Source: Nitrososphaerota archaeon (GTDB lineage Archaea > Thermoproteota > Nitrososphaeria > Nitrososphaerales > Gagatemarchaeaceae). Taken from it: DNA of 64,000 nt. Below the pieces are notes generated by a model. The model searched no databases. It worked only from the letters and a program-made list of their open reading frames with translations, and had not been told where the DNA came from. Shown one piece after another: positions 1-64,000 of this stretch (positions are counted from its first letter, which is position 1; every line of letters begins with the position of its first letter). Made by a program: the position numbers and the translations under genes. The DNA lies in NCBI GenBank assembly GCA_027887005.1, contig JAPCJI010000008.1:2162-66161 (forward strand). Reading direction: 5' to 3'.

Positions 1-135
1 GAACATGCACCAGCACCCTCCCCAGACCCCGTTGTTGGCGGCGAAGAACTCCTCGAAGTCCGGCCAGGTTGCTTTGGAGAGCTGTTTGGATGAGCGCGCA
101 CCGTGCACGTGGGGCTCCGGAGACTCCGTCTTCAT
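1..135 (-). CDS. N-terminal fragment of a hypothetical protein that runs off the left edge. It has a GGCWCM motif reminiscent of a GNAT-related family.
   Basis: Hand translation of the reverse strand gives MKTESPEPHVHGARSSKQLSKATWPDFEEFFAANNGVWGGCWCMF. The ATG is at 135-133 and the frame stays open to position 1. Confidence 0.4.
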   Translation of the reverse strand, partial: MKTESPEPHVHGARSSKQLSKATWPDFEEFFAANNGVWGGCWCMF

Positions 136-157
136 CACTTCCGACCCTCTTCGAATC

Positions 158-165
158 TATTTATA
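158..165. promoter_or_regulatory. TATA-box-like element (tatttata) between divergent genes
   Basis: AT-rich octamer in an otherwise GC-rich 68-bp spacer between start codons at 135 (-) and 204 (+). Confidence 0.3.
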
Positions 166-203
166 GAAGAGTCATCCGCTATACAACCTCTGGGTGATGA
201 CTA

Positions 204-872
204 GTGGGTCAATCTGAGTTAGACGCAGTATTGGGGACGGTGGAGAATCCCATAAGAAGGAGGATAATCGCTCGGTTGAGCCAGGAGCCCAACTACCAGC
301 TGCAGCTGTCGAAGGAGCTGGGCCTGAGTCAGCAGCTGGTCGCCAAGCACCTGGTTACCATGGAGGACGCGGGCCTCGTGAGCACCATGCTCGAGGACAG
401 TCCGAGGGGACCTCAGAGGAAGGAGTACCTGCTGAAGAAGAGCTTCTCGGTGACGATCGACCTAGCCCCAAGTTGGTTCAGGGCGCGGATCTTCTCTTTC
501 GGGGCGGTTCCGGGCGCCAATGAGCCGGGGGAGCACAGCCAGGTGATGGCTCAGGTAAACGACGCGCTGAGGTACCCGGAGGAAGCTTCGAAGATCAGGC
601 CGCTGGCGCAGATGATTGCCGAGGTTGACAGGAAGCTCCACGAAATGGAGGAGCAGAGGGCGGTACTGCTGTATCTCCGGGGCCTGGCGCTGAAGGAAGC
701 CGCGAAGGCGACGACGTCCCTTGGCACCGCAGACAGGAAGAAGGTGCTCAGGTACATCATGAGGGAGCAGAGGGACGGGATAGGGGACATGTCTGCGTCG
801 CTCGGCCTTCAGCAGAGGGTCGTCGGTGAGATTCTGGAAGAGATAGAAGAAGACCTAAACGCTTCAGACTAA
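204..872 (+). CDS. ArsR-type winged-helix transcriptional regulator with a long helical C-terminal extension
   Basis: The N-terminus, NPIRRRIIARLSQEPNYQLQLSKELGLSQQLVAKHLVTMEDAGLV, is a typical ArsR/SmtB wHTH. GTG start. Confidence 0.7.
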   Translation: MGQSELDAVLGTVENPIRRRIIARLSQEPNYQLQLSKELGLSQQLVAKHLVTMEDAGLVSTMLEDSPRGPQRKEYLLKKSFSVTIDLAPSWFRARIFSFGAVPGANEPGEHSQVMAQVNDALRYPEEASKIRPLAQMIAEVDRKLHEMEEQRAVLLYLRGLALKEAAKATTSLGTADRKKVLRYIMREQRDGIGDMSASLGLQQRVVGEILEEIEEDLNASD

Positions 873-899
873 AAAAGGAAGAAGAGGAGCGGTGCTCCT

Positions 900-1076
900 C
901 TACAGTCCTACATTCGGGAAATCGGCCTTGGGAACTCCAAGCTGGCCCTGTAGGGTCCGGATGCGGGTCGCGTACTCTTTCATCCTTGGATTGTCGTTCT
1001 GGACCTTGGCGATCCGATAGCCCTTCCAAGCCTTCCTTAAGGCTCCCCAGATTTGCCCCTTTTGGTATTCGGTCAT
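900..1076 (-). CDS. small hypothetical protein (58 aa)
   Basis: Internal ATG of the 900..1256 ORF (MTEYQKGQIWGALRKAWKGYRIAKVQ...). The longer form would overlap the end of the proline dehydrogenase gene. Confidence 0.35.
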   Translation of the reverse strand: MTEYQKGQIWGALRKAWKGYRIAKVQNDNPRMKEYATRIRTLQGQLGVPKADFPNVGL

Positions 1077-1180
1077 TTGAATCTGCCAAGCAATGAGGCC
1101 GCATCGGGTATTTTGCGGGGGGAGTCTAGAGTAGTTGAGCCTGTAATCAACGGTCGCTACCCGCCTCGGCCAGGAGGCCG

Positions 1181-2050
1181 TCAGACCAGCGACCGGAGCA
1201 GGAGCCAGACGTTGCTCGGGTGCTCGGTTATCCTCCTCTTGGAGTAGGCGAACCACCTGTCCCCATAGGGGAGGTACTCCGAAAGGCTGTATCCCGAACC
1301 AACCAGCTCTCGCTTCAGCTCGTCGCGGATGCCCTTGAGCATCTCGAACTCGAATTCAGCGTGACTAGACCCCGCGAGCTTCTTCGCCTCGTCGATGAGG
1401 GCGGAGTCGTGGGTGCCCACAGCGAACCTGTCGCCTCCTTCGAAGAGCATCGCCAACAGCCTGCCGTAGTTGGCAGAGACTTCCTTCCTGCTTGGGAACA
1501 CTACCTCCCTGCTCTCACGATAGGCTCCCTTGACGAGCCTGACCATCGCACCCAGGTCCAAGAGGTGCTTGAGGTCGGCCTCGCTCCGTCTCATGTACGC
1601 CTGGAGAGCGATTCCCAGGTTCCGATGGCGTTCCAGAGTTCTCGCGTACATGGCGATGGTATCATCGGTGAACTTGGAGCCTTCCATGTCCACCCACAGG
1701 GCCTGGTTCAGTTTCCCTGCGTTTGCTGCCACCTTCTCGAACCGTGCCGCTGCTCCCGACTCGTCGGCTCCGAGGCCCAGCTGTGTAAGTTTGAGGGAAA
1801 CAAACCCTCTGACTCCCTTGTCCGCGATGGCCTGCTGCAGCCTGAGGTATTCGTCTGTGGCCGCGTCCGCAGCAGTGGGGTCGGTGATCTCCTCTCCAAG
1901 AAAGTTCACTACTGCACCCATTCCCCTGGCGTTGGCCTTCTGGGCGTCCTTCACGGCGGAATCGAGGTCCACCCCCGAAATCCAGCGCTTCGCCAGTCCT
2001 AGAAGGAACAGTTCCTTGAGTCCCAAGACGGAGCATCGCCGACTGGACAA
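1181..2050 (-). CDS. proline dehydrogenase (monofunctional PRODH domain)
   Basis: 289 aa with PRODH-type motifs: LKLTQLG, LWVDMEGS, ALQAYMRRSEADL, VRLVKGAY and GTHD. Confidence 0.85.
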   Translation of the reverse strand: MSSRRCSVLGLKELFLLGLAKRWISGVDLDSAVKDAQKANARGMGAVVNFLGEEITDPTAADAATDEYLRLQQAIADKGVRGFVSLKLTQLGLGADESGAAARFEKVAANAGKLNQALWVDMEGSKFTDDTIAMYARTLERHRNLGIALQAYMRRSEADLKHLLDLGAMVRLVKGAYRESREVVFPSRKEVSANYGRLLAMLFEGGDRFAVGTHDSALIDEAKKLAGSSHAEFEFEMLKGIRDELKRELVGSGYSLSEYLPYGDRWFAYSKRRITEHPSNVWLLLRSLV

Positions 2051-2081
2051 GATATTAACGGATTATGGCGAGACTGGTGGC

Positions 2082-3185
2082 GTGGTGACACCGAAGGCGA
2101 GCTATGCGGCGCGGCTGGCACGGCTAAGGGAGAACCTGTCGGCTGTCGACCTCGACGGCGTGGTAATCGTGCCAGGACCGAACATGCAATACTTCACTGG
2201 AGTCGAGTCGCTCCTCCTGGAAAGGCCGTTCATGCTCCTCGTCACGAGGGAGGGAGGCGCGAACCTGGTTGCGCCTGCGCTGGAGGCGGGGCCCTACAGG
2301 GAGTGTCCGATGCCCCTGGCGATTCACTCGTGGACGGATTCCCAGGGGTCGGCGGGTGCCATCAGCGAGGCGTCAAGTTCGGCTAGGCTCGGTGGGAGGT
2401 GGGGGGTCGAGGGGAAGGTCCCGTTCCTCTTTCTGAGCAAGCTGATGAGGTTGGGCGCGACGAAGTTTGAGGACGCGGAGCCGGTTCTGCAGGGGCTGAG
2501 GGAGGTCAAAGACGAAACCGAGGTAGGACTCCTAAAGAAGTCGGCGGAGATACTCGGCAAGTCGTTCGAAGGATTTCCTGACCTGATCAAGGACGGAGTC
2601 GCAGAGGCCTGGCTGGCGAAGGCGGCCACCGAACTGATCTACACGAATGGGGCGAGCAAGGTCGATGCGATGCTGGTCCAGTCTGGGGCGAGGGCGGCGG
2701 ACCCCCACTCCCTTCCGTCCTCCAAGAAGGTCAGGAGAGGGGAGAGCATCATCTTCGACGTCGGGGCCACCTTCGAGGGATACTACGCGGACATCACACG
2801 GACTTTCTGTATCGGGGCGGCCCGCGACGTTGAGAAGGTCTACCAGAAGGTCCTCGAAGCGGAGGAAGGTGCTATCCTGGCAGGGGCGGAGGGCGTCGAG
2901 GTGGGGAAGGTTGACGGGGCAGCCAGGGAAGTGCTGACCAGGGCGGGGCTGGGGGAGTATTTCATTCATAGGACTGGCCACGGATTAGGGCTCGAGGTCC
3001 ACGAAGCCCCGTACATCATCGAAGGGGGTAGGGAGAAGCTCAGGAGGGGGATGTGCTACACAGTCGAGCCCGGGGTCTATCGGAGAGGAAGGCTGGGGGT
3101 GCGCATCGAGGACGACGTGCTGGTCGAGGGGAGGAAGGGGGTCGTGACCACGGACACCCCGAAGGAATTCGGCTGGTGGAAGTAG
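2082..3185 (+). CDS. pepQ: Xaa-Pro dipeptidase / aminopeptidase P family (peptidase M24B)
   Basis: Creatinase-like N-domain plus pita-bread fold motifs: DVGATFEGYYADITRTF, HRTGHGLGLEVHE, YTVEPG and VRIEDDV. The start was set at the GTG after the antisense overlap with PRODH ends. Confidence 0.8.
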   Translation: MVTPKASYAARLARLRENLSAVDLDGVVIVPGPNMQYFTGVESLLLERPFMLLVTREGGANLVAPALEAGPYRECPMPLAIHSWTDSQGSAGAISEASSSARLGGRWGVEGKVPFLFLSKLMRLGATKFEDAEPVLQGLREVKDETEVGLLKKSAEILGKSFEGFPDLIKDGVAEAWLAKAATELIYTNGASKVDAMLVQSGARAADPHSLPSSKKVRRGESIIFDVGATFEGYYADITRTFCIGAARDVEKVYQKVLEAEEGAILAGAEGVEVGKVDGAAREVLTRAGLGEYFIHRTGHGLGLEVHEAPYIIEGGREKLRRGMCYTVEPGVYRRGRLGVRIEDDVLVEGRKGVVTTDTPKEFGWWK

Positions 3186-3186
3186 A

Positions 3187-3456
3187 CTACTTCGTCTTCG
3201 AGAACTGGGAGACCAGGGTCTGAGTGTCCTTGATGTACTTGATCTTCGAGACCTTGTCCAGGATTATCCGATAGATTCGTTCGTCGCTCGGGACGATTAT
3301 CTCCTTCTGGGACTCGACCACGGCCAGGATGTCCCATTCTCCGGGAACTATGTGTGCCTCCTTGACTTCCGACACCTTCATGAGGTCGTCGAGGACCTTC
3401 TTCTCGTGGCCGGGGGCCACCCTAAGGAGGATGAAGGCTTTCTGGAATTTTGCCAT
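3187..3456 (-). CDS. stand-alone Lrp/AsnC ligand-binding (RAM) domain protein, 89 aa
   Basis: MAKFQKAFILLRVAPGHEKKVLDDLMKVSEVKEAHIVPGEWDILAVVE fits the AsnC_trans_reg pattern. Internal ATG of the 217-aa ORF. Confidence 0.6.
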   Translation of the reverse strand: MAKFQKAFILLRVAPGHEKKVLDDLMKVSEVKEAHIVPGEWDILAVVESQKEIIVPSDERIYRIILDKVSKIKYIKDTQTLVSQFSKTK

Positions 3457-3483
3457 GATTGATGGAGCTGGAAAGGTTGCGCT

Positions 3484-3491
3484 TTTAAAAC
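3484..3491. promoter_or_regulatory. palindromic TATA box (ttttaaaa), candidate bidirectional promoter
   Basis: Lies nearly midway between divergent start codons at 3456 (-) and 3514 (+), about 23-28 nt from each. This fits leaderless archaeal transcripts. Confidence 0.4.
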
Positions 3492-3513
3492 TCTCGTCGT
3501 TCGGAACGCTGCC

Positions 3514-5202
3514 ATGAAGAACCAGGAGGTTGCAGGGGTGCTCGACAGGCTCGGGGACCTGGTGGAGGCCAACGGGGAGGACCGGTTCAAGGTCATCGCG
3601 TACCATCGCGCCGCGACGAGTATCCGGAACATGGAGGAGGACGTGGAGGAGCTCTGGAGGCAGCAGAGGCTGGAGGAGATCAAGTACGTCGGAGAGGGGA
3701 TAGCGAGGAAAATCGACGAGTATCTCAGCACAGGGAAGCTGCGGATCCTGCAGGACTTGCAGGCGAAGACGCCTCCGGGGGTGCCGCTCCTGATGAAGGT
3801 CCAGGGAGTGGGGCCGAGAATTGCGCATAGGCTTTCCCACGAGCTCGGAATCACGAGCGTCGAGGAGCTGAAGAAGGCCCTTGAGACCGGGAGGCTGGAC
3901 AGCGAATTCGGCGCTAGCGCCAGAGCGTCGTTTCTGACAGGGATCGAGAAGCTTCAGAGCTTCGAGAAGAGGATGCTGCTCCCCGAGGCGGAGGGGGTCT
4001 TCCAGAAGCTGTCGGCCTACTTCGGAGCCCTCGGCATTCAGGTGGGGATGGCGGGGAGTCTGAGGAGGGGGAAGAGCACGGTGGGTGACCTGGACCTCCT
4101 CTCGACCGACGGTCGGGTGATGGAGGCGATGAAGAGGTGCCCCGGGGTCGCCCAGGTGTTGGAGAGCGGGCCCAAGCGCACCAGTGTGAAGCTAGAGGAG
4201 GGCGAGCAGGTGGACGTCCGGCTGTTCAGCGAGGACGAGTACGGGGCCGCATTGATGTACTTCACGGGGTCGAAGGACCATAACATCGCCCTGCGGAACC
4301 TCGCCATCGAGAAGGGTTGGAAGCTCAACGAGTATGGGCTGTTCGACAAAGGGGCCAAGAGGGTGGCCGGGAGGACTGAGGAGGAGGTGTACGCCAAGCT
4401 GGGACTCGGGTACATTCCTCCCGAGCTAAGGGAGAACCACGGGGAGATCGATGCCGCGCGGGAAGGAAAGCTCCCGGACCTGGTCAAATTGGACGACTTG
4501 AAGGGAGACGTCCAGATGCACACGACCTGGAGCGACGGGTCCGCCTCCCTGGAGGAGATGGCACTGGCCGGGAAGGAGCGGGGGTACGAGTACGTGGCGG
4601 TCACGGACCATTCAGTGTCGGTGAGGGTGGCCAATGGGCTCACAGAAGAGAGGTTCAGGAAGCAGTGGAATGAGATAGAGAGCCTGAACGATAAGCTGGC
4701 TCCCTTCAGGGTGCTCAGGGCGGTCGAAGTTGAGATCAAGAGTGACGGTTCGCTTGACTTCGACAGGAAGTTCCTGGACGAGTTCGACCTCGTGGGGGCT
4801 TCGCTTCACCAGAACTTCAGACAGGACGCGCAGAAGTTGACGGAGAGGGCGGTGAAGGCGCTGTCTCATCCGTCCGTCGACTTCCTCTGCCACCCAACCA
4901 ACAGGCTGATCGGGCGGAGGGAGGGGAATCCCATCGACCTCGGGAAGGTCATCAAGACCGCGAAGGACAACGGAAAGTCCCTGGAGATCGACGGGAGCCC
5001 GAAGAGGCTGGACATGGATGAGGTGTGGGGGAGGAAGGCTATGGAGGAGGGAGTACCTATTGTAATTGACTCGGACGCCCATGGAGTTGGAGAGCTGGAC
5101 AACGTGGGCTACGGGGTGACTGTGGCGAGGAGGGCCTGGGTTGGCGCGAAGTCCGTAATGAATGCGAAGAGTTTGAAAGGCCTTCTGAACTCCGTTTCGT
5201 GA
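3514..5202 (+). CDS. polX: family X DNA polymerase with C-terminal PHP phosphoesterase domain
   Basis: 562 aa. N-terminal HhH region (YHRAATSIRN, VGEGIARKI), GDLDLL nucleotidyltransferase motif, and a C-terminal PHP domain (MHTTWSDG, VTDHS, HP, IDSDAH). Confidence 0.85.
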   Translation: MKNQEVAGVLDRLGDLVEANGEDRFKVIAYHRAATSIRNMEEDVEELWRQQRLEEIKYVGEGIARKIDEYLSTGKLRILQDLQAKTPPGVPLLMKVQGVGPRIAHRLSHELGITSVEELKKALETGRLDSEFGASARASFLTGIEKLQSFEKRMLLPEAEGVFQKLSAYFGALGIQVGMAGSLRRGKSTVGDLDLLSTDGRVMEAMKRCPGVAQVLESGPKRTSVKLEEGEQVDVRLFSEDEYGAALMYFTGSKDHNIALRNLAIEKGWKLNEYGLFDKGAKRVAGRTEEEVYAKLGLGYIPPELRENHGEIDAAREGKLPDLVKLDDLKGDVQMHTTWSDGSASLEEMALAGKERGYEYVAVTDHSVSVRVANGLTEERFRKQWNEIESLNDKLAPFRVLRAVEVEIKSDGSLDFDRKFLDEFDLVGASLHQNFRQDAQKLTERAVKALSHPSVDFLCHPTNRLIGRREGNPIDLGKVIKTAKDNGKSLEIDGSPKRLDMDEVWGRKAMEEGVPIVIDSDAHGVGELDNVGYGVTVARRAWVGAKSVMNAKSLKGLLNSVS

Positions 5203-5214
5203 TTCAGCCCCAAC

Positions 5215-5221
5215 TTAATAA
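5215..5221 (+). promoter_or_regulatory. TATA-like box (ttaataa) upstream of tRNA-Leu
   Basis: Ends 25 nt before the tRNA 5' end. The same 9-mer cttaataac recurs at 31920-31928 upstream of atpI. Confidence 0.4.
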
Positions 5222-5245
5222 CGGAAGTTCGACCGCGGTTCAAAT

Positions 5246-5344
5246 GCGGGGGTACTCAAGCCTGGTCAACGAGGCGGGACTTAAGCGGTATCCTGAGAAA
5301 TCCCGTCCCTCAGGGGTTCGTGGGTTCGAATCCCACCCCCCGCA
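5246..5344 (+). tRNA. tRNA-Leu(UAA) with a ~14-nt intron at the canonical 37/38 position
   Basis: Hand fold:
- acceptor gcggggg/cccccgc
- anticodon stem cggga/tcccg with loop cttaag[cggtatcctgagaa]a
- long variable arm
- T-arm gtggg-ttcgaat-cccac. Confidence 0.8.
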
Positions 5345-5437
5345 TCAACAGAACCGAGAAATTGAACGCCCCTAGGATTCCCCTTGCGCAATGCTTGTTT
5401 AGGTGATGGCAAAGACCGCGTCTAGTTCGAGCAACCG

Positions 5438-6034
5438 ATGAACCGGCTGGGTCCTGAAGATTACCAAAGCGGCAGACACATCAGGAAGTTGCTTCGTCTT
5501 GCGGGGGCAAAGGAGGAAGACGTGTTTTACGACCTCGGATGCGGGCGCGGTCAGCTCTGCATTGCTGCGGTCGCCGAGTTCGGAGTCAAGAAGGCGGTCG
5601 GAATCGAATTGCACAGGGGAAGGGCGGCCAAGGCAGCGGCCTCAGTTAGGAAGCAGGCATTGACAGACCGGATCCAAATCAGGAATGAGGACTTCATGGA
5701 GTCGGACATTTCCGAAGCGACCATCGTGTACTCTGGCCTCGAGGAAATCGAGGAGGATGTCCCCTTTTTCGAGAAGCATCTCGGTACTGGTTCAAGGGTC
5801 GTGAGCCTCTTCCTCCCCTTTGTGGGGATTCTACCTGATGCTGCGGACTATCCATTCTACTTGATGAAGATGCCATTCAAGAAGACGAAGGACGTGGATC
5901 TTTGGACTTCGAAGGTCCTGTCCAAGAGGACCTCCTTAGATGAGTTCTATGAAGAACTGGACGCTGACAGGGAGTACCGCTACGACAAGCGGGCCTTCAA
6001 GCGCATGATGAAGGAACGGTTCCAGGGGAGATGA
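5438..6034 (+). CDS. class I SAM-dependent methyltransferase
   Basis: Motif I VFYDLGCGRGQL followed by an acidic loop (GIELH). Confidence 0.7.
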   Translation: MNRLGPEDYQSGRHIRKLLRLAGAKEEDVFYDLGCGRGQLCIAAVAEFGVKKAVGIELHRGRAAKAAASVRKQALTDRIQIRNEDFMESDISEATIVYSGLEEIEEDVPFFEKHLGTGSRVVSLFLPFVGILPDAADYPFYLMKMPFKKTKDVDLWTSKVLSKRTSLDEFYEELDADREYRYDKRAFKRMMKERFQGR

Positions 6035-6119
6035 TTCGCCGCATGGAACGGCTCCCGCTCTGGGCGCGAGAACCTAGTCATTCGATTCCTGGTGTCGATT
6101 CCGGCCTTTCTGACCGGCT

Positions 6120-6698
6120 TCAGGGACGCGGCATGTCTTCCATGCCCATCAGATGACCGCCGAACCCGATTGCCCATAGAAGGACCGGGTACACCACCAT
6201 CCGCTCCATCCCGCCGGCACCCAGACCGAGGTAAATCTGGCCCACGTAGAGGATAAGGGCGAGCAGAGTCCCCGCTCCCAAAATCATGGCGAAGTATGAC
6301 AGTGGTGTCTTCTGGAACCTCGACGTGACGATGGCGGAAAGGCCGGCGAAGAGGAAGACGACTAGAGAAAAGATTGAATGCAGGGAAAACGGTGACCCTT
6401 CGGGAAACAAGCCCACACCCACCGCGCCGATGCCTGCCAGTACCATCAGACAGGTTGCGGGCTTCCAGTGAAAAGACCGCTGAAGGAATAACGCAGCGAC
6501 TAGCACAGAGACACCGAGGACCACAATTGACGGGTTGTAGATCTGGGAAGAGGGCAGGTTCGCGCCCAAGTCACTGATGTAGTTTGTCGAGACGCTGTAG
6601 CTTGGCCAGACTGCTTCGGCGACTATCATGAATATTCCGAACTGAACCGTGCCGATGAACAGCGCGACGCCTGCTTTCGCCGGGTTCGAGAACGTCAT
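6120..6698 (-). CDS. DUF998-like polytopic membrane protein
   Basis: 192 aa with about 6 hydrophobic helices. The NYISDLGA motif is typical of DUF998. Confidence 0.5.
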   Translation of the reverse strand: MTFSNPAKAGVALFIGTVQFGIFMIVAEAVWPSYSVSTNYISDLGANLPSSQIYNPSIVVLGVSVLVAALFLQRSFHWKPATCLMVLAGIGAVGVGLFPEGSPFSLHSIFSLVVFLFAGLSAIVTSRFQKTPLSYFAMILGAGTLLALILYVGQIYLGLGAGGMERMVVYPVLLWAIGFGGHLMGMEDMPRP

Positions 6699-6767
6699 GC
6701 CCCTTTGCTCTCCCTATCTGCGTTAAAAATGTAAGCGAAGGGGGATTCACGGCCCGTCCCACGCTTC

Positions 6768-7367
6768 CTATTCCCCGAGAGGTCTTGGGAGAATCATCAA
6801 CCCCTCCTCGGGGTTACCGATAGCCCTGAACTCACCTTTGGCATAGTGGAGGCCGACGAGGGCAGAAGTGACCGCGTCCAGTTCGTCCCCGTTCAGCTCG
6901 CCTGAGGGACGTCCGAGGTCTATGCCGTACTTCTCCAGTGCAGCCGCAAGCAATGGGAGGCCCCCCTGCTTGCGGGGCATGCCCAGCAGATCCTGGATGG
7001 CCCCGGGGAAGCTCTCGATGACCTCGAGGCCGCCGCCTTCAAGGTCGGCTCTGAGCTTCATCCCCCGGGCCGTAAGCATTCGCATGGGGCCGAGCGATAT
7101 CGGGAAGAACCTGATATGCATCCTGAGGAGTTCCTTGTCGCATTCTCTGAAGTGCGGCGGGCCCCGCTTTTCCAAGCTCTCCCTTCCCTTGGGCAGGAAC
7201 AAGGGGGCGTCGATGCTCACGACCCTGGGTCGCGCAGCGAAGGTCTGCTCAAGTATCTCCGCGTTGGTGTGGAGGACCGCCGTGCGGCAGTGCATCCGGC
7301 TGTCCATGACGCAGAAGCCGGTGTTTCTCTTCTCGCTCCCCGCAAGGTCGATGCCAACTACGCTCAA
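6768..7367 (-). CDS. DUF429 / COG2410-like predicted RNase H-fold nuclease
   Basis: VVGIDLAGSEKRNTGF, VSIDAPL and DELDAVTSALVG match the DUF429 pattern. The TTG start was chosen because the upstream part of the ORF is antisense to the M20 gene. Confidence 0.55.
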   Translation of the reverse strand: MSVVGIDLAGSEKRNTGFCVMDSRMHCRTAVLHTNAEILEQTFAARPRVVSIDAPLFLPKGRESLEKRGPPHFRECDKELLRMHIRFFPISLGPMRMLTARGMKLRADLEGGGLEVIESFPGAIQDLLGMPRKQGGLPLLAAALEKYGIDLGRPSGELNGDELDAVTSALVGLHYAKGEFRAIGNPEEGLMILPRPLGE

Positions 7368-7439
7368 TTCAATCTCGCCCCCCGAATCCCAACCTCCGGA
7401 ATGAGACCTTTTATCCGCCCCTGCCGAGATGGACACCGC

Positions 7440-8630
7440 ATGGATTTCCTTGCGGAGGCCGCGGCCATCGAGCCAGAAATCATCAAGACCAGGAGGATCA
7501 TACACCAGCGGCCTGAACTGGCCTACCACGAGACCGGGACTGCAAAGATCGTGGCGGAGAGGCTGGAAGCGCTTGGGATCAGCGTGAAGACGGGGGTGGG
7601 CGGAACAGGTGTGCTGGGGACCCTGAAGGGGGCGAAGAAGGGTAGAGTGGTCGCCTTGAGGGCAGACATGGACGCGCTTCCCGTGCAGGAGCTGGCAGAT
7701 GTTGAGTTCAAGTCCGGGAAGACGGGGGTGATGCACGCCTGCGGCCATGACACGCACGTTGCTATGCTCCTGGGGGCTGCCCGCATACTCGCAAACCACA
7801 GGAAGGATCTGCAGGGGACGGTGAAGTTCCTCTTCCAGCCTGCAGAGGAGAACGGGGGCAGGGGAGGAGCCATGCCAATGATCGAGGACGGGGTGATGAA
7901 GGACCCCAAGGTGGATTTCGTCTTTGGGCTTCACATCGACAGCAACCGGAACTCGGGCGTTTTCGGGATGAAGGAGGGCGCGATTGCGGCCGCCCCGGAC
8001 ACCTTCAAGATCAGGATAATCGGAAGAGGAGGGCATGGCTCGGCGCCCCATGAGACGGTCGACCCGATCTACATAGCCGCCCAGCTGATTCTGGCGCTGC
8101 AGGGGGTGTCATCCAGGATGATCGACCCAGTTAGGCCCTTCGTGATTTCCGTGGGCGCGGTCCACTCGGGGACCAAGGAGAACATAATCCCGGACGAGGC
8201 GGTGTTGGACGGCACGATAAGGACCCTTGACGAAGCGACCAGGCGGAGGGCGAAAACGAAAGTGGCTGAGGTGGCGAGGGGAGTGTGCAGGACCTTCGGC
8301 GCTCGCGCGGAGGTGGAGTTCGAGGAAGATGCCTACCCGGTGACGGTGAACGACGCGAAGGCGACGGAAGGCGCAGAAAAGGTCCTCAGGAGGATTCCGG
8401 GGACGAAGGTCAAGGAGATCGAGGCGATATTAGGAGGGGAGGATTTTTCGCGGTTCCTGCAAAAGGCGCCGGGAACATTCTACTTTCTGGGGACGAACAA
8501 TCCGTCTAAGGGATGCGTGTATCCAAACCACAGCTCGAGGTTCAAGGTGGACGAAGACGTCCTGAAGTACGGGGCGGCTTCGCTCGCCATGCTGGCGTTC
8601 GAATTCGGGAACCCAAAGGGACCGCAGTAG
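7440..8630 (+). CDS. M20 family amidohydrolase (aminoacylase / hippurate hydrolase type)
   Basis: IHQRPELAYHE, LRADMDALP, HACGHD, FQPAEE and GHGSAPH. Confidence 0.8.
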   Translation: MDFLAEAAAIEPEIIKTRRIIHQRPELAYHETGTAKIVAERLEALGISVKTGVGGTGVLGTLKGAKKGRVVALRADMDALPVQELADVEFKSGKTGVMHACGHDTHVAMLLGAARILANHRKDLQGTVKFLFQPAEENGGRGGAMPMIEDGVMKDPKVDFVFGLHIDSNRNSGVFGMKEGAIAAAPDTFKIRIIGRGGHGSAPHETVDPIYIAAQLILALQGVSSRMIDPVRPFVISVGAVHSGTKENIIPDEAVLDGTIRTLDEATRRRAKTKVAEVARGVCRTFGARAEVEFEEDAYPVTVNDAKATEGAEKVLRRIPGTKVKEIEAILGGEDFSRFLQKAPGTFYFLGTNNPSKGCVYPNHSSRFKVDEDVLKYGAASLAMLAFEFGNPKGPQ

Positions 8631-9542
8631 GTGGACAGAATCTACTCCACCAAGCTCGCCGACCGAGTCTACATGCTGGACACCTACGCGCTCGGCCAGC
8701 CGAAGACTGTCGCCGCCTACGTCATCAAGGGCCCGAAGGTCGCCCTGGTCGACTGCGGCTACGCTTCGTCCTATGAGAGTGTGCTCGAGGGACTGGCAGA
8801 GATCGGGGTCGCGCCGTCGGATGTGCGGTACCTAATCCCTACGCACGTGCATCTGGACCATTCTGGCGCAGCGGGGCGCCTGCTCAGGGACATGCCGAAC
8901 GCAGAGGTCATAGCTCATCAAAAGGCCGTCCCCCACCTTGTCGACCCAACGAAACTGATGGAGAGTGCAACGAAGGTCTTTGGCGAGGTGATCATGCAGC
9001 TCTACGGTGCGCCCGAGCCAATCCAGATGGGGAGGATCACGGCGGTCGACACGGAGGCCCACCTGGACCTGGGAGATGGGATGACTGCGACCCTGGTCCA
9101 CAGCCCCGGCCATGCTCCCCATCAGATTTCGGTGATGCTGGATGAGAGCAAGGACCTACTGACGGCGGACGCGGTCGGCATAGTCTATCCTGAGCTGAGC
9201 ACCGTGATTCCGACGACCCCTCCCCCGAGCTTCGACCCAGACCGGCTCGTATCGAGTGTGAGGTCCCTAGAGCTGATGGGCCCGGTCAGGCTTCTGACCC
9301 CTCACTTCGGACCCAGGTCGGACGTGGCCTATGTTTTCGAGAACACCAAGGAGAAGGTGATGCGGTGGGTGAGGGATGTGGGGGACATGAGAGGAAGGGG
9401 CGCGAGCGTCGACGACGCGGCGGTAGCCATGGAACTGAGGGTCTCGGCGGAGACCGGCGTAAAGGACCTGCCGATCTACGTGAAGGTCTCAATCAGGACC
9501 TCCGTGATGGGGATCATGCAGTATCTTAACAGGAAAACTTGA
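8631..9542 (+). CDS. MBL-fold metallo-hydrolase
   Basis: THVHLDHSG (HxHxDH) and HSPGHAPH. The GTG start directly abuts the preceding stop codon. Confidence 0.75.
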   Translation: MDRIYSTKLADRVYMLDTYALGQPKTVAAYVIKGPKVALVDCGYASSYESVLEGLAEIGVAPSDVRYLIPTHVHLDHSGAAGRLLRDMPNAEVIAHQKAVPHLVDPTKLMESATKVFGEVIMQLYGAPEPIQMGRITAVDTEAHLDLGDGMTATLVHSPGHAPHQISVMLDESKDLLTADAVGIVYPELSTVIPTTPPPSFDPDRLVSSVRSLELMGPVRLLTPHFGPRSDVAYVFENTKEKVMRWVRDVGDMRGRGASVDDAAVAMELRVSAETGVKDLPIYVKVSIRTSVMGIMQYLNRKT

Positions 9543-9567
9543 ATATTCAGAAAGGGCGTTCGTTTTC

Positions 9568-10422
9568 ATGCCCGTCGTCTACGCTTGCATAGCGCCGCAC
9601 GGGGGGGAGACTATCCCTTCCCTGGCCGGGGAGTCCCTCAGGTTATTCGCGCCAACGAGGGAGGGGATGAGGACCCTTGCGCGGGGGATGACCGCGTCGG
9701 CTCCAGACACCCTAGTCATAGCAACCCCGCACAACCTGCGGCTCCAGAAGCACATCGGGGTGGTGATCTCCGAGAACACCTCAGGGAGGCTGGCGGAGGG
9801 CAAGGCAGAAGTCAAGCTCAGGGCGAAGTGCGACCTCGAGCTTGGAAGGGCGTTGATTGACCAGGCCGAGGCCATGGGGCTCCCCGTGGCAGGCGCAAAC
9901 TACGGCGGTCTCGAAGGCCCGTCATCAGACCTTGCCATGGACTGGGGAACATTGGTCCCTCTCTGGTTCTTCTTGAAGGGACGGAGACGCAAGAGTAGGG
10001 TCCTGATCGTCACCCCTTCGAGAGGGATACCCTTGAAGCAGAACTTCGACTTCGGGAGAGCGGTGGCCGAGGTCGCGGCTGAGACTACGAAGCGCATAGC
10101 CTTCGTGGCGAGTTCGGACCAGGCCCACGCTCATAGAGAGGACGGGCCCTACGGGTTCAGTCCGCGGGCCGAGGAATACGACCGGAAGGTGGTCGAGGCG
10201 GTCCGCCGGAATAGGCTGGATTCGATTCTGGACTTCGACCCGAGCCTCATCGAGGCAGCGAAACCTGACAGCTTTTGGCAAATGGCCATGCTTGCTGGGG
10301 TCCTGTCGATGGTCCCGATGGATGGCAGGGTCGTGTCCTACCAGGTCCCGACCTACTATGGGATGCTCTGTGCGAGGTTTTCGAGGCGCCCAAGTCCTGG
10401 GGACAGGGCGCCTAGCGCTTGA
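9568..10422 (+). CDS. LigB/Memo-like protein (class III extradiol dioxygenase subunit B fold), function unknown
   Basis: N-terminal CIAPHGG, plus TPHN and SSDQAHAH histidine clusters. Confidence 0.5.
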   Translation: MPVVYACIAPHGGETIPSLAGESLRLFAPTREGMRTLARGMTASAPDTLVIATPHNLRLQKHIGVVISENTSGRLAEGKAEVKLRAKCDLELGRALIDQAEAMGLPVAGANYGGLEGPSSDLAMDWGTLVPLWFFLKGRRRKSRVLIVTPSRGIPLKQNFDFGRAVAEVAAETTKRIAFVASSDQAHAHREDGPYGFSPRAEEYDRKVVEAVRRNRLDSILDFDPSLIEAAKPDSFWQMAMLAGVLSMVPMDGRVVSYQVPTYYGMLCARFSRRPSPGDRAPSA

Positions 10423-11116
10423 GGTGGTCGTAGACTTCGGCCAAGGACCCGATTCTTGGGCAGTCCACCCCAGTCTGGGTACCTTCCCTGTCGATTAGGA
10501 TTCCGTCGATTCCTGCGTTCCGCGCACCAACCACGTCGGATTCGTAGAGGTCGCCGACGTGAATGGTCTCTTCGGGCTGTACGCCCGACTGGCGCAGTGC
10601 TATCCGGAAAATCTCGGGGTGCGGCTTCGAATAGCCGACGACCCCGGATATGATAACGGTCCTGAGGTAGCGTGGAAGCCCTAGCGCGTCGACGGCCCTG
10701 CCCGTGTCGGGGGGAGCGTTGGAGACGAGCGCCATGATGTAGCCGTCCTTGGAGAGCCTCTCCAACAGAGGCAGCGCGTCGGAGTACAGCTCCAGGGGGA
10801 TCGTCTTCTCGAGCTCCGGCCACCTTTCGCCCGCTAGCCTCGCTATCCGCTCCGACTTTTCCGGAGCCCCCTTGGGGAAGAGGTCCAGGAAGACCTTCGC
10901 GTCCAGGTCCCTGTAGGCCCTGTCGGTCTGCTCAGGGTTCATCTTCCTGTTGCCATAGGTCGAAAGCCACCATGACTCGACCTTGAGGTAGGCGGTATGG
11001 ATTTGCTCGAGGCCAACCTCCATGCCTGCCTCGGCGAGGACGCTCCTGAACACCCTGTCTCTCCGCATGACGAGAAGGGTGCCTCCAAGGTCGAAGAAGA
11101 CTGCCTTTGTCCTCAT
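10412..11116 (-). CDS. HAD superfamily hydrolase (subfamily IA-like)
   Basis: FFDLGGTLL (motif I), VSNA (motif II) and HVGDLYESDVVGARNAG (motif IV). Confidence 0.75.
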   Translation of the reverse strand: MRTKAVFFDLGGTLLVMRRDRVFRSVLAEAGMEVGLEQIHTAYLKVESWWLSTYGNRKMNPEQTDRAYRDLDAKVFLDLFPKGAPEKSERIARLAGERWPELEKTIPLELYSDALPLLERLSKDGYIMALVSNAPPDTGRAVDALGLPRYLRTVIISGVVGYSKPHPEIFRIALRQSGVQPEETIHVGDLYESDVVGARNAGIDGILIDREGTQTGVDCPRIGSLAEVYDHLKR

Positions 11117-11159
11117 GGGTCTGGTTTTCGATTCCTGGGGCTAAATGGGTTTCCTGGCC

Positions 11160-11540
11160 CTAGAGGAAGAGGAGGCCGAGGGTGATCACAGAGAAGACGA
11201 TGGAAGTGATGCCGACGTACTTCCAGTCACGCTCGATGAGGTAGTACACCAGTGCCGCAATTATCCGGGCATATGGCGTCAGCATTAGGACGGCCACGCC
11301 GAGGGATGCGATTCCGGCGGGGTTTGCGCCGGAGAAGACCGAGGTGAGGCTATTCAATGCGAAGCCGAAGAAGTTTCCACCCTTCGCGAGCCATGCTGCC
11401 GATGGGACGGTCAGAGACGAGTCGCCTGTCTGCTGGTAGCTGAGCAGGATTCCCGCGGTTTCGAGGACGAGGCTGAGGCCGACTCCTGCTCGCAGAATCC
11501 AGCTTATTCCGACCTGGAGGGTCGTTCCTCGCGAACTCAA
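11160..11540 (-). CDS. DUF1634 membrane protein
   Basis: 126 aa with 4 hydrophobic segments. It lies directly downstream of a TauE/SafE gene, which is a common pairing. Confidence 0.55.
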   Translation of the reverse strand: MSSRGTTLQVGISWILRAGVGLSLVLETAGILLSYQQTGDSSLTVPSAAWLAKGGNFFGFALNSLTSVFSGANPAGIASLGVAVLMLTPYARIIAALVYYLIERDWKYVGITSIVFSVITLGLLFL

Positions 11541-11541
11541 T

Positions 11542-12375
11542 TCAGGCCGACACCCCCTTGAAGAGCATTTCGACGATCAGGATGACCAGCACCACCATGA
11601 ACAGCAGACGGACCGATCTGTTGGTCATCCTCGGGAGGACTCGCGCCCCGCCGAACGAACCAATCGTCGTCCCGATTGCCAGGACGGCCGCGAGGTTCAC
11701 GTAGACCAGGCCTGACCAGATGTACACCGAAGCACCTGCAAGGGCGGTCATGCCGATTATGAAATTGCTGGTCGCCGAGGCCACCTTGGTGGGCATTCCC
11801 ATCACGATCTCCTGGACCGAAGTCTTGAAGGCCCCGGCACCGATTCCGAGCATCCCAGCTGCTATCCCTGCGACGACCATACCGGGGGCCGCCAAGAGAG
11901 GTCGAGTCAGCGAATAGGTAACCTGGGTTCCGCTCTGCTTGTCGAAGTAGGTCCCTTCGAGCTTCAGGGACCTCGCAAGACTGTCGGGCTGGACGGCGAC
12001 GGCCCGTCCTCCTTTCCTGCTGAAAATCCCGTAGAAGGACGTGAGGAGGAAAGCGGCGAAGAAGAAGTAGAGGTAGCGCGTCTGGCCGTTGACTAGGTAG
12101 CTGGTTACCACTGCGCCGATGATGGCGCCCACCGCAGTGAAGATCTCGAGGTAGAAGGCGGCCCTGATGTTGGAGAGGCCATCCCTGACGTAGGACGACG
12201 CCGAGCCGCTCGAGGTCGCGACTATGGCGACCATGCTTGCGCCGATGGCATATTGAATCGGGACCCCGAAGAAGACCAGGACCGGCGTAAGGATCAGAGA
12301 GCCGCCGATCCCGACTATGGAGCCCACGAGGCCTGCGAAGACTGCGAAGACGAGGGCCTCGAGTATTCCTATCAA
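11542..12375 (-). CDS. TauE/SafE (DUF81) family anion exporter
   Basis: 277 aa with about 8 TM segments and duplicated GIGGG-like motifs (GIGGSLILTP, GIGAGAF). Confidence 0.75.
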   Translation of the reverse strand: MIGILEALVFAVFAGLVGSIVGIGGSLILTPVLVFFGVPIQYAIGASMVAIVATSSGSASSYVRDGLSNIRAAFYLEIFTAVGAIIGAVVTSYLVNGQTRYLYFFFAAFLLTSFYGIFSRKGGRAVAVQPDSLARSLKLEGTYFDKQSGTQVTYSLTRPLLAAPGMVVAGIAAGMLGIGAGAFKTSVQEIVMGMPTKVASATSNFIIGMTALAGASVYIWSGLVYVNLAAVLAIGTTIGSFGGARVLPRMTNRSVRLLFMVVLVILIVEMLFKGVSA

Positions 12376-12425
12376 TGGCTACTCCCGCTTTGAAGTTCGA
12401 TGTAGGCTATTTCAAAGTGCCCGCT

Positions 12426-13619
12426 TCAAGCTTCTTCGAGGGCGGAGACGATCTTCCGATGGGAAGCGTCGATGCCTTCGACTCCGGTGTTGAGGATGAT
12501 GCAGGGTACCTTCCAGTTCTCGAACATCTCCCTGAAGAAGGCGGCCTGCCTCTCGTTGTCGAGCTCCAGCAGGTAGGGGTTGTACCAGGGTTCGTTCGAA
12601 ATCGTCCCCCACTTCTCCTTGGGGCCGGCGCCAGGGAGAATCATATACTCCCCTTTCTGCAGGGTGGCGATTGCCTGATCGGGGGTCAGTGCCTCCTCTG
12701 CCGGGCTGTGGTCGTCCCTCCTCAGCAGGACCACGAGGTTGACAGGGACTTCGTCCACCACCTTTCCAGGGCCGAGGATTGCCTCTCTTTCGACCAGGAC
12801 TCGCGAGTTTCCAAAGGAGTAGTAGCACCAGTTCATCCCGTCGTTGAAAACGCATCTCTTGCCTGTCACTGAACAGTGGTCGGGCCCCTCCGGGTACTCG
12901 CAGTCCTCCTTCCGCATGGTCACGTTCTCGTTCATGGACCTGTCGAAGACACCCCGCAGCCAAGGCTGCTCCTTTTGGGATTCTGACCTCATGTAGAGGG
13001 CCCGCTCTGGCTGCCTGGCGACGAGGGGGGCCGACGGGCGTGGAGGCGCGGGGTCGGGGAAGGACACGTAGGCCCAGTCGTCTCCGCAGATCTTGCCCTC
13101 CTTGTTGAGGAATATCCTGAACGATTGGGTCGTCTTCCCGGTGCCAGTCGGGGCGATAATCACGACACCCTTTCCCTTGTAGAGGGCAGTGGCTCCGTGG
13201 ATTGACAGGGTGTTGAAACTCTTCTCCAGTATCGCTGCGGCGATTCCCAGAGCCCAGGATTTGCACTGGCCGTAGTATTCCGTGTTCAGGAAGAGGGCAG
13301 TGTGGAGCTCAGGGCAGTACTGGGCGGAAGGATCGGCTCCTTCGACCCCGGTGACGGAATAGATCTGCGCCTGGGAGGCAAGGCCGTCCGCAGCGGGCCA
13401 CCAATTCTTTCCCCAGAAGGCGGCCTGGTGGTCGCTGTTGGTGATGAGCTCGACAACGATCCCGTTCAGGTTGGCCTTCAACGACATCGCCTGCGATCGG
13501 TCCAGGGTATCCTTCGCCTTTCTGAGCAGGGGGAGGAATTCGGCTTTCGGGGCGTTCTTGTTCCCCTTCACCCGAGACCTGGACTGCGTGATGTAGTTGT
13601 GCAGACCCGGGGCGGACAT
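12426..13619 (-). CDS. HPr-kinase / PEPCK-superfamily P-loop protein of unknown function
   Basis: IHGATALYKGKGVVIIAPTGTGKTT followed by GDDWAYV. This mirrors the HprK C-domain and PEPCK kinase-1a / GDD motifs. Confidence 0.55.
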   Translation of the reverse strand: MSAPGLHNYITQSRSRVKGNKNAPKAEFLPLLRKAKDTLDRSQAMSLKANLNGIVVELITNSDHQAAFWGKNWWPAADGLASQAQIYSVTGVEGADPSAQYCPELHTALFLNTEYYGQCKSWALGIAAAILEKSFNTLSIHGATALYKGKGVVIIAPTGTGKTTQSFRIFLNKEGKICGDDWAYVSFPDPAPPRPSAPLVARQPERALYMRSESQKEQPWLRGVFDRSMNENVTMRKEDCEYPEGPDHCSVTGKRCVFNDGMNWCYYSFGNSRVLVEREAILGPGKVVDEVPVNLVVLLRRDDHSPAEEALTPDQAIATLQKGEYMILPGAGPKEKWGTISNEPWYNPYLLELDNERQAAFFREMFENWKVPCIILNTGVEGIDASHRKIVSALEEA

Positions 13620-13803
13620 GGAAACGATTCCGACGAGGCCGAGCTTGTGGCCTTAAAACAATTCGTGGGTTCTGGGAAGTGTATCCAGCTGTCGAAGTCG
13701 CTCGATGAATCTTCGAGGCGTGGTCGGCTTTATTACAACCCCGGGCCCCAGGCCCGCTGTGAAGAGTTCGGGTCTTCTCCGCCAAAGCGAGCAGCCCGCG
13801 AGG

Positions 13804-14052
13804 ATGGGGAGACCCTGGCCTGTGGCGCCGGTAGTGGCCACCATATTGGTAATCATAGCCTGGCTAGTCTTCATACTCCTCTACGCCCTTTATTGGTCGA
13901 ACGGGTACAGCCTGTTTCAGAACGTCATCGTCACCATAGTTTCGCTGGTCATCACAGCCCTGCTGGTAAGCGTGGGATGGGTCATCTGGGGCTCCAGGCA
14001 CCACTGGGATTTTGCGGAATACGGTTGGGAATCCCAACACAAGAAAGAGTAG
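13804..14052 (+). CDS. small two-TM membrane protein, hypothetical
   Basis: Internal ATG (MGRPWPVAPVVATILVIIAWLVFILLY...) downstream of an AT-rich box at about 13727-13741. Confidence 0.4.
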   Translation: MGRPWPVAPVVATILVIIAWLVFILLYALYWSNGYSLFQNVIVTIVSLVITALLVSVGWVIWGSRHHWDFAEYGWESQHKKE

Positions 14053-14165
14053 TCTTCTGAAGGTCGGGGAAGCCACTCGTCCTCCAGCTTGCGGGCTGCG
14101 TTGCATGTCGCGCACGGTCGCCTTCAGTCAAACGTAAAAACCCACTCCAGAGGGGACTGTCTGCG

Positions 14166-15302
14166 TTGATAGGGGGGGTCGCGAAGGAGACAGTAGAAGG
14201 CGAGAAGCGGGTCGCTCTGACACCAGAATCTGTTCCGAAGATCAAGCAGATGACCGTGGCAGTCGAGAAGGGCGCCGGAGGTGCCGCGGGCTTCTCAGAT
14301 TCCGCCTACGAAGAAGCCGGGGCGCGGGTAGTCCCCGACTCGAAGGCACTCTATCAAGAAGCGGACTTGATAATGAAAATCAGGCCGCCCTCCCCGGGAG
14401 AAGCCGTCCTGTTCAGGGATGGGAGCGCCCTGATCTCATATCTCTATCCGCTCAACAATCTGGAGGCGATGAAGATGCTTGCCGAGAGACGGGTCACTGC
14501 GTTCGCTCTCGACTTGCTGCCCCGCATCAGCCGCGCTCAGTCCATGGACACCCTTTCTTCCCAGGCTAACCTGGCAGGATACAGGGCGGTCACCCTTGCC
14601 GCGGATTCACTCCCGAAGCTCTTCCCCCTGATGATGACTGCCGCTGGTACCATAGCACCGGCCAGGGTCTTCGTCCTTGGGGCGGGGGTCTCAGGGCTCC
14701 AGGCGATCGCCACTGCCCACAGGTTGGGGGCTGTGGTCGAGGCATACGATGTGCGGCCGACGGTGAAGGAGCAGATCGAAAGCCTTGGCGCGAAGTTCGT
14801 CGAGCTCCCCATCCAGGCCCAGGATGCCCAGACCGCTGGAGGATACGCGAAGGCCCAGAGCGATGAATTCTACAGGAAGCAGCAGGAGCTCCTGGCCGAG
14901 CACACCAGGACGGCTGACGTGGTCATAGCCACCGCCCTCGTGCCTGGGAAGAAGGCCCCGAACCTAATCTCCGAGGAAGCGGTCAAGGGGATGCGCCCAG
15001 GCTCGGTTATCATCGACCTGGCAGCCGAGCAGGGGGGGAATTGCTCGCTGACTGAACCCGGAAAGACCGTCGTGAAGTATGGAGTGATCATCAAGGGCCC
15101 TCTGGATGTCCCGTCGACCATGGCTCCCCAAGCCAGCCAGCTCTTCTCCAGGAACGTCACCGCTTTCCTGGGAGCATTGGTGAAGGATGGAGCTTTGAAC
15201 CTGGACATGAAAGACCAGGTCGTCAGGGACCCCATGGTGCTCCTCAAGGGGGAGGTCGTCTACGGTCCGTTGAAGGAGGCATTGGCGGGGAGTAAGCAAT
15301 GA
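14166..15302 (+). CDS. pntAA: NAD(P) transhydrogenase subunit alpha part 1 (dI)
   Basis: 378 aa. KETVEGEKRVALTP, the Rossmann motif VLGAGVSGLQAIATA and an alanine-dehydrogenase-like fold. TTG start. Confidence 0.85.
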   Translation: MIGGVAKETVEGEKRVALTPESVPKIKQMTVAVEKGAGGAAGFSDSAYEEAGARVVPDSKALYQEADLIMKIRPPSPGEAVLFRDGSALISYLYPLNNLEAMKMLAERRVTAFALDLLPRISRAQSMDTLSSQANLAGYRAVTLAADSLPKLFPLMMTAAGTIAPARVFVLGAGVSGLQAIATAHRLGAVVEAYDVRPTVKEQIESLGAKFVELPIQAQDAQTAGGYAKAQSDEFYRKQQELLAEHTRTADVVIATALVPGKKAPNLISEEAVKGMRPGSVIIDLAAEQGGNCSLTEPGKTVVKYGVIIKGPLDVPSTMAPQASQLFSRNVTAFLGALVKDGALNLDMKDQVVRDPMVLLKGEVVYGPLKEALAGSKQ

Positions 15303-15604
15303 CGCCCCTCACCTCCGCGGACCTTGAGGTTGACCTGCTGATCTTCCTCCTCTCGACCCTCCTTGGGCAGGAGCTCATCAGGCATGTTTCGCGCCTTCTC
15401 CACACTCCCCTGATGGCCCTGACCAATGCAATCTCATCAGTCTCGTTCGTGGCTGCCCTGATCGTGCTTTCGGAGCCTGGCAGCGAGTTGGTCTCGCTCT
15501 TGGCCGGGGTCGCGGTGGCACTGGCGGCGACGAACATCGTGAGTGGGTTCCTGATCACCGACCGGATCCTGAGGCTCTTCGAGAGGAGGAAGCCGAAGAA
15601 ATGA
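15299..15604 (+). CDS. pntAB: NAD(P) transhydrogenase subunit alpha part 2 (membrane)
   Basis: 101 aa, hydrophobic. Start overlaps the stop of pntAA. Confidence 0.8.
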   Translation: MTPLTSADLEVDLLIFLLSTLLGQELIRHVSRLLHTPLMALTNAISSVSFVAALIVLSEPGSELVSLLAGVAVALAATNIVSGFLITDRILRLFERRKPKK

Positions 15605-16989
15605 GCGACCTTCTGGTTGAGTACCTGTACATCGTGTCCGCTGTGCTCTTCGTGCTTTCGCTGAAGTTCATGAGCGAGGTCAGGACCTCCCGGCTGGGAA
15701 ACTTCTGCGGCGTCGCTGGCATGGGTCTGGCTGTGGTGGCGACCCTGGGCGCCTTCCAGGTCGGACGCGTGGACCTTCTGGTGGGAGGGGTAATCATCGG
15801 AGCCGCCCTCGGGGCCCCCATAGGCCTCAAGGTGGCGATGACGGCCGTGCCGCAGAGGACGGCCATGTCCCACGCGTTCGGGTCGCTCGCGGTAGCCCTG
15901 GTCGGGGCGGCAGAGTACTACCAGGGAGCCCCTGCGATTGACACGTTCACGCTTTCTGTGCTTTCAGCGGAGATGATCCTCGGCTTCCTGACCTTCACGG
16001 GAAGCTGCCTGGCCTTTGCGAAGCTCCAGGGGTTGATCACCGGCAGGCCAATCCTGTTCCGTGGGAGGACTGTAGTCAGCCTCACGACCCTTGGCGCTGC
16101 CGTCGCTTCAGGTGTGCTCCTCGTCGCCTACCCAGGTCAAGAGTACCTCCTCCCTGTGATGGCCGCCCTGGCGCTCCTCTTCGGCTTCCAGCTCGTGGTC
16201 GCCATTGGTGGGGCGGACATGCCCACGGTCATCGCGATCCTCAACTCGTTCGCGGGGCTTTCGGCGGCCGCCCTGGGATTCGTCCTAAACAACAAGCTGC
16301 TCATTGTTGCTGGGTCCCTCGACGGGTCGTCGGGGCTGATCCTCGCCCTGATCATGAGCAAGGCCATGAACCGGTCCTTCGTGAACATACTCTTCGCCGG
16401 GGTCGGGGCGCACCCGGTAGCAGCCGCGGTCCAGCCAGGAGAGCAAGGCAGGACCGCCCAGACCTACACCGTCGAGGACGTGGCGACCATCCTGGCGAAC
16501 GCCCAGCGGGTGGTCTTCGCCCCCGGGTACGGCCTCGCGGTGGCCCAGGCCCAGCACGTGGTCAAGGAGCTGGCTGACGTCCTGCAGGCGAGGGGGGTCG
16601 ATGTGAAGTACGCCATACACCCGGTGGCCGGGCGCATGCCGGGGCACATGAACGTCCTGCTGGCGGAGGCCCAGGTCCCCTACGAGCAGCTCTGGGAGAT
16701 GGACCGGATCAACCCGCTCTTCCCCGAGACGGACGTGGTCATGGTAGTCGGGGCGAACGACGTCACGAACCCCGCGGCGAGGACGAGGGCCGACTCGCCC
16801 CTGTACGGAATGCCGATTCTGGACGTGGACAAGGCGAAGACGGTCGTATTCATCAAGCGGTCCATGGGGGCGGGCTTCTCGGGAGTCGAGAACGACCTAT
16901 TCTACAACCCCAACACGATGATGGTCCTCGGGGACGCGAAGAAGGTGGTCGGGGAGCTCGTCTCAGCGATGAGGAAGCAGAGCACCTAG
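15601..16989 (+). CDS. pntB: NAD(P) transhydrogenase subunit beta
   Basis: 462 aa. Membrane dII domain plus a C-terminal dIII domain (GYGLAVAQAQ, YAIHPVAGRMPGHMNVLLAEA, GANDVTNP). Confidence 0.9.
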   Translation: MSDLLVEYLYIVSAVLFVLSLKFMSEVRTSRLGNFCGVAGMGLAVVATLGAFQVGRVDLLVGGVIIGAALGAPIGLKVAMTAVPQRTAMSHAFGSLAVALVGAAEYYQGAPAIDTFTLSVLSAEMILGFLTFTGSCLAFAKLQGLITGRPILFRGRTVVSLTTLGAAVASGVLLVAYPGQEYLLPVMAALALLFGFQLVVAIGGADMPTVIAILNSFAGLSAAALGFVLNNKLLIVAGSLDGSSGLILALIMSKAMNRSFVNILFAGVGAHPVAAAVQPGEQGRTAQTYTVEDVATILANAQRVVFAPGYGLAVAQAQHVVKELADVLQARGVDVKYAIHPVAGRMPGHMNVLLAEAQVPYEQLWEMDRINPLFPETDVVMVVGANDVTNPAARTRADSPLYGMPILDVDKAKTVVFIKRSMGAGFSGVENDLFYNPNTMMVLGDAKKVVGELVSAMRKQST

Positions 16990-17024
16990 ACTTCCCACAC
17001 TGGGACGGCGGGAATGTGACGCAG

Positions 17025-17570
17025 TCACTCTTGCTGGACATACGGTCTGATGAGTTCCGCTTCTGACAGTGGCTGTCTCTTGAACCAGACCACCTCGATT
17101 ACACCAAAGGTCTTCTTCAGGCCGTCCTGTATTTTGGCCATCAACGCCTGAACGTCTTCTCGTGACATCTTCTCGCCCTGCTCCTTGTGCGAACGGAGTT
17201 CCATTATGGTTTCGTTTATGGACGAGATCAATTCGATAGGCCCGACGTGGCTAGCGTTTTCCCTCGCCATCTTCAGACACGAGGAGATGGATGAGCTAGT
17301 TTCCTGCCACATGAGCATGATCAGCGCTTCATGGGGGGTCTTTGAGCTCAAGCCCCAGGCGGATGAGATCCTTTCCAAGGCCTGATAGAACCCCTTTTCG
17401 GTACTGGAAGTTGAGAGGAGTGCGGCTGCGTCCAGAGCCCTACAGATGTTTTCCGCACGCTCCAGCCATCGCCCCATCCAGATTAGGTTGTAGACCCGCG
17501 AATCCGTTAGCCACCTGTCCTTGGCAAAGACGACAGAACGAGGGTCTTCCGATGGCTTCGCGCCAGCCAT
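17025..17570 (-). CDS. short alpha-E domain protein (DUF403-like)
   Basis: YNLIWMGRWLERAENICRALD is the hallmark alpha-E N-terminal motif. At 181 aa it is shorter than the usual ~300 aa. Confidence 0.65.
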   Translation of the reverse strand: MAGAKPSEDPRSVVFAKDRWLTDSRVYNLIWMGRWLERAENICRALDAAALLSTSSTEKGFYQALERISSAWGLSSKTPHEALIMLMWQETSSSISSCLKMARENASHVGPIELISSINETIMELRSHKEQGEKMSREDVQALMAKIQDGLKKTFGVIEVVWFKRQPLSEAELIRPYVQQE

Positions 17571-17591
17571 GAGGTTATTCGGACACTACGG

Positions 17592-18452
17592 CTAATATGT
17601 GTTTGTCCTGGTCGCAGAAGCGAAGACTCGACTCAACCCTCCCGTGCCAGTCGACAGGAAGGTTCCGTTGACTGGTGAGACATCGGTATAGTCTCGCCCC
17701 ACAGCTAGTTTCAGGTAGTTTGTTCCTGCGTCGATCATTATTGCCTTCGTTGGGTCGGCCGGCAGCCACCCACATTGTGGATGGAGAAACTCAAGGTACG
17801 CATGGGTGTCACCATCCTGGCCCGTTAGGATGCAGCTCACGTAACGGGAAGGTATCCACAGCGACCTAAGGATGCCCAACGCCAAGTGGACCTTATCCTG
17901 GCAGACACCCCTGCCGTTGGCTAGCACCTGGTGTGCTTCCGTTAGGACAGTAGTAGTGCCCTTCTCGTACTTGATGTTGTCATGCACCCACTGGGTTATC
18001 TTTCCGACAGTATCCAGGAGGCTGTCAGAATCCCCCGCAATTTTCACGGCTAGGTCACGCAGGAGTAAGGGCTTCACCAGGGGCGAGGGGGAGAGAAAGT
18101 TCGTCACGTCCTGGTTGAAGTTCATGTTCTGTAGCTGTGCGTCGGGATACGGTCCGTGCCAGGGTGCAAGCCTGAATTCTCCCTGTGAGACGATGCTCAG
18201 TTCCTTGTGCCTGGTCGTCACCTTGATGCGCCGGACGATGTTGCCGTAGTCGTCGCTGAATTCTACGTATGCGGAGGGCGGAGAGGTCACCACATCGTAG
18301 CTATCGAGGAAAGTGTGGTCGTCCATGTGCGGTATGACGCGCAGGAAATCGTCGTTCTGAAGCACGTAATCCGAGTACCGGTAGACCGTTTCGTACTTGT
18401 ACCGTCCAGCGAACTCGGTCTGGCCTATTTGAGAACCCATGTTGGCTTGCAC
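17592..18452 (-). CDS. transglutaminase-like cysteine peptidase with Bact_transglu_N-type N-domain
   Basis: Candidate Cys-His-Asp triad: GRGVCQDKVH, DTHAYLEF and WLPADPT. Confidence 0.8.
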   Translation of the reverse strand: MQANMGSQIGQTEFAGRYKYETVYRYSDYVLQNDDFLRVIPHMDDHTFLDSYDVVTSPPSAYVEFSDDYGNIVRRIKVTTRHKELSIVSQGEFRLAPWHGPYPDAQLQNMNFNQDVTNFLSPSPLVKPLLLRDLAVKIAGDSDSLLDTVGKITQWVHDNIKYEKGTTTVLTEAHQVLANGRGVCQDKVHLALGILRSLWIPSRYVSCILTGQDGDTHAYLEFLHPQCGWLPADPTKAIMIDAGTNYLKLAVGRDYTDVSPVNGTFLSTGTGGLSRVFASATRTNTY

Positions 18453-19741
18453 GACCCACCGGAAGAGTTGTTGGTAATCCTTGTGTTGGCTCGGGCAACA
18501 CGTGTAAGCCCACCTGGAAAGACGGTCACCCTGCCCTCCCCGTCCTGCACCGCGTAGACCCGGAGGTCGATGTATCGTTCCTGAAACCCTCCTGACTTCC
18601 TATCGAATACCACGTGCTTTGAGAAGTCCAGCGGCTCCTGCGCTATGAAAGCGAATGGCCTGTCGATGATCCGTTGCGACATCTCTTTGCGGTGACTCTG
18701 ATCAAGATCCTGCATGATGTAGACTCCGAGTCCCCCGTACCCCTCCCTCGCCTTGAAGACCAGTTTACCAATGTTCTGGAGCGCAAACTGCCTGACCTTC
18801 GGATCCATGAGGTTGTAGGCCTTGGCGTTGGGTAGGATCGGTTCTTGCCCAAGGTAGCGGCGTATCATCTCCGGCACCCACAGGTATACCAGCTTGTCGT
18901 CCGCAACCCCTGTACCCAGCGCGTTCACGAGAATTACCTTGCCCTGCCGGTACGCTTCAGTAAGGCCCGGGACAAAGAGCTCTAGGTCTTCCACCCTTCG
19001 GTAGATGAGGTCGACCCTGACGTCCCCGTCGATGGTCCTGGCCCGGACTGTCCCGTCCTCAGCTATGAAGAGGTCGGAGCCTTCGACAAGAGGAATCCCT
19101 AGTATTTCGGATAGGTACCGATGCTCGAAGAACGCCGGGCCGTAGCTGCCATCGGTCAGGATGACACAGGCCGGCGAGCGGGTGTTGCAAAGAGATTCGA
19201 AGAGTCGCAGGTAGGTGCTGCGTATCTCGTAGTCTCTCACTCGGTACGGTCGCTTCAGTTCAGGGATGGCTCTTTCTGTGAGGTTCCTGCACTTGAGTTG
19301 GTACGATATTCCTGAAGGGATGCGCAGGTTGTCTTCCAGGACCACGTAGTTCCCGTCGCCTAGGTTCACAAGGTCGACGCCATAGATGTGCGCGTAGACG
19401 TCCTTGGCCGGCCTTACCATCTGGAGAGCGGGGTTGAAGTTGACTGAAGAGTAGACGACGCTCTTGGGGACCACGTCCTGCTTGCCGCAGTAGAGTTCCA
19501 GGAGGAACTTGTTGATCGCCCTTAGGCGCTGTTCGACGCCAGCGGCTATGCGTGACCACTCCTCGCGTCCGATCAGCCTGGGAACCCAGTCGATTGGGAC
19601 GGGCCTCCAACGGTGCGGGTCAAGCTGGAAGGTGAACGAGTCCAACTCAACCTGCCGGTTCGCGTTCGACCACCTCTTGCCGATCTCCCTTGCGCCGAGA
19701 CCGTTGATGGTCTCGATCATCTTAGAATAGGGAGCCCTCAC
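18425..19741 (-). CDS. circularly permuted ATP-grasp type 2 protein (DUF404/DUF407)
   Basis: 438 aa. Family-typical length, segments (LLELYCGKQDVVP, VVLEDNLRIPSG, ERYIDLRVYAV) and genomic context. The GTG start could instead be the ATG 21 nt downstream. Confidence 0.75.
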   Translation of the reverse strand: MRAPYSKMIETINGLGAREIGKRWSNANRQVELDSFTFQLDPHRWRPVPIDWVPRLIGREEWSRIAAGVEQRLRAINKFLLELYCGKQDVVPKSVVYSSVNFNPALQMVRPAKDVYAHIYGVDLVNLGDGNYVVLEDNLRIPSGISYQLKCRNLTERAIPELKRPYRVRDYEIRSTYLRLFESLCNTRSPACVILTDGSYGPAFFEHRYLSEILGIPLVEGSDLFIAEDGTVRARTIDGDVRVDLIYRRVEDLELFVPGLTEAYRQGKVILVNALGTGVADDKLVYLWVPEMIRRYLGQEPILPNAKAYNLMDPKVRQFALQNIGKLVFKAREGYGGLGVYIMQDLDQSHRKEMSQRIIDRPFAFIAQEPLDFSKHVVFDRKSGGFQERYIDLRVYAVQDGEGRVTVFPGGLTRVARANTRITNNSSGGSCKPTWVLK

Positions 19742-20019
19742 GCTCCTATCTGGACCGAAGACTTCATTGTTGTCTGATGGAATCGGTGTTTGCAGGGATG
19801 TGAAAGAGAAAATGGACGAGAAAAACGTTTAGCCCACCTGGAGGGTCGTTGTCATGCGTAAAGCCAGCAAAGAGAATGTTTCCCCAGGTCTGCAAGGCTT
19901 AGACTGCATTGACTGCCCGAGGCACAACATCCGCTTTCAGTTTAGCAATCGCCTCTCCAGAATTGCCAATCTTGTGCAAGTCTTAATTATAGGAGGGTCG
20001 AAATGGGGACGAAGGAAAA

Positions 20020-20235
20020 ATGAGACGAGCGATTCCAATCGTAGTGGGCATCATACTTCTTCTGCTCGGAATTGTATGGGGGGCGCAGGGAGCCGGGGTA
20101 GCAGGGTCAAACAGTTACATGGACAGCAACCCGACCTTCATTAGCCTGGGCGCAGTTGTCGCCGTTATCGGGGTCGTGTTCATCGCCATCGGGACCTTCT
20201 GGAGAACCAAAACCGCCCCGTCTTCGACTTCGTAA
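20020..20235 (+). CDS. small two-TM membrane protein, hypothetical
   Basis: ATG about 30 nt downstream of a TATA-like cttaattatagg. Confidence 0.4.
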   Translation: MRRAIPIVVGIILLLLGIVWGAQGAGVAGSNSYMDSNPTFISLGAVVAVIGVVFIAIGTFWRTKTAPSSTS

Positions 20236-20292
20236 CCACACGCGATCGCCGCGGTTCAATGCACATCGGCTGCGGATTCCACCGAGACGATT

Positions 20293-21369
20293 CTAACCGA
20301 ATGTGAACGTGTAGAGTTTGAACCCGGGACCTGCGATTATCTCCAACTCATGCCATCCGTAGGAGGGCCCATTGACGATGTCGTAAAGCCTCGCCGAGCC
20401 TATGTTCACAGACGCAACGCCCTGATGCAGCATCACGTCGCTCCCGACGTATGTCGGAGACAGATTGTTGCCGTCCAACCTTACCTCTATCACACTGGAA
20501 TTCCCCTCCGCGACGACGTTGACGTTCTTGGCCTGGTAGATCAGGAACAGCTTCGAGCCGTTTCCAACCGACACCATGCCGTCAGGCGCGTTGTACCATT
20601 CGCCCGAGAAGTACACGGTGTTGTTCTGCATGTTCCCGGTGATGGTGTAGTCGACGACCTGTCTCGGTGAGAATCCCTGAGGGTTCCCTATCGATGACCT
20701 TGCTGTGTTGTAACCGACGTAGATCTCCGGGGTTCCTATCTTGCCGAAATCCACGCTGGTCGCGTTCACAGAGTTGGCAACCACCCCCGCGCTCACATTG
20801 TACCCCGCCTTCTGCAGCAACCCTATGATCAGCGTTTCGGTGGTGTTGTATCCCCCCTCTCCTATGTGCGTCTCCCTGATGTTTCCCTTCGCGTCTATGA
20901 GGTAGTCTGCCGGCCAGTAGTGGTTGTTGTAGGCGTTCCAGGTGGCGGAGTTGCTGTCCAAGGCGACGGGGTAGTTTATCCCGAACGACCTGACCGCTGC
21001 CAAGACGTTGCTGTAGTTCTTCTCAAACTGGAACTCGGGGGTGTGCACGCCTACGATCACCAGCCCGTTGTTCCCGTATTTGTCGAACCAAGCGTTGAGG
21101 TAAGGGATCGTCCGTATGCAGTTGATGCAGGAGTAGGTCCAGAAGTCCACCAGGACCACCTTCCCACTCAGCCCCGAAATGTTCAGGGGCTGGGTGTTGA
21201 TCCAGGCTGCTATGCCCTGAAAGTTCGGGGCCGGGCCAAGGTTGGGGAGGTTCGACACGTTTTCGACGGTTTGAGATGGGCTGAGAAACGGGAGTAGGAC
21301 CGACACACCTGCCGCAACTATCACGATGCCAACGATTCCAAATACGATCACGTACGCGTTGAGCCTCAT
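20293..21369 (-). CDS. membrane-anchored thioredoxin-like (TlpA/redoxin) protein with a DipZ-like C-terminal beta domain
   Basis: N-terminal TM segment, the CxxC motif WTYSCINCIRTIP, then a ~150-aa beta-rich C-domain. Confidence 0.7.
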   Translation of the reverse strand: MRLNAYVIVFGIVGIVIVAAGVSVLLPFLSPSQTVENVSNLPNLGPAPNFQGIAAWINTQPLNISGLSGKVVLVDFWTYSCINCIRTIPYLNAWFDKYGNNGLVIVGVHTPEFQFEKNYSNVLAAVRSFGINYPVALDSNSATWNAYNNHYWPADYLIDAKGNIRETHIGEGGYNTTETLIIGLLQKAGYNVSAGVVANSVNATSVDFGKIGTPEIYVGYNTARSSIGNPQGFSPRQVVDYTITGNMQNNTVYFSGEWYNAPDGMVSVGNGSKLFLIYQAKNVNVVAEGNSSVIEVRLDGNNLSPTYVGSDVMLHQGVASVNIGSARLYDIVNGPSYGWHELEIIAGPGFKLYTFTFG

Positions 21370-22115
21370 CGTTTCGCCGCCTCCACTGAGGTGCCAGACA
21401 CGAACGCCAGGAATGCCGGCACGAGCGGCAGTATGCAGGGCGAGATGAAAGTCAGGAACCCCGCGGAGAGAGCGATCAGAAAGTTGAGCTGGGACTGGGC
21501 GAGTGGGTTTGCCAAAGAGCCCAGTGGGCCAACCCCATTTAGGAAGATCTGTAGGATTCCGATGTAGTTGGTGACCACGAGCAACCCCACCCCTATCAAG
21601 AACAGCCCGCTGACGACGTTGAAGTACCTCAGGAACCTCCCACTCTTCTTAAGAAACCCGGAGACCCTCGATACGAACGCGCCGGCTACGAGGAAGGGGA
21701 TGCCCAACCCAAGGGAGAACGCCATGAGGTATAGGAATCCTAGTCCGGGTGAGACGGCTGCGAGGGTGTAGACAGAGCCGAGAATCGCGCCCACGCAAGG
21801 GGTCCACCCTAGGGCGAAAGCGACCCCGAACGCTACTGACGTCACATAGTTGTTCTTGAACTTCCTCGGGCGAATCTTGTGCTCGACGCTGAAGAACGGT
21901 ATCGCGTACCTGACAGATGCGATCATGAGGATTCCGAAGACCACAATGACGGACCCACCGACCAATCTGATCGTGTTGATGGCACCGAGCGAAGCAGTGG
22001 AAAGAACAGTCTGCAGCAGCACCCCCACGATTGAAAACACGAAGGTAAACCCTAGAACGAAGAACACCGAATTCAGGAAGACCTCCTCTCTGGCCCTCGC
22101 CGGATCTGTCGACAT
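21366..22115 (-). CDS. ccdA: CcdA/DsbD-family thiol:disulfide electron transporter
   Basis: FISPCILPLVP and GWTPCVGAILG conserved cysteine motifs, about 6 TM segments. Stop overlaps the downstream thioredoxin-like gene. Confidence 0.8.
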   Translation of the reverse strand: MSTDPARAREEVFLNSVFFVLGFTFVFSIVGVLLQTVLSTASLGAINTIRLVGGSVIVVFGILMIASVRYAIPFFSVEHKIRPRKFKNNYVTSVAFGVAFALGWTPCVGAILGSVYTLAAVSPGLGFLYLMAFSLGLGIPFLVAGAFVSRVSGFLKKSGRFLRYFNVVSGLFLIGVGLLVVTNYIGILQIFLNGVGPLGSLANPLAQSQLNFLIALSAGFLTFISPCILPLVPAFLAFVSGTSVEAAKR

Positions 22116-22288
22116 GTTGCCAGGTCACACGGGTCTCATTACAGGCGTTAGGCAGCCGCCTTGGTCGCGTCGTTCATAGCCAGAACTGGCTTGGAAAATG
22201 ACCTGCATGTTCTCAGTTTCTCACGTGGACTCCGATATTTATGGAGATAGCAGAGGCCGAACCTCAGGAGCGTCAGGGTTCCAGAAGT

Positions 22289-22302
22289 TGCCCCGGCCGG
22301 GA
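22289..22302 (+). repeat. copy of the tRNA-Glu 3' end (tgccccggccggga), candidate att remnant
   Basis: 14/14 identical to 28549-28562, in the same orientation, inside a 418-bp non-coding gap. Confidence 0.5.
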
Positions 22303-22533
22303 ATATGAAACTGCGCGTACGAGTTCCTGACGAGTTCTAAGCCCTGCGAGGCTCCGGGTCCGAATCCCCAAGCGGCCCCTCCCCGGTTTTCACAGCGGAC
22401 TCAGCGTAACACGTTGATGAGCATCTCTATGTCTCCCGCAAACAGATGCAAACAGGGTTCGAGTCAAATAAGCCATTGTAAGAACAGAGACGAAGTGCGG
22501 TGCCAGGATTCCCACTGGCATCACTGGGTTGGC

Positions 22534-23403
22534 TTAGCTAGGCAAATGCAGAGCTGCTTCAAGCTCGGTCGTCTGGCGAAGCCAGGTTGAGGGGAGGCTC
22601 ATGGCACTCGCAATAAGGCAGAACCCTCCAGCAGTAAACGGGATGAATGCCACCAGAAGGTCTACGAAGGGGTCGCCCGAGGACGGTATCAGAGTGGATT
22701 CTCTCAGGACACCAAAGAGTTCCAGCGCGAAGAACAAGCCGAACCACATCGCGTGTCTTCGGATTGCAGCATCCTTGCCCCTCAGAGCGAAGACAGGTAG
22801 GCCCACAGCACCCGCGGCAAAGGTGACGAAGGGCGGAAGCCAGAATGCCCCCTGTTGGGCTACGTGCTGCGTTGCTCCTGAAACGGTCACAGTGTACGTG
22901 GATGGGCTGAACAAGTACGCGACAGCTATGACGACGGAGACCACGAACGCGATCCATAGAACCGCCCGCAATTTCGTCTCGCGACCAGCGCGCTGGGATT
23001 GCGAGCCAATGCCCGCCACAGGAATCACCGTCCTGTCCACTCCGTAGAGCATCATCGCTGCCCCGACGTACACAATCATGAATTGCGCCTGTTGATAGAG
23101 GAAACCTCCGAGCAAGCCTGCTCTGAGAAGTGCCAGGAAAGAAGTCGCGCCGACGAAGACAATCGCGAACCCCAGGGCAGCGAGTCCTGTACCGGTGGCT
23201 CGAGCCCGCTGGCCCTGGTCGTTGAATTTGACCCTCACTCTGAGGGCGAATATGGCCGCTGTCAGCGCGACAATTATGATCAAGGCGGTCAATCCGTAGT
23301 ATGTGGGGTCAAAGACGACGTTTTCGAGGCTCGGCCCTGTGTTTGGCGAGATGCTTTCCGACGAAACGGCGACCGATTGCAGGATTCCTGGGAGTGGATT
23401 CAC
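22534..23403 (-). CDS. polytopic membrane protein, hypothetical
   Basis: 289 aa with about 7 hydrophobic helices. No recognisable motif. Confidence 0.45.
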   Translation of the reverse strand: MNPLPGILQSVAVSSESISPNTGPSLENVVFDPTYYGLTALIIIVALTAAIFALRVRVKFNDQGQRARATGTGLAALGFAIVFVGATSFLALLRAGLLGGFLYQQAQFMIVYVGAAMMLYGVDRTVIPVAGIGSQSQRAGRETKLRAVLWIAFVVSVVIAVAYLFSPSTYTVTVSGATQHVAQQGAFWLPPFVTFAAGAVGLPVFALRGKDAAIRRHAMWFGLFFALELFGVLRESTLIPSSGDPFVDLLVAFIPFTAGGFCLIASAMSLPSTWLRQTTELEAALHLPS

Positions 23404-23508
23404 GCCGGATTATGCAGACACCAAGTGAATACTTAACAAACCGTCTGGATGTAAAGTGGGGATAACGTCCACATCGGTTATATCTGCGAAGCGCCAGTAA
23501 CCGTAGAA

Positions 23509-23877
23509 ATGGACGGATCTGCCAAGGCGACTGAAGAAACTGTTGAGATGGGGCTAGGCGACCTTGAAGAAGCCTTGAGATTCGTGAAGGCGGACGCGTC
23601 AAACCTTCTGAGTGACCTTCTCAGGGGCATCTCCATGTGGGGCTTCACCGCCCTGATGGCGTTCCTTCTTGCCGCCATATGTCTCGTCCTTTCACAGGTC
23701 ATCCTCACCTATGCCCATCCATACGGTTCTCTCCCACCAATCCTCGACATCCTGTACGTCAGCTACGGATTCGCGATAGGGTCGGCATTTCTTGGCTTCG
23801 TCCTTTTCTGGAGATACTACTCGCTCAGGAAGAGATACGCGAGACTCTTTGAAATAGTGGGAAGCCTGCGCCGATAG
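23509..23877 (+). CDS. two-TM membrane protein, hypothetical
   Basis: 122 aa with an ATG start. Hydrophobic segments WGFTALMAFLLAAICLVL and YVSYGFAIGSAFLGFVLF. Confidence 0.4.
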   Translation: MDGSAKATEETVEMGLGDLEEALRFVKADASNLLSDLLRGISMWGFTALMAFLLAAICLVLSQVILTYAHPYGSLPPILDILYVSYGFAIGSAFLGFVLFWRYYSLRKRYARLFEIVGSLRR

Positions 23878-23881
23878 AGAC

Positions 23882-24184
23882 GTGAGCTCTCTCCCCGGCG
23901 TCTCGAACAGAATACTTCAGTACCTCAACAAGATAAGTGACGAAGCGGGCAGAGCTAAGAGAATGGATTTCCTGAGAATTGCAGGGAACGAAGCCAACCT
24001 CGACGACTGGGTGAAGTACCTGGTCCAGTGCAATCTGGTAAGACTCGAGGTATCTCCGGCAGATGGAAGAACCACATACGTCATGACTGGATTCGGTCAT
24101 AAGGTGCATCAGATTTTGAAGGATTATCATTATCTCGGCCCACTCTTCGGCGACCTCAGCAGAAACAGGCGTAGGCGTCAATAG
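23882..24184 (+). CDS. small winged-helix-like DNA-binding protein, hypothetical
   Basis: 100 aa. RILQYLNKISDEAGRAKRMDFLRIAG...VKYLVQCNLVRLE resembles a wHTH. Begins 4 nt after the preceding ORF. Confidence 0.4.
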   Translation: MSSLPGVSNRILQYLNKISDEAGRAKRMDFLRIAGNEANLDDWVKYLVQCNLVRLEVSPADGRTTYVMTGFGHKVHQILKDYHYLGPLFGDLSRNRRRRQ

Positions 24185-24517
24185 GGAGCACACGAACGCA
24201 ATCGTAAGGCGTAAGGAAGTTTCAAGCGAGACTGCCACCAAGTCAGCGTTGAAATCCGAATTTGAGCAGGGAAGCGGAAAGGAAGGAGAAGTGAACCCGT
24301 AGGTTTGATGCCCAGGCCGGGACCTGAGCACCCATATGGGTGCCCTTTCGTTCTGCCAGATGCTTGGGCAGGCGACCACGATATGGCGGCAACATGATTG
24401 CATTCATACCAGGGTTGTGCGGTCGCCGCGCAGTTGAACTTGGGTTCAAATCCTAACGGGATCCCCCTTCATGCTCGCTTCATGTGAGGATGCGCTCTGT
24501 CTGACACTACGCTTCCC

Positions 24518-25726
24518 ATGTCTGAGAAACGTGGACTGGCCGTAAATACGCTTCAACACGCCTCGTTGTCGAGAGATTTGGCTCCGCGAAAGCGGACCCC
24601 TCTACGGGCCCTCATAGTTATTTCCATTCTCATGCTACTTGTTCTTGTCAGCCTTCCCGAACAGCCCTTGGCAGTGTACGAGGGTTCCCTCCTGGGTTTA
24701 GTAGGGGTTTGGACCGTCGCTCTCTTCGTCTTTAGAAGCCGCAGCCATACGTTGCCGCAACGTCGGCAACAGCCTGAAAGGGAGCATACGAATCCGACTG
24801 TTCTCGCAGAAACCTCAGCGTCCTTGAGCCAACCAACTGTGGCTTCCAACGGTCTGCGAGAGGCGATGCGAAAACACCCGCTGTTCTGCTTCTTCTTGAT
24901 CGCCTACGCGTCCTCGTGGGTCGCTTTGATACCCGGCATCCTTTCGGTTTGGGGCTTCCTGCGGTTCGATTACACGATTTCATCCATCCTGAGCTCGTTT
25001 GCGGGACCGCCCGTGGCGGCCGTGATAATGACCTACATCACCGAGGGGAAAGCAGGCGTGAATGGCTTGCAGCGGCGTCTTAGACAACGAGGCGCCGGCA
25101 AGCCGTGGTATCTGTTCATACTGCCGTGCATTCCATCGCTGCTCTTGCTTGGGATAATTGTCCAGCCAGGAATGCTTGCGAGCTTTCAGGGTCTTACCCC
25201 CACCCTTTTGGTGACCTATCCTGCATACTTCTTCGTGGTCTTCTTTGGGGTTGCGCTGCCCGAGGAAATCGGTTGGCGCGGCTTCGCGCTACCCCGCATG
25301 CAACCACGCTATGGACCGCTTTGGGGTACTCTGCTTCTAGGCGTCCTGTGGTCCTTCTGGCACCTGCCCCGCTTCCTGGCGCCGGACCAAGGGGGCGGGC
25401 CAGGCACGGGCATCGCCACCTTCCTCACAAACTTTTCCGTCTTCTTTCTCTTGCTTCTGGCATTGGCGATTATCTTCACTTGGGTCTTCAACTATACCGG
25501 AGGAAGCGTCTTCATCTCCAATTTGTTGCATGCCAGTATCGATACCCCAGCAGCTGTCTGGATACCCCTCTTCGCTGCCGTGAACGTGACGAGCATAGAC
25601 TTGGCCAACCTCATCGCGTTTGGAGTGCCAGCACTTTTGATTCTCATCCTGACCCGGGGTCGGCTTGGATACAGACCAGTGATTATGGCTGCCCCGAGGA
25701 AAGCGGAGGTCGTGCTGCAACCGTAG
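24518..25726 (+). CDS. CPBP family intramembrane glutamic endopeptidase (CAAX/Abi type) with a ~120-aa N-terminal extension
   Basis: LPEEIGWRGFALP, FWHLP and a later LLHASID motif. Confidence 0.75.
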   Translation: MSEKRGLAVNTLQHASLSRDLAPRKRTPLRALIVISILMLLVLVSLPEQPLAVYEGSLLGLVGVWTVALFVFRSRSHTLPQRRQQPEREHTNPTVLAETSASLSQPTVASNGLREAMRKHPLFCFFLIAYASSWVALIPGILSVWGFLRFDYTISSILSSFAGPPVAAVIMTYITEGKAGVNGLQRRLRQRGAGKPWYLFILPCIPSLLLLGIIVQPGMLASFQGLTPTLLVTYPAYFFVVFFGVALPEEIGWRGFALPRMQPRYGPLWGTLLLGVLWSFWHLPRFLAPDQGGGPGTGIATFLTNFSVFFLLLLALAIIFTWVFNYTGGSVFISNLLHASIDTPAAVWIPLFAAVNVTSIDLANLIAFGVPALLILILTRGRLGYRPVIMAAPRKAEVVLQP

Positions 25727-25781
25727 CGATTGACTCCCTAAACTTCATAGTCACGTTTGCCCTGACCAGGGATATCGCACA

Positions 25782-26270
25782 ATGAGCAAGAATTCAACTC
25801 ATGTCATTCGACGCGTGAACGCGACGCGTGAAAGAATCTACCGCGCGCTTGTTGATCCGATTGCGATTGCCAAGTGGCGGGCGCCAAATGGGATGACAAT
25901 GCGCGTGCATTCATTTGAAGCTCGCGAGGGTGGCCCGTTTCGGATTTCCCTCGAATATGACGATCCAACATCGAAAGGCAAAACTAGCGCGCGCACTGAC
26001 ACATATCATGGTCGATTCGTAAAGCTAGTTCCAAATGAGCAAGTCGTCGAAGTGGACGAGTTTGAATCCATGGACCCCGCGCTTGCAGGCGAGATGACAA
26101 TAACGATTACGCTTGTGGGAGCGGGTGGAAGCACCGACGTCATTGGCATACACGAAGGACTACCGCCGGGAGTGTCAACCGCCGACAACGAGCAGGGTTG
26201 GCGAATGGCACTCGGAAAGCTCGCCAAAATGGTTGAGACCAAAGAAAAACGCACCCGTAGCAGAACTTGA
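25782..26270 (+). CDS. SRPBCC / AHSA1-domain protein
   Basis: IRRVNATRERIYRALVDPIAIAKW is typical of Aha1-like SRPBCC proteins. Confidence 0.65.
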   Translation: MSKNSTHVIRRVNATRERIYRALVDPIAIAKWRAPNGMTMRVHSFEAREGGPFRISLEYDDPTSKGKTSARTDTYHGRFVKLVPNEQVVEVDEFESMDPALAGEMTITITLVGAGGSTDVIGIHEGLPPGVSTADNEQGWRMALGKLAKMVETKEKRTRSRT

Positions 26271-26338
26271 GAGGTCAAGGCTCTTGAACTTCTGACTCAT
26301 TGAAATGAATTGGGACGGTGGGGTTGGGTAGCAATAGT

Positions 26339-26350
26339 GTGCCCCGGCCG
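26339..26350 (+). repeat. partial copy of the tRNA-Glu 3' end (gtgccccggccg)
   Basis: 12/12 identical to 28548-28559. An upstream gaattggg box also recurs at similar spacing (32 vs 27 nt). Confidence 0.45.
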
Positions 26351-26491
26351 AGCTTAGCACCAACTAGCTAATTGCCCTGACATACTCTAGGTGAATGAAC
26401 CGGTAGGGAAAGGTCACCTTTGTGGACCATGCGTTAGCCCAGCCATCTTGAAAACCACCTCAAGACGACAATAGCAATAATGCTTGCGTGA

Positions 26492-28513
26492 TTAGAACGT
26501 CGCTCTCAGCTTCTGCATTAATGCCTGGTATCTAGGATCATCTCTTGATTTGGCCAGAAGTGGACAATACATCACGTACGCATATCGAATTGTGTGTTGG
26601 TCAAGTGCCAGATTGGCATAAGTGAAGTATGAATCGAGGTCCCCGAGAGCGTGGTAGATGAAGGCGATGTCATTCAGGTTCGTGGCTCCAAGCCACTTCT
26701 TCTCAATTTCTTGAATTACATCTAGGGCTCCTTTTCTGTCACCCGTGTAGCCAGCTATGAAGCCTCTCATCCATGTGGCCCAGCGATGAGTGGGGTCCAA
26801 CCTTTCTACTTTCGAATGAAACTCCCTCGCCTTTTCGACGTCACCTTTGTAGAGGTAATATTCGGTCATCGCTCTGTATGTGCCAGCGGGGGCGACCAGC
26901 ACCGTCTTCTCCCAGTGCTGCAGAGCCTTGTTCTCCATCCCAAGGTAGAAGTAGAACTGTCCAAGTCGCTCTGCGTAGCGCGCCAATACCGGATCTAGTC
27001 TGTAGCAACTCTCCGCGGCACTGATCCCTTCTTCCTTTTCGCCTCTCGTCAGAAAGACGTTGGACAGGACAAAGTGAGCCTCCGCAAGACTAGGGTTCAA
27101 TTCGATCGCACGTCTGGCTTCAGTTTCGCACCCTTGAATATCATCCTCTTGGAAGTGTACCCTTGCTAGAGTGGCATGCGCTTCGGCCAGTTCTGGGTCA
27201 ATTTGTAGGGCCTTTCTAACCGAGATATCTGCCTTGGGCATGTCCTGTTCATATGGCTCGTAGTTGTCGGTAACAAGCTCTGTGTAGGCCCAGGCAATTC
27301 CAGCATGAGCTTTGGCAAAGGTAGGATCAAGAGTTATCGCTCTTTCAAGTAATCCCAATGCCTGCCTCAAGGAGGATTCCGTCCTTTCGCGGATGAGCTC
27401 TCGTCCTCTCAAATACAGGGTGTAGGCCTCCGTGTTCTCTGTCGGCCTTCTTTCAATAACCCGTTTCTCATCCTCAACAAGTCGGATCTTGAGTTCCCCT
27501 GCGACCTTCTCAGCGATTTCAGATTGGATGGCAAAAACATCTTCCAATTGCCTGTCGTAATTCTGGGCCCAAATGTGACCTTCAGTCGCAGTGTCGATGA
27601 GCTGGGCAGTAATCCTGACCCTGTTTCCCGCCTTCCTCACGCTCCCTTCTAGCATGGTGCCTACCTCCAACTCCTTTCCAATCTCCTTCACTTTCTTCGT
27701 CGTCCCCTTGTATCCCATAACCGAAGTCCTAGCGATGACGGTGAGCTGCCTCACGCCGGATATTGAAGTGATGAGTTCCTCGGTCACGCCATCGGCGAAG
27801 TACCCCTCCTCTGGATCGGAGCTCAGGTTGGTGAATGGGAGAATTGCGATACGCTTCTTGTCCAATACAACGCCCATGGATTCCGGCCTCTCCCAAGGGA
27901 ACACCACCCTGAAAACCTCCAAGGATTCTCCGACGTTTTTCAGTTCTTTCTTGCCGATGCTGAGAAGTTGAAAATCAGATTTGTTCTTTACGTGGTCGTA
28001 CACATGCTCTGAAATGCAGACTCCTCCCGGCGTAGCAAGAGGTTCTATTCTGGAGGCAATGTTGACCGCGTCCCCGTATACATCGTTCTGACTGTGTATT
28101 ACGTCCCCTAGGTGGACACCTATTCGGAGAAATATCTTCCTATCCACGGGGCGACTTGAGTTGAGCTCATGCAGAGACTCCTGTACGTCGAAGGCGCACC
28201 TGACTGCCTCAAGGGCGCTTTCGAACTCTATGAGGAAAGCGTCGCCGATGGTTTTGACCTCTCTCCCGCCATGCCTCAAGAGCACGGGCCTGACGAGGAT
28301 ACGCTGTTCTTCCAAGAGTTCCATCGCAACTGCTTCATTCTTCTGCGTGAGGGATGTGTAACCAACTATGTCGGTGAACATTATCGCGGCGAGCCTTCGT
28401 TCCCCTTCTGACACAGAAAACTCCAGTCGTTTGGCCGTACCACAGGTTAACTCTTTCGTAGAGACCCAGCAACATTGTGGATCACGACGACATGGTATGA
28501 TGCCCCTCTCCAC
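26492..28513 (-). CDS. class III adenylate/guanylate cyclase fused to a TolB-N-like linker module and TPR repeats
   Basis: Cyclase motifs AAIMFTDIVGYTSL, GDAFLIEF, RIGVHLGDV and GDAVNIASR. These are followed by IAILPFTNLSSDPEEGYFADGVTEELIT and then multiple TPR units. Start uncertain (GTG). Confidence 0.8.
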   Translation of the reverse strand: MERGIIPCRRDPQCCWVSTKELTCGTAKRLEFSVSEGERRLAAIMFTDIVGYTSLTQKNEAVAMELLEEQRILVRPVLLRHGGREVKTIGDAFLIEFESALEAVRCAFDVQESLHELNSSRPVDRKIFLRIGVHLGDVIHSQNDVYGDAVNIASRIEPLATPGGVCISEHVYDHVKNKSDFQLLSIGKKELKNVGESLEVFRVVFPWERPESMGVVLDKKRIAILPFTNLSSDPEEGYFADGVTEELITSISGVRQLTVIARTSVMGYKGTTKKVKEIGKELEVGTMLEGSVRKAGNRVRITAQLIDTATEGHIWAQNYDRQLEDVFAIQSEIAEKVAGELKIRLVEDEKRVIERRPTENTEAYTLYLRGRELIRERTESSLRQALGLLERAITLDPTFAKAHAGIAWAYTELVTDNYEPYEQDMPKADISVRKALQIDPELAEAHATLARVHFQEDDIQGCETEARRAIELNPSLAEAHFVLSNVFLTRGEKEEGISAAESCYRLDPVLARYAERLGQFYFYLGMENKALQHWEKTVLVAPAGTYRAMTEYYLYKGDVEKAREFHSKVERLDPTHRWATWMRGFIAGYTGDRKGALDVIQEIEKKWLGATNLNDIAFIYHALGDLDSYFTYANLALDQHTIRYAYVMYCPLLAKSRDDPRYQALMQKLRATF

Positions 28514-28548
28514 TCTTGCAGAATTGGGCCTGTTTCATGTGAAAGACG

Positions 28549-28660
28549 TGCCCCGGCCGGGATTCGAACCCGGGTCGCCGACTCGAAAGGCCAGCATACT
28601 CTCGGCCTGCTCGCACGGAGTTGACCGGGCTGTACGCGCAGCGCTCTATACTACCGGGGC
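28549..28660 (-). tRNA. tRNA-Glu(UUC) with ~37 nt of extra sequence in the D-loop (non-canonical intron or introns)
   Basis: Hand fold of the reverse complement:
- acceptor gccccgg/ccggggc
- anticodon arm ctggc-ctttcga-gtcgg
- T-arm ccggg-ttcgaat-cccgg
- D-stem gtat/gtat enclosing 48 nt instead of about 11. Confidence 0.75.
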
Positions 28661-28680
28661 TGAATCGCACCCTCTTTGCT

Positions 28681-29409
28681 TCAGCAATTAGAGCTTTCGC
28701 GGATGATTGGCCTCAGGAAGCACCATTCGCCAAGTCCAGCGAAGAACTCAGCCTGTTTCGCGTGGGAAGGAAGCAGGAGGGAACTGAAGTGGAGCATCCC
28801 TCCTTTGGGAAGGTAGGAGTTCCTCCCTCGTCTTTCACCCGTCGCCCTCAGCGTCGACGAAACGGCGTCGGGGTCGAGCGACGACTCATAGTATTGGCGT
28901 CGGCCGAGGACCCTGACTCTGCTTCCCTCGGTCGGGAAGTCGGTGATGAAGATGCAGCCTTCCTTCGAGGATCTGACGACCATCAAGACGACGTCCCGCT
29001 CATCGGGGGTGAGCCCGCACTCTCCCGCAGCCCGCAGATCGGCCCACAGGGGGGAGGATTCCATTCTGGTGGAGAACCTGACTGTGAGCGACCCCCCGGA
29101 CCTGCCTCCGCTGAAGTAGCGGGCCCTGAGTTGGTCTATTGCCAACCCCTCGCGTTCCATCTTCAGGAGGTCGGGGAGCGCAGGACCGAACGCGTCGCTC
29201 GGGTCTTCGCGCGACCAGCAGAGCCCTGCTGGGTCGACGTGGAGGACCGTGTCTCCTTTCCGCGCGACGAACACCCTCGACCCCCCTACGGTGTAGCCCT
29301 TGGTCCTGAGGCGGTCGGCGATGAACCGTGTCTGGGACTCGGCGAGCTTAGGCAGGGGCAGGTACCAGGTCTCGCCGAGTTTGATCACCCTCCAGGTGTA
29401 ACTGGACAA
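28681..29409 (-). CDS. hypothetical protein (242 aa)
   Basis: Balanced amino-acid composition. The opposite-strand 324-aa ORF is R/G/P-rich and overlaps the tRNA. TTG start. Confidence 0.45.
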   Translation of the reverse strand: MSSYTWRVIKLGETWYLPLPKLAESQTRFIADRLRTKGYTVGGSRVFVARKGDTVLHVDPAGLCWSREDPSDAFGPALPDLLKMEREGLAIDQLRARYFSGGRSGGSLTVRFSTRMESSPLWADLRAAGECGLTPDERDVVLMVVRSSKEGCIFITDFPTEGSRVRVLGRRQYYESSLDPDAVSSTLRATGERRGRNSYLPKGGMLHFSSLLLPSHAKQAEFFAGLGEWCFLRPIIRESSNC

Positions 29410-29518
29410 CCGCGCTTCATCTCAACGAAACATTATATAGAATATGAAAGGGTGAAAATTCGAGGTCTCAAGGTTGGATGGTCGCCGGGCTGTCTCGCTC
29501 GAAGCAATCGACGCACGG

Positions 29519-30331
29519 ATGAAATCGTACCGGGAAAGGGCGGACGGAGCGATGGCGACCGAGCTGGCGCTCTACAAGCATTCGAGGTTCCATGACCCGC
29601 TGGTGTACGCCGTGGAAGGGGGGAAGAGAGTCAGGCCCGTGATGCTAATGCTCTCCGCCGAGGCGCTCGGCTGCAAGGACGACTCCGTGCTGGGAGCGGC
29701 GGTCGCGGTCGAACTCCTGCACACAGAATCGATCATCCATGACGACATCATCGACGAGGAGCTCGCTAGGAGGGCGAAGATGACGTTCCACGTGAAATAT
29801 GGCTACAGCGCATCTCTGCTGACTGCAGACTTCGTCTTCTCCATGATCTTGGCCATCGCTGCCAGATACAGGGACAGGCGCGTAGCCGAAGAGCTGAGCA
29901 ACGCAGCCCTCCGCATGGCCGAAGGGGAGTACTCGGAACTGACGATAGACCCAAAGGTGTACAACCTTACATGGGACGAGTATCTGAAGATCATTTCGGA
30001 AAAGACGGCGGCTCTCTTCGAGACGTCAGCGAAGCTTGGAGCACTGGTCGCGGACGGGAATGAAAGGGAGGTCGCAGCGCTCGCTGCCTACGGCAGGAAC
30101 CTTGGTACGGCCTACCAGCTTCGGGACGACCTGTTGGACTGGAGGTCGCAGGACAAGATTGCCATAGGCCTGCTCAGGAATCATAGTGAGAGCGAAGTCG
30201 TGGGCAAGATGACAGCTCTGTCCCAGACCTATGTCGAAGAGGCAAAGCGGCAGCTGATGGTGCTGCCCAGGAGCAGTGCCACCGACTTCCTTGAACTTCT
30301 GACTGACTTCACGATACAGAGAAAGTACTGA
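29519..30331 (+). CDS. idsA: polyprenyl (geranylgeranyl) diphosphate synthase
   Basis: First aspartate-rich motif LLHTESIIHDDIID and second YQLRDDLLD. An upstream in-frame TTG at 29474 is also possible. Confidence 0.8.
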   Translation: MKSYRERADGAMATELALYKHSRFHDPLVYAVEGGKRVRPVMLMLSAEALGCKDDSVLGAAVAVELLHTESIIHDDIIDEELARRAKMTFHVKYGYSASLLTADFVFSMILAIAARYRDRRVAEELSNAALRMAEGEYSELTIDPKVYNLTWDEYLKIISEKTAALFETSAKLGALVADGNEREVAALAAYGRNLGTAYQLRDDLLDWRSQDKIAIGLLRNHSESEVVGKMTALSQTYVEEAKRQLMVLPRSSATDFLELLTDFTIQRKY

Positions 30332-30356
30332 CTGGCGCGAAGGCGGATCTGGGAGC

Positions 30357-30671
30357 TTACCCTGATTGTCCGAGTATGATGAACGCGATGGCGAATCCGT
30401 AGATTGCGATTGCCTCTGCAAGCACCACGAAGATAAGGGCCGTCGTCCTGACCTCGGCCTTCTCGGTGACCGCTGCGATTGCCGCTGAGCCAGAGGTCCC
30501 AACGCCGATGCCTGCTCCGAGCGCCGCGAGTCCGAACGCGATTCCCGCAGCGATGAATTTGTTGCCGTTCGACGCTGCTCCGGTGGTCTGTGCCGCCGCG
30601 GGTCCAGGCAGGGCGGCGAACGTGATTGCGAGGAATGTCGCGGCCAGAAGCATCACGAAGAACCTGCGCAT
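30357..30671 (-). CDS. atpK: A/V-type ATP synthase proteolipid subunit K (c) with a signal-peptide-like N-terminus
   Basis: Hairpin GLAALGAGIGVGTSG ... VVLAEAIAIYGF with the carboxylate Glu. The N-terminus is MRRFFVMLLAATFLAITFAALPGPAAAQ. Confidence 0.8.
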   Translation of the reverse strand: MRRFFVMLLAATFLAITFAALPGPAAAQTTGAASNGNKFIAAGIAFGLAALGAGIGVGTSGSAAIAAVTEKAEVRTTALIFVVLAEAIAIYGFAIAFIILGQSG

Positions 30672-30749
30672 GAATCGACGAATCAGCGCCCTCGAAGACC
30701 CAATATAAAGATTGCAGCGAATTTTCGGCTATGGGCCCAGGGCGGCGAC

Positions 30750-31802
30750 CTAGAGCCTCAGCTTCGAAATGATCTGCTTCGGGTCCATGCCGGCCTCGAC
30801 TCCTATGGAAATGGCGGCTAGGTTGCTCACCTCGAACTCGAGGAGCTTGATCAACCCCAGCATCGTTCCCGGGCTGAGGCCCTGCCAGACGAAGGCGAGA
30901 GAAGCAGTCTCCCTGAGCTTCTTCGCGAAAGACTCCTCGACGAAGTCGATGATTTCCTCCTGGTCCTGCACGTTCGGGATTGAAAAGCGGTATGCAGATT
31001 CGACCAACTTCGCGGCCTCGCTGATCGTCTCCGCTGCAGCCATGCTCGAGAGGGTCGAGACACCGACGCGGCGGGTCGGGGTCACGATCAGTTCCTGGAT
31101 CTCGGAGTCCTTCAACCCCCACACCTTGGAGCGGAGGATTGAAACCACGTTGTAGGCGTCGACATCGATTGCGACTATGTCTCCCACTCCGTTGGTTCCA
31201 CCTGCCCTGGATGCGTAGAGCCTAGAGTTCAGAGAGAACTCTCTGGAGATCGCGGAGAGGACCGCGTGGTCGATGTAGACGTCGAAGAATCTGACCTCCC
31301 CTTTTGAGGAGTAGCCTGCGAGCGCCCTCTCAACGTCGCCGAAGAACTCGGTTCCCGAAAGCATGGTGACCGCTTCGTTCACGTCTCGGGCTGAGAGAAC
31401 CTTGATGATCAGGTCCCGCCTCCCGACGAGTTCTTCCGCCTTCATGCTCAGGTATTCGATGGTCTCCTCGTAGGACCGGTTGAGGGCCTTGGCCTTCAGC
31501 ACCAGCTTGAGGTCCCAGGCGATGTTCTTGAGATAGTATTGCTCCAGGATCCCGTAGCGACCAGCGCCTTGGGTGATGGAATGATGGACCGTGGCGAGCC
31601 TTTCTCTGAGGGCCAGCTCTATCCTCTTCGCTGAGTACGGCGTGGGGAGCCCTGCTAGGGCCTCGGAGTAGGGCGTACCCTTGAGCCTGTTGACAAGTTC
31701 GTCGAGCGACGATGTCTCGGCCAGCTTCTGGATGTTCTCTGAGTCGAGGAGGGTTCCGCGGAGTGCGAAAGCCTTGGTGCCGACATAGGTTTTGCTCGAC
31801 AA
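30750..31802 (-). CDS. atpC: A-type ATP synthase subunit C (V0 d / AC39 family)
   Basis: 350 aa, all-helical. The size fits, and it sits next to atpK and atpI. Confidence 0.65.
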   Translation of the reverse strand: MSSKTYVGTKAFALRGTLLDSENIQKLAETSSLDELVNRLKGTPYSEALAGLPTPYSAKRIELALRERLATVHHSITQGAGRYGILEQYYLKNIAWDLKLVLKAKALNRSYEETIEYLSMKAEELVGRRDLIIKVLSARDVNEAVTMLSGTEFFGDVERALAGYSSKGEVRFFDVYIDHAVLSAISREFSLNSRLYASRAGGTNGVGDIVAIDVDAYNVVSILRSKVWGLKDSEIQELIVTPTRRVGVSTLSSMAAAETISEAAKLVESAYRFSIPNVQDQEEIIDFVEESFAKKLRETASLAFVWQGLSPGTMLGLIKLLEFEVSNLAAISIGVEAGMDPKQIISKLRL

Positions 31803-31920
31803 GAAATCGAAACTCCCTGCTTGAACGGGCCGAAGCTGGTCGGCTTATATTGGTTTCAGAGCTTCGGCAGTTTCGTCCGCCGGGTTTCAGGGGTCGAATC
31901 GTCAGGACTGCTCCCTAACC

Positions 31921-31927
31921 TTAATAA
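31921..31927 (+). promoter_or_regulatory. TATA-like box (ttaataa) upstream of atpI
   Basis: Same cttaataac 9-mer as upstream of tRNA-Leu. The first start-type codon after it is the TTG at 31968. Confidence 0.35.
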
Positions 31928-31967
31928 CCGAACTCGGTCGCGGCTGAAAACACAAAGCGGGTATCAT

Positions 31968-34007
31968 TTGGGCGTCCAGCGTCTCTCCAAGGTCACAATC
32001 ATTTCCCCGCGGAGCGAGTATGAAGCCGTCGCCAGGGCCCTGGCAGAATTCGAGGATTTCCACCCCCTGGGCGGAGCTGGTGCAAACTTTGACCCCGGAG
32101 TCCAGGAACTCACCGTCAGGGCGGTCCGCCTCTTCGCCCAGGCAGACCAGGCCGTGAAGGACCTGGGGCTGCAGTTGATGCCGGGTCAGATTGACATAGT
32201 GTTCAGGGGGGTGAAGATTCCGCAGAGTGATTTCGAGGCTGGGACCTGGGAGGAGCTCCTGGGAAAGGCGGAGGCTCAGCTTACCCCGGTGGTGGAAGAG
32301 GTTCGCGAGAAGAAGGCGCTGCTCCAGAAGGCGACCAAGGACGAAACGGACGCTGAGAACATGATGGCGACTCTCAAGGCGGTGTCGGGGTTCTCGGCCG
32401 ACCTCGGAGGCCTCTCCTCCCTCCATCTGCTCAAGGCCGTGGTTTCAATCGTCGGGAACCAGAGGCTCGAGGAATTCAAGAATTCCATACCCGGGGCCCT
32501 CTTCCTCTCGCAGCCCGTCTCCGACCAGCAGGCCCTGATTCTGGTCGTGGTACGGAGGACTGACGAGTCCAAGCTCGACAGGGCGATGAAACTCCTCGAG
32601 CTCAAGGCGCTTACGATACCCGAGGGCATGCCCCAGAATCCAGCCGCGGCGTTCAGCAAGGCGTCCGAAGAGCATGCCGCGGCGGCAGAGGCGAGGGAGA
32701 AGGTGGAGGCGGAAATGAGTGGGATCAAGAAGAGGAACGCCACTGAGCTCCTGGCAATCAGGGAGTTGACCGAGGTCTCGAGGAGGATGCTCGACGAGGC
32801 CAGGGTCTCAGGGAGCTTCAAGAGGATGGCGACCATCAGCGGCTACTTCCCGACGAAGAAGGAAGCCAGGCTGAGGCAGGTCTTCGGCCGATGGATCGTC
32901 GGCACTGAGAAAGTCGACCAGGCGGATGAAGAGGCGCACGTTCCGACTCTGCTGGAAAACAGAGGGGGACTCGGCATCTTCCAGCCCATAACAAAGGAGC
33001 AGGGGATCCCCGGAGGCCATGAAATAGACCCCACTCCCATGGTGTCCTTCGTCTTCCCCATCTTCTTCGGAATGATGTTCGGCGACGTAGGCCACGGCCT
33101 CATCCTGACACTCTTCGCTCTGCTAGTGAGGCAACGGGGCACGGGCACCCTGAGGCAGTGGGGGACCATCTTCCTGGTGGCAGGCCTCTCTTCGGTGGTC
33201 TTCGGGGCGATCTTCGGGGAGTTCTTCGAGCTGTCGCTCTACAGCTTCGTTCCGATTCCGGCGGTCGTCGAGATAATCCACAGGGTCGGAGGCTCGCCGG
33301 ACACGTTCAACATCCAAGGAGTCTACCTCGTCATGGAGGTCGGCATACTTATCGGAGTAGCCCATCTCATCACTGCCCTCAGCCTCGACCTTTACCAGGG
33401 GGTGAAGGAACAGGACCGCATCGAACTTGTGCTGGAGAAGATACCGGCACTCACAATGTACGTCTCAGGAGTGGCCTACGGACTCGCGTTCATAGGCGCC
33501 GGCTTCAGCTTCAACGTCCTCAAGACGTCTGTCCCGGCTCCTCTCATCGGGATTCCCAACAATGTGCTGGGCGGGATCGCCCTTGCGGTGCTCCTCCCCT
33601 CCATGATCTTCCTCTTCGTCGGTAGGGCAGGCGCCATCGCCCTGGGGAAGGTCAAGGGCGGGTCCATAGGTGGCGCCCTGGCCAACGGAGGTTTGGAGGT
33701 CTTCGAGAGGATCTCCCAGTTCCTGTCTAACACCGTGAGCTACGTCAGGCTCGCAGTCATGCTGTTCGTCCACGCGGGCCTGCTCCTGATCACGAATCAG
33801 TACTTCGGCCCCTGGATCAACCCCCTCTATGCGATCCCCTGGGTGATCCTGAACCTCCTGATCCTGACCTTCGAGGCGTTCATCGTGTACGTCCAGGACC
33901 TCAGGTTGCATCTCTACGAGTTCTTCACGAAGTTCTTCGAAGGTACAGGAAAGCCCTTCAGGAAGATCCTCCCGGACAGGGCCCGCATCAGAATCAAGTG
34001 GCTCTAG
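31968..34007 (+). CDS. atpI: A-type ATP synthase subunit I (a-subunit, V_ATPase_I family)
   Basis: Soluble N-terminal half plus about 7 TM segments, with the essential Arg in NTVSYVRLAVM. The start was set at a TTG, because the upstream part of the ORF looks non-coding. Confidence 0.85.
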   Translation: MGVQRLSKVTIISPRSEYEAVARALAEFEDFHPLGGAGANFDPGVQELTVRAVRLFAQADQAVKDLGLQLMPGQIDIVFRGVKIPQSDFEAGTWEELLGKAEAQLTPVVEEVREKKALLQKATKDETDAENMMATLKAVSGFSADLGGLSSLHLLKAVVSIVGNQRLEEFKNSIPGALFLSQPVSDQQALILVVVRRTDESKLDRAMKLLELKALTIPEGMPQNPAAAFSKASEEHAAAAEAREKVEAEMSGIKKRNATELLAIRELTEVSRRMLDEARVSGSFKRMATISGYFPTKKEARLRQVFGRWIVGTEKVDQADEEAHVPTLLENRGGLGIFQPITKEQGIPGGHEIDPTPMVSFVFPIFFGMMFGDVGHGLILTLFALLVRQRGTGTLRQWGTIFLVAGLSSVVFGAIFGEFFELSLYSFVPIPAVVEIIHRVGGSPDTFNIQGVYLVMEVGILIGVAHLITALSLDLYQGVKEQDRIELVLEKIPALTMYVSGVAYGLAFIGAGFSFNVLKTSVPAPLIGIPNNVLGGIALAVLLPSMIFLFVGRAGAIALGKVKGGSIGGALANGGLEVFERISQFLSNTVSYVRLAVMLFVHAGLLLITNQYFGPWINPLYAIPWVILNLLILTFEAFIVYVQDLRLHLYEFFTKFFEGTGKPFRKILPDRARIRIKWL

Positions 34008-34014
34008 AGGGAGG

Positions 34015-35475
34015 TCAGCCCAGGACGTTCGGGACCGCGCCTGATGCGAAGTTTATCGCCTGCTGCGGGAAGAGCCCGATTCCGATCATCAGCCCGACCA
34101 GCACAGCGAAGACGATGACGAACCATTTCGGTTCCTTCACCCGCTCTGTGCTCTCCCCTTCGTCGATGTAAATGCGCTTGATGATCCAGGCGTAGTAGCC
34201 GAGGCTGAACGCGCTGTTGAGTATGCCCGCGACCGCGAGCCATCCGAACTGAGGGCTCGAGACGGAAAGGAAGAGGAGCAGTTTACTCCAGAAGCCGTTC
34301 AGCGGCGGGACCCCGGCGAGCCCGAGGAGGGCGATGGTCATGGTGAAGGCGGTTATCGGCATCCGCCTGGCGAGCCCGTTGTAGGCCCCGAGGTCGGCCC
34401 TCTTGAGCTGCATCAGGACCAGGCCCGCGCAGAGGAACGCGGCCCCCTTCATTATCGCGTGGTTGATGATATGGAAGATGGAGCCCGTCAGGCCGAGCGA
34501 AGCGGCCGACGAAGTGGGGTCGGCGGTGAAGGCGACGAACCCGATGAGGATGTAGCCGGCTTGGGCGATGCTCGAGTAGGCGAGGAGCCGGGTCATGCTC
34601 TTCTGCGTGAGGGCGGATACGTTGCCTACTGTCATTGTCAGCAGCGCGAGGACCGCGAAGACGTTGGCCATGGTGAAGAGCGGGCTCCTGGTCACGACGT
34701 AGAGGGTGGTCACCGCGAGGAGGACCCTGATGGCCGCGATGAACCCTGCCTTCTTGGTCGCCGCCGCGAGGAGCGTGCTGATGGGGGTGGGGGCGCCCTC
34801 GTAGGCGTCGGGAATCCACATGTGGAAGGGGACAATCGACATCTTGAAGCCGAAGCCCGCCACGAAGAGCAGGGCCGCGACTCCGCCCAGGGGGGACGCC
34901 GGATGCGAGAAGTACCACTGGGCCACGGCGGATATCTGGGTGCTGCCGGTCAGGCCGTAGGAGAGGCTGATCGCGTAGAGGATTATTGCCGATGACATGG
35001 CGCCGATGACCGCGTACTTCACTGCTGCCTCGTTAGATTGGGTCCTCTTGTCGAACCCCGCCAGGACGTAGGTGGGGAGGCTCATCAGTTCCCAGGCCAC
35101 GAAGAGCATCAGGAGGTCCGTGGAGTAGGACAGGAGGAGCATGCCGAGGGCGGTGAAGGACAGGAGACTGTAGTAGACTGGATTGAAGGACGTCCTCTGG
35201 AAGTCGAGAGAAGCGACGACCACGGCCAGGGTCACGCCCAGGGTGACCAGGGCGAAGACTCCCCCGAGTTGGTCCGGGGAGAGGAGGGACCCGAACCATG
35301 GGACAGGAGTTGGGTTGAGGGTGAAGACTGCGACCAAGAGGATGGCTGCGCCGAGGACGGCCGCAAGGATGTACCCGGAGAGATTCCAGTTCCGACCGTT
35401 GTAGAGCTGCAGGAGCGGGAGGAGGAGCGACGAGGCCCCGAGGAGCGCGACCGCGATCGTGATCAGGTCGACCAA
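34015..35475 (-). CDS. nuoN: NADH-quinone oxidoreductase subunit N
   Basis: Antiporter-like subunit with FHMWIPDAYEGAPTP, AYSSIAQAGY and PPLNGFWSK. Confidence 0.85.
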   Translation of the reverse strand: MVDLITIAVALLGASSLLLPLLQLYNGRNWNLSGYILAAVLGAAILLVAVFTLNPTPVPWFGSLLSPDQLGGVFALVTLGVTLAVVVASLDFQRTSFNPVYYSLLSFTALGMLLLSYSTDLLMLFVAWELMSLPTYVLAGFDKRTQSNEAAVKYAVIGAMSSAIILYAISLSYGLTGSTQISAVAQWYFSHPASPLGGVAALLFVAGFGFKMSIVPFHMWIPDAYEGAPTPISTLLAAATKKAGFIAAIRVLLAVTTLYVVTRSPLFTMANVFAVLALLTMTVGNVSALTQKSMTRLLAYSSIAQAGYILIGFVAFTADPTSSAASLGLTGSIFHIINHAIMKGAAFLCAGLVLMQLKRADLGAYNGLARRMPITAFTMTIALLGLAGVPPLNGFWSKLLLFLSVSSPQFGWLAVAGILNSAFSLGYYAWIIKRIYIDEGESTERVKEPKWFVIVFAVLVGLMIGIGLFPQQAINFASGAVPNVLG

Positions 35476-35476
35476 G

Positions 35477-36952
35477 CTATGCGAGCCCCCTGAGGAACTG
35501 GGCGACTGGGAGGGCGGGAGTCAGTATTAGGTATGAAGCGACGATGAGCACGACCAGAGGTATGAGGTAGACCGCGAAGGAGGCCAAGTCTCCGAGGTCC
35601 ATGTCATGGACCTCCGTCCCTTCGGGCAGGGACAGGACAGTCCGCTTGATCATCCATAGGAAGTAGCCAGCGGTTATGACCGGGACGAGGATCGAGACGG
35701 CTGTGATCGTGTAGGCGGAGATGCCGGCCGCGATGACCATGAACTCGGCCAGGAAACTTGCGAAGGGGGGAAGCCCCATGGCTGCGCCTGACGCGAGGAC
35801 GAGTATGGCGGCAGTGCGCGGCATGGTGAGACCGAGGCCCTTGAGGGAAGGGATCTCCCTGGTCCCTGCCTGATGCTGGATGTATCCCGACAGCATGAAG
35901 AGGCTCCCGACCGCGAGGGCGTGGGTGAACATCTGGAGGATGGCGCCCTGGATCCCCAGCAGGTTCCCTGATACCAGCGTTGCGTAGGCACCGAACAGGA
36001 CGAAGCCCATGTGGTTAATGCTCGTGAAGGCGATCATCTTCTTCAGGTCCTTCTGAAGGACTGCGGCCACCGCCCCGTAGAACATCGAGAAGAGGCCGAT
36101 GGCGAGGAAGGCCCAGGCATACTGGACTGACGCCTTGGGGAAGAGGCCGATGCTTATCCTGAGGAATCCGTAGCCGCCCATCTTCAGGAGCACCCCTGCG
36201 AGGAGCACGGAGATGGGGGACGGAGCTTCCACGTGCGCGTCAGGGAGCCAGGTGTGGAAGGGGACCAGGGGAAGCTTCACTGCGAAGCCGATGAAGGAGG
36301 CGAGGAGAGGCAGGTACTGCAGGCCGATGGGGATGTGCCCCGCGAGGGACGGTATGTCGAATGAGGGGACGGGCATCATCCCCAGGTAGACGTAGAGGAA
36401 GCCCAGGAGCATTATGGTGCTCCCAGCGTAGGTGAATAGGATGAACTTCATCGCCGCGTACTTGCGTCGGGGGCCTCCCCAGACTCCGATGAAGAAGAAC
36501 ATCGGGATGAGGACGACCTCCCAGAAGATGTAGAAGAGTATCAGGTTCAGGGAGGTGAAGACTCCCATGATCGCCCCCTCGAAGAGGAAGATCAGGGCGT
36601 AGTACTCGGGCTCGTGCTTGTCGATGAGCTTCCTCGAGCCGAGTATGGCGAGTAGGGTCAGCAGGGCCGAGACAAAGATCAGCGGGGAGCTGAGGCCGTC
36701 GGTGCCGAGGAAGTAGTCAAGCCCGAAGGACTTGAAGCTTATCCAGGAGTACTGCTCCTGCAGGAGGTACTGGCCGGGCGCCGGCGGGTTCGCGATGACC
36801 TGCCAGGAGATGTAGGTGGCCACGCCGAGGACGACGGCAGCGAGGCCGAGGCAGGCGTAGACCCCCCAGCGCTTGTTCATCCGTGTCAGGAGGTAGACCA
36901 GGGGGGAGGCCAGGAGCGGGAGGAAGACCAGCAGAGAGAGGACGAAGCTCAC
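35477..36952 (-). CDS. nuoM: NADH-quinone oxidoreductase subunit M
   Basis: FWEVVLIPMFFFIGVWGG, FHTWLPDAHVEAPSP...LLKMGGYG and PPFASFLAE. Confidence 0.85.
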   Translation of the reverse strand: MSFVLSLLVFLPLLASPLVYLLTRMNKRWGVYACLGLAAVVLGVATYISWQVIANPPAPGQYLLQEQYSWISFKSFGLDYFLGTDGLSSPLIFVSALLTLLAILGSRKLIDKHEPEYYALIFLFEGAIMGVFTSLNLILFYIFWEVVLIPMFFFIGVWGGPRRKYAAMKFILFTYAGSTIMLLGFLYVYLGMMPVPSFDIPSLAGHIPIGLQYLPLLASFIGFAVKLPLVPFHTWLPDAHVEAPSPISVLLAGVLLKMGGYGFLRISIGLFPKASVQYAWAFLAIGLFSMFYGAVAAVLQKDLKKMIAFTSINHMGFVLFGAYATLVSGNLLGIQGAILQMFTHALAVGSLFMLSGYIQHQAGTREIPSLKGLGLTMPRTAAILVLASGAAMGLPPFASFLAEFMVIAAGISAYTITAVSILVPVITAGYFLWMIKRTVLSLPEGTEVHDMDLGDLASFAVYLIPLVVLIVASYLILTPALPVAQFLRGLA

Positions 36953-39123
36953 GGCAGCCTACCTCCGAGTGCGAGCAGGAGGAAGGCGACCAGGATTATG
37001 ATCCCGATGGCGAAGACCTGGGCGTACTGTTCGACTATCCCCGTCTGCATCCTCCGGACGAAGCGCGAAAAGGCCTGACCGAGGGCGGAGAATCCGTTGG
37101 CCACTCCGTCTACGACCTTGACGTCGAACCAGTTGCCTGCCGTCGATAGTGACACGCCGAGCACCGACCCGGCCTGGTTGACCCTGAAGAGTCCTCTGAA
37201 GTCGAAGGTCTCGCTTAGCCAGCTGGCTGCGGCCATGGGAGCGTCCACGAAGACCTTGTAGTAGATCGCGTTGATGTACCACCTCTTGTAGAGGAAGGAG
37301 TAGAGCCCGTGCATGAAGCCCGTGGCGCCGACGAACCTGCTCGCGCTCGTCCTTCGAATGAGGTAAATGGCCGCGGCTGCGAGGAACCCAATCGCTACGA
37401 AGAGGCCGACGATGCCGGAGGCGGCCGCGTTGAAACCTGCCTGAGGCGAGGAGAGGACCTGCGAGGGGAAGAACGTCTGGACGTACGAAGTGGCCGCCGA
37501 GTCGAGGGTGGCCTCCACGTTGAACGCGGGGACGGCAAGGCCCAGGAGCGCCCCCAGCCCGATCAGCACGGTCGCGCCTGCCAGTATCCCGTAGGGGATC
37601 CACATGATTGGGCTTGGCTCATGGACGTGGTGGCCGCTCCCCTCGACCTCTTCTAGCCGCTTGCTCCTCCCCCCGAAGAATACCAACCCCAGCATCCTGA
37701 ACGAATAGAAGGCGGTGAGACCTGCTGTCAGTGCCCCAACTGCGAAGAGGGCGTACTGCCCCGCTCCCCAGGCTGCTCCCAGGACCGCGTCCTTGCTCCA
37801 AAAGCCGCTGAAGGGCGGGATGCCAGAGAGGGACGCGACTGCTATGAGGAACGCCGCGAAGGTGAGCTTCATCCTGTCCCTCATCCCACCCATGTCGCTG
37901 ATGTACTTCGAGTCTGAGGCGTGGATCAGGGCACCGGCGGCCAGGAACAGGCAGGCCTTGAAGATGGCGTGGCTCATGAGCTGGTAGAGGCCTGCTGCCA
38001 GGCCCTGGGCGAAGTCGACGGAGAGGCCCGCGACACCGACAGCGAGCATCATGTAGCCGATCTGAGACATGGTCGAGTAGGCGAGGATCTTTTTCAGCTC
38101 GAACCCAACTAGAGCCTGGCTCGCGGCCAGGACGGCGGTGAACGCGCCGATCCATGCCACCGTGAGGAAGAAGGGTTGGACCGAGGCGAGCCCGAGGGTC
38201 GGGTTCGCCAGGGCGATGAAGTAGAAGATTGGTGCTATCCTCGCGACCAGCACCACGCCGGCCTTGACCATCGTGGCGGCGTGGATGAGGGCTGACACTG
38301 GTGCGGGGCCCGCCATAGCGTCAGGGAGCCATTCGTGCAGGGGGAACTGGGCCGACTTGCCCACTGCACCGCCGAAGATCAGGAGGGCCACCGGAACGAG
38401 CAGGCCGGACCTGGACAGGCCTTCGAACCAGGAGTGCGAGTCCGAGGCGAGCTGGTAGTAGTTGAATGTCCCGGCGTAGTAGAAGAGGATCAGGATCCCC
38501 GCGAGCATCGCCACGTCGCCGACCCTGGTCATTACGAACGCCTTCATCCCTGCGTGCGACGGGGAGTAGGCCTGGTCTTCGCCCAGGGCCCTGTCTCCGG
38601 GGGTGCCGACCCAGTCCTTGGTCTCGTCCTTCCAGTAGTGCCCGATGAGGGCGTAGCTGCATAGGCCGACCATCTCCCAGCCCACGAAAAGGGAGAGGAG
38701 GTTGTCGGAAAGGACGATGAGCTGCATGCTCCCGACGAAGAGGCTGACGAAGAAGAAGTAGCGGTTGGAACCCCCGTCTTCCTTCATGTATTCGAGACTG
38801 TAGACCATGATCAGGAAGCTCACCCAGGCCACGACGTTGGTCAGTATGGCGGTGTAGGGGTCGGTCAGGACGCCGACGGTGAGGTTCAGTCCTGAAATCC
38901 ATGGCACGCTCTTCGGAATCACCGAATCGACCACGCTCAGGGCCTGTCCTTCGAGGAGGGGAAGGAGCATGCTCAGGGCGAAGGCCGCAGAGAGGAAGGA
39001 GAACGCAACCGAGACCACGTTGGCGGGCCTTCCGGCCTTTCTGAGGGCTACGGTCAGCAGCGCGCCGGCGTAGGGCAGGATGAAGATGAGCCAGACGAAG
39101 TAGGACGGGATTACGAAGGTCAC
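36949..39123 (-). CDS. nuoL: NADH-quinone oxidoreductase subunit L, unusually long (724 aa)
   Basis: LHEWLPDAMAGPAPVSALIHAATMVKAG, PPFSGFWSK and a C-terminal lateral-helix region (DVKVVDGVANG...RRMQTGIVEQY). GTGA overlaps at both ends. Confidence 0.85.
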   Translation of the reverse strand: MTFVIPSYFVWLIFILPYAGALLTVALRKAGRPANVVSVAFSFLSAAFALSMLLPLLEGQALSVVDSVIPKSVPWISGLNLTVGVLTDPYTAILTNVVAWVSFLIMVYSLEYMKEDGGSNRYFFFVSLFVGSMQLIVLSDNLLSLFVGWEMVGLCSYALIGHYWKDETKDWVGTPGDRALGEDQAYSPSHAGMKAFVMTRVGDVAMLAGILILFYYAGTFNYYQLASDSHSWFEGLSRSGLLVPVALLIFGGAVGKSAQFPLHEWLPDAMAGPAPVSALIHAATMVKAGVVLVARIAPIFYFIALANPTLGLASVQPFFLTVAWIGAFTAVLAASQALVGFELKKILAYSTMSQIGYMMLAVGVAGLSVDFAQGLAAGLYQLMSHAIFKACLFLAAGALIHASDSKYISDMGGMRDRMKLTFAAFLIAVASLSGIPPFSGFWSKDAVLGAAWGAGQYALFAVGALTAGLTAFYSFRMLGLVFFGGRSKRLEEVEGSGHHVHEPSPIMWIPYGILAGATVLIGLGALLGLAVPAFNVEATLDSAATSYVQTFFPSQVLSSPQAGFNAAASGIVGLFVAIGFLAAAAIYLIRRTSASRFVGATGFMHGLYSFLYKRWYINAIYYKVFVDAPMAAASWLSETFDFRGLFRVNQAGSVLGVSLSTAGNWFDVKVVDGVANGFSALGQAFSRFVRRMQTGIVEQYAQVFAIGIIILVAFLLLALGGRLP

Positions 39124-40634
39124 GCGTGTATCCCTCCTATGGGCAGGCTGCTGGCGAAGGCGATCAGGAACTTCGAGACCAGGTCAGGGTAGATGCCGAT
39201 GACTATGGATGCGACCACCAACGCGAGCATGGGTATCGTCATCGTCAGCGGCGCGTCCCTGACCCCTTCGAGGGTCGGCGGGAGCGAGCCGAAGAAGATC
39301 CTGCGGACCGGCCAGAATGTGTAGGCGACGGTCAGGAGGGTCGCGATGAGCCCGAGGATTGCGACCAGCAGATAGCTGGAGGAGCCGGCGGCGCCCTGGG
39401 AGAAGATGCCCGCGAACATTATCCACTCTGCCTGGAAACCGCTCGTGGGAGGGACGGCAGAGAGTATCAGGGCTCCCAGCACGAAGATGGAAGCTGTGAA
39501 CGGCATCTTCGCGGCCAGGCCGCCCATCTGTTTGACGTCTCTGAGGCCCGTCTGAGTGAGGAGTATCCCTGCCACGGCGAACATCACGAACTTCCCGAGG
39601 ATGTGGCTCGCGAAGTAGAAGACTCCCCCTGCTACACCGAGGGCAGACCAGCTGGCGATCCCCAGGATTGAGTAGGCGTTCTGGCTCATGGTCGACCAGG
39701 CGAAGATGTACTTGACGTCGGTCTGGGCGACGGTCACGGCGCCCCCGTAGAACATTGTGACGACTGCCCAGACCATCAACGGGAGGCTGAAGGTGTGGAA
39801 GGTCGAGGGCATGCCGAAGAGCAGCAGCCGCGCGATGACGTAGCTCCCAATGCCCGAGACGACAGCCATCGTTGGCGCGAAGGAGGTCGGGGGCTCTGCC
39901 TCAGTTATCGGAAGCCACATGTGCAGACCGAACACCGCCATCTTGACAAGCCAGCCCACGAGAATCAGCCCGGCGATCCAGAAAGCGATGGAGCTCGACT
40001 GGGCCAGGTGGAGGGCGCCTATCTCGAAGCTCCCTGTTGCGACGTAGGCCAGGGCGATGCCGGCGAGGAATACGAAAGCACCGAGCTGGTTCCAGATGAT
40101 GTAGATTATGCCGACCCTTTCCCTGTCGACGTAGCCGAAGAGGCTGATGATCACGAAGGTCGGTATCAGGACCGTCTCAAGAAAGAGGTAGAGCTCGATG
40201 AGGTTTGTCGAGAGGAGTATGCCGTCCAGCCCGGCGGAGACCAGCATGAAGCTGAGGTAGTAGATTCCGTAGCTCCCATGCCTGTCTTCCCCGTAGAGCG
40301 AATTGACCCGGGTCGTCATGTAGGGCATTGAATAGACTGCGGTCGCCGCCAGGACGAGGTTCACCACGATCACCAGGGGGAAGCTGAGACTGTCGGCCAG
40401 GAAGCCGAAGGTCAGGCCTGCGCTGGGGGCCCAGGTGTAGGACTCGAGGACCTGTGAGATGCTCCCCGTGAAGAGCTGTGAGGCTGCGAGCAGGAGCAGG
40501 GAAGCGGTTGTGATAAGGAGGGCGGCAAAGGCGAGCCATCCGACGTTCTTTCCGAGCTTCCCCGCCCCCAGGTAGCAGAGGGCCGCGAATACCATGGGAA
40601 GGACTACGGTCTGGAGAAGGAGGTATTGGTACAT
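39120..40634 (-). CDS. additional, divergent NuoM-like antiporter-type subunit
   Basis: Proton_antipo_M-type core: LFLETVLIPTF, LHMWLPITEAEPPT, AWSTMSQNAY and PPTSGFQAE. Located between nuoK and nuoL. Confidence 0.75.
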   Translation of the reverse strand: MYQYLLLQTVVLPMVFAALCYLGAGKLGKNVGWLAFAALLITTASLLLLAASQLFTGSISQVLESYTWAPSAGLTFGFLADSLSFPLVIVVNLVLAATAVYSMPYMTTRVNSLYGEDRHGSYGIYYLSFMLVSAGLDGILLSTNLIELYLFLETVLIPTFVIISLFGYVDRERVGIIYIIWNQLGAFVFLAGIALAYVATGSFEIGALHLAQSSSIAFWIAGLILVGWLVKMAVFGLHMWLPITEAEPPTSFAPTMAVVSGIGSYVIARLLLFGMPSTFHTFSLPLMVWAVVTMFYGGAVTVAQTDVKYIFAWSTMSQNAYSILGIASWSALGVAGGVFYFASHILGKFVMFAVAGILLTQTGLRDVKQMGGLAAKMPFTASIFVLGALILSAVPPTSGFQAEWIMFAGIFSQGAAGSSSYLLVAILGLIATLLTVAYTFWPVRRIFFGSLPPTLEGVRDAPLTMTIPMLALVVASIVIGIYPDLVSKFLIAFASSLPIGGIHA

Positions 40635-40696
40635 TGGTGGTTACACCCGAGGGCCGCTGACGATGTCGCGGAAGGATGGTTTTCTCGTTGACATTG

Positions 40697-41026
40697 TTAC
40701 CCTTCCATGGATTTCAGCTCGCTCACGTCCACGTCCTTGTGGAGCCTGTAGGCGACGACGACTATGGCGAGGATGACGGCAGCCTCCGCGGCCGCGAGGG
40801 CGATGGAGAAGAGCACGAAAGTCTGGCCGACCCCGTTGACCACGGTCGCGCCCGCAGCGGCGAACGGGGCATACTGGCTGAAGGCGATGAAGTTCAGGTT
40901 TGCGGCATTGATCATTATCTCCACTGCGAAGAGCAGGCGAAGTGCGTTCCTCTTGGTCACCAGGCCGTAGATTCCGATGCCGAAGAGCATGGCCGATACG
41001 AGGACGAAGTCCGTCAGCGAGTTCAC
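40697..41026 (-). CDS. nuoK: NADH-quinone oxidoreductase subunit K
   Basis: 109 aa with 3 TM segments. GIGIYGLVTKRNALRLLFAVEIMINA contains the conserved Glu. GTGA overlap with nuoJ. Confidence 0.85.
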   Translation of the reverse strand: MNSLTDFVLVSAMLFGIGIYGLVTKRNALRLLFAVEIMINAANLNFIAFSQYAPFAAAGATVVNGVGQTFVLFSIALAAAEAAVILAIVVVAYRLHKDVDVSELKSMEG

Positions 41027-41529
41027 TGACTCTTTTCCTCCCTGTCGACCCTGGAAAGGGTCAGGGCGCCGACGACCGAAGCAGCGAGGACGAAGGCGAG
41101 GACCTCGAGCACGGGCGCGTAGTTGGTCGAGATGAGCTGGCCTATCTGGAGGAACCCCGCGGTGTTCTGAATGCTGGTCAGCCCCGAGAGGTCGGTGGCT
41201 ACCAAGGCGAAGGCGAGCGCTATGATGACGGCCAGGCCCGTGAGGACTCCGGCCAGCTTGGTAACGGACTTGGCAGGGACCTCCTTGGCCCACTTCTCTT
41301 CCCGCACGAGCATCACGGTGAAGAGTATCAGGACGGCAATTGCTCCGATGTAGACGGCTATCTGGAAGACGGCAACATAGGGCGCGTCCAGCAGGAAGAA
41401 GAGGGTGGCTACCCCGAAGAGGCTGCCGGCCAGGCCGATTGCGCCGTAGACGATCTCTTCGGCTTCGAGGGCCACTATGGCGCTTCCGACTGTGACCACC
41501 ATCATGGCGATGAAGATCAGGTCAGCCAT
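41023..41529 (-). CDS. nuoJ: NADH-quinone oxidoreductase subunit J
   Basis: 168 aa. Hydrophobic with the typical YVAVFQIAVYIGAIAVL segment. Confidence 0.8.
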   Translation of the reverse strand: MADLIFIAMMVVTVGSAIVALEAEEIVYGAIGLAGSLFGVATLFFLLDAPYVAVFQIAVYIGAIAVLILFTVMLVREEKWAKEVPAKSVTKLAGVLTGLAVIIALAFALVATDLSGLTSIQNTAGFLQIGQLISTNYAPVLEVLAFVLAASVVGALTLSRVDREEKSQ

Positions 41530-42037
41530 GTCTGGTCGTACCTCTTTCGGTGTCGAACTCCACCCTGTACTTCCTCCCCTCCAGCTTTGGAGGGACGGCG
41601 AGCATGTCCGGAGTGTACTTCAGGCCTGCCTTGTCGTAGGCCGCAAGCTCGTATTCGTTCGTCATGTAGAGGGCATCAAACGGGCAGGCGTCCACGCAGA
41701 GTGCGCAGAAGACGCACCTCCCGTAGTCGACCGCTGGCCAGATGTCCTTCTTGTTATGGGCCTTCCCCTTCTTCACGTTCTGCATCTCTATGGCTACGGC
41801 CACTCCGTCGCAGGCTATGGCGCAGAGCTGGCAGCCGGTGCACTTGTCGAAATAGAGGATGTGCCGGCCCTTGAAGCCGGGAAGGCCCACCCCCTGCTTG
41901 GGGTCGTACTTGTACCCCGGCCCCTGGAGGTCCAGCTTCTGCTCCGGGTAGCGAAGGGTCATCCTCGGACGGGTGAGGTGCCTTAAGCCGCTCCAAGTGG
42001 CGATCAAGACGCCCTTGATGTACGAGAGGGTCCCCAT
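41522..42037 (-). CDS. nuoI: NADH-quinone oxidoreductase subunit I (2x[4Fe-4S])
   Basis: CTGCQLCAIACD and CVFCALCVDACP ferredoxin motifs. Confidence 0.9.
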   Translation of the reverse strand: MGTLSYIKGVLIATWSGLRHLTRPRMTLRYPEQKLDLQGPGYKYDPKQGVGLPGFKGRHILYFDKCTGCQLCAIACDGVAVAIEMQNVKKGKAHNKKDIWPAVDYGRCVFCALCVDACPFDALYMTNEYELAAYDKAGLKYTPDMLAVPPKLEGRKYRVEFDTERGTTRHG

Positions 42038-43207
42038 CTAGGCGATCCCCAGGGAGACAATCAGCAAGGTGAGGAAGATGTTCGCGAAGGCCAGCACCAG
42101 GAGGCGGACCCAGCCTCCCCTCAGGAGCAGGTCGATTCTCAACCTGGGCAATATGCTGCGCGGGAGCATCATGACGAGCATGACAACGGTCGTCTTCAGT
42201 ATGAACCAGACCTCTGGGGGAACGGGAGCTGGACCAAGCCATCCGCCGAGGAAGAAGGTTGTGAAGAGTCCTGCGAGTATGTACATCCGGGAGAAGTTTG
42301 CAAGCTGGAATGTCCCGAAGAGCATGCTGCTGTATTCTGTCTGCCACCCTGCGACTATCTCGCTATCGGCCTCCGGGATGTCGAAGGGGATCCGCTCGAG
42401 CTCGGCGAGCGCGCCGATGAAGAAAACAAAGGCCCCGAGGGGCTGGAGGACGATGTACCAGAGGCCGTTCTGGTGCGTGACTATCTGCATCAGGTTGAGG
42501 GATCCCGAGAGGATTACCGCGCCAAGGAGGGAGAGGACAAGAGGGATCTCGTAGGCGACCAACTGATGCAACGCCCTCACGCCGCCGAGGAAGGGGTACT
42601 TGCTGTTGCTTGCCCAGCCGGCCAGCAGGACGATCAGCGGAGAAAAGCCGAGAATTGCGAACACCAGTATCGCACCCACTGAGGGATTTGCGATGTAGGT
42701 GGTCGGGGAGAGGGGGACGAGGGCGACGAGGGCCCCTGCGACGGCCATCAGGGCGAACGGGACGGCCACGAAGGTGCCTTTGTCGACGCCGTCGGGGATG
42801 ATCATCTCCTTGAAGAGCAGCTTGAAGAAGTCGGCGACGTTCTGGAGGATTCCTTCGAACTTCCCGGCGTACATCGGACCCGTCCTGAGCTGGATCTTCG
42901 CAGTGAACTTCCTTTCTACCCAGCCCATGAAGATGGTGGAGTAGACGGCCACGAAACTGAAACCGGGAAACACGGTCAGGGCGAACAGAGTCTTGAAGGG
43001 CTCGGTGTTGATCAGGTTAAGCTGGATGGCTAGGAAGTCCAGGGGCTTGACGGTCGCCAGGGCGAAGATGTCCGTGGGGAGGCGGAGGGCGGCGAAGACA
43101 AGGTAGTAGATGGGGAGGACTATGAACACGGTAAGGAGGAGGACCCAGAAGACTACCCTGATGATTCTCTTGAGGAAGTCCTCGAAGGTTATGATGGGCT
43201 TCGACAT
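42038..43207 (-). CDS. nuoH: NADH-quinone oxidoreductase subunit H
   Basis: 389 aa with RTGPMYAGKFEGILQNVADFFK, AELERIPFDIPEADSEIVAG and EYSS motifs. Confidence 0.9.
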   Translation of the reverse strand: MSKPIITFEDFLKRIIRVVFWVLLLTVFIVLPIYYLVFAALRLPTDIFALATVKPLDFLAIQLNLINTEPFKTLFALTVFPGFSFVAVYSTIFMGWVERKFTAKIQLRTGPMYAGKFEGILQNVADFFKLLFKEMIIPDGVDKGTFVAVPFALMAVAGALVALVPLSPTTYIANPSVGAILVFAILGFSPLIVLLAGWASNSKYPFLGGVRALHQLVAYEIPLVLSLLGAVILSGSLNLMQIVTHQNGLWYIVLQPLGAFVFFIGALAELERIPFDIPEADSEIVAGWQTEYSSMLFGTFQLANFSRMYILAGLFTTFFLGGWLGPAPVPPEVWFILKTTVVMLVMMLPRSILPRLRIDLLLRGGWVRLLVLAFANIFLTLLIVSLGIA

Positions 43208-43296
43208 CTCGACTCGAGACCTTCCAATTGACGGTTCCGTCTACCCGTTATAAACGTGGGGGAATACTGAGTCTTGAGACGAGGCATGAGTTCCTG

Positions 43297-43593
43297 TCAA
43301 AGGACTTCTATGGAGCTCTCGGAGAAGCCATGTTGCATGAGCATCTTCTGGGCGGCCTCCCGGTGGTCTCCCTGAAGGATCATGATCCCGTCCTTGACTG
43401 TCCCGCCGGTGGCAAGGGCCCGTTTCATCTTGGAGCTCAGCTCGTGCATATCCTTTTCGCTCATCTTCAACCCTTCGATCACTGTGGTGGGCTTGCCAAA
43501 GCGGCGCATCTCCATCCGGATTTTTACACGGGCTTCTTCACGGTCGAGCTCGGCGAGAATATCCTGGAATCCTTCGTCTAGGTCCTTGCTCAC
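43297..43593 (-). CDS. SUI1: translation initiation factor aSUI1 (eIF1 homologue)
   Basis: 98 aa with RRFGKPTTVIEGL...LATGGTVKDGIMILQGDHRE. Confidence 0.85.
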   Translation of the reverse strand: MSKDLDEGFQDILAELDREEARVKIRMEMRRFGKPTTVIEGLKMSEKDMHELSSKMKRALATGGTVKDGIMILQGDHREAAQKMLMQHGFSESSIEVL

Positions 43594-43679
43594 GACTTAC
43601 GTTTGGCTTCGGTTTTGAGGGTCTAATTAGGCTTTGGTCATTTGCTTAAAGCCATCGCCTTCCGAACCGATGAAACCGT

Positions 43680-43788
43680 GGGCCCGTAGCTCAGCGTCTG
43701 GAAAAGGCGGGAAATTCGGTTAGAGCGACCGGCTCATACTCCCGGAGGAGACACCGGTCGGTCGCCAGTTCAAATCCGGCCGGGCCCA
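43680..43788 (+). tRNA. tRNA with CAU anticodon (elongator Met or Ile2) carrying two insertions: ~18-21 nt in the D-loop and ~14 nt at 37/38
   Basis: Hand fold:
- acceptor gggcccg/cgggccc
- D-stem gctc/gagc enclosing 30 nt
- anticodon arm accgg-ctcata[ctcccggaggagac]a-ccggt
- T-arm gccag-ttcaaat-ccggc with one A-C mismatch. Confidence 0.7.
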
Positions 43789-43792
43789 CACT

Positions 43793-44251
43793 TCACTGAT
43801 TCTTCTTTGGGGCGCCCGGTGTCTTCCAGTCGGGAAACGTGCTGAAATGCTCGTGGGCTATCTTCCAGCCTTTCATGGTCCTCGCGAGCACCATGGTCAC
43901 CCTCGCCCTCGAGCCCACGGGTGAACCCTCGAAGGAGTAGTCGTTGATGAACATCCCCTTGTATGCCAGGTAGAAGGTGGCCACCGCCGCGTCCCCCAGG
44001 AGGTCGATCCGCAGGCTGTCGATTTGGTACGAGTAGTCGGAGATGTTGGCGAAGGCGGCCTGCTCGTGAACGAACGCCTCCTCCGAGTTCTGTCTGGTGT
44101 AGGGGGCGTTTTCGTCGAACTTCGAGAAGGAATCGTGGGCCGAGTGGAAGCCAGCGAGGGAGCTCAGGTCCTTGTTCTTCCCCGCCTCGAAGAAGCCGAA
44201 GATGACCGAGGTTATCTCCTTCTTTTCCCTGTCCGACTGTGATTCAGCCAT
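43793..44251 (-). CDS. NTF2-like / SnoaL-type (DUF4440-like) protein
   Basis: 152 aa. The pattern FFEAGKNKDL ... GDAAVATFYL ... RVTMVLART-KGWKIAHEHFS is typical of SnoaL-like folds. Confidence 0.55.
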   Translation of the reverse strand: MAESQSDREKKEITSVIFGFFEAGKNKDLSSLAGFHSAHDSFSKFDENAPYTRQNSEEAFVHEQAAFANISDYSYQIDSLRIDLLGDAAVATFYLAYKGMFINDYSFEGSPVGSRARVTMVLARTMKGWKIAHEHFSTFPDWKTPGAPKKNQ

Positions 44252-44321
44252 GTCCCTAGGGCATCCCTCGGGCTTTCAGACTAAGAACGTTTTTCAGCCC
44301 ATCGCGGAACCGACCGCCTGC

Positions 44322-44419
44322 GGCGCCGTAGCTCAGAAGCAGGTAGCTGCTGGGCAGCGTGGTAGAGCAGCAGGCTGTTAACCTGTTGGTCGTCGGTTCG
44401 AGTCCGACCGGCGCCGCCA
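44322..44419 (+). tRNA. tRNA-Asn(GUU) with a ~22-nt D-loop insertion and a genomically encoded CCA
   Basis: Hand fold:
- acceptor ggcgccg/cggcgcc
- D-stem gctc/gagc enclosing 30 nt (ag + aagcaggtagctgctgggcagc + gtggta)
- anticodon arm gcagg-ctgttaa-cctgt
- T-arm gtcgg-ttcgagt-ccgac
- discriminator g followed by cca. Confidence 0.75.
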
Positions 44420-44469
44420 GAGTCATTCTTGTGGAACTCTAAAATATCCAAAAGCTGAATCATCTGATC

Positions 44470-44766
44470 ATGAATACCAAGAAGTTGTCTACTGTGGCAG
44501 TAGAAGTCGGAAGCGCCGCTCTTTCGATTTATGGCTTCGCGAGCGCATTGTACTGGTATTGGATTTTTCTTCAATCAGCGCCCAATCAGACCATAAGCTC
44601 CAATGCTCTTGTGCTTCAGGGCGTCCCTCTTTCCCACATCATCGAGAGCCTTTTGACAATAGCCCTAGGCGGCTTCGTTCACACTTTACACAGGCTTTGG
44701 CCAGAGATTCTCGACCTTTTCGAGCGCGTTGGGCAGGGAGTCGAGTCTGAGGCGAGACACGTGTGA
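44470..44766 (+). CDS. hypothetical small membrane protein
   Basis: 98-aa ORF with two hydrophobic segments. No motif recognised. Confidence 0.3.
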   Translation: MNTKKLSTVAVEVGSAALSIYGFASALYWYWIFLQSAPNQTISSNALVLQGVPLSHIIESLLTIALGGFVHTLHRLWPEILDLFERVGQGVESEARHV

Positions 44767-44938
44767 GCTGTTGGAATCTGCTCTTTGAACCCACCAGGCC
44801 AGCTCTATTCGAAGTATCTTGACTGGTCCATTTGGCTTTGTCTGAATCTGGTTTCTTCGTTTGTTGCGAGCATATTCGGAGCCCCTTCGGCAAGAAAGAC
44901 CATAAATAGTTGCTAGCGCAGAATCGAGGCGGCAAGAC

Positions 44939-45106
44939 TTGAAGATAGACCTATTCTGGACAGTCGCCATAATCCTAGTGGTCCTGTGGCTATTCGGGTT
45001 CATCGGCGGGGTCGGCGGGGAGTTAATCCATCTATTGCTGATCGTCGCCGTCATCGTGGTAGCCTACAGACTCTTCACTGGGAGAAACGTGGTCACGGGC
45101 AAATGA
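44939..45106 (+). CDS. lmo0937-family-like tiny membrane protein (55 aa), not in the supplied ORF track
   Basis: Hand translation gives (L)KIDLFWTVAIILVVLWLFGFIGGVGGELIHLLLIVAVIVVAYRLFTGRNVVTGK. The pattern W-x-I-I-L-V-x-LWLLGF...LIHLLL is characteristic of that family. TTG start. Confidence 0.5.
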   Translation: MKIDLFWTVAIILVVLWLFGFIGGVGGELIHLLLIVAVIVVAYRLFTGRNVVTGK

Positions 45107-45613
45107 CTGCGCTCGAACGTGGGGTAATCAGTTAGGTCAGTTTCATCTTGTGACCGCAAAGATGACACTTCCTCGAACCCTCTTCTTCGGGGAAGATATT
45201 CGCCAGGTCGCATTTGCACGTACATGGGACTAGGTCTAGAGTTGACCAATCACAACTCTTGCACAAACTGAGACAACTTTTCGTGTCGCTGTGATTTATC
45301 TCTATCCGGTGTCAGAACGAAAGATTGAAGCTCTTGAAGCAACGCTCTTCACTTGGATTGGAACGACCCTGCGACGATTGATCATGGCCCGGAACCACTT
45401 TCCAGACCTGTTTAGGGGGGTGTTCCACTGGACCCACGAATTCGAATTGCATGCTAGGTTTCAGTAAGGGAGTGCGACCAGACTTGCGCTCTGAGCTCGG
45501 AATGCGACGCTGTCGGCGAAATCAGTTCGCATTACTCCCGACTTTTTCCGTTGGATGTCCCGGCGACAGCACGCCGTTTCCATTCGAGTCCCAAGCCAGG
45601 TGCAAATCTGCAG

Positions 45614-45631
45614 CGAGTCCGAGCGGCGCCG
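45614..45631 (+). repeat. direct repeat of the tRNA-Asn 3' end (cgagtccgaGcggcgccg)
   Basis: 17/18 identical to 44399-44416 (cgagtccgaCcggcgccg), in the same orientation. Confidence 0.65.
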
Positions 45632-46014
45632 TCGAGAATAACCTCAGACTGAACTTTGTTTGCCTAGATTAGCTAGATTCGCCCCTGTTTTCACGGCTGT
45701 TGCCGCTAGGTTCGAATCACACCGACCTCACCGCATGCAAAGCACACGTGCTACTATTCCCGCATTGCATACATCGCATCTCACTCAAAGCTTCCGTGCG
45801 GTAGCAGGGATTTCAACCTGGGTTTGTTCCGTAGGGGCGCCTACCTGAATTGACAAGCCCCGGCCAGGACGCCACGTTGCGGAAGTAGTTTGGGTCTGAA
45901 CTCGGCACGACAAATCGGTCGAGCTTTCCCTGCTCCCCCACAGAAAGCAGATCCGAGCCTCTTTCCTCGAAGGAGGAGGTGGGTGGATCGAACCTTCCTG
46001 CCCTCGCTGCTGAT

Positions 46015-46251
46015 TCACTTGGTGCGGGCGGGCTTGTGTACGTAGGCTTCCACGATATCGCGGACGTCTCTCTTCTCCTTGAATGACTGTCTCCATAGCT
46101 CGTCCCGTCTCCCGGGGGCCATCTTGTTCCAGTACCTTGCGATGTCATCTGCCACTTCCAAGACGTAGAACTCGCCCTGCTTGAACGGTCGTTCCCGGCC
46201 CTGCCCTACAACAGGCTGAGAGCCGTTGTCCTTCACTCTGATTGAGGCCAT
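46015..46251 (-). CDS. small hypothetical protein (78 aa)
   Basis: ATG start and charged, balanced composition. It is the last gene in a co-directional run with 46312..47961 and 47969..48739. Confidence 0.4.
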   Translation of the reverse strand: MASIRVKDNGSQPVVGQGRERPFKQGEFYVLEVADDIARYWNKMAPGRRDELWRQSFKEKRDVRDIVEAYVHKPARTK

Positions 46252-46311
46252 AGGAATCCCCCCGAAACCCCGGCGTAAAAAGGACAGGGTCGTGACTGGG
46301 TGGAGGGAAGA

Positions 46312-47961
46312 TTACCAGAAGGGCGTGAAGCTGACCATGGTTGAGCTCGAATTGCTGAACGTCACCCTGTATGTGGACGCATTTGGCTGCCCCTGGACTC
46401 CTGGGAATGATTCACCCCACCTCCAGAGCACCTTCCAGTAGGACTGGTCACCCTGGAGAGATTCTGAGTGGTCGATGCAGCTCCATGTCCCCTGCCAGAA
46501 TATCGACGGACACGAGAATGAGACAGACCAAGGACCGCTTAGGTCTCCAAGCTTTGAAACCCCGAATTGGAAGAAGAAGGCGCCGCCCGGGGAAGGATTG
46601 TCCGGAGGACCGAGCCAGCCTGCATTGAAGGCAACGTTCGCGCGCGCCGACGCTTCGAAAGCTCCAAGCTGGTTCGTCTGACCGCCGGTGCTGTACTCCC
46701 AGAGGACCGTGTGATTCTCCCAACTCAGCGTCAGCTGGAGTTGATCCCCGGGATTCACGACGGTGAAGTGTCGAGAGGCGAAGAACATCAGGAGCCGCCA
46801 GGAGTGACCTCCGCAGGCGGCGTTCGCATCGCAGACCTTCCAGGCAGTGGCGTCGAGCATCTGACTTCCGTTCCCGTACAGGATTGCGTCGAAACGGTAG
46901 CCGTAGTCAATCCCGTCGGTGCAGCAGTCGGCAGAGTGGACCCCGATGCCTCCGGCGAGGAAACCTCCCGCCGGGGCGGAGGAAAGGTCGTGACTGGGGA
47001 AGGTCACGTTGACCCTCACGCCAGTGGGCCGGACCATCGGGCTTGACATGAATCCTCCCGCCGAGTCTGGAATGCCATAGTAGTAGCTAGTAGGTGCTCC
47101 TGAGTTCGAAGTCGAAATAACCTGTCCTACAACCGCGTCGGGCCAGACCACCAGGGAAACTAGGATCACGAAGACGAGCATCCCTGCAAATGGGAGGGGC
47201 GACCGCCTGAAGCGCGTAGTGGCCCGGGTCGGGCGCAAGAGGATGAAAGCCCCCGCTGTTGCTCCCGCCAGAGTTGCGAGGATAGTCAGACCGACCGTGG
47301 GGAAAATCTCCGAATAATACTGCTTGGCCATGCCCAGGCTGACCAGGACAAGCGCTGCCTGGGCTGCAAGCGGCAGGAGCCATGTCGCGGGCCGCGTTCT
47401 GTCCGCGAATAGGAGGACAGCCGAGAATGCGAGGAACGCCAGGAGGGCGGGAAGTGCGGCTCCGTCGGCGGGCGCTAGAATCGTCGCTCCTGCGATGGTG
47501 AAGACCATGGGGATGTATGCGACGGCGTAGAAGGCGCTCCCGCCCGCAAGCAGCCTCTCCCAATCGCCTCTGTCTGAAGTACTGCCTCTGCGGTGGCCGA
47601 GGTATGCGGTCGCGATCCCTATGGCGAGGAAGAACGAACCCATCCTTGCAGGCTCGAGGCCGTCGACCCCAGTGCTGTAGCATAGGATTGGGTCGCAGAC
47701 GGTGAAGAACAGAGTCATGAGGGTCAGGACGGAGATGAGGTATGCCAACCAGGCGTGCACCAGGCTCCTGCTTCCGTAGCCGATGACTACCCCGGCGAAG
47801 GCGAGATAGTAGATATCGAAGTAATACCGCTGGCCCGAGAAGAGGAAGAAGAGGTTGCTATGGAAAAGATAGAGGTTCTGGGCGAGTCTTTCGAAGGCAT
47901 ACGGCGGAACCACAGTCAGTACCAGCGCGAGGGGCCACCAGAGTATCCGGAACGTCGCCAT
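46312..47961 (-). CDS. polytopic membrane protein with a ~270-aa Cys-containing beta-rich C-terminal (probably extracellular) domain
   Basis: About 9 N-terminal hydrophobic helices followed by a Gly/Ser/Trp-rich domain (GGFLAGGIGVHSADCCTDGIDYGYRF...). Starts 7 nt after the stop of the C1 peptidase gene. Confidence 0.55.
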   Translation of the reverse strand: MATFRILWWPLALVLTVVPPYAFERLAQNLYLFHSNLFFLFSGQRYYFDIYYLAFAGVVIGYGSRSLVHAWLAYLISVLTLMTLFFTVCDPILCYSTGVDGLEPARMGSFFLAIGIATAYLGHRRGSTSDRGDWERLLAGGSAFYAVAYIPMVFTIAGATILAPADGAALPALLAFLAFSAVLLFADRTRPATWLLPLAAQAALVLVSLGMAKQYYSEIFPTVGLTILATLAGATAGAFILLRPTRATTRFRRSPLPFAGMLVFVILVSLVVWPDAVVGQVISTSNSGAPTSYYYGIPDSAGGFMSSPMVRPTGVRVNVTFPSHDLSSAPAGGFLAGGIGVHSADCCTDGIDYGYRFDAILYGNGSQMLDATAWKVCDANAACGGHSWRLLMFFASRHFTVVNPGDQLQLTLSWENHTVLWEYSTGGQTNQLGAFEASARANVAFNAGWLGPPDNPSPGGAFFFQFGVSKLGDLSGPWSVSFSCPSIFWQGTWSCIDHSESLQGDQSYWKVLWRWGESFPGVQGQPNASTYRVTFSNSSSTMVSFTPFW

Positions 47962-47968
47962 CGGAATC

Positions 47969-48739
47969 CTAGGTCACCACCCTGATGGTCCAGAAGTCAC
48001 TAGAAAGATACTCGCTCAGGAGGTACTCGTAGGGCATGGTGAAGTATCCAGCTCTGCCGAACCTCGGCCCCCAGGAGTTCCTCACCCAGAACCTCCGCTT
48101 GGGCTCTTCGTAGCCCACGGCCAGGACGGCGTGATGTCCGATGATCCTCTCTCCCTGAGAAGGCATCTCCAGCCGCCCGGTCCTCTTCACGATGTCTTGG
48201 AACCTCTGATGGGCCAGAAAGCCGAAGACGAAGGGATAGCCAGAAGCGATGCAGCTACGAAAGTCCTCGATGCTCCGGCGTATTCTCTGATACGCCACGA
48301 GCCTGTACTTGAGCGCGTCATCGTAGCACTCCCTGGGGGGTCTAGTCCTGAATCTCTTCTCCACGTAGGGCCAGAGGCTTTCAGGGCAGTCCCCCAGCTT
48401 CGCGACCGACTTGAGCGTGTCCCGTATGGAGATGCCGACATTGGACCTTACGGTCCCTTCAGCTGCCCGGACGTTGTAGTAGAGGAACAGGCGGGAGGGG
48501 AATATCACCCTTCTTTTCTTCTCCTTGATCAGGTCGAATTCGACGGCAGCCGCAACTGCGTTCGCCGAGCAGCTGTTCAGTTCCTTCTGGTGGTAGACAG
48601 GAGGGCATTTGCTCCTCAGGTCTCTGGTATTGGGAAGTAGGCGGAACAGGTCAGGAGGAGGCAGGTAAGCGCGGTCCCTGTCGTCGGGGAGGTCCTTCTT
48701 CCAGCCGAAGCCGTGGGTCGTAGACGTGGTCGGGTGCAA
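47969..48739 (-). CDS. papain-family (C1) cysteine peptidase without an obvious signal peptide or pro-domain
   Basis: DLRSKCPPVYHQKELNSCSANAVAAA (Gln and catalytic Cys), GHHAVLAVGY (His) and WVRNSWG (Asn-Ser-Trp). Confidence 0.8.
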   Translation of the reverse strand: MHPTTSTTHGFGWKKDLPDDRDRAYLPPPDLFRLLPNTRDLRSKCPPVYHQKELNSCSANAVAAAVEFDLIKEKKRRVIFPSRLFLYYNVRAAEGTVRSNVGISIRDTLKSVAKLGDCPESLWPYVEKRFRTRPPRECYDDALKYRLVAYQRIRRSIEDFRSCIASGYPFVFGFLAHQRFQDIVKRTGRLEMPSQGERIIGHHAVLAVGYEEPKRRFWVRNSWGPRFGRAGYFTMPYEYLLSEYLSSDFWTIRVVT

Positions 48740-48792
48740 CAGAATCCCCCGGGATATTTATCGTTGGATGGGTTCTGTGGTCTGCTCAGGAT

Positions 48793-49842
48793 TCAGCGCA
48801 CGTAAAGTGCTGCGAACTTCGAGTATGCTTCGTCGAAGTGCATGGGTTTCGGCGGAGACTTGAACCCGTAGGCGCAGATCTCGTTTACGGTGCCAAGCTT
48901 GCCGCTCTTCATGGACCTGTGGGTGGCCCTCAGGACGTCAAGGAGTACGTTGCCCGCGTTCGCCCCATCTGAAGAACGGAGGTAGACGTCGACCGAGATC
49001 CCGGAGTTCATGAAGCCGCTCGCCTCGAACCAGAAGTAACTGGTCCTGTCGTTTCCCATGTAGTCGACGAAATCAGTGGTGCCCGCGACCGTTTCGAACT
49101 GGTAGGGGACCTCGCTGGCGACAGAAGCGGTCTTCATAGTCCGTTTCGCAGCCTTGATCGACTCGTCCATGGTGTTCTGAGTCTCGGACCCCCCGCCAAC
49201 GTCCAGCTGGTAGCTCTTTGAGACCTTAATCCCCCGCTTGACCATGAACCCGAGGAGTCCTCGGTGAAAGACCGTCCCGCCGAACTGGCTCATCAGGTCG
49301 TCCCCGACCAGAGGCAGCTTGGCCTTCTGGAACCCCGCGGTCAGCCTGTTCTTTCTCAGAAGGGAAGTCGGTGTGCAGTTCACGAAGGCACACCCTGCCC
49401 TCAGCGCCGCCTCGGCGTACTCCTCAGAGGAGGCGTCTGATCCCGAAGAAATCAGATTTACGAGCATGTCAGCGCCGGAGTCCTCCAACACGCTGGAAAC
49501 CTCATCAGACCGTGCCTTCTCAGTCTTGGCGCCCAGGAGATGGGGAGCGAGGTCGCCTCTCGAAATCCCAGGGCTTACCTTTACGCCGGTCCTGCCGAGG
49601 TCGTCGTACTTCTTCGCGACGTTGGGCGGGGCGAAGGCCGCCTTTGAGAGGTTCAGACCGACCTTCCTCGCGTCGATGTCGAAGGCAGCCACGACTTCGA
49701 TGTCCTTGGGTTTGAGGCCGGCGACGTTGGGGTGCCAGAGGCCCTTCGAGGTGTGTTCCGAGTAGAACTTGAGACCCTGAAGGAAGACGGAGGCACAATT
49801 GCCGACCCCGGCGATGGCTACCTTGACGGCCATTCCAGTCAC
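48793..49842 (-). CDS. ino1: myo-inositol-1-phosphate synthase (archaeal short type)
   Basis: VKVAIAGVGNCASVFLQG Rossmann N-terminus, GDDLMSQFGGT and the overall length. The start is either the GTG at 49842 or the ATG at 49833. Confidence 0.8.
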   Translation of the reverse strand: MTGMAVKVAIAGVGNCASVFLQGLKFYSEHTSKGLWHPNVAGLKPKDIEVVAAFDIDARKVGLNLSKAAFAPPNVAKKYDDLGRTGVKVSPGISRGDLAPHLLGAKTEKARSDEVSSVLEDSGADMLVNLISSGSDASSEEYAEAALRAGCAFVNCTPTSLLRKNRLTAGFQKAKLPLVGDDLMSQFGGTVFHRGLLGFMVKRGIKVSKSYQLDVGGGSETQNTMDESIKAAKRTMKTASVASEVPYQFETVAGTTDFVDYMGNDRTSYFWFEASGFMNSGISVDVYLRSSDGANAGNVLLDVLRATHRSMKSGKLGTVNEICAYGFKSPPKPMHFDEAYSKFAALYVR

Positions 49843-50048
49843 TTGAACTTCGCGAAGGATGCGAAGAGGCCGACTATGACTAGGAGGATGCCCAGGGCGT
49901 AGTTGATCGTTACGATATCGGGGGCGATTCCGCTCGCGGTCGCGTTGGCGTAGGTGTAGTAGACCAGAGCGCCGCCGAACCCTAGTACTACGAGACCGAG
50001 GAGCCGGATCAGCGCGTCAACCCGCGACTGCTGGGCGGTGAATGTCAT
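49839..50048 (-). CDS. small two-TM membrane protein
   Basis: 69 aa. Its stop overlaps the GTG start of the inositol-phosphate synthase gene. Confidence 0.45.
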   Translation of the reverse strand: MTFTAQQSRVDALIRLLGLVVLGFGGALVYYTYANATASGIAPDIVTINYALGILLVIVGLFASFAKFK

Positions 50049-50097
50049 CGCTGTCTGTTTCGGGCAGAACCCGATGGGTATTTAGAAGTTCTCGGAG

Positions 50098-50793
50098 ATG
50101 AGCCCTTTCATGGAGGCCCAAGAGGTGATCAGGGAGCTGAGGTCTCTGGCGGACCCGGGGTCTTTGAAGGGGATGGCCCGCTACGGGATATCCACCGGAA
50201 GTGCGCTGGGGCTCGCTATACCAACGCTGAGGAGGATAGCCAGGAAGACCGGCAGAGACCACGGGCTGGCCCTGGAGCTCTGGAAGAGCGGGATACACGA
50301 GGCAAGGATCCTCGCGGCCCTAGTGGACGAGCCAGCGAAGGTGACGGAACGCCAGATGGAGGCCTGGGTCGCCGATTTCGATTCGTGGGATGTGTGTGAC
50401 GGCTGCTGCGGGAGTCTCTTTGACAAGACGCCCTTCGCCTTTTCCAAGGCACTGGAGTGGTCGAAGAGGAAGGAGGAGTTCGTGAAGAGGGCGGGCTACG
50501 TGCTGATGGCGGAGCTAGCCGTCCATGACAAGGCAGCCCCAGACGCAGCTTTCCTGAGGTTCTTCGGGGCGATCGAGAGGGGCGCGTCGGACCCAAGGAA
50601 CTTCGTGAAGAAGGCAGTCAGCTGGGCACTGAGGCAGATTGGGAAGCGGAACAAGAGGCTGAACAGAGAGGCGTTGAACTTCGCTGCCAGGATCTCAGGG
50701 CTGGAGGGCGGAGCAGCGAGGTGGGTGGCCTCGGACGCGGCTCGGGAGCTTAGAAGCGAGGCGGTGCAGAAGAAGCTCAGAAGCTCTTCATGA
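50098..50793 (+). CDS. DNA alkylation repair protein (AlkC/AlkD-like HEAT-repeat family)
   Basis: LWKSGIHEARILAALVDEP and WVADFDSWDVCDGCC are typical of the DNA_alkylation family. Confidence 0.7.
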   Translation: MSPFMEAQEVIRELRSLADPGSLKGMARYGISTGSALGLAIPTLRRIARKTGRDHGLALELWKSGIHEARILAALVDEPAKVTERQMEAWVADFDSWDVCDGCCGSLFDKTPFAFSKALEWSKRKEEFVKRAGYVLMAELAVHDKAAPDAAFLRFFGAIERGASDPRNFVKKAVSWALRQIGKRNKRLNREALNFAARISGLEGGAARWVASDAARELRSEAVQKKLRSSS

Positions 50794-51952
50794 GCTGAAG
50801 CTTCTCCGGAAGGTAGGTGTCGACGATGTATGAGAGGCCGTACCTGGCGAACGCCTCCTGTTCGCTCTTTTTCTTAATCTTCAGGAAGACGTCCAGCTCG
50901 TCGTGCCACATCTTGTCCGTGTATCTGGGGTCCTGCTTGAGCTCGTAGAGACGCTTGATGTCCACCTCGGTGAGTTTGTCGGAGGGCAGCTTGTACTTCA
51001 CGATGTCGCTGGCCCAGACCCCGAGCCAGACGGCGTCTGGGGTCGTCAGCTCTCTCAGGTGGGCGGCGTTGGCGGAGCCGGACTTGCAGACCATGGCGAT
51101 GTGGGCACCCCAGGGGTCTGCGTCGCAGAGTATCCCCACGGGAAGCTTGAGTTCCTGGTTAAGCCTGCGTAGGAGATACCGCGTCGACCTTGGGGGCTGC
51201 CCGGCCGTGTTGATCAGGAGGGCTTTGTACTTCTTGTGGACCCTCTCCTCGACGAACCGGGTGAAGAGGCCTCCCTTCTCTATGGCGAGGACCATCTCCG
51301 CGTCGGTGTCTGCGAACTCCGCGGTGGTCAACGCAGGCCCTATCATGACTCCATCTGGGTTTGCCGAAAGGTCTGCCTTCTTCCCTTCGTAGCCGGGGAC
51401 TGTGTATTCGATGGTGAGATTCCCGAAGATCGCGCTCCTTTCCTCAGGGTAAATGTTCATGCCTTCCCTGGCCATTTGCATGAGGACCTCCAGGTCTGTG
51501 ATCAGTTCGTCAGACTCTGCCTGGTCCATGAACTCGACGCCGAAGGCCTGGGCGGAATAGAAGACGTCCCTCAGGGTCGACGTGCGCTTCTCGTCGACGA
51601 GTTTCTTGGCGAAGTAAGCGAGCCAGATCAGCTGAGTAAAGGGGCGTATGTGCTTGATGTTCCCGGACGCCCTCTTCACCGTGGTGGGCCCCAGGATGAA
51701 CTGCTGCAGCTTCTTGTCGTAGACTATGTTCCGGACAGACCTGCTGGCCATGGTGAGGCTGGGAAACTTCCCCTCGTCGAGGTCGTTGTAGACGCTGCTT
51801 CCCAGGTCCTTCAACAGGGCCTGGGCGCTGCTCTTCCTAGCTTCCGCTGTACTGGTCGATTTTCTTTTGCTCAATCTCTGTTTCCTTTGTGTTTTCGGGT
51901 GCTGCTTCGGACGGCATCTCTTCTCCGGCGGGCTGTGGCTCGGCCTCTTCAT
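50777..51952 (-). CDS. top6A: DNA topoisomerase VI subunit A
   Basis: Spo11/Top6A core: RSVRNIVYD with the catalytic Tyr region, and the Toprim motifs VLAIEKGG and ILCDADPWG. Start ambiguous: ATG 51952, TTG 51874 or TTG 51814. Confidence 0.85.
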   Translation of the reverse strand: MKRPSHSPPEKRCRPKQHPKTQRKQRLSKRKSTSTAEARKSSAQALLKDLGSSVYNDLDEGKFPSLTMASRSVRNIVYDKKLQQFILGPTTVKRASGNIKHIRPFTQLIWLAYFAKKLVDEKRTSTLRDVFYSAQAFGVEFMDQAESDELITDLEVLMQMAREGMNIYPEERSAIFGNLTIEYTVPGYEGKKADLSANPDGVMIGPALTTAEFADTDAEMVLAIEKGGLFTRFVEERVHKKYKALLINTAGQPPRSTRYLLRRLNQELKLPVGILCDADPWGAHIAMVCKSGSANAAHLRELTTPDAVWLGVWASDIVKYKLPSDKLTEVDIKRLYELKQDPRYTDKMWHDELDVFLKIKKKSEQEAFARYGLSYIVDTYLPEKLQLMKSF

Positions 51953-53462
51953 AGGCTCCCGAGTCCCCTTCTCCGATTAGCTTGCGGTACTTCGGCATGC
52001 GCTTCTCGCCGGCGAGCTCAGTCGAGAACTTCGCAATGAGCGGAAGGTACTTCCCGTAGATGTTCATCTTCCTCTGCACAGCCTCCATGCTTCCCTTCTT
52101 CGAGAGGAAGATGCCCAGCCTTCGAAGGGCCTCTCTCGCTGCGTTCTTGATTTCCCTCTCGATTTCAGGCCTGTCGGCGATGTACTCCTTTCCGACCGTC
52201 TTGTAGGGGATTCGGGTGCTACAGATGTGGGTGATGACCGCGACAGGCGCCTCCTGAGGCACGTGGTACCTCTTCCAGTCGACCCCCTCGTTGAGTACCT
52301 GGAAGCTGACGTCGCTGCTCTCGTCGTAGAGGAGTGGGATGCGGTTGGCGAACCGGAAGAGCCTCATGCCGGGCTGGAGGACCTTGCCGCCGTAGGCGAC
52401 CCCCACTTCGACAAGGAAGGGGAATCCGGAGTAGGAGGACGGGGGCCTCGTCACCACGGTCGAGAACTCGGGCTGCAGCTCTTTGTTGATCCCCGCCAGG
52501 AGGATCTCCTCGCCCACTGGGGAGAGGACTGCGGCGTCGGGCTGGAGGAAGTCCGGGAATCGCTGCAGGGCATCCACCAACGAGACCACCTGGAGGTTGT
52601 TGAGCCGCTTCGGAGGGAGCTTCAGACTGACGCCTGCAAACTCGAGGAACTTGGTCGCTATCTTCTCTCCGACCCGGTGGAAGTTCGTGACCATGAAGGA
52701 CTTCATGTCGTGTTCCTCGGAGAGCTTGACGATGCGCTTGAACGCTTCCACGTCTATCCCGTAGGGATGGGGGAGTGTCTCCATGGGAGCTGGGGGCATG
52801 GAGCTGGTCGCCCGCTCGTAGAAGGTTACCTGCCCAAGGGGGTCGACGAAGGTGATGTTCGCGTAGCTAGCTACGAGGGCAGTCTGCTTGAAGTAGTCGC
52901 CGATCTTCTGAGACGCCCTGAGGTAGTCGCCCTCGAGGGTGAGGTCGACTCGGGTGCCTGTCGTCCCGTTGGCGTCGGTCACGACCCGCTTCAGGACCAC
53001 CGGCCTGTTCTCGCCGATGTCGATCATCATCTGGAAAGCGTACTTCCGCTTGCCGTCAGGCGAGGTGGTGACCATGACAGGCTTGTTAGTGGTAATCTGG
53101 CCGTAGAGAATCGCCATGGTCCCGCCCAGACCGAACATGCCACGGGACTGGCGGAGGACGTACTTCGAGCCGTAGAAGACCTTGCCGAAGGCGCTGGGCA
53201 CGTGCTGGGGAGCGACCCCGGGGCCGTTGTCGATGACCGTGAGCCGGTAGGGCTTCGGGTCTGGGAAATCCGGGTTGGCGCTGTCGGAGATGATCCTGAC
53301 GTACACTTCGGGGGGCTTGCCGGCGAGTTCGCAGGCGTCCATGCTGTTCTCGACGATCTCGCGCACCGCCATGTAGAGGGCTCGGGCTGGGTTGGTGAAG
53401 CCCGCCAGGTCGCGATTTCTGTAGAAAAACTCGGATGGTGAAATCTCAGCGAAGCTTGCCAT
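51837..53462 (-). CDS. top6B: DNA topoisomerase VI subunit B
   Basis: GHKL ATPase motifs EIVENSMDA, DNGPGV and GMFGLGG, plus a transducer domain. Start set at MASFAEISPSEFF. Confidence 0.9.
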   Translation of the reverse strand: MASFAEISPSEFFYRNRDLAGFTNPARALYMAVREIVENSMDACELAGKPPEVYVRIISDSANPDFPDPKPYRLTVIDNGPGVAPQHVPSAFGKVFYGSKYVLRQSRGMFGLGGTMAILYGQITTNKPVMVTTSPDGKRKYAFQMMIDIGENRPVVLKRVVTDANGTTGTRVDLTLEGDYLRASQKIGDYFKQTALVASYANITFVDPLGQVTFYERATSSMPPAPMETLPHPYGIDVEAFKRIVKLSEEHDMKSFMVTNFHRVGEKIATKFLEFAGVSLKLPPKRLNNLQVVSLVDALQRFPDFLQPDAAVLSPVGEEILLAGINKELQPEFSTVVTRPPSSYSGFPFLVEVGVAYGGKVLQPGMRLFRFANRIPLLYDESSDVSFQVLNEGVDWKRYHVPQEAPVAVITHICSTRIPYKTVGKEYIADRPEIEREIKNAAREALRRLGIFLSKKGSMEAVQRKMNIYGKYLPLIAKFSTELAGEKRMPKYRKLIGEGDSGAYEEAEPQPAGEEMPSEAAPENTKETEIEQKKIDQYSGS

Positions 53463-53590
53463 CTGGCCTACCAAGCCCAAGCGGCGTAACTGCGCCGCTC
53501 CGAGTACACTGACACAATCAGACGTATTTCCGACAAATCTTCTTCCTTATGCTTACCGCTCCACCAGTATCGTTTTAAATCGGATATATG

Positions 53591-54187
53591 CTAATCCTCG
53601 AGTTTCCTCAGTTTCTCCGCCATGGTTTCAGGGGAGGTCCCTTCCCAGAGGAACATCCTCTCTAACTTGCGCTTCGACCTAACCTTCTGCAGCTCGTTGT
53701 AGACGGTCTTGTGCTGGCTCCCCGAGGCGAGCTTCCTGACCGCCTCTGATGCCAGCTGGACCTCGGTGGCCTCCCCGATTATCGCCACCGTCCGGCCGTA
53801 CACCGACAGATGGCACTGGGTGAGCTCCTCGATAACCCGGCGCGATTTCCCTTTCAGCCCGATGACCCTGCCTCTGATCCTGTCCAGGGAGTTCTCGGTC
53901 TTGCCGAAATCCCTCAGGTCAATAACCTCGAAGGCGGTCCCCTCCTGCAGGAGGCGCTTGGCCCGCTGGGGGGAGAAGCCGCGGCCGATGGCTTCGATGA
54001 CCCTGACGGCGACGAACGGGTCACCCTTTGGGGTCAGTTCTGACTTGATTGTCACGAGGCCTTCTCTGCTGTCCACCCCCAGCTTGACCCCGAGCTCCGC
54101 TTCAAGAGAGCGCTTGGTCGACCCCTCCTTCCCGATTACTGCGCCCACCCTCTCGGCGGGCACCCTGACGACCTGCTCGAAGCTCAT
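53591..54187 (-). CDS. two-KH-domain RNA-binding protein (aDim2/Pno1-like)
   Basis: VGAVIGKEGSTKRSLE and RVIGLKGKSRRVIEEL GXXG loops. ATGA overlap with rio1. Confidence 0.8.
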   Translation of the reverse strand: MSFEQVVRVPAERVGAVIGKEGSTKRSLEAELGVKLGVDSREGLVTIKSELTPKGDPFVAVRVIEAIGRGFSPQRAKRLLQEGTAFEVIDLRDFGKTENSLDRIRGRVIGLKGKSRRVIEELTQCHLSVYGRTVAIIGEATEVQLASEAVRKLASGSQHKTVYNELQKVRSKRKLERMFLWEGTSPETMAEKLRKLED

Positions 54188-54984
54188 CCTAGTATCTCCT
54201 CCATCCATGAATCCGCGTCCCTCTTGAAAATCCCGCGCTTCCTAAAGAACCTGACCATGTTGGAGACGTCTCGCCTCAGGTACTCTTCTGCCTGGGGGTG
54301 GGTAAGTAACACCGCTGAACCCATGTCGAAGAGGACCCTTTCTGCCCCTGACTTGAAGATGTTGAATTCGGAAAGGTCGGCGTGCACCAGCTTGGCCCCG
54401 CGGCGTAGTTTGGCGATGGTTTTGAAGGTCCAGTCGTAGTCCTCCTCGTCGACCTCCGATTCCGCGAAGTTCGGTGCGGGCTGGGGCGGGACGCCCACGT
54501 ACTCCATCACGATGATATTCTTGTGGAACGCCAGAGGACTGGGGACCCGGACTCCGGCAGACTCGGCGAGCTGGAGGTTCTTGAACTCCTTCCGGGTCCA
54601 CAGGTAGATGACGCTCCGGGTGTTAGAGGGGATGTTGGCGAACCTTCGGTCCCCCGCTATGTAGCCCAGACGTTTCCTGAAGTCGGATGAGGCCGTCAGG
54701 TAGATCTTCACAGCCACCGGCTCCCCCTCCGCGTCGACCCCATAGTACACCCGGGCCTCCTTTCCAGAGTTCACGACACCGTTGAGGTACCCCAGGTCCT
54801 TCCGGGCGACGAGGTCCTCGATGGCGAGCAGGGTCACCCGGTCGAAGACTTCCTCCATCACCTTGCGCTGGTTAGAATCCTTCCTCAGGTACCTGTTCTC
54901 GCGGTCGGAGCGGAGGAGCCTCGCCTTCATCCTCGGCGTTTCGTCTTCCTCTGAGATTGCGGGCGGGTCGTCTTCTTCGGCCAC
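54184..54984 (-). CDS. rio1: RIO-type serine/threonine protein kinase Rio1
   Basis: SGKEARVYYG, VAVKIY, LVHADLSEFNI and FDMGSAV. Confidence 0.85.
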   Translation of the reverse strand: MAEEDDPPAISEEDETPRMKARLLRSDRENRYLRKDSNQRKVMEEVFDRVTLLAIEDLVARKDLGYLNGVVNSGKEARVYYGVDAEGEPVAVKIYLTASSDFRKRLGYIAGDRRFANIPSNTRSVIYLWTRKEFKNLQLAESAGVRVPSPLAFHKNIIVMEYVGVPPQPAPNFAESEVDEEDYDWTFKTIAKLRRGAKLVHADLSEFNIFKSGAERVLFDMGSAVLLTHPQAEEYLRRDVSNMVRFFRKRGIFKRDADSWMEEILG

Positions 54985-55121
54985 GCGTCAACTGAGGAAG
55001 GTGGAGGACTTAAGAAATTCACTTGGCCCCCCGTAGAGTTCGGCTCTACATCGGAGTTTTCCTTAAATTGGAGAGGCTGTGTGCATGAACTCCTAGCATC
55101 CGTGGCTAGGGAAGTGCTCGA

Positions 55122-55673
55122 TTGTCAAACAGGAAAACGCCAGAGGACGAGGACCATGCAGGTCAGGCAGACGTAACCTCATCAGATGGACTAGTTGTCC
55201 AAGAAGGAAAGCAGGATGAGGAATTGCTTACCCGACTGAAGTACATGCAGGCGGACTTCGAGAATTACAGGAAGAGGACCGAGAAAGAGCTGAGGGACGT
55301 GGAGGAGGCGTCCGTGAGGAACCTTGTGGTCAGGCTGTTGAGCGTAGTCGACGAATTGGAGCTGGCGGTGGAGCACAGTGAAGGCGGGAGTGCGGGCAAT
55401 GAGCTGACGGAAGGCGTCGAGATGGTGCACAAGAACTTGGTATCCGCCTTGGAGTCGGTCGGCCTCAGGAGGATAGTGGCGGTTGGAAAGGTCTTCGACC
55501 CCGCATTGCACGAAGCGGTCGAGAAGACGAGGGGAAGGTCGGCTGGAGCGGACATAGTGGTTGAGGAGATAAGGCCCGGGTACACCTTCCGGGGGCAGGT
55601 CATAAGGCCGAGCATGGTAAAGGTTGAATTGGCCAAGAAGGCGGCCCAAGAGGAGGCGAAGGCGATTGAGTAG
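55122..55673 (+). CDS. grpE: nucleotide exchange factor GrpE
   Basis: [19 protein letters not shown] and FDPALHEAV motifs. TTG start. Confidence 0.85.
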
Positions 55674-57510
55674 CGCGAGAGAGAAGATAGTCGGGATCGA
55701 CCTGGGGACGACGAACTCCGCCGCGGCAGTTATCGAGGGTGGGAGGCCGGTCGTGATACCCAGCGCCGAGGGCGCGACTCCTTCAGGGAAGATGTTCCCT
55801 TCGGTGGTCGCGTTCACACAGGACGGGCAGCTCCTCGTCGGCGAGCCGGCGAAGCGCCAGGTGGTCACCAACCCAGAGGGGACGGTGTTCGAGATCAAGC
55901 GGAAGATGGGGACGGACTACAAGGTCAGAGCCTTCGGGAAGGAGTACTCCCCTGAGCAGGTTAGCTCGTACATCCTCCAGAAGATCAAGCACGACGCGGA
56001 CATCTTTCTCGGTTACCCCGTGAAGAAGGCGGTCATCACCGTGCCCGCTCACTTCAACGACAACCAGCGCCAGGCGACGAAGGATGCAGGGGAGATCGCC
56101 GGGCTGGAGGTGGTGAGGATCATCAACGAGCCGACAGCGGCCTCGCTGGCCTACGGGCTGGACAAGTCCGAGAAGGAGATGAAGATACTCGTCTTCAGCT
56201 TCGGGGGAGGCACCCACGACGCCACGATCATGGAGTTCGGGGGCGGGGTCTTCCAGGTTATCGCCACCTCGGGGGACACCCAGACGGGAGGGGCCGACGT
56301 CGACAACGCGGTGATCGAGGTGCTCCTTCAGGACTTCCGGTCGAAGACGGGGATAGACCTCAGGAACGACAGGACGGCCATGGCCCGGCTGAAGGAGGCG
56401 GCTGAGAAGGCGAAGATAGAGCTATCGAACCTCACTTCCACGGACGTCGACCTGCCCTTCATCGCCTCGGACCAGTCGGGGCCGAAGAACCTGCACTTCA
56501 CACTCACCAGGACAAGGCTTGAGGAGGTCGCGAGGCCCATCGTCAGCAAGACCGAGGACACAATCAGGAGGGTGATGAATGAGGGGAAGCTCTCCCAGAC
56601 CCAGATAGACAAGGTCATACTGATCGGAGGGATGACGAGGATGCCGCTGGTCAGGAAATTCGTGGAGGACGTAGCGGGCAAGCCTGCCGAGAGGGGAGTC
56701 GACCCCATGGAGGCGGTGGCGATAGGGGCGGCCATCCAGGGAGCCGTCCTCGCTGGAGAGATCAAGGACATACTCCTGCTTGACGTCACGCCCCTTTCGA
56801 TGGGGGTGGAGACCCTGGGGGGCATCACCGAGCATCTTATCGAGAAGAACGCGACCATCCCGACGAAGAGGAGCAAGACCTTCACTACGGCGGCGGACTT
56901 CCAGACTGCGGTCACCATTCATGTCGTCCAGGGGGAGAGGTCGATGGCGGCTGACAACGTATCGCTGGGGATGTTCAACCTGACGGGCATCCCTCCTTCT
57001 CCGAGGGGAGTCCCCCAAATCGAAGTGACGTTCGATATCGACGCCAACGGAATACTCACCGTGGGGGCCAAGGACCTAGGGACGGGCAAGGAGAACAAGA
57101 TCACCATCACGGCATCCACAAAACTCTCCAAGGAGGAGAAGGAGAGACTCGTCAGGGACGCGGAGTCGTACTCCGAGCAGGACAAGAAGAAGAGAGAGGA
57201 AGCCGAGCTGAGGAACGAGGCTGACTCCATCCTCTACACCACCGAGAAGACGAAGCGTGACGTGGAGGGAAAGGTCGACAAGGCGAGCCTGGATAGGGTG
57301 GACGCCGCCGCCCAGGAGCTGAGGAAGGCCCTGGAGGGGAAGGACGTGGCAGTCATCAGGGAGAAGAACGAGGCGCTCAAGAGGGTTCTGCAGGAAGTGG
57401 GGGCCTCGGTCTATCAGCAGGCGCAGAAGCAGGCTGCTCCTGAGGGAGGAGCTCCAGGAGGCCCTAACGTGAGCGACGCGGACTACAAGGTAGTGGACGA
57501 AGGGAAGTAG
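55666..57510 (+). CDS. dnaK: molecular chaperone DnaK (Hsp70)
   Basis: [31 protein letters not shown] and [11 protein letters not shown]. The TTG start overlaps the grpE stop. Confidence 0.95.
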
Positions 57511-57522
57511 GGGCTAGGCTGG

Positions 57523-58596
57523 ATGGCGGCAAAGGACTACTACGAGGTACTCGGCGTCACGAAGGGTGCCCCCAAGGACCAGATCAAGAACGCCTACAGA
57601 AAGCTGGCCCTGCAGTTCCATCCTGACAGGAACAAGTCGCCGGAGGCGGAGGCTCGTTTCAAGGAGATATCCGAGGCCTACGCCGTACTGTCGGACGACG
57701 AGAAGAGGAAGCAGTACGACTCTTACGGACGGGAGGGGGTCTATCAGAGGTACAGCCAGGAGGACATATTCAGGGGGGTGAACTTCGGGGAGTTCTTCCG
57801 GGGCGCAGGGTTCGGTGGCTTCGACGACATCTTCGCCCAGTTCTTCGGGGGAGGACAGGACCAAAGGGTGAGCGGGGGCGAGGACCTGACCTACCACCTG
57901 CAGGTCGGCCTGGAGGAGCTGGTGGAAGATTCCACCCGGGAGATCGAGGTGCCCAGGAGCGAGGTCTGCTCCAACTGCAACGGCAGCGGGGCCAGGCCGG
58001 GGACCTCTCCCCAGACCTGCAACGTCTGCGGTGGGACGGGCCAGGTCCAGAAGGTACAGTCGGCTGGTTTCGCGAGGCTGGTGAGGATAACGGCCTGCAG
58101 CAGGTGCGGAGGACGGGGGTACATCGTCGAGTCTCCCTGCAAGGAGTGCAGAGGGAAGGGGACGGTCCAGAAGACAAGGAAAATACGGGTGATGATTCCG
58201 GCCGGAGTAGAGGACGGGCATACGCTACGACTTCGGGGTGAGGGCAGCGCCGGGGAGAACGGAGTGCCTCCGGGGGACCTTTACGTCGTCGTGAACGTGG
58301 CGCCCCACAGGCTCTTCGCGCGGCGCGAGGGCGACGTCTTCATGGAGACAAAGGTCGGGATCGCAGAGGCGGCCCTGGGGACCGAGGTAGTGGTGCCGAC
58401 GTTGTACGGAGACGTGAAGTTGAGCGTCCCTCAGGGGACCCAGCCCGGGGCGGTCTTCAAGGTAAAGGGCAAGGGACTGCCGAAGTATGGCGGCTGGGGG
58501 AAGGGGGACGAGTACGTCAAGGTCGGAGTCGAGGTGCCGAGGAACCTAAGCGGCGCCCAGAAGGATCTCCTGAAGAAGTTCAGCGAAGCGAACTAG
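57523..58596 (+). CDS. dnaJ: co-chaperone DnaJ
   Basis: J-domain with HPD (QFHPDRN), a G/F region and four CxxCxGxG zinc motifs. Confidence 0.95.
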
Positions 58597-58913
58597 CCGG
58601 CGAACTTGTAGATCATGAGGAAAGGAACCTCCTCGATCTCGCGGATCGCTTCGGGAGCGCCGACTTCGTTGTCCACGGCCAGGGACACGGACCTGGCGCC
58701 GGCAAGGTTCACGATGGAGCAGGTCCTTATCAGCCTGAGCGCCTCTCCCCTGTCGACCACCTCGCCCGAGTAGAACTCCTTCGACAGGTGGACCTCCAGC
58801 TTTCCCTCCTTGACCTTCCTCCCGACCAGCTCTTCGTCGCAGATGTTGACCAGGACCGTGCCCCTGAACTCTGCGGTCTTGACCGCAAAACCTCGGCCGG
58901 GCATGCTATGCAA
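58593..58913 (-). CDS. DUF424-family protein
   Basis: [30 protein letters not shown] fits the DUF424 pattern. An alternative ATG lies at 58904. Confidence 0.55.
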
Positions 58914-59322
58914 CCTTTGCTACCGAACGGGCTCCGCAGGCCTCGCAGACCATGAACCACATCCTCTTGTCCTTCTCGAGGTGGGTGTCGGGGCTCCCGC
59001 ATACGGGGCATATCACCCCGTCCTTCACGTACCTCTGGAGCAGCTGGGAGAAAGAGTCCCTGTCCTTCCGGCCTATGAATATCGCACGCTCGCCGTCGAG
59101 GGAGGCGGCGGTAGCCAGCTCCTTGGCGAGGTACATCAGCACCCTGGGGGAGTCCCGCCTGAGCAGCTTCGGGAACTCGGCGTAGTTGCGGAATATCGTC
59201 TTGTTTCCGACCCAGATGACGTCCGGTTCAGGGAGCTCGAGACGGAGGGCGCCCGATTTCTTGGCGTCCTTGTCGAGGCCCGACCTTGCCCTTGAAAGCA
59301 GCTCGTCGTAGGAATGAGGCAT
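58906..59322 (-). CDS. eif2b: translation initiation factor aIF2 subunit beta
   Basis: MPHSYDELLSRA N-terminus, central domain, and C-terminal zinc ribbon CPVCGSPDT...CEACGA. Confidence 0.85.
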   Translation of the reverse strand: MPHSYDELLSRARSGLDKDAKKSGALRLELPEPDVIWVGNKTIFRNYAEFPKLLRRDSPRVLMYLAKELATAASLDGERAIFIGRKDRDSFSQLLQRYVKDGVICPVCGSPDTHLEKDKRMWFMVCEACGARSVAKVA

Positions 59323-59419
59323 CGGGCGATTCCTCCCTCTTGGGTATTTCAACTCTTCTCGGATAGGAGGGGGCTACGTCCGCTCAAAAGATTAAATCGC
59401 AAAGGGCCAAGGGCGACCC

Positions 59420-60226
59420 GTGAAGCCGAGGGCGGAAATCGGCGTCTTTGGCGGCTCAGGTTTCTACAGCTTCCTCAAGAACTCGAGAGAGGTCACGGTC
59501 AGCACTCCCTATGGGAGGCCCAGCGGCAGAGTCAACCTCTTGACGTTGGAGGGGAGGGAAGTTGCGTTCCTTCCGAGGCACGGTGTACGCCACCAGTATC
59601 CACCCCACAAGGTGCCCTACCGGGCGAACGTGCGGGCCTTCAAGCAGCTGGGCGTGTCGCGCATAGTCGCGCCGAACGCGGTGGGGAGCCTGAAGCCTGA
59701 GATCGAGCCTGGGGATCTTGTGATCTGCGACCAGTTCGTGAACTTCACGGCCGGGAGGGAGGAGACGTTCTTCGACGGGCCCGAGACGACCCATGTGAGC
59801 ACGGCCGAGCCATACTGCCCCCAGATGAGGCAGGTCGCAGCGGATGCGGCGAAACGGCTGGGGATGAGGGTCAGGGGGACCGGCACTGTGGTTGTCATCC
59901 AGGGTCCGAGGTTCTCCACCAAGGCCGAGAGCAGGTTCTTCAGGAGCCAGGGGTGGGACGTCATCAACATGACCCAGTACCCGGAGGTGGTGCTGGCCAG
60001 AGAGCAGGAGATCTGCTACCTCAACATCTCGCTGGCCACCGACTATGACTCTGGGCTGGAGGGCGACCCCAGGGTGAAGCCGGTCTCCCACGAAGGGGTG
60101 ATCAAGGTGTTCAACAGGAACATGGGGCGGCTTCGTGAGCTCATCGTAGAGATTGTGAAGGAGCTGCCACGGAAGCGCAGCTGCGAGTGCGGTTCGGCGC
60201 TGGAGCACGCGAGGTTGAGCGCCTGA
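59420..60226 (+). CDS. mtnP: S-methyl-5'-thioadenosine phosphorylase
   Basis: IGVFGGSGFY, FLPRHG..H..PPHKVPYRAN, AVGSL and NMTQYPE. There is a C-terminal CxC (SCECGS). GTG start. Confidence 0.85.
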   Translation: MKPRAEIGVFGGSGFYSFLKNSREVTVSTPYGRPSGRVNLLTLEGREVAFLPRHGVRHQYPPHKVPYRANVRAFKQLGVSRIVAPNAVGSLKPEIEPGDLVICDQFVNFTAGREETFFDGPETTHVSTAEPYCPQMRQVAADAAKRLGMRVRGTGTVVVIQGPRFSTKAESRFFRSQGWDVINMTQYPEVVLAREQEICYLNISLATDYDSGLEGDPRVKPVSHEGVIKVFNRNMGRLRELIVEIVKELPRKRSCECGSALEHARLSA

Positions 60227-60762
60227 TGGACAGGCTCGAGAAGGACATCAAGAAGGCGATCAGGACTGTCCCTGACTACCCGAAGAAGGGAATCCCGTTC
60301 AAAGACCTCACGACCCTGTGGAAGGACGGGAAGCTGTCTCGCAGGGTGACCAGGGAGCTTGAAGCGAGGTGGAAGGGGAAGAAGCTGGACAAGGTGGTCG
60401 GGATCGAGGCAAGGGGGTTCATAGTCGGAGCTCCGCTCGCGGACAGGCTGGGGGTCGGGTTCGTCCCTGCGAGGAAAGTGGGAAAGCTGCCGGCAAAGAA
60501 GCTGAGCCAGAACTATGAGCTCGAGTACGGCAGACAGGGGTTGGAGATCCACGCGGATTCGATTTCGATGGGGGAGGGGGTGGTCTTGGTGGACGACCTG
60601 CTCGCGACGGGGGGGACTTCGAGGGCCGCAGGGAGCCTGGTGGAGAAGCTGGGGGGGGAGGTCGTGGGTTTCGCTTTCGTCACGGAGCTTGCCTATCTGA
60701 AAGGAAGGGACAAGCTCGCCGGGTACAAGGTTGATTCGCTGGCAAAGTATGACTCGGAATAG
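60226..60762 (+). CDS. apt: adenine phosphoribosyltransferase
   Basis: YPKKGIPFKDLTTL, and VVLVDDLLATGGT as the PRPP loop. Its ATG overlaps the mtnP stop (TGATG). Confidence 0.9.
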   Translation: MDRLEKDIKKAIRTVPDYPKKGIPFKDLTTLWKDGKLSRRVTRELEARWKGKKLDKVVGIEARGFIVGAPLADRLGVGFVPARKVGKLPAKKLSQNYELEYGRQGLEIHADSISMGEGVVLVDDLLATGGTSRAAGSLVEKLGGEVVGFAFVTELAYLKGRDKLAGYKVDSLAKYDSE

Positions 60763-61486
60763 CAGGTTCGGAGTAATCACCGGCACCGGCGTCACGGAGC
60801 ATTTCGGAGTCTCGGTGCCGGAGAAAGTGGAGACAAAGTACGGTTCTGCCCAGGTCTACCGGTCGGGGGAAGGGGGGTACTACTTCCTTCCGCGCCACGG
60901 GCCTGGGCATACGGTCCCTCCGCACATGATAAACTACCGGGCCAACCTGGCAGCCCTGGAGAAGCTCGGGGTGAGGAAGGTGATCGCGACGAGCGCTGTG
61001 GGGTCGATGAAACCCGGCTTCGGGGTGGGAAGGATCGGGCTCGTGGACCAGTTCCTTGACTTCACGAAACGAAGGAACGAGACGTTCTTCTCCGAGGAGG
61101 TGACACACACCGACATGACCAATCCGTACAGTTCGGGGCTGAACCGGGCCCTCGGTCGGGCGGGGGACGACTTCGGAGTGAGGCTCAGCAGGGGGCTGGT
61201 GTACGTCTGCGCCGAGGGGCCGAGGTTCGAGACAGCGGCCGAGATCAGGATGTACAGGAAGCTCGGGGGGGACGTGGTGGGCATGACGGGGGTCCCGGAG
61301 GTGGTGCTCGCCAACGAGAAGGACATGGAATATGCGTCGGTGGTCATCGCGACGAATTGGGCAGCCGGGATACAGAAGAAAGTGAGCCATGAGGAAGTCG
61401 TGAAGGTGATGAAGAAGACGGGGATGGTGGTCAAGGAGCTCATAGACGCAACGATAAAGCGCCTCGAATCAGGGGGTTCGGACTGA
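60749..61486 (+). CDS. second MTAP / purine nucleoside phosphorylase family paralogue
   Basis: GVITGTG, FLPRHGPGHTVPPHMINYRAN, AVGSM and GMTGVPE. The start lies inside the last 14 nt of apt. Confidence 0.8.
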   Translation: MTRNSRFGVITGTGVTEHFGVSVPEKVETKYGSAQVYRSGEGGYYFLPRHGPGHTVPPHMINYRANLAALEKLGVRKVIATSAVGSMKPGFGVGRIGLVDQFLDFTKRRNETFFSEEVTHTDMTNPYSSGLNRALGRAGDDFGVRLSRGLVYVCAEGPRFETAAEIRMYRKLGGDVVGMTGVPEVVLANEKDMEYASVVIATNWAAGIQKKVSHEEVVKVMKKTGMVVKELIDATIKRLESGGSD

Positions 61487-61487
61487 C

Positions 61488-62720
61488 ATGACAAAGGTGG
61501 CGGACCAGGGGCTGAGCACGGTAGGGGAGGAGAACTTTCTGTGGGCCAAGGCCCACATGGGGGCCCTCACCACGCTTGCTTCGAAGTACTCTCGGAAACG
61601 CCCCCTGGAGGGGGTGAAGCTGGGGGTGTGCCTCCACGTGACCAAGGAGACGTCGGTGCTGATAGACGTGCTGCTGCAGGCCGGAGCAGAGGTCAAGCTG
61701 GCGGCGGCGAATCCTCTGTCGACTCAGGACGACATCGCGGCATACCTTTCGACCAGGACGGACGTCTGGGCCTGGAGGGGGGAGACCGTCAGGGAGTACG
61801 ACTGGGCGCTCAAACAAGTCCTGGCCGCAGGCCCCGAGCAGTTAATCGACGACGGAGCCGACCTGCACGTGGCGGCATTGGGGTCGCGCCCCAAGGGGAT
61901 CGTGGGAGGGTCGGAGGAGACGACGACGGGGGTGATGAGGCTCAGGGCGCTGGAGGCGCAGGGGAAGCTCGCCTATCCTGTCATAGCGGTCAACAACGCC
62001 CAGACCAAGTTCCTGTTCGACAACAGGTACGGCACCGGGCAGAGCACCCTGGACGGCATAATGCGGGCGACTGCGCTGCTCCTCGCGGGGATGAGCGTGG
62101 TCGTCGTGGGCTACGGCTGGGTGGGCAAGGGGGTCGCCATGAGGGCGAAGGGCATGGGCGCCAGGGTGACCGTGGTGGAGATTGATCCAATAAGGGCGAT
62201 TGAAGCGCACCTGGACGGCTTCGAGGTCTCGGACATCACCAAAGCTGCGGCAGGGGGCGAGCTCTTCATCACAGCTACCGGCCAGAAGAACGTAGTTCCC
62301 TACGAGGCCATAGCAAAGATGAAGGAGGGCGTGATTCTCGCCAATGCAGGGCACTTCGACGTGGAGATAGACGTGAAGACCCTCCTTTCGAAGAGCACCA
62401 GTGTGAAGGCAGTCAGGACCCATGTGGATGAGGTGACGCTCCCAGGCGGGAAGAAGGTGTACCTGGTGGGGAAGGGAAGGATAGCGAACCTGGTGGCGGC
62501 CGAGGGGCACCCGCCGGAGGTCATGCAGATGTCCTTCGCCAACCAGTTCATGGCGGCCTTGCACCTACACGACAACCATTCGCAGTTGGAGAAGAAGGTC
62601 TACGGAGTCTCGCCAGAGGCCGAGGACGAGATCGCGAGGGCTGCGCTGAAGTCCATGGGGGTCTCGATAGGGACGCAGACGGAGGAGCAGAAAGAATATG
62701 CGAAGAGCTGGGAGCTCTAG
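61488..62720 (+). CDS. ahcY: adenosylhomocysteinase
   Basis: 410 aa with HVTKETSVL, EETTTGV, FDNRYGTGQS, VVGYGWVGKG and GHFDVEI. Confidence 0.95.
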   Translation: MTKVADQGLSTVGEENFLWAKAHMGALTTLASKYSRKRPLEGVKLGVCLHVTKETSVLIDVLLQAGAEVKLAAANPLSTQDDIAAYLSTRTDVWAWRGETVREYDWALKQVLAAGPEQLIDDGADLHVAALGSRPKGIVGGSEETTTGVMRLRALEAQGKLAYPVIAVNNAQTKFLFDNRYGTGQSTLDGIMRATALLLAGMSVVVVGYGWVGKGVAMRAKGMGARVTVVEIDPIRAIEAHLDGFEVSDITKAAAGGELFITATGQKNVVPYEAIAKMKEGVILANAGHFDVEIDVKTLLSKSTSVKAVRTHVDEVTLPGGKKVYLVGKGRIANLVAAEGHPPEVMQMSFANQFMAALHLHDNHSQLEKKVYGVSPEAEDEIARAALKSMGVSIGTQTEEQKEYAKSWEL

Positions 62721-62762
62721 AGCTCGGAAAGGTTAAAACCGCGCGGTCGGCCGTTTCACTCG

Positions 62763-64000
62763 GTGGATGAGCTCAGCCAGAACAGGGTCATAATCACAGC
62801 CGCGCTGCCCTACGCCTACGACGACCTCCACCTCGGACATGTTGCGAGCACTCATCTCCCTCCGGACATCCTCTACAGGTACCTCAAGCTGAGGGGGGTC
62901 GAGGTCTCCCAGGTCTGCGCGTCGGACGACTACGGGACCCCGATCCTCATCGCCGCGGAGAAGAAGGGAAAGCAACCCAGCGAGTACTCCGGCGAGTGGA
63001 ACAAGAGGTTCAGGGACGACCTTGAGAAGCTCGGGATAGTCTATGACGTCTTCGACAGGACGAGCTCGCCTGAGAACGTTCAGCTAGTCCAGAGGTTCTT
63101 CACGAAACTCAATGAAAACGGGTTCATCTTCGTGTCCGAGGTCGACCAGTTCTACTGCGAATACGACAAGAAATTCCTTCCTGACAGGTATGTGAAAGGC
63201 AAGTGCCCCTATTGCGGGGCTGAAGACCAGTATTCGGACGCCTGCGAGAACTGCGGAAGGACGCTCCAGCCTGGCCAAGTCTTGAACCCCCACTGCTCCA
63301 TCTGCGGGAGGGCCCCGGTGATGAGGAAGAGCAGCCACTACTTCTTCAAGCTCTCCGCCTTCTCCAAGAGACTCGAGGAGTGGCTGAACGGGAACAGGGA
63401 CCTGCAGCCAGATGCGAGGAACTACGTGCTAAACTGGATAAAGGACGGGCTCCAGGACTGGGACATCACCAGGGACATCTCCTGGGGGGTCCCGATACCG
63501 CTCAAGGAGGCGGAGGGAAAGGTGCTCTATGGCTGGTTCGACAACCATCTTTGTTACATCACCGCCGCGTTGAAGGCGGCGGGGAAGGAAGGTGAAGAAG
63601 GCAGAGAGTACTGGAACGGGGCCAGGGTCTACCACTTCATAGGCAAGGATATCGTCTATCACCACTACCTGTTCCTCCCGAGCATGAGGATGGGAGAGGG
63701 GGAGTACAAACTCCCGGACCTCATCCCCACACGAGGACACCTGCTTCTCTCCGGAAAGAAGATCTCCAGGAGCAAGCACTGGATGATCACGGTCAGGGAC
63801 TTCGTGGAGCGGTTCCCGCCAGACTATCTGAGGTTCTACCTGACGAGGATCGTGCCCTACAGCCAGTCAGACGCGAACTTCGACCTGCAGGAGTTCGGGG
63901 ACAAGATAAACAACGAGTTGGTTGCGAGCATAGGCAACTTCGTCTACAGGTCGTTGGTCTTCGTCAAGAACCGCCACGGGGGAGTAATCCCAGCCCCCGG
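62763..64000 (+). CDS. metG: methionyl-tRNA synthetase, 3'-truncated by the window edge (not in the ORF track)
   Basis: Hand translation from the GTG gives VDELSQNRVIITAALPYAYDDLHLGHVAST, which contains the HIGH motif. It also shows the zinc knuckles KCPYCGAEDQYSDACENCG and CSICG, and KISRSKH as the KMSKS motif. The frame stays open to 64000. Confidence 0.9.
   Translation, partial: MDELSQNRVIITAALPYAYDDLHLGHVASTHLPPDILYRYLKLRGVEVSQVCASDDYGTPILIAAEKKGKQPSEYSGEWNKRFRDDLEKLGIVYDVFDRTSSPENVQLVQRFFTKLNENGFIFVSEVDQFYCEYDKKFLPDRYVKGKCPYCGAEDQYSDACENCGRTLQPGQVLNPHCSICGRAPVMRKSSHYFFKLSAFSKRLEEWLNGNRDLQPDARNYVLNWIKDGLQDWDITRDISWGVPIPLKEAEGKVLYGWFDNHLCYITAALKAAGKEGEEGREYWNGARVYHFIGKDIVYHHYLFLPSMRMGEGEYKLPDLIPTRGHLLLSGKKISRSKHWMITVRDFVERFPPDYLRFYLTRIVPYSQSDANFDLQEFGDKINNELVASIGNFVYRSLVFVKNRHGGVIPAP

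Follow-up and report, generated by a model that had tools for sequence, protein, structure and literature searches.

A nuoHIJK-X-LMN cluster for the membrane arm of a probable respiratory complex I of the 2M type in a Gagatemarchaeaceae-like thaumarchaeon

The gene cluster and its surroundings

The window, which is the whole 64-kb stretch of DNA analysed here, belongs to a Gagatemarchaeaceae-like (Group I.1c) soil thaumarchaeon that does not oxidise ammonia. Its minus strand carries eight tightly packed genes in the order nuoH-I-J-K, X, nuoL-M-N, where X is an additional antiporter-like gene (Table 1). A preliminary description of this DNA had spoken of eight co-directional and tightly coupled nuo genes, and ORF calling combined with Pfam and NCBIfam profiles recovered the same calls, identities and order. 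It had also counted four antiporter-like subunits, with the extra gene between nuoK and nuoL, and four PF00361 proteins are indeed encoded within one overlapping cluster. The start/stop overlaps that it placed at 41023-41026 (nuoJ/K), 39120-39123 (X/nuoL) and 36949-36952 (nuoL/M) were located exactly there, each in the form GTGA. The other junctions are equally compact, with no gap between nuoH and nuoI (the nuoI start abuts the nuoH stop), an overlap of 8 nt between nuoI and nuoJ and a gap of 1 nt between nuoM and nuoN. The sole real gap of the cluster, 62 nt between nuoK and X, contains neither a TTTAWA box nor an oligo-T run.

Table 1. Features of the nuo cluster and its neighbourhood (window coordinates)
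Feature	Position	Strand	Size	Identification and remarks
tRNA-Asn	44343-44419			upstream of nuoH
tRNA-Met, probable, intron-bearing	about 43680-43789			upstream of nuoH
SUI1	43297-43593			PF01253; upstream of nuoH
SnoaL-like gene				upstream of nuoH
TTTATAA box	43248-43254	minus		41-47 nt upstream of nuoH ATG; read from the sequence
nuoH	42038-43207	minus	389 aa	PF00146 1.5e-96; NF004741 315 bits, above cut-off 305
nuoI	41522-42037	minus	171 aa	TIGR01971 97 bits and Fer4 domains; 2x[4Fe-4S] ferredoxin-type
nuoJ	41023-41529	minus	168 aa	PF00499 3.9e-26
nuoK	40697-41026	minus	109 aa	PF00420 3e-27; NF004320 88.5 bits, above cut-off 57
X	39120-40634	minus	504 aa	PF00361 5e-48; best NCBIfam TIGR01972 NDH_I_M 228.8 bits, below cut-off 263.8
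nuoL	36949-39123	minus	724 aa	TIGR01974 479.9 bits, above cut-off 407.5
NuoL lateral-helix insertion	37093-37173	minus	26-27 residues	aa 651-677; AGSVLGVSLSTAGNWFDVKVVDGVAN plus one further residue
nuoM	35477-36952	minus	491 aa	TIGR01972 436.3 bits, above cut-off 263.8
nuoN	34015-35475	minus	486 aa	best NCBIfam TIGR01770 303.5 bits; last gene of cluster
A-type ATPase subunits I and C				downstream of nuoN

The window proteins NuoL, M, N and H share 33-42% identity with their E. coli counterparts. NuoH is preceded by an N-terminal extension of ~60-70 aa with one extra hydrophobic helix (the PF00146 match begins at residue 86), which is kept in related thaumarchaeal loci and is missing from bathyarchaeal NuoH (317-332 aa). 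NuoI contains no intein and its cluster motifs are intact. NuoM is a canonical M (37% identity to E. coli NuoM) that clusters with EcNuoM and NdhD1 (bootstrap 100), and NuoN is grouped with EcNuoN in one clade (bootstrap 99).

At its distal end the cluster converges on the gene for ATPase subunit I, whose end lies at 34007. Rfam, applied to the whole window and to 43600-43850, yielded two tRNAs only and no element connected with the operon. The TTTATAA box ahead of nuoH is likely the archaeal promoter of a nuoH-N transcription unit; a TTTATAA or TTTTAAA box precedes the called nuoH start in 35 of 50 related loci, mostly at a distance of 37-52 nt. The layout SUI1-nuoHIJK-X-LMN-(atpI)-atpC recurs in most of ~57 related thaumarchaeal loci, among them those of Subgagatemarchaeum and Gagatemarchaeum MAGs. 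The eight genes are intact across many genomes, with identities of 57-94%, and the position of X is invariant. The main text of the genome paper on Gagatemarchaeaceae is silent on nuo genes.

The fourth antiporter-like subunit

The preliminary description regarded the extra gene as a second NuoM, and the assignment of X to the NuoM type is upheld by its best profile match, by trees and by a glutamate in TM12. In bootstrapped trees, built by neighbour-joining only and with a reference set without Ech-type sequences, all X-family members fall into a single clade (bootstrap 100) that is weakly sister to the canonical NuoM/NdhD clade (bootstrap 54), with MrpD, MrpA, MbhH and HyfB/D/F outside the grouping of X and canonical M. 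A tree of 105 sequences agrees, so that the proposed phylogenetic check separates X from the Mrp, Mbh and Hyf subunits within this Ech-free reference set. The TM12 glutamate is shared by X, NuoM and NdhD, and also by HyfB and HyfF; a lysine is found at this position in MrpD, MrpA, MbhH, HyfD, NuoL and window-type NuoN. These comparisons support the view that X represents an archaeal-type NuoM paralogue, and its identity of only 28% to the window NuoM indicates that it is no recent duplicate of the neighbouring gene. Orthologues of X constitute the sole M-type subunit of three-pump complexes in Bathyarchaeia and Caldarchaeales, with which X shares 49-53% identity and a joint clade (bootstrap 100).

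X, whose nearest relatives are archaeal throughout, carries E153 in TM5, K231 in TM7, S260 in place of the TM8 lysine, H344 and K348 in TM11, and E403 in TM12. Across the X-family alignment (n=15), the TM5 glutamate, the TM7 lysine and the TM12 glutamate are invariant, and the TM11 histidine and lysine are conserved. The TM8 lysine joins two half-channels in canonical NuoM and NuoN; it is replaced by serine or valine in all 15 X-family sequences, and the 'PDAH' motif after TM7 is altered to WLPITE. Both changes favour a reading in which the four modules are assembled but X serves as a structural or regulatory spacer, or as a passive or half channel, and four H+ per 2e- are retained. This reading is nevertheless unlikely, since the charged residues of TM5, TM7, TM11 and TM12 are all conserved and NuoL likewise lacks a lysine at the TM8 position (valine at the aligned column), where a nearby histidine serves in its place. 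In addition, an X-type protein is the only M-type subunit of the three-pump complexes of Bathyarchaeia and Caldarchaeales, in which a dead module would be costly.

The lateral helix of NuoL

The preliminary description noted that NuoL, with 724 aa, is ~100 aa longer than usual, and connected this with the elongated lateral helix of 2M variants. The excess is real, amounting to 111 aa over the 613 aa of E. coli NuoL (42% identity), and alignment places part of it in the lateral helix. The helix explanation is borne out for 26-27 residues, which correspond to a gap in E. coli NuoL (27 residues, 651-677) and in all five aligned three-pump archaeal NuoL proteins (26 residues, 652-677). It fails for the remaining ~90 extra residues, which sit in loops and for the most part recur in three-pump relatives. 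For example, NuoL of three-pump Bathyarchaeia measures 670-694 aa and contains most of the same loops, which rules out the whole excess of ~100 aa as a mark of the fourth pump; being mostly common to three-pump relatives, the loop excess is therefore unrelated to it.

The spacing between the RWY and QTG motifs provides a simple measure of the insertion. It is 79 in the window NuoL, 53 in loci with the three-pump layout and 49 in E. coli. In loci with the X-L-(M-N) layout it is 78-79 in all 42 that could be scored, two further loci having a spacing of 107 and five being unscorable, and in the N-L-X layout it is 53 in 13 of 13 related archaeal loci, two of them truncated. The insertion is thus present exactly where the fourth antiporter-like gene is present, in 55 of 55 scored loci.

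When the helix is compared with itself, similarity is greatest at a shift of 26 residues (shuffle P = 0.003 for a chosen register; score of 55 in locus L039). To judge from this repeat pattern, the insertion is probably a tandem copy of a 26-residue stretch of the helix. In an AlphaFold2 model of NuoL from a 28-sequence alignment, confidence was too low for the helix to be seen (mean pLDDT 48.8, helix region below 50); the alignment was too shallow because the homologues retrieved are all at least 76% identical.

The matched occurrence of X and the insertion also bears on whether X could instead serve an Mrp-type antiporter, a hydrogenase-like complex or some other machine, and lie within the nuo cluster by chance. 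A single-sequence search against solved structures places MbhH and MrpD first (125 bits each), with NdhD1 (123) and NuoM (110) marginally lower, and the NDH_I_M score of X is under the curated cut-off. Against this stand the absence of MrpB/C/E/F/G and hydrogenase genes from the cluster, the 4-nt start/stop overlap with nuoL, the invariant position of X in related loci, its M-type TM12 glutamate, the placement of Mrp, Mbh and Hyf subunits outside in trees, and the restriction of the NuoL helix insertion to loci in which X accompanies M and N; that X serves another machine is therefore very improbable. An Mrp-type antiporter as the identity of the whole cluster was rejected as well, given that NuoH, I and J are present, that the single MrpC/NuoK-type gene scores as NuoK and that MrpD/MrpA lie outside the X clade; no MrpB, E, F or G was detected among roughly 30 neighbouring window ORFs scanned.

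A probable 2M-type complex I and its relatives

Searches with tblastn detected no NuoA, B, CD, E, F or G in the 64-kb window with E. coli queries, and no NuoA, B or CD with bathyarchaeal queries. Upstream of nuoH, a SUI1 gene and a tRNA take the place of nuoA/B/C/D, and nuoEFG are absent from the window, both as initially claimed. The lack of adjacent nuoABCD had been considered unusual; the absence is real, yet it is not peculiar to the window, since with E. coli queries nuoA/B/C/D were found in no flank (up to 10 kb) of any related thaumarchaeal locus, nor NuoE/F/G in any related locus. NuoEFG are likewise reported to be missing from heterotrophic marine Thaumarchaea, ammonia-oxidising archaea (AOA) and Angelarchaeales (PMC7300363, PMC9038741). 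The nuoA/B/C/D genes are assumed to reside elsewhere in the same genome. That they were lost from it altogether, leaving the cluster as a remnant or as a stand-alone membrane module for non-redox cation translocation, would agree with their absence from the window and from all those flanks but is scarcely credible: NuoI, an Fe-S subunit that would have no role without NuoB and NuoD, retains intact cluster motifs, the eight genes persist intact in many genomes, Q-module genes are similarly split off in Chloroflexi 2M complexes (PMC7117926), and heterotrophic marine Thaumarchaea are reported to have a full NuoEFG-less complex I (PMC7300363).

The 2M class of complex I, as defined in papers that cite Chadwick 2018 (PMC6606698, PMC9040806), is marked by a second NuoM and by a lengthened NuoL with an insertion of ~26 aa in its amphipathic lateral helix. 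The window displays both, a NuoM-type fourth antiporter-like gene and a NuoL lateral-helix insertion of ~26 aa. The 2M-type reading of the preliminary description is thereby sustained, the two marks being matched in all scored loci. From gene content and alignments, the most probable product of the cluster is a membrane arm (NuoH, J, K, N, M, X, L), together with NuoI as Fe-S connector, that belongs to a respiratory complex I of the 2M type in this non-ammonia-oxidising host.

Complexes of this class have previously been published for Thaumarchaeota (Chadwick 2018, as cited for heterotrophic marine Thaumarchaea and AOA in PMC7300363 and PMC9038741), and because the design was already described there, the window cluster is a real yet expected variant. 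The thaumarchaeal 2M complex I (Chadwick 'clade 2'; PMC7300363; AOA Nitrososphaerales and Angelarchaeales, PMC9038741) likewise possesses a second NuoM-type subunit and no NuoEFG, and it occurs in the same phylum. An extra proton per cycle has been proposed for it, and the NuoL helix insertion of the window fits the defining feature cited for the class. The window differs from it in its Gagatemarchaeaceae-like host and in its unlinked nuoABCD; in Nitrososphaera viennensis, by contrast, locus tags imply a contiguous nuoA-B-C-D-H-I-J-K-M-L-N (PMC11561398). No paper giving the nuo gene order of Nitrosopumilus maritimus was found by locus tags.

Similar designs are known outside the Thaumarchaeota. 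Nitrospira (Chadwick 'clade 3'; PMC6606698, PMC9040806) has a complex with four antiporter-like subunits whose NuoL helix carries ~26 additional aa at much the same place; unlike the window, this system is bacterial, has an enlarged nuoG and lacks nuoH, nuoE and nuoF in its cluster, and an independent origin is reported for it. The Chloroflexi 2M complex (PMC7117926, citing Chadwick) shares the split operon, with Q-module genes away from those of the membrane arm, but its gene order is nuoL-M1-M2-N and nuoI accompanies nuoB and nuoCD, whereas in the window X lies between nuoK and nuoL and nuoI accompanies nuoH. The rhizobial 'green' complex I and the Manganitrophus five-pump complex (PMC9040806) also exceed three antiporter-like subunits, and the Manganitrophus helix is lengthened; their extra subunits are MrpD-like and replace NuoL, while that of the window is M-type and NuoL is kept.

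Three-pump systems complete the comparison. The Nuo-like complex of Bathyarchaeia and Caldarchaeales (loci L058-L080) has the X orthologue as its M subunit and a NuoL with most of the loop insertions of the window; unlike the window, it has three antiporter-like genes in the order K-N-L-X, adjacent nuoB, nuoCD, nuoI, nuoH and nuoA, and no 26-residue helix insertion. Canonical complex I (E. coli NuoA-N; T. thermophilus Nqo1-14) contains orthologues of the window NuoH, I, J, K, L, M and N but differs in its three pumps, a lateral helix shorter by 26-27 residues, a NuoEFG NADH module and a single operon of 13 or 14 genes. The canonical 14-subunit NADH:quinone oxidoreductase was rejected as an identity for the cluster, no NuoE/F/G module occurring within the window or related loci. 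F420H2 dehydrogenase (Fpo) was rejected too, every Fpo model scoring far below its cut-off (FpoL 321.8 vs 1050, FpoH 224.7 vs 475, FpoK 93 vs 145, FpoI 74 vs 180); no FpoF or FpoO domain was found among the subset of window ORFs scanned.

Within the 2M-type reading, the new details are that X is an archaeal-type M, the sole M of Bathyarchaeia complexes, that it lacks the TM8 lysine, and that the NuoL insertion looks like a 26-residue tandem duplication. A tentative scenario, which we consider possible rather than probable, is that the four-pump arm arose otherwise than by duplication of nuoM, that X is the ancestral archaeal M, beside which canonical NuoM and E. coli-type N were later added, and that the arm was re-clamped by the tandem duplication in the NuoL helix. 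The result would be a mosaic with two mechanistically different M modules, one with and one without the central lysine.

That X is built into the enzyme, the place it takes in the arm, a fifth proton and the nature of the electron donor are all inferred. Ferredoxin, which the literature proposes for Thaumarchaeota, may supply the electrons. Quinone reduction at the NuoB/D/H site would drive a charge relay that runs through H/A/J/K and reaches four antiporter-like modules instead of three. As an alpha-helix, the 26 extra residues would add about 39 Å, roughly the width of one antiporter-like subunit, and the NuoL helix would therefore be able to clamp the whole of the longer arm. Such an enzyme is expected to move more protons per electron pair (an H+/2e- ratio of five, not four), or to have more driving force when it works in reverse.

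The architecture itself is already published and current views are not overturned. The comparison of X-L-M-N with N-L-X loci is a clean natural experiment, in which one extra antiporter-like module is tied to exactly 26 extra residues of the lateral helix. The X-type module is without the central TM8 lysine and therefore offers a natural variant for testing the need for this residue. At the entry of the respiratory chain, a fourth pump would alter how much energy is gained or how strongly reverse electron flow can be driven. Gagatemarchaeaceae are abundant, uncultured and slow-growing archaea of acidic soils, and a higher H+/e- ratio, if true, would help to explain their life on little energy.

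The nuo operon and its surroundings

The interval 34015-43207 is filled by eight co-directional ORFs on the minus strand, named by Pfam and NCBIfam profile matches, which make up an operon of tightly coupled genes encoding NuoH, I, J and K plus four antiporter-like subunits, the extra NuoM-like one being designated X. The gap between nuoH and nuoI is 0, nuoI and nuoJ overlap by 8 nt, and three GTGA start/stop overlaps occur exactly where the preliminary description placed them (41023-41026, 39120-39123 and 36949-36952). Apart from a single nucleotide between nuoM and nuoN, the sole gap in the cluster separates nuoK from X; no TATA-like box or oligo-T run is present in its 62 nt. SUI1, a SnoaL-like gene and a tRNA-Asn lie upstream, while the genes of A-type ATPase subunits I and C lie downstream. 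Queries with E. coli NuoA, B, CD, E, F and G, and with bathyarchaeal NuoA, B and CD, gave no match in the 64 kb window. The preliminary description of the cluster is borne out by the ORF coordinates, profile identities, overlaps and the absence of nuoABCD and nuoEFG matches in the window.

Features of the nuo cluster and of other parts of the window
Feature	Positions	Strand	Details
nuoH	42038-43207	-	389 aa; Pfam/NCBIfam
nuoI	41522-42037	-	171 aa; Pfam/NCBIfam
nuoJ	41023-41529	-	168 aa; Pfam/NCBIfam
nuoK	40697-41026	-	109 aa; Pfam/NCBIfam
X (antiporter-like)	39120-40634	-	504 aa; Pfam/NCBIfam
nuoL	36949-39123	-	724 aa; Pfam/NCBIfam
nuoM	35477-36952	-	491 aa; Pfam/NCBIfam
nuoN	34015-35475	-	486 aa; Pfam/NCBIfam
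TATA-like box	43248-43254		upstream of nuoH
SUI1	43297-43593		upstream of nuo cluster
tRNA-Met(CAT), probable	43680-43789	+	intron-containing
tRNA, no anticodon assigned	5245-5346	+	100-nt call
Cyclase-TPR protein	26492-28513	-	673 aa
ORF	46312-47961	-	549 aa; no Pfam match at E <= 1e-5
Papain-family cysteine protease	47969-48739		adjoins 549-aa ORF

Several other features of the window were recorded. The N-terminal part of NuoH (window 42950-43207) is extended by ~60-70 aa that include an additional hydrophobic helix (VVFWVLLLTVFIVLPIYYLVFAAL); the extension is kept in related thaumarchaeal loci (NuoH mostly 388-420 aa) and missing from bathyarchaeal (317-332 aa) and E. coli NuoH (325 aa). 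The probable tRNA-Met, between SUI1 and the SnoaL-like gene, was found with an imperfect model by the intron mode of ARAGORN and missed by default ARAGORN and Rfam; it may have more than one intron. The second tRNA call, to which ARAGORN assigns no anticodon (42.9 bits with the Rfam tRNA model), is probably another intron-containing archaeal tRNA. In the 673-aa protein, TPR repeats accompany an adenylate/guanylate cyclase catalytic domain, a pairing that seems unusual for an archaeon.

Identity of the fourth antiporter-like subunit

X shows nearly the same identity to the M, L and N subunits of the window (28%, 28% and 25%). Its top curated profile is NDH_I_M (228.8 bits, under the cut-off), MrpD-type models scoring ~169 bits; against solved structures, a single-sequence search left MbhH, MrpD and NdhD1 tied at ~125 bits. 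Neighbour-joining of 64 sequences over 458 columns (100 bootstraps) gave a bootstrap of 100 both to the X family, made up of class A X and class B X-like subunits (classes described below), and to the canonical M clade, comprising class A M subunits, E. coli NuoM and NdhD1; the two were sisters with a bootstrap of 54, and MrpD, MrpA, MbhH and HyfB/D/F fell outside both. A tree of 105 sequences (50%-identity representatives) placed X within a broad M-type radiation that left N-type, Mrp/Mbh-type and Hyf-type proteins outside. Among named proteins, the nearest relatives are without exception archaeal "NuoM", belonging to Bathyarchaeia, deep Nitrososphaeria, Wolframiiraptor, Thermoprotei, Methanosuratincola, Fervidicoccaceae and Asgard archaea.

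Across 15 aligned X-family sequences, five key residues do not vary: TM5 Glu (E153), TM7 Lys (K231), TM11 His and Lys (H344, K348) and TM12 Glu (E403). The TM12 Glu is common to NuoM and NdhD, also to HyfB and HyfF, and the position is Lys in MrpD, MrpA, MbhH, HyfD, NuoL and window-type NuoN. The central TM8 Lys is lacking in X (S260), with Ser or Val throughout the 15 sequences. On trees and key residues X is not an Mrp, Mbh or Hyf subunit, and with 28% identity to the nuoM product beside it, it is no recent duplicate of that gene. Profile, trees, relatives and key residues together mark X as an old, archaeal-type NuoM paralogue.

Conservation of the locus and the NuoL lateral helix

The 80 loci that X retrieved can be sorted into two classes. 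Class A comprises ~57 thaumarchaeal loci, most of which, when their flanks are complete, have the layout of the window: SnoaL, SUI1, nuoH-I-J-K-X-L-M-N, followed by atpI in opposite orientation and by atpC; more distant loci retain nuoH-N and miss SUI1 or the ATPase genes. Since nuoB and nuoCD are absent within up to 10 kb at all class A loci, it is a trait of the lineage that the cluster lies apart from the Q-module genes. In 35 of 50 loci the called nuoH start is preceded by a TTTATAA or TTTTAAA box, mostly 37-52 nt away, consistent with a predicted independent archaeal promoter. In class B, found in Bathyarchaeia, Caldarchaeales and others, nuoB-CD-I and an oppositely oriented nuoH-A are followed by nuoJ-K-[N-like]-[L, 670-694 aa]-[X-like]. 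Its antiporter-like genes number only three, and its sole M-type subunit is the X orthologue (49-53% identity).

Two side observations concern these loci. Of 55 related thaumarchaeal loci, about 37 have a nuoI interrupted by one or two inteins within the second CxxCxxCxxxCP [4Fe-4S] motif, the two sites being DYGR|C...VHN|CVFCGLCVD, with a LAGLIDADG-like 'LIGYYLAEGS', and CVFCGL|C...TSN|CVDACPF (for example L007:7494-9113 and the 540-, 715-, 818- and 827-aa nuoI of L001, L003, L046 and L038); the nuoI of the window is intein-free. Such insertions seem unusual for an Fe-S subunit of complex I. Furthermore, in 6 of 6 NuoL sequences from three-pump Bathyarchaeia and Caldarchaeales complexes (class B, e.g. 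L065:7911-9989), Lys takes the place of the TM5 Glu that every other antiporter-like subunit examined has.

In an alignment to E. coli NuoL, 119 residues of the window NuoL have no partner (1-6, 169-187, 311-318, 365-372, 500-508, 548-561, 651-677 and smaller runs), and the only large difference from three-pump class B NuoL is residues 652-677, 26 residues in the lateral helix. Helix spacing, counted from the conserved RWY(I/L)(N/D) motif to the Q(T/N/S)G motif, is 79 residues in the window and 78-79 in 42 of 42 scorable X-L-(M-N) loci (two more read 107; five were unscorable); it is 53 in 13 of 13 N-L-X loci, two of them truncated, and 49 in E. coli. The helix extension thus tracks the presence of the fourth antiporter-like subunit. 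As an alpha-helix, 26 residues would add ~39 Å, roughly one antiporter-like subunit, judging from known complex I structures. Self-similarity of the helix region is maximal at an offset of exactly 26 residues (repeats FDFRGLFRVNQAGSVLG and FDVKVVDGVANGFSALG; shuffle P = 0.003 for the chosen register; offset-26 score of 55 in the NuoL of locus L039), which suggests that the insertion arose by tandem duplication. An AlphaFold2 model of NuoL was of too low quality to inform on the helix.

Relation to known 2M complexes

The M-type X and the NuoL insertion tracking it support the earlier proposal of a 2M-type complex I. Such complexes are defined by a second NuoM together with an elongated NuoL (PMC6606698), whose helix insertion measures ~26 aa (PMC9040806). 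Heterotrophic marine Thaumarchaea have been reported to carry them ("clade 2"; PMC7300363), as have ammonia-oxidising Nitrososphaerales and Angelarchaeales, described with M duplicated and NuoEFG absent, ferredoxin being the proposed electron donor for related NuoEFG-less enzymes (PMC9038741). The cluster thus adds one more member to a class already in the literature. Chloroflexi 2M complexes are likewise described as encoded in split operons, with nuoLM1M2N apart from nuoBCDI (PMC7117926). The locus tags of N. viennensis point to an uninterrupted nuoA-B-C-D-H-I-J-K-M-L-N (PMC11561398).

X has a 100% identical counterpart in a "Thaumarchaeota archaeon" MAG, and the closest genomic relatives include the MAGs SubAcS15-57 and SubAcS15-15 (Ca. 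Subgagatemarchaeum) and AcS1-27 and AcS4-109 (Ca. Gagatemarchaeum). Both genera are placed in Gagatemarchaeaceae, a Group I.1c family that does not oxidise ammonia and has a GC content of 54-62% (PMC10640624), that of the window being ~60%; the main text of that genome paper leaves nuo genes unmentioned.

What is added here is a Gagatemarchaeaceae-like host, a conserved separation of nuoH-N from nuoABCD with its own predicted TATA box, an X identified as the archaeal-type M, the sole M in Bathyarchaeia, and lacking the TM8 Lys, and an apparent duplication origin of the NuoL insertion. The four antiporter-like subunits would assemble in one membrane arm clamped by the longer NuoL helix, and, following the proposal made for 2M complexes, the enzyme may thereby pump one extra proton per two electrons or have more driving force when it runs in reverse.

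Follow-up and report, generated by a model that had tools for sequence, protein, structure and literature searches.

Why does the 3' end of a tRNA gene recur, in the same orientation, 1.2 kb downstream of that gene? The window that we analyzed is a stretch of 64,000 nucleotides from a Nitrososphaerota archaeon (contig JAPCJI010000008.1, positions 2,162 to 66,161), and it contains a tRNA-Asn(GTT) gene at 44322-44419. (All features are on the forward strand unless otherwise noted.) The raw call from ARAGORN, 44343-44419, has a mismatched acceptor stem. In the corrected span, the gene has a 21-nt intron in the D-loop (44337-44357) and an encoded CCA; once the intron is excised, ARAGORN recognizes a canonical 77-nt tRNA-Asn with a perfect 7-bp acceptor stem. 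The last 18 nt before the CCA, CGAGTCCGACCGGCGCCG (core copy 1, 44399-44416), comprise the end of the T-loop, the 3' strand of the T-stem, the 3' strand of the acceptor stem, and the discriminator. As a preliminary description of this DNA had claimed, a second copy of this 18-mer lies on the same strand at 45614-45631 (core copy 2). It matches at 17 of the 18 positions, with C replaced by G at position 10. A search of 43500-47000 against Rfam found nothing but the tRNA.

Since the repeat is short, we considered whether it might be a chance similarity without biological meaning. However, with up to three mismatches allowed, the 18-mer matches twice in the window, while 0.13 matches are expected from shuffled sequences, and at the stringency of 17/18 the expectation is far below 0.13 per window. 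The preliminary description had suggested looking for the 18-mer elsewhere in the genome, and it is not a dispersed repeat: only these two copies are found with at most one mismatch in the entire 1.6-Mb assembly, and the next-best matches have 2-3 mismatches and are on other contigs. Furthermore, the second copy is oriented like the tRNA, is 1.2 kb downstream of it, and sits within arms that are found around partial tRNA copies in many genomes (described below). Chance similarity is effectively refuted; the repeat downstream of tRNA-Asn is present and is statistically unexpected.

Other members of the genus reveal what this site looks like without an insert. The closest genomes that we compared have about 75-80% nucleotide identity in the flanks. 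(We placed the tRNA-Asn genes of these relatives from pieces of BLAST alignments, as their multiple introns mostly defeat ARAGORN.) On the far side of the insertion point is a conserved gene for a protein of 78 amino acids (46015-46251, reverse strand), with 64-76% identity in 17 congeners (by tblastn). In our genome, this gene is 1.6 kb from tRNA-Asn. In seven congeners, the site is empty, and tRNA-Asn and the 78-aa gene are separated by just 22-76 nt (22-26 nt in G010, G005, and G058; 70-76 nt in G015, G064, G067, and G068). Five other congeners have different inserts at this site, each with its own terminal partial tRNA copy, and from one genome to another these inserts are unrelated. For instance, G003 has a 1.1-kb insert whose second copy is exactly at the position of the tRNA end in the empty sites. 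The comparison with insert-free relatives, which had been proposed as a check, thus turned up both empty orthologous sites and sites that are filled with unrelated DNA; and we found no orthologous locus that has the same spacer without the repeat.

We propose that the 18-nt repeat is the attachment-site scar of a site-specific insertion into the 3' end of tRNA-Asn, and we would put the probability of this at roughly 80%. The tRNA-Asn gene is the target of attachment (attB, which is now attL). DNA circles that carry the last ~18-20 nt of tRNA-Asn would insert into the 3' end of the gene by site-specific recombination of the tyrosine-integrase type. Each insertion would restore the tRNA, with part of its sequence repeated at the distal end of the inserted DNA. 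Because the tRNA would remain intact and would still be a usable target, later arrivals would land beside it, and older modules would shift outward. We infer both the involvement of a tyrosine integrase and this order of events.

The preliminary description had interpreted the two copies as the attL and attR of one element. The duplication of the tRNA end is borne out, but the copy at 45614 turned out to be an internal junction, and the outer attR is not there. Rather, the locus has two stacked modules: module A (44420-45613, 1.19 kb), then core copy 2, then module B (45632-45925), which is gene-less and about 0.3 kb long, and then a degenerate core copy 3, CGAGCTTTCCCTGCTCCC (45926-45943). 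The core copies fade with distance from the tRNA, from 18/18 to 17/18 to 11/18. A match of 11/18 is not significant by itself, and we placed core copy 3 by the register of the conserved sequence on its 5' side (the X arm). Between this last scar and the 78-aa gene are ~71 nt (45944-46014) that are presumably the ancestral flank: their length is comparable to that of the 70-76-nt spacer of the empty sites in G015, G064, G067, and G068, and the similarity of their sequences is only suggestive. The region from 45632 to 46014 had been described as essentially non-coding, and indeed we found no credible gene in it.

The sequences on either side of the partial tRNA copies are conserved. Upstream of core copy 2 is a short X arm (45582-45613), which consists of ATTCGAGTCC and then ~22 nt; in G024 and G063, the sequence that precedes partial copies can be aligned to it, and that of five further copies can be aligned more loosely. 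Upstream of core copy 3 is a long X arm (45831-45925), which starts with a dispersed 43-nt motif, GGGGCGCCTAC..GACAAG.CCCGGCCAGG.CGCC. This motif has 17 copies in this genome, and the long X arm is in register with the X arms that are 5' of partial copies in G068, G009, G067, G063, G024, and G013. Downstream of core copy 2 is the motif arm (45632-45689), ~55 nt of conserved non-coding sequence that is found 3' of tRNA ends and partial copies across the genus. By BLAST, it is 75-83% identical to what follows the tRNA or its partial copies in G013 and G024, and a model of the motif arm matches 10-19 times in each genome of one clade within the genus. Because weak versions of the motif arm are also found after several of this genome's intact tRNA genes, its role is ambiguous: it may be a native tRNA trailer instead of the end of an element. 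The arms of copy 2 flank partial tRNA copies throughout the genus, mostly in modules of 1-2 kb without an integrase. Furthermore, the boundary of the duplicated core is constant across these relatives: ~10 partial copies from eight genomes all begin with (TT)CGAGTCC and have a homologous X arm upstream. We also compared the arms of the tRNA-Asn junctions to the tRNA-Glu hotspot in the same window, whose flanks are different.

T-loop-like scraps beyond the second copy had also been reported. In the insert, 2-4 scraps of this kind are observed while 0.1-0.4 are expected, a mild enrichment with a post hoc P of ~0.0003-0.008. The T-loop- and acceptor-like sequence at 45709-45735, GGTTCGAATCacaCCGACCtcaCCGCA, aligns to the 3' end of the tRNA only with two 3-nt indels, and it might conceivably be a further decayed copy. 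In G024, there is an analogous extra copy ~80 nt past the tRNA.

The arrays in the relatives vary in depth. G013 has a single module, with the tRNA, an arm, a gene for a GT2 protein, an X arm, a degenerate core, and the ancestral 76-nt spacer. G024 has three core copies; the GT2 module is second, and another module is beside the tRNA. The GT2 modules of these two genomes are 88.7% identical, while their flanks are 83% identical. In G059, the tRNA is followed by three further junctions, ~2 kb apart. (In G011 and G023, a second "copy" 32 kb downstream has three mismatches, lies inside unrelated sequence, and has no arms.)

We also considered that the partial copies might form without any site-specific recombinase, by segmental duplication, unequal crossing-over, or illegitimate recombination at a fragile site near the tRNA, in which case the insert would be translocated chromosomal DNA. 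Several observations speak for this. In G009, a purine-biosynthesis operon fills the 12.4 kb that separate the tRNA from a degenerate scar, so we rejected this insert as an intact element; evidently, rearrangement also acts at these sites, and not element insertion alone. In G015, a partial copy is 1 Mb away and inverted. Tandem duplication could also account for the paralogous cyclase-TPR genes in the arrays of G059, G068, and G064, and the three genes of module A have homologues at ordinary-looking chromosomal places in congeners. However, random duplication does not predict the constant 5' boundary of the core across ~10 copies and eight genomes, nor does it explain why unrelated inserts are at the same point in different genomes. 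The integrase that adjoins such a junction in G052 (see below) also speaks against it. Finally, the insertions in G013 and G063 were precise, as both genomes retain the whole ancestral spacer past the scars. We consider it unlikely that the repeat arose without a site-specific recombinase.

Module A, which is missing from the orthologous site in seven congeners, is AT-richer, as the preliminary description had noted. The G+C content of 44420-45613 is 50.6%, while the genome's mean is 58.5% (with a standard deviation of 3.3% across 1.2-kb windows), and this places module A within the lowest 1.4% of the genome's windows. Two small ORFs had been found in the interval; both are there, but a third conserved gene, on the reverse strand, had been overlooked. 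The first gene (44470-44766) encodes a predicted membrane protein of 98 amino acids, of unknown family. A promoter-like TATA region for this gene begins ~12 nt past tRNA-Asn, and this left end of module A lacks the conserved motif arm. The 98-aa protein is intact at four loci in congeners (69-84% protein identity), all at other places; two of these loci are ~0.65-1.06 kb from a tRNA-Thr, and one is on a 10-kb contig that has an integrase. The second gene (44939-45106) encodes a 55-aa small membrane protein of the DUF5670 family (lmo0937-like; PFam PF18919, E = 1.4e-12), which is intact at five loci in congeners (73-91% identity). The third gene (45132-45266, reverse strand) encodes a Cys-rich, zinc-ribbon-like small protein of 44 amino acids, which is intact in two congeners (75-77% identity). 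(A 61-aa frame that overlaps the third gene has stops in the relatives.) Because homologues of the genes in module A are at other chromosomal places in congeners, these genes are not demonstrably foreign. Along with the missing motif arm of module A and the match of only 11/18 for core copy 3, these homologues elsewhere count against our proposal, as do the operon in G009, the ambiguity of the motif arm, and the lack of matches to a recombinase at the locus or to a free element (see below).

If a tyrosine integrase inserted these modules, where is it? We searched the ORFs of 44420-46014 for an integrase or any other recombinase in PFam (PF00589 or other) and found none at E ≤ 1. There is no integrase on this contig, and none in the tRNA-Asn modules that we fetched from G003, G013, G024, G059, and G063. 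Similarly, the genome's four integrases had no tblastn match among 74 loci. The only integrase that we found adjacent to a junction is in G052: a tyrosine integrase of 357 amino acids lies ~300 nt past a junction whose core is of the tRNA-Asn type, and this junction is not beside a tRNA-Asn gene. This integrase is 46% identical, over 237 amino acids, to an intact integrase of 391 amino acids on another contig of our genome. As for free elements, neither the 20-mer core nor the best-conserved stretch of the motif arm had any match in viral contigs, and we found no element there that bears an attP site. The motif arm is found in eight metagenome contigs, seemingly from the same genus, and there was no homologue of the integrase in the sequence that we fetched from metagenome contigs.

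She and co-workers, between 2001 and 2004, and Badel and co-workers, in 2020, are said to have described archaeal chromosomal segments that lie between direct repeats of tRNA 3' halves and were trapped after the loss of the integrase. In SSV-type gene capture, the att site is inside the integrase ORF, and fragments of the integrase abut repeats of 29-69 bp. The segment here is likewise bounded by direct repeats of the 3' part of a tRNA, so we asked if it could be the relic of a self-splitting, "suicidal" integrase of this type, with the att site inside the ORF and the motif arm as a leftover of the N-terminus. When read on the reverse strand, motif arms often encode the peptide NSxNLANLDKQRLFWAYL, which runs into the core. 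The survey of Krupovic et al. 2019 (PMC6563490) includes one thaumarchaeal element whose integrase is split in the manner of SSV1. But about half of the copies have stops in the reverse frame, including the copy in this window, and across 55 genomes the frames that hold the junction peptide are short or broken, except for a few long ones that overlap neighboring genes out of frame. Also, we detected no integrase fragments here and no PFam signal for an integrase in any frame beside the scars. Finally, the G052 integrase is oriented towards the junction and ends 300 nt before reaching it. The SSV-type relic is unsupported, and we consider it very unlikely.

The preliminary description supposed that most of the element had been lost. 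We could not confirm this: throughout the genus, the modules at this locus are typically 1-2 kb long and integrase-less, so they may never have been large. Under our proposal of insertion at an attachment site, the modules could be decayed remnants of larger elements, or they could be small non-autonomous units that rely on an integrase in trans, and these seem roughly equally likely.

A rival reading is that the modules are complete small non-autonomous cassettes, each with a core, a motif arm, 1-3 genes, and an X arm, which are inserted and perhaps also excised by an integrase that is encoded elsewhere. The tRNA would then anchor a store of cassettes, similar to CIMEs or integrons, and would not mark a place where large elements have decayed. 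In G013, G024, G059, G068, and G064, there are modules of 1.1-2.2 kb that have both arms and whose conserved genes are intact. In one clade, there are 10-19 matches to the junction or motif arm per genome and just 0-6 integrases; in particular, G059 has 13 matches but no match to PF00589, and its genome is 94% complete. The GT2 module is first in the array of G013 and second in that of G024. And the family of the G052 junction integrase is encoded intact in our genome, on another contig, so it is a candidate for acting in trans. On the other hand, no identical or nearly identical cassette was found at two different loci. The arrays look vertically inherited over species-level divergence (the GT2 module is at 88.7% identity, and its flanks are at 83%). 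The fading of the core copies with distance from the tRNA is what we would expect from inactive scars, and module A has no motif arm. On balance, we view the cassettes as possible but somewhat doubtful.

Known arrays without integrases offer parallels for such cassettes. Pavlovic, Bellanger and co-workers reportedly described the CIMEs of Streptococcus, which are said to be integrase-less, flanked by att sites, arranged in tandem at the attB site of an ICE, and mobilised in cis. CIMEs are reported to derive from ICEs by deletion, and their mobilisation is said to have been demonstrated experimentally. Integrase-less units are stacked here (with three core copies), in G024, and in G059. However, the only link to an integrase-bearing unit is the one locus in G052. 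Integrons and CALINs are also arrays of promoter-poor units of 1-2 genes that are split by a recurring recombination-type site, sometimes without an integrase. The attC sites of integrons are imperfect palindromes, which IntI recombines as folded single strands. In contrast, the junctions here lack a conserved secondary structure (RNAalifold predicted 0 conserved pairs across 23 junctions), they hold the 3' end of a tRNA, the arrays are anchored at a tRNA instead of attI, and no IntI was seen.

A broader extrapolation is that tRNA genes throughout the genus may anchor stores of 1-3-gene cassettes, which have no recombinase of their own and which a family of tyrosine integrases encoded elsewhere in the genome would insert and reshuffle in trans. 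Module A would be one such cassette, and not a decayed large element, and in function the system would be comparable to integrons or CIMEs, but archaeal and anchored at tRNAs. Each cassette would be bounded by a composite junction of ~170 nt, formed by a long X arm with the 43-nt motif, a tRNA-specific core of 18-20 nt, and the 55-nt motif arm. We regard this generalization as rather improbable.

Insertion at an attachment site, as we propose, is well precedented. In the survey of Krupovic et al. 2019 (PMC6563490), the integrated elements of Thaumarchaeota, which were defined by their integrases, range from 2.6 to 98 kb, with a median of 17 kb. Of these integrations, 57% are in tRNA genes, nearly all at the 3' end; the median length of the att sites is 17 bp; and arrays that re-use one site are known. 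Our locus, which comes closest to the cryptic elements among them, is in the same phylum, has the same kind of target (the 3' end of a tRNA, including tRNAs with introns), and has an att site of 18 bp; and in both cases, the sites were validated by comparing occupied and empty loci (PMC6563490). It differs in that the units are just 0.3-1.2 kb (1-2 kb in the relatives) and have no integrase or replication gene. Also, we saw no description of X-arm and motif-arm sequences that are common to junctions at different tRNAs in the available part of that survey (PMC6563490).

In the tycheposon islands of Prochlorococcus, older elements are displaced outward as new ones arrive, and partial tRNAs stay behind (Hackl et al., bioRxiv 10.1101/2020.12.28.424599). 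Those islands are also adjacent to tRNAs, nothing but partial copies of the island's tRNA lies between their elements, and they contain scattered degenerate remnants and extra partial tRNAs. However, tycheposons have a bacterial host, att sites of ~40 nt, and intact integrase-bearing elements as well as fragmented integrases inside the islands, and their excision was shown experimentally (bioRxiv 10.1101/2020.12.28.424599). These comparisons support a tRNA-anchored integration hotspot, of the kind that is known from thaumarchaeal elements and from tycheposon-type islands. The type of scar is familiar; what is unusual here is that the inserts are tiny and have no integrase.

Our analysis accounts for an anomalous stretch of 1.6 kb and corrects the coordinates of tRNA-Asn. 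It also identifies three tiny conserved genes (for the 98-aa membrane protein, the DUF5670 protein, and the 44-aa Cys-rich protein) as accessory cargo. The sequences of the junctions are conserved across species and across different tRNAs. Along with tRNA-Glu, tRNA-Asn is the second tRNA hotspot in this window, which implies that, in the little-studied Nitrososphaerales of peat and soil, genomes are remodeled little by little at tRNA genes. If the modules are mobilised in trans, then this would bear on how accessory genes are exchanged in streamlined archaea with few integrases.

The 18-nt core at the 3' end of tRNA-Asn(GTT), CGAGTCCGACCGGCGCCG (44399-44416, copy 1), recurs on the same strand as CGAGTCCGAGCGGCGCCG (45614-45631, copy 2), as the preliminary description had claimed. 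The 64-kb window has no third match with three or fewer mismatches (0.13 matches are expected from shuffled sequence). A search for the 18-mer elsewhere in the genome had also been suggested: in the whole 1.6-Mb assembly, in which the window is contig C25:2162-66161, every further match has at least 2 mismatches. We rejected ARAGORN's call for the tRNA gene (44343-44419), which has a poor acceptor stem. The true 5' acceptor strand, GGCGCCG, lies further upstream at 44322-44328, in agreement with the Rfam alignment, and removing a 21-nt stretch of the D-loop (44337-44357) yields a canonical 77-nt tRNA-Asn with the CCA encoded.

The introns of tRNA-Asn vary among the congeneric genomes (G-numbers), with up to three positions (window 44322-44419; extracted loci L013-L018, L023, and L028-L032). 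The present genome has the D-loop intron only; in G010, G015, G005, and G003, the D-loop intron is accompanied by the canonical 37/38 intron; and G013, G024, G009, G064, G067, and G068 have the canonical and variable-region introns, without the D-loop intron. Most of the congeners' tRNA-Asn genes were missed or miscalled by ARAGORN. At 5245-5346 of the window, ARAGORN reports a "tRNA-???" of 102 nt whose anticodon has 4 bases; it is probably a further multi-intron tRNA that was miscalled.

On the distal side of the insert is a conserved 78-aa gene (46015-46251, minus strand), which marks the orthologous site. Our sample of the genus, from the order Nitrososphaerales, has 55 species-level genomes; the congeneric MAGs originate in peat of the SPRUCE experiment and in Danish soils, and even the nearest congeners are just ~75–80% identical in the flanking genes. 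In 7 congeners, tRNA-Asn directly adjoins the 78-aa gene, with a gap of 22–26 nt (G010, G005, and G058) or a conserved spacer of 70–76 nt (G015, G064, G067, and G068). Five further congeners have other, mutually differing content at the site. The cleanest case is G013 (1.9 kb), with the tRNA, a conserved arm, one glycosyltransferase gene, a conserved arm, a degenerate core (TAGACCCGACCAGCGCTG), an intact 76-nt spacer, and the 78-aa gene. Three core copies are present in G024 (4.4 kb), where G013's glycosyltransferase module is in second position from the tRNA; the tRNA-proximal module of G024 is unlike that one and encodes a secreted protein and a DUF1801 protein. In G003, a 1.1-kb insert is closed by a degenerate copy, CGACTCCGACCAGCACCG, which lies exactly at the tRNA-end position of the empty sites, ~19 nt from the 78-aa gene. 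G063 has a scar and the spacer beside the 78-aa gene, and its tRNA-Asn is on a different contig. In G009, 12.4 kb separates tRNA-Asn (with a motif arm, the conserved sequence after tRNA 3' ends or copies) from a degenerate scar adjoining the 78-aa gene. The empty sites and the differing fillings favor insertion at the tRNA 3' end, as originally suggested, over a dispersed repeat or a spacer that orthologous loci share without any repeat.

Sequence comparison indicates that the present locus is a stack of modules, not one insert. Copy 2 is set within sequence that recurs around relatives' partial tRNA copies. Upstream of copy 2 is a short X arm (conserved non-coding sequence before partial tRNA copies) at 45582-45613, consisting of ATTCGAGTCC and ~22 nt more, which is common to G024 and G063 and has a looser likeness to five other copies. 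Downstream is a motif arm of ~55 nt (45632-45689), which is 75–83% identical to the sequence after the tRNA in G013 and G024 and after G024's second copy. Furthermore, the interval 45831-45925 can be aligned in register to a longer type of X arm from G068, G009, G067, G063, G024, and G013, and in those six genomes, this arm leads directly into a partial tRNA copy. The position predicted by the alignment holds CGAGCTTTCCCTGCTCCC (45926-45943), our putative copy 3. Its placement rests on the X-arm alignment, as the 11/18 match to the tRNA core would be meaningless alone. The ~71 nt between copy 3 and the 78-aa gene (45944-46014) is similar in length to the empty-site spacer. Given the arms around copy 2 and the aligned third core, we read the locus as tRNA-Asn (44322-44419), module A (44420-45613), copy 2, module B (45632-45925), and copy 3. 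So the repeat was correctly described, but on this reading a further module and a putative third copy lie beyond 45631. Core identity drops outward from the tRNA, from 18/18 to 17/18 to 11/18. T-loop-like scraps had been described as well: the insert has a modest excess of T-loop-like octamers, but the scrap at 45709-45735 aligns to the tRNA 3' end only with two indels. It may be a further decayed copy, to which we give little weight; G024 has an analogous extra copy ~80 nt after the tRNA.

We propose that units integrate serially at the tRNA 3' end by site-specific recombination; newer units would be tRNA-proximal, and older scars would decay distally. This is the best-supported account (with a probability of roughly 0.8) because the 5' edge of the duplicated core is constant across about ten copies in eight genomes, the ancestral spacer is precisely kept beyond the scars, and the contents of the inserts are unrelated between species. 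Serial integration also agrees with tRNA-proximal islands elsewhere and with thaumarchaeal elements: the majority of thaumarchaeal integrations are in tRNA genes, at the 3' end, with att sites of 17 bp (median), and arrays that re-use one site are known (PMC6563490).

A minor rival is that duplication or rearrangement without a recombinase made the copies. The insert of G009 (L028, G009:C11:9500-23292) carries a complete-looking purine-biosynthesis cluster (purD, purH, purL/Q, purF, purN, folD, purC, and purM), and a housekeeping operon between att-type sites suggests rearrangement at such sites. G015 has an inverted partial copy of the tRNA-Asn 3' end ~1 Mb from the tRNA (L021, G015:C1:1336410, minus strand), and the sequence beside this copy is similar to the spacer that follows the genome's own tRNA-Asn; a large inversion between att-type sites would fit this arrangement. 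In these two places, recombinase-free rearrangement certainly contributes.

A model of the junction (X arm, core, and motif arm), built from five genomes including the present one, has 10–19 matches in each genome of the clade of G013, G024, G063, G064, G067, and G068, and 2–3 matches in G010, G005, and G003, the subgroup nearest the present genome by tRNA-Asn intron pattern. Several different tRNAs have the same motif arm behind their 3' ends: some matches follow complete multi-intron tRNA genes whose orthologues are shared by three species, and others follow partial tRNA copies with X arms in front. In the present genome, a weak motif-arm-like sequence follows three intact tRNA genes, so the motif arm may be, or may mimic, a native tRNA trailer. 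We found no consensus RNA structure and no Rfam match for the junction. A 43-nt motif, GGGGCGCCTACnTnnAnTGACAAGnCCCGGCCAGGrCGCC (45831-45873), often opens the long X arm before partial tRNA copies; it has no Rfam match either. The present genome has 17 copies, of which 12 lie within contig C1:200.5-274.8 kb, a cluster that could correspond to a large cassette or an accessory region. The motif is also on contigs C12 and C21 and in many congeners, and some copies stand alone.

Translated on the reverse strand, many motif arms give the peptide NSxNLANLDKQRLFWAYL, running into the tRNA core (for instance, L055:2537-2619 and L056:670-749). So we also considered that the junction might be the relic of a split SSV-type integrase. 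However, this is not supported: the peptide is in no long genuine ORF among the 55 genomes, and about half of the copies of this frame have stops. The frame may be left over from an old coding sequence, or conservation of the DNA site may have produced it by coincidence.

As for the recombinase behind serial integration, PF00589 integrases are found in 33 of the 55 genomes (0–9 copies each). The present genome has four, none of them on the window's contig, and 74 loci that we searched contain no homologues of these four. The sole link that we found between an integrase and junctions is in G052, where two junctions with tRNA-Asn-type cores flank a NosD-like gene. Upstream of the first junction is an integrase fragment, and ~300 nt past the second is a tyrosine integrase of 357 aa (PF00589, E = 2.7e-10). 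Contig C20 of the present genome encodes an intact integrase of 391 aa that shares 46% identity with this G052 enzyme across 237 residues. This link makes integrase-mediated insertion at the junctions plausible, and action in trans possible. The C20 integrase (L078 9842-11355; ~145.8-147.4 kb) adjoins a fragment on the other strand that resembles a tRNA. Direct repeats of 17 nt, ATAACGCCCAAAACCGA and CTAACGCTCAAATCCGA, bracket the gene, and another copy follows after a further 4.9 kb; this region may be a separate integrated element.

Module A is AT-richer, as reported, with 50.6% G+C instead of 58.5% for the genome (just 1.4% of 1.2-kb windows are as low). The preliminary description found only a 98-aa and a 55-aa ORF; both are present, but a third is conserved as well. 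All three are intact and conserved among congeners: a 98-aa membrane protein (69–84% identity), a DUF5670/lmo0937-like protein (73–91% identity; Pfam E = 1.4e-12), and a 44-aa Cys-rich protein on the minus strand (75–77% identity). An alternative 61-aa reading frame does not stay open in relatives. None of the ORFs in 44420-46014 matches an integrase or mobile-element family. In congeners, homologues of the module A genes are at other loci. The 98-aa gene is ~0.65–1.06 kb from tRNA-Thr in two genomes, and in G001 it is on a 10-kb contig that starts with an integrase and also encodes ABC and zinc transporters. There is loose linkage among the DUF5670 gene, the Cys-rich gene, and the 43-nt motif. 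Homology upstream of the 98-aa gene begins 12 nt after the tRNA and includes a TATA-like box, which places the left edge of module A at the tRNA end, without a motif arm.

The modules may be small non-autonomous cassettes or the remains of larger elements. Units of 1–2 kb with intact genes and both arms recur, and junctions outnumber integrases. For instance, G059 has three more junctions after tRNA-Asn (L057, G059:C22), ~2 kb apart and enclosing single genes; the cargo includes three paralogous cyclase-TPR proteins, a V4R protein, and a SnoaL protein. (The paralogues, three in a row, are ~645 aa, with an adenylate/guanylate cyclase fused to TPR repeats.) Similar cyclase-TPR units are beside junctions in G068 (L050, C5) and G064 (L049, C9). 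However, the arrays appear to be inherited vertically, the cores decay, module A lacks a motif arm, and we found neither a duplicated cassette nor a circular form. A tRNA-anchored cassette system that is serviced in trans seems unlikely to us.

The proposed integration at this tRNA-Asn is a well-supported instance of a process that has already been described, at the phylum level, for this lineage. Beyond the descriptions that we consulted are the very small, integrase-less modules and a composite junction that is conserved across different tRNAs of the genus.
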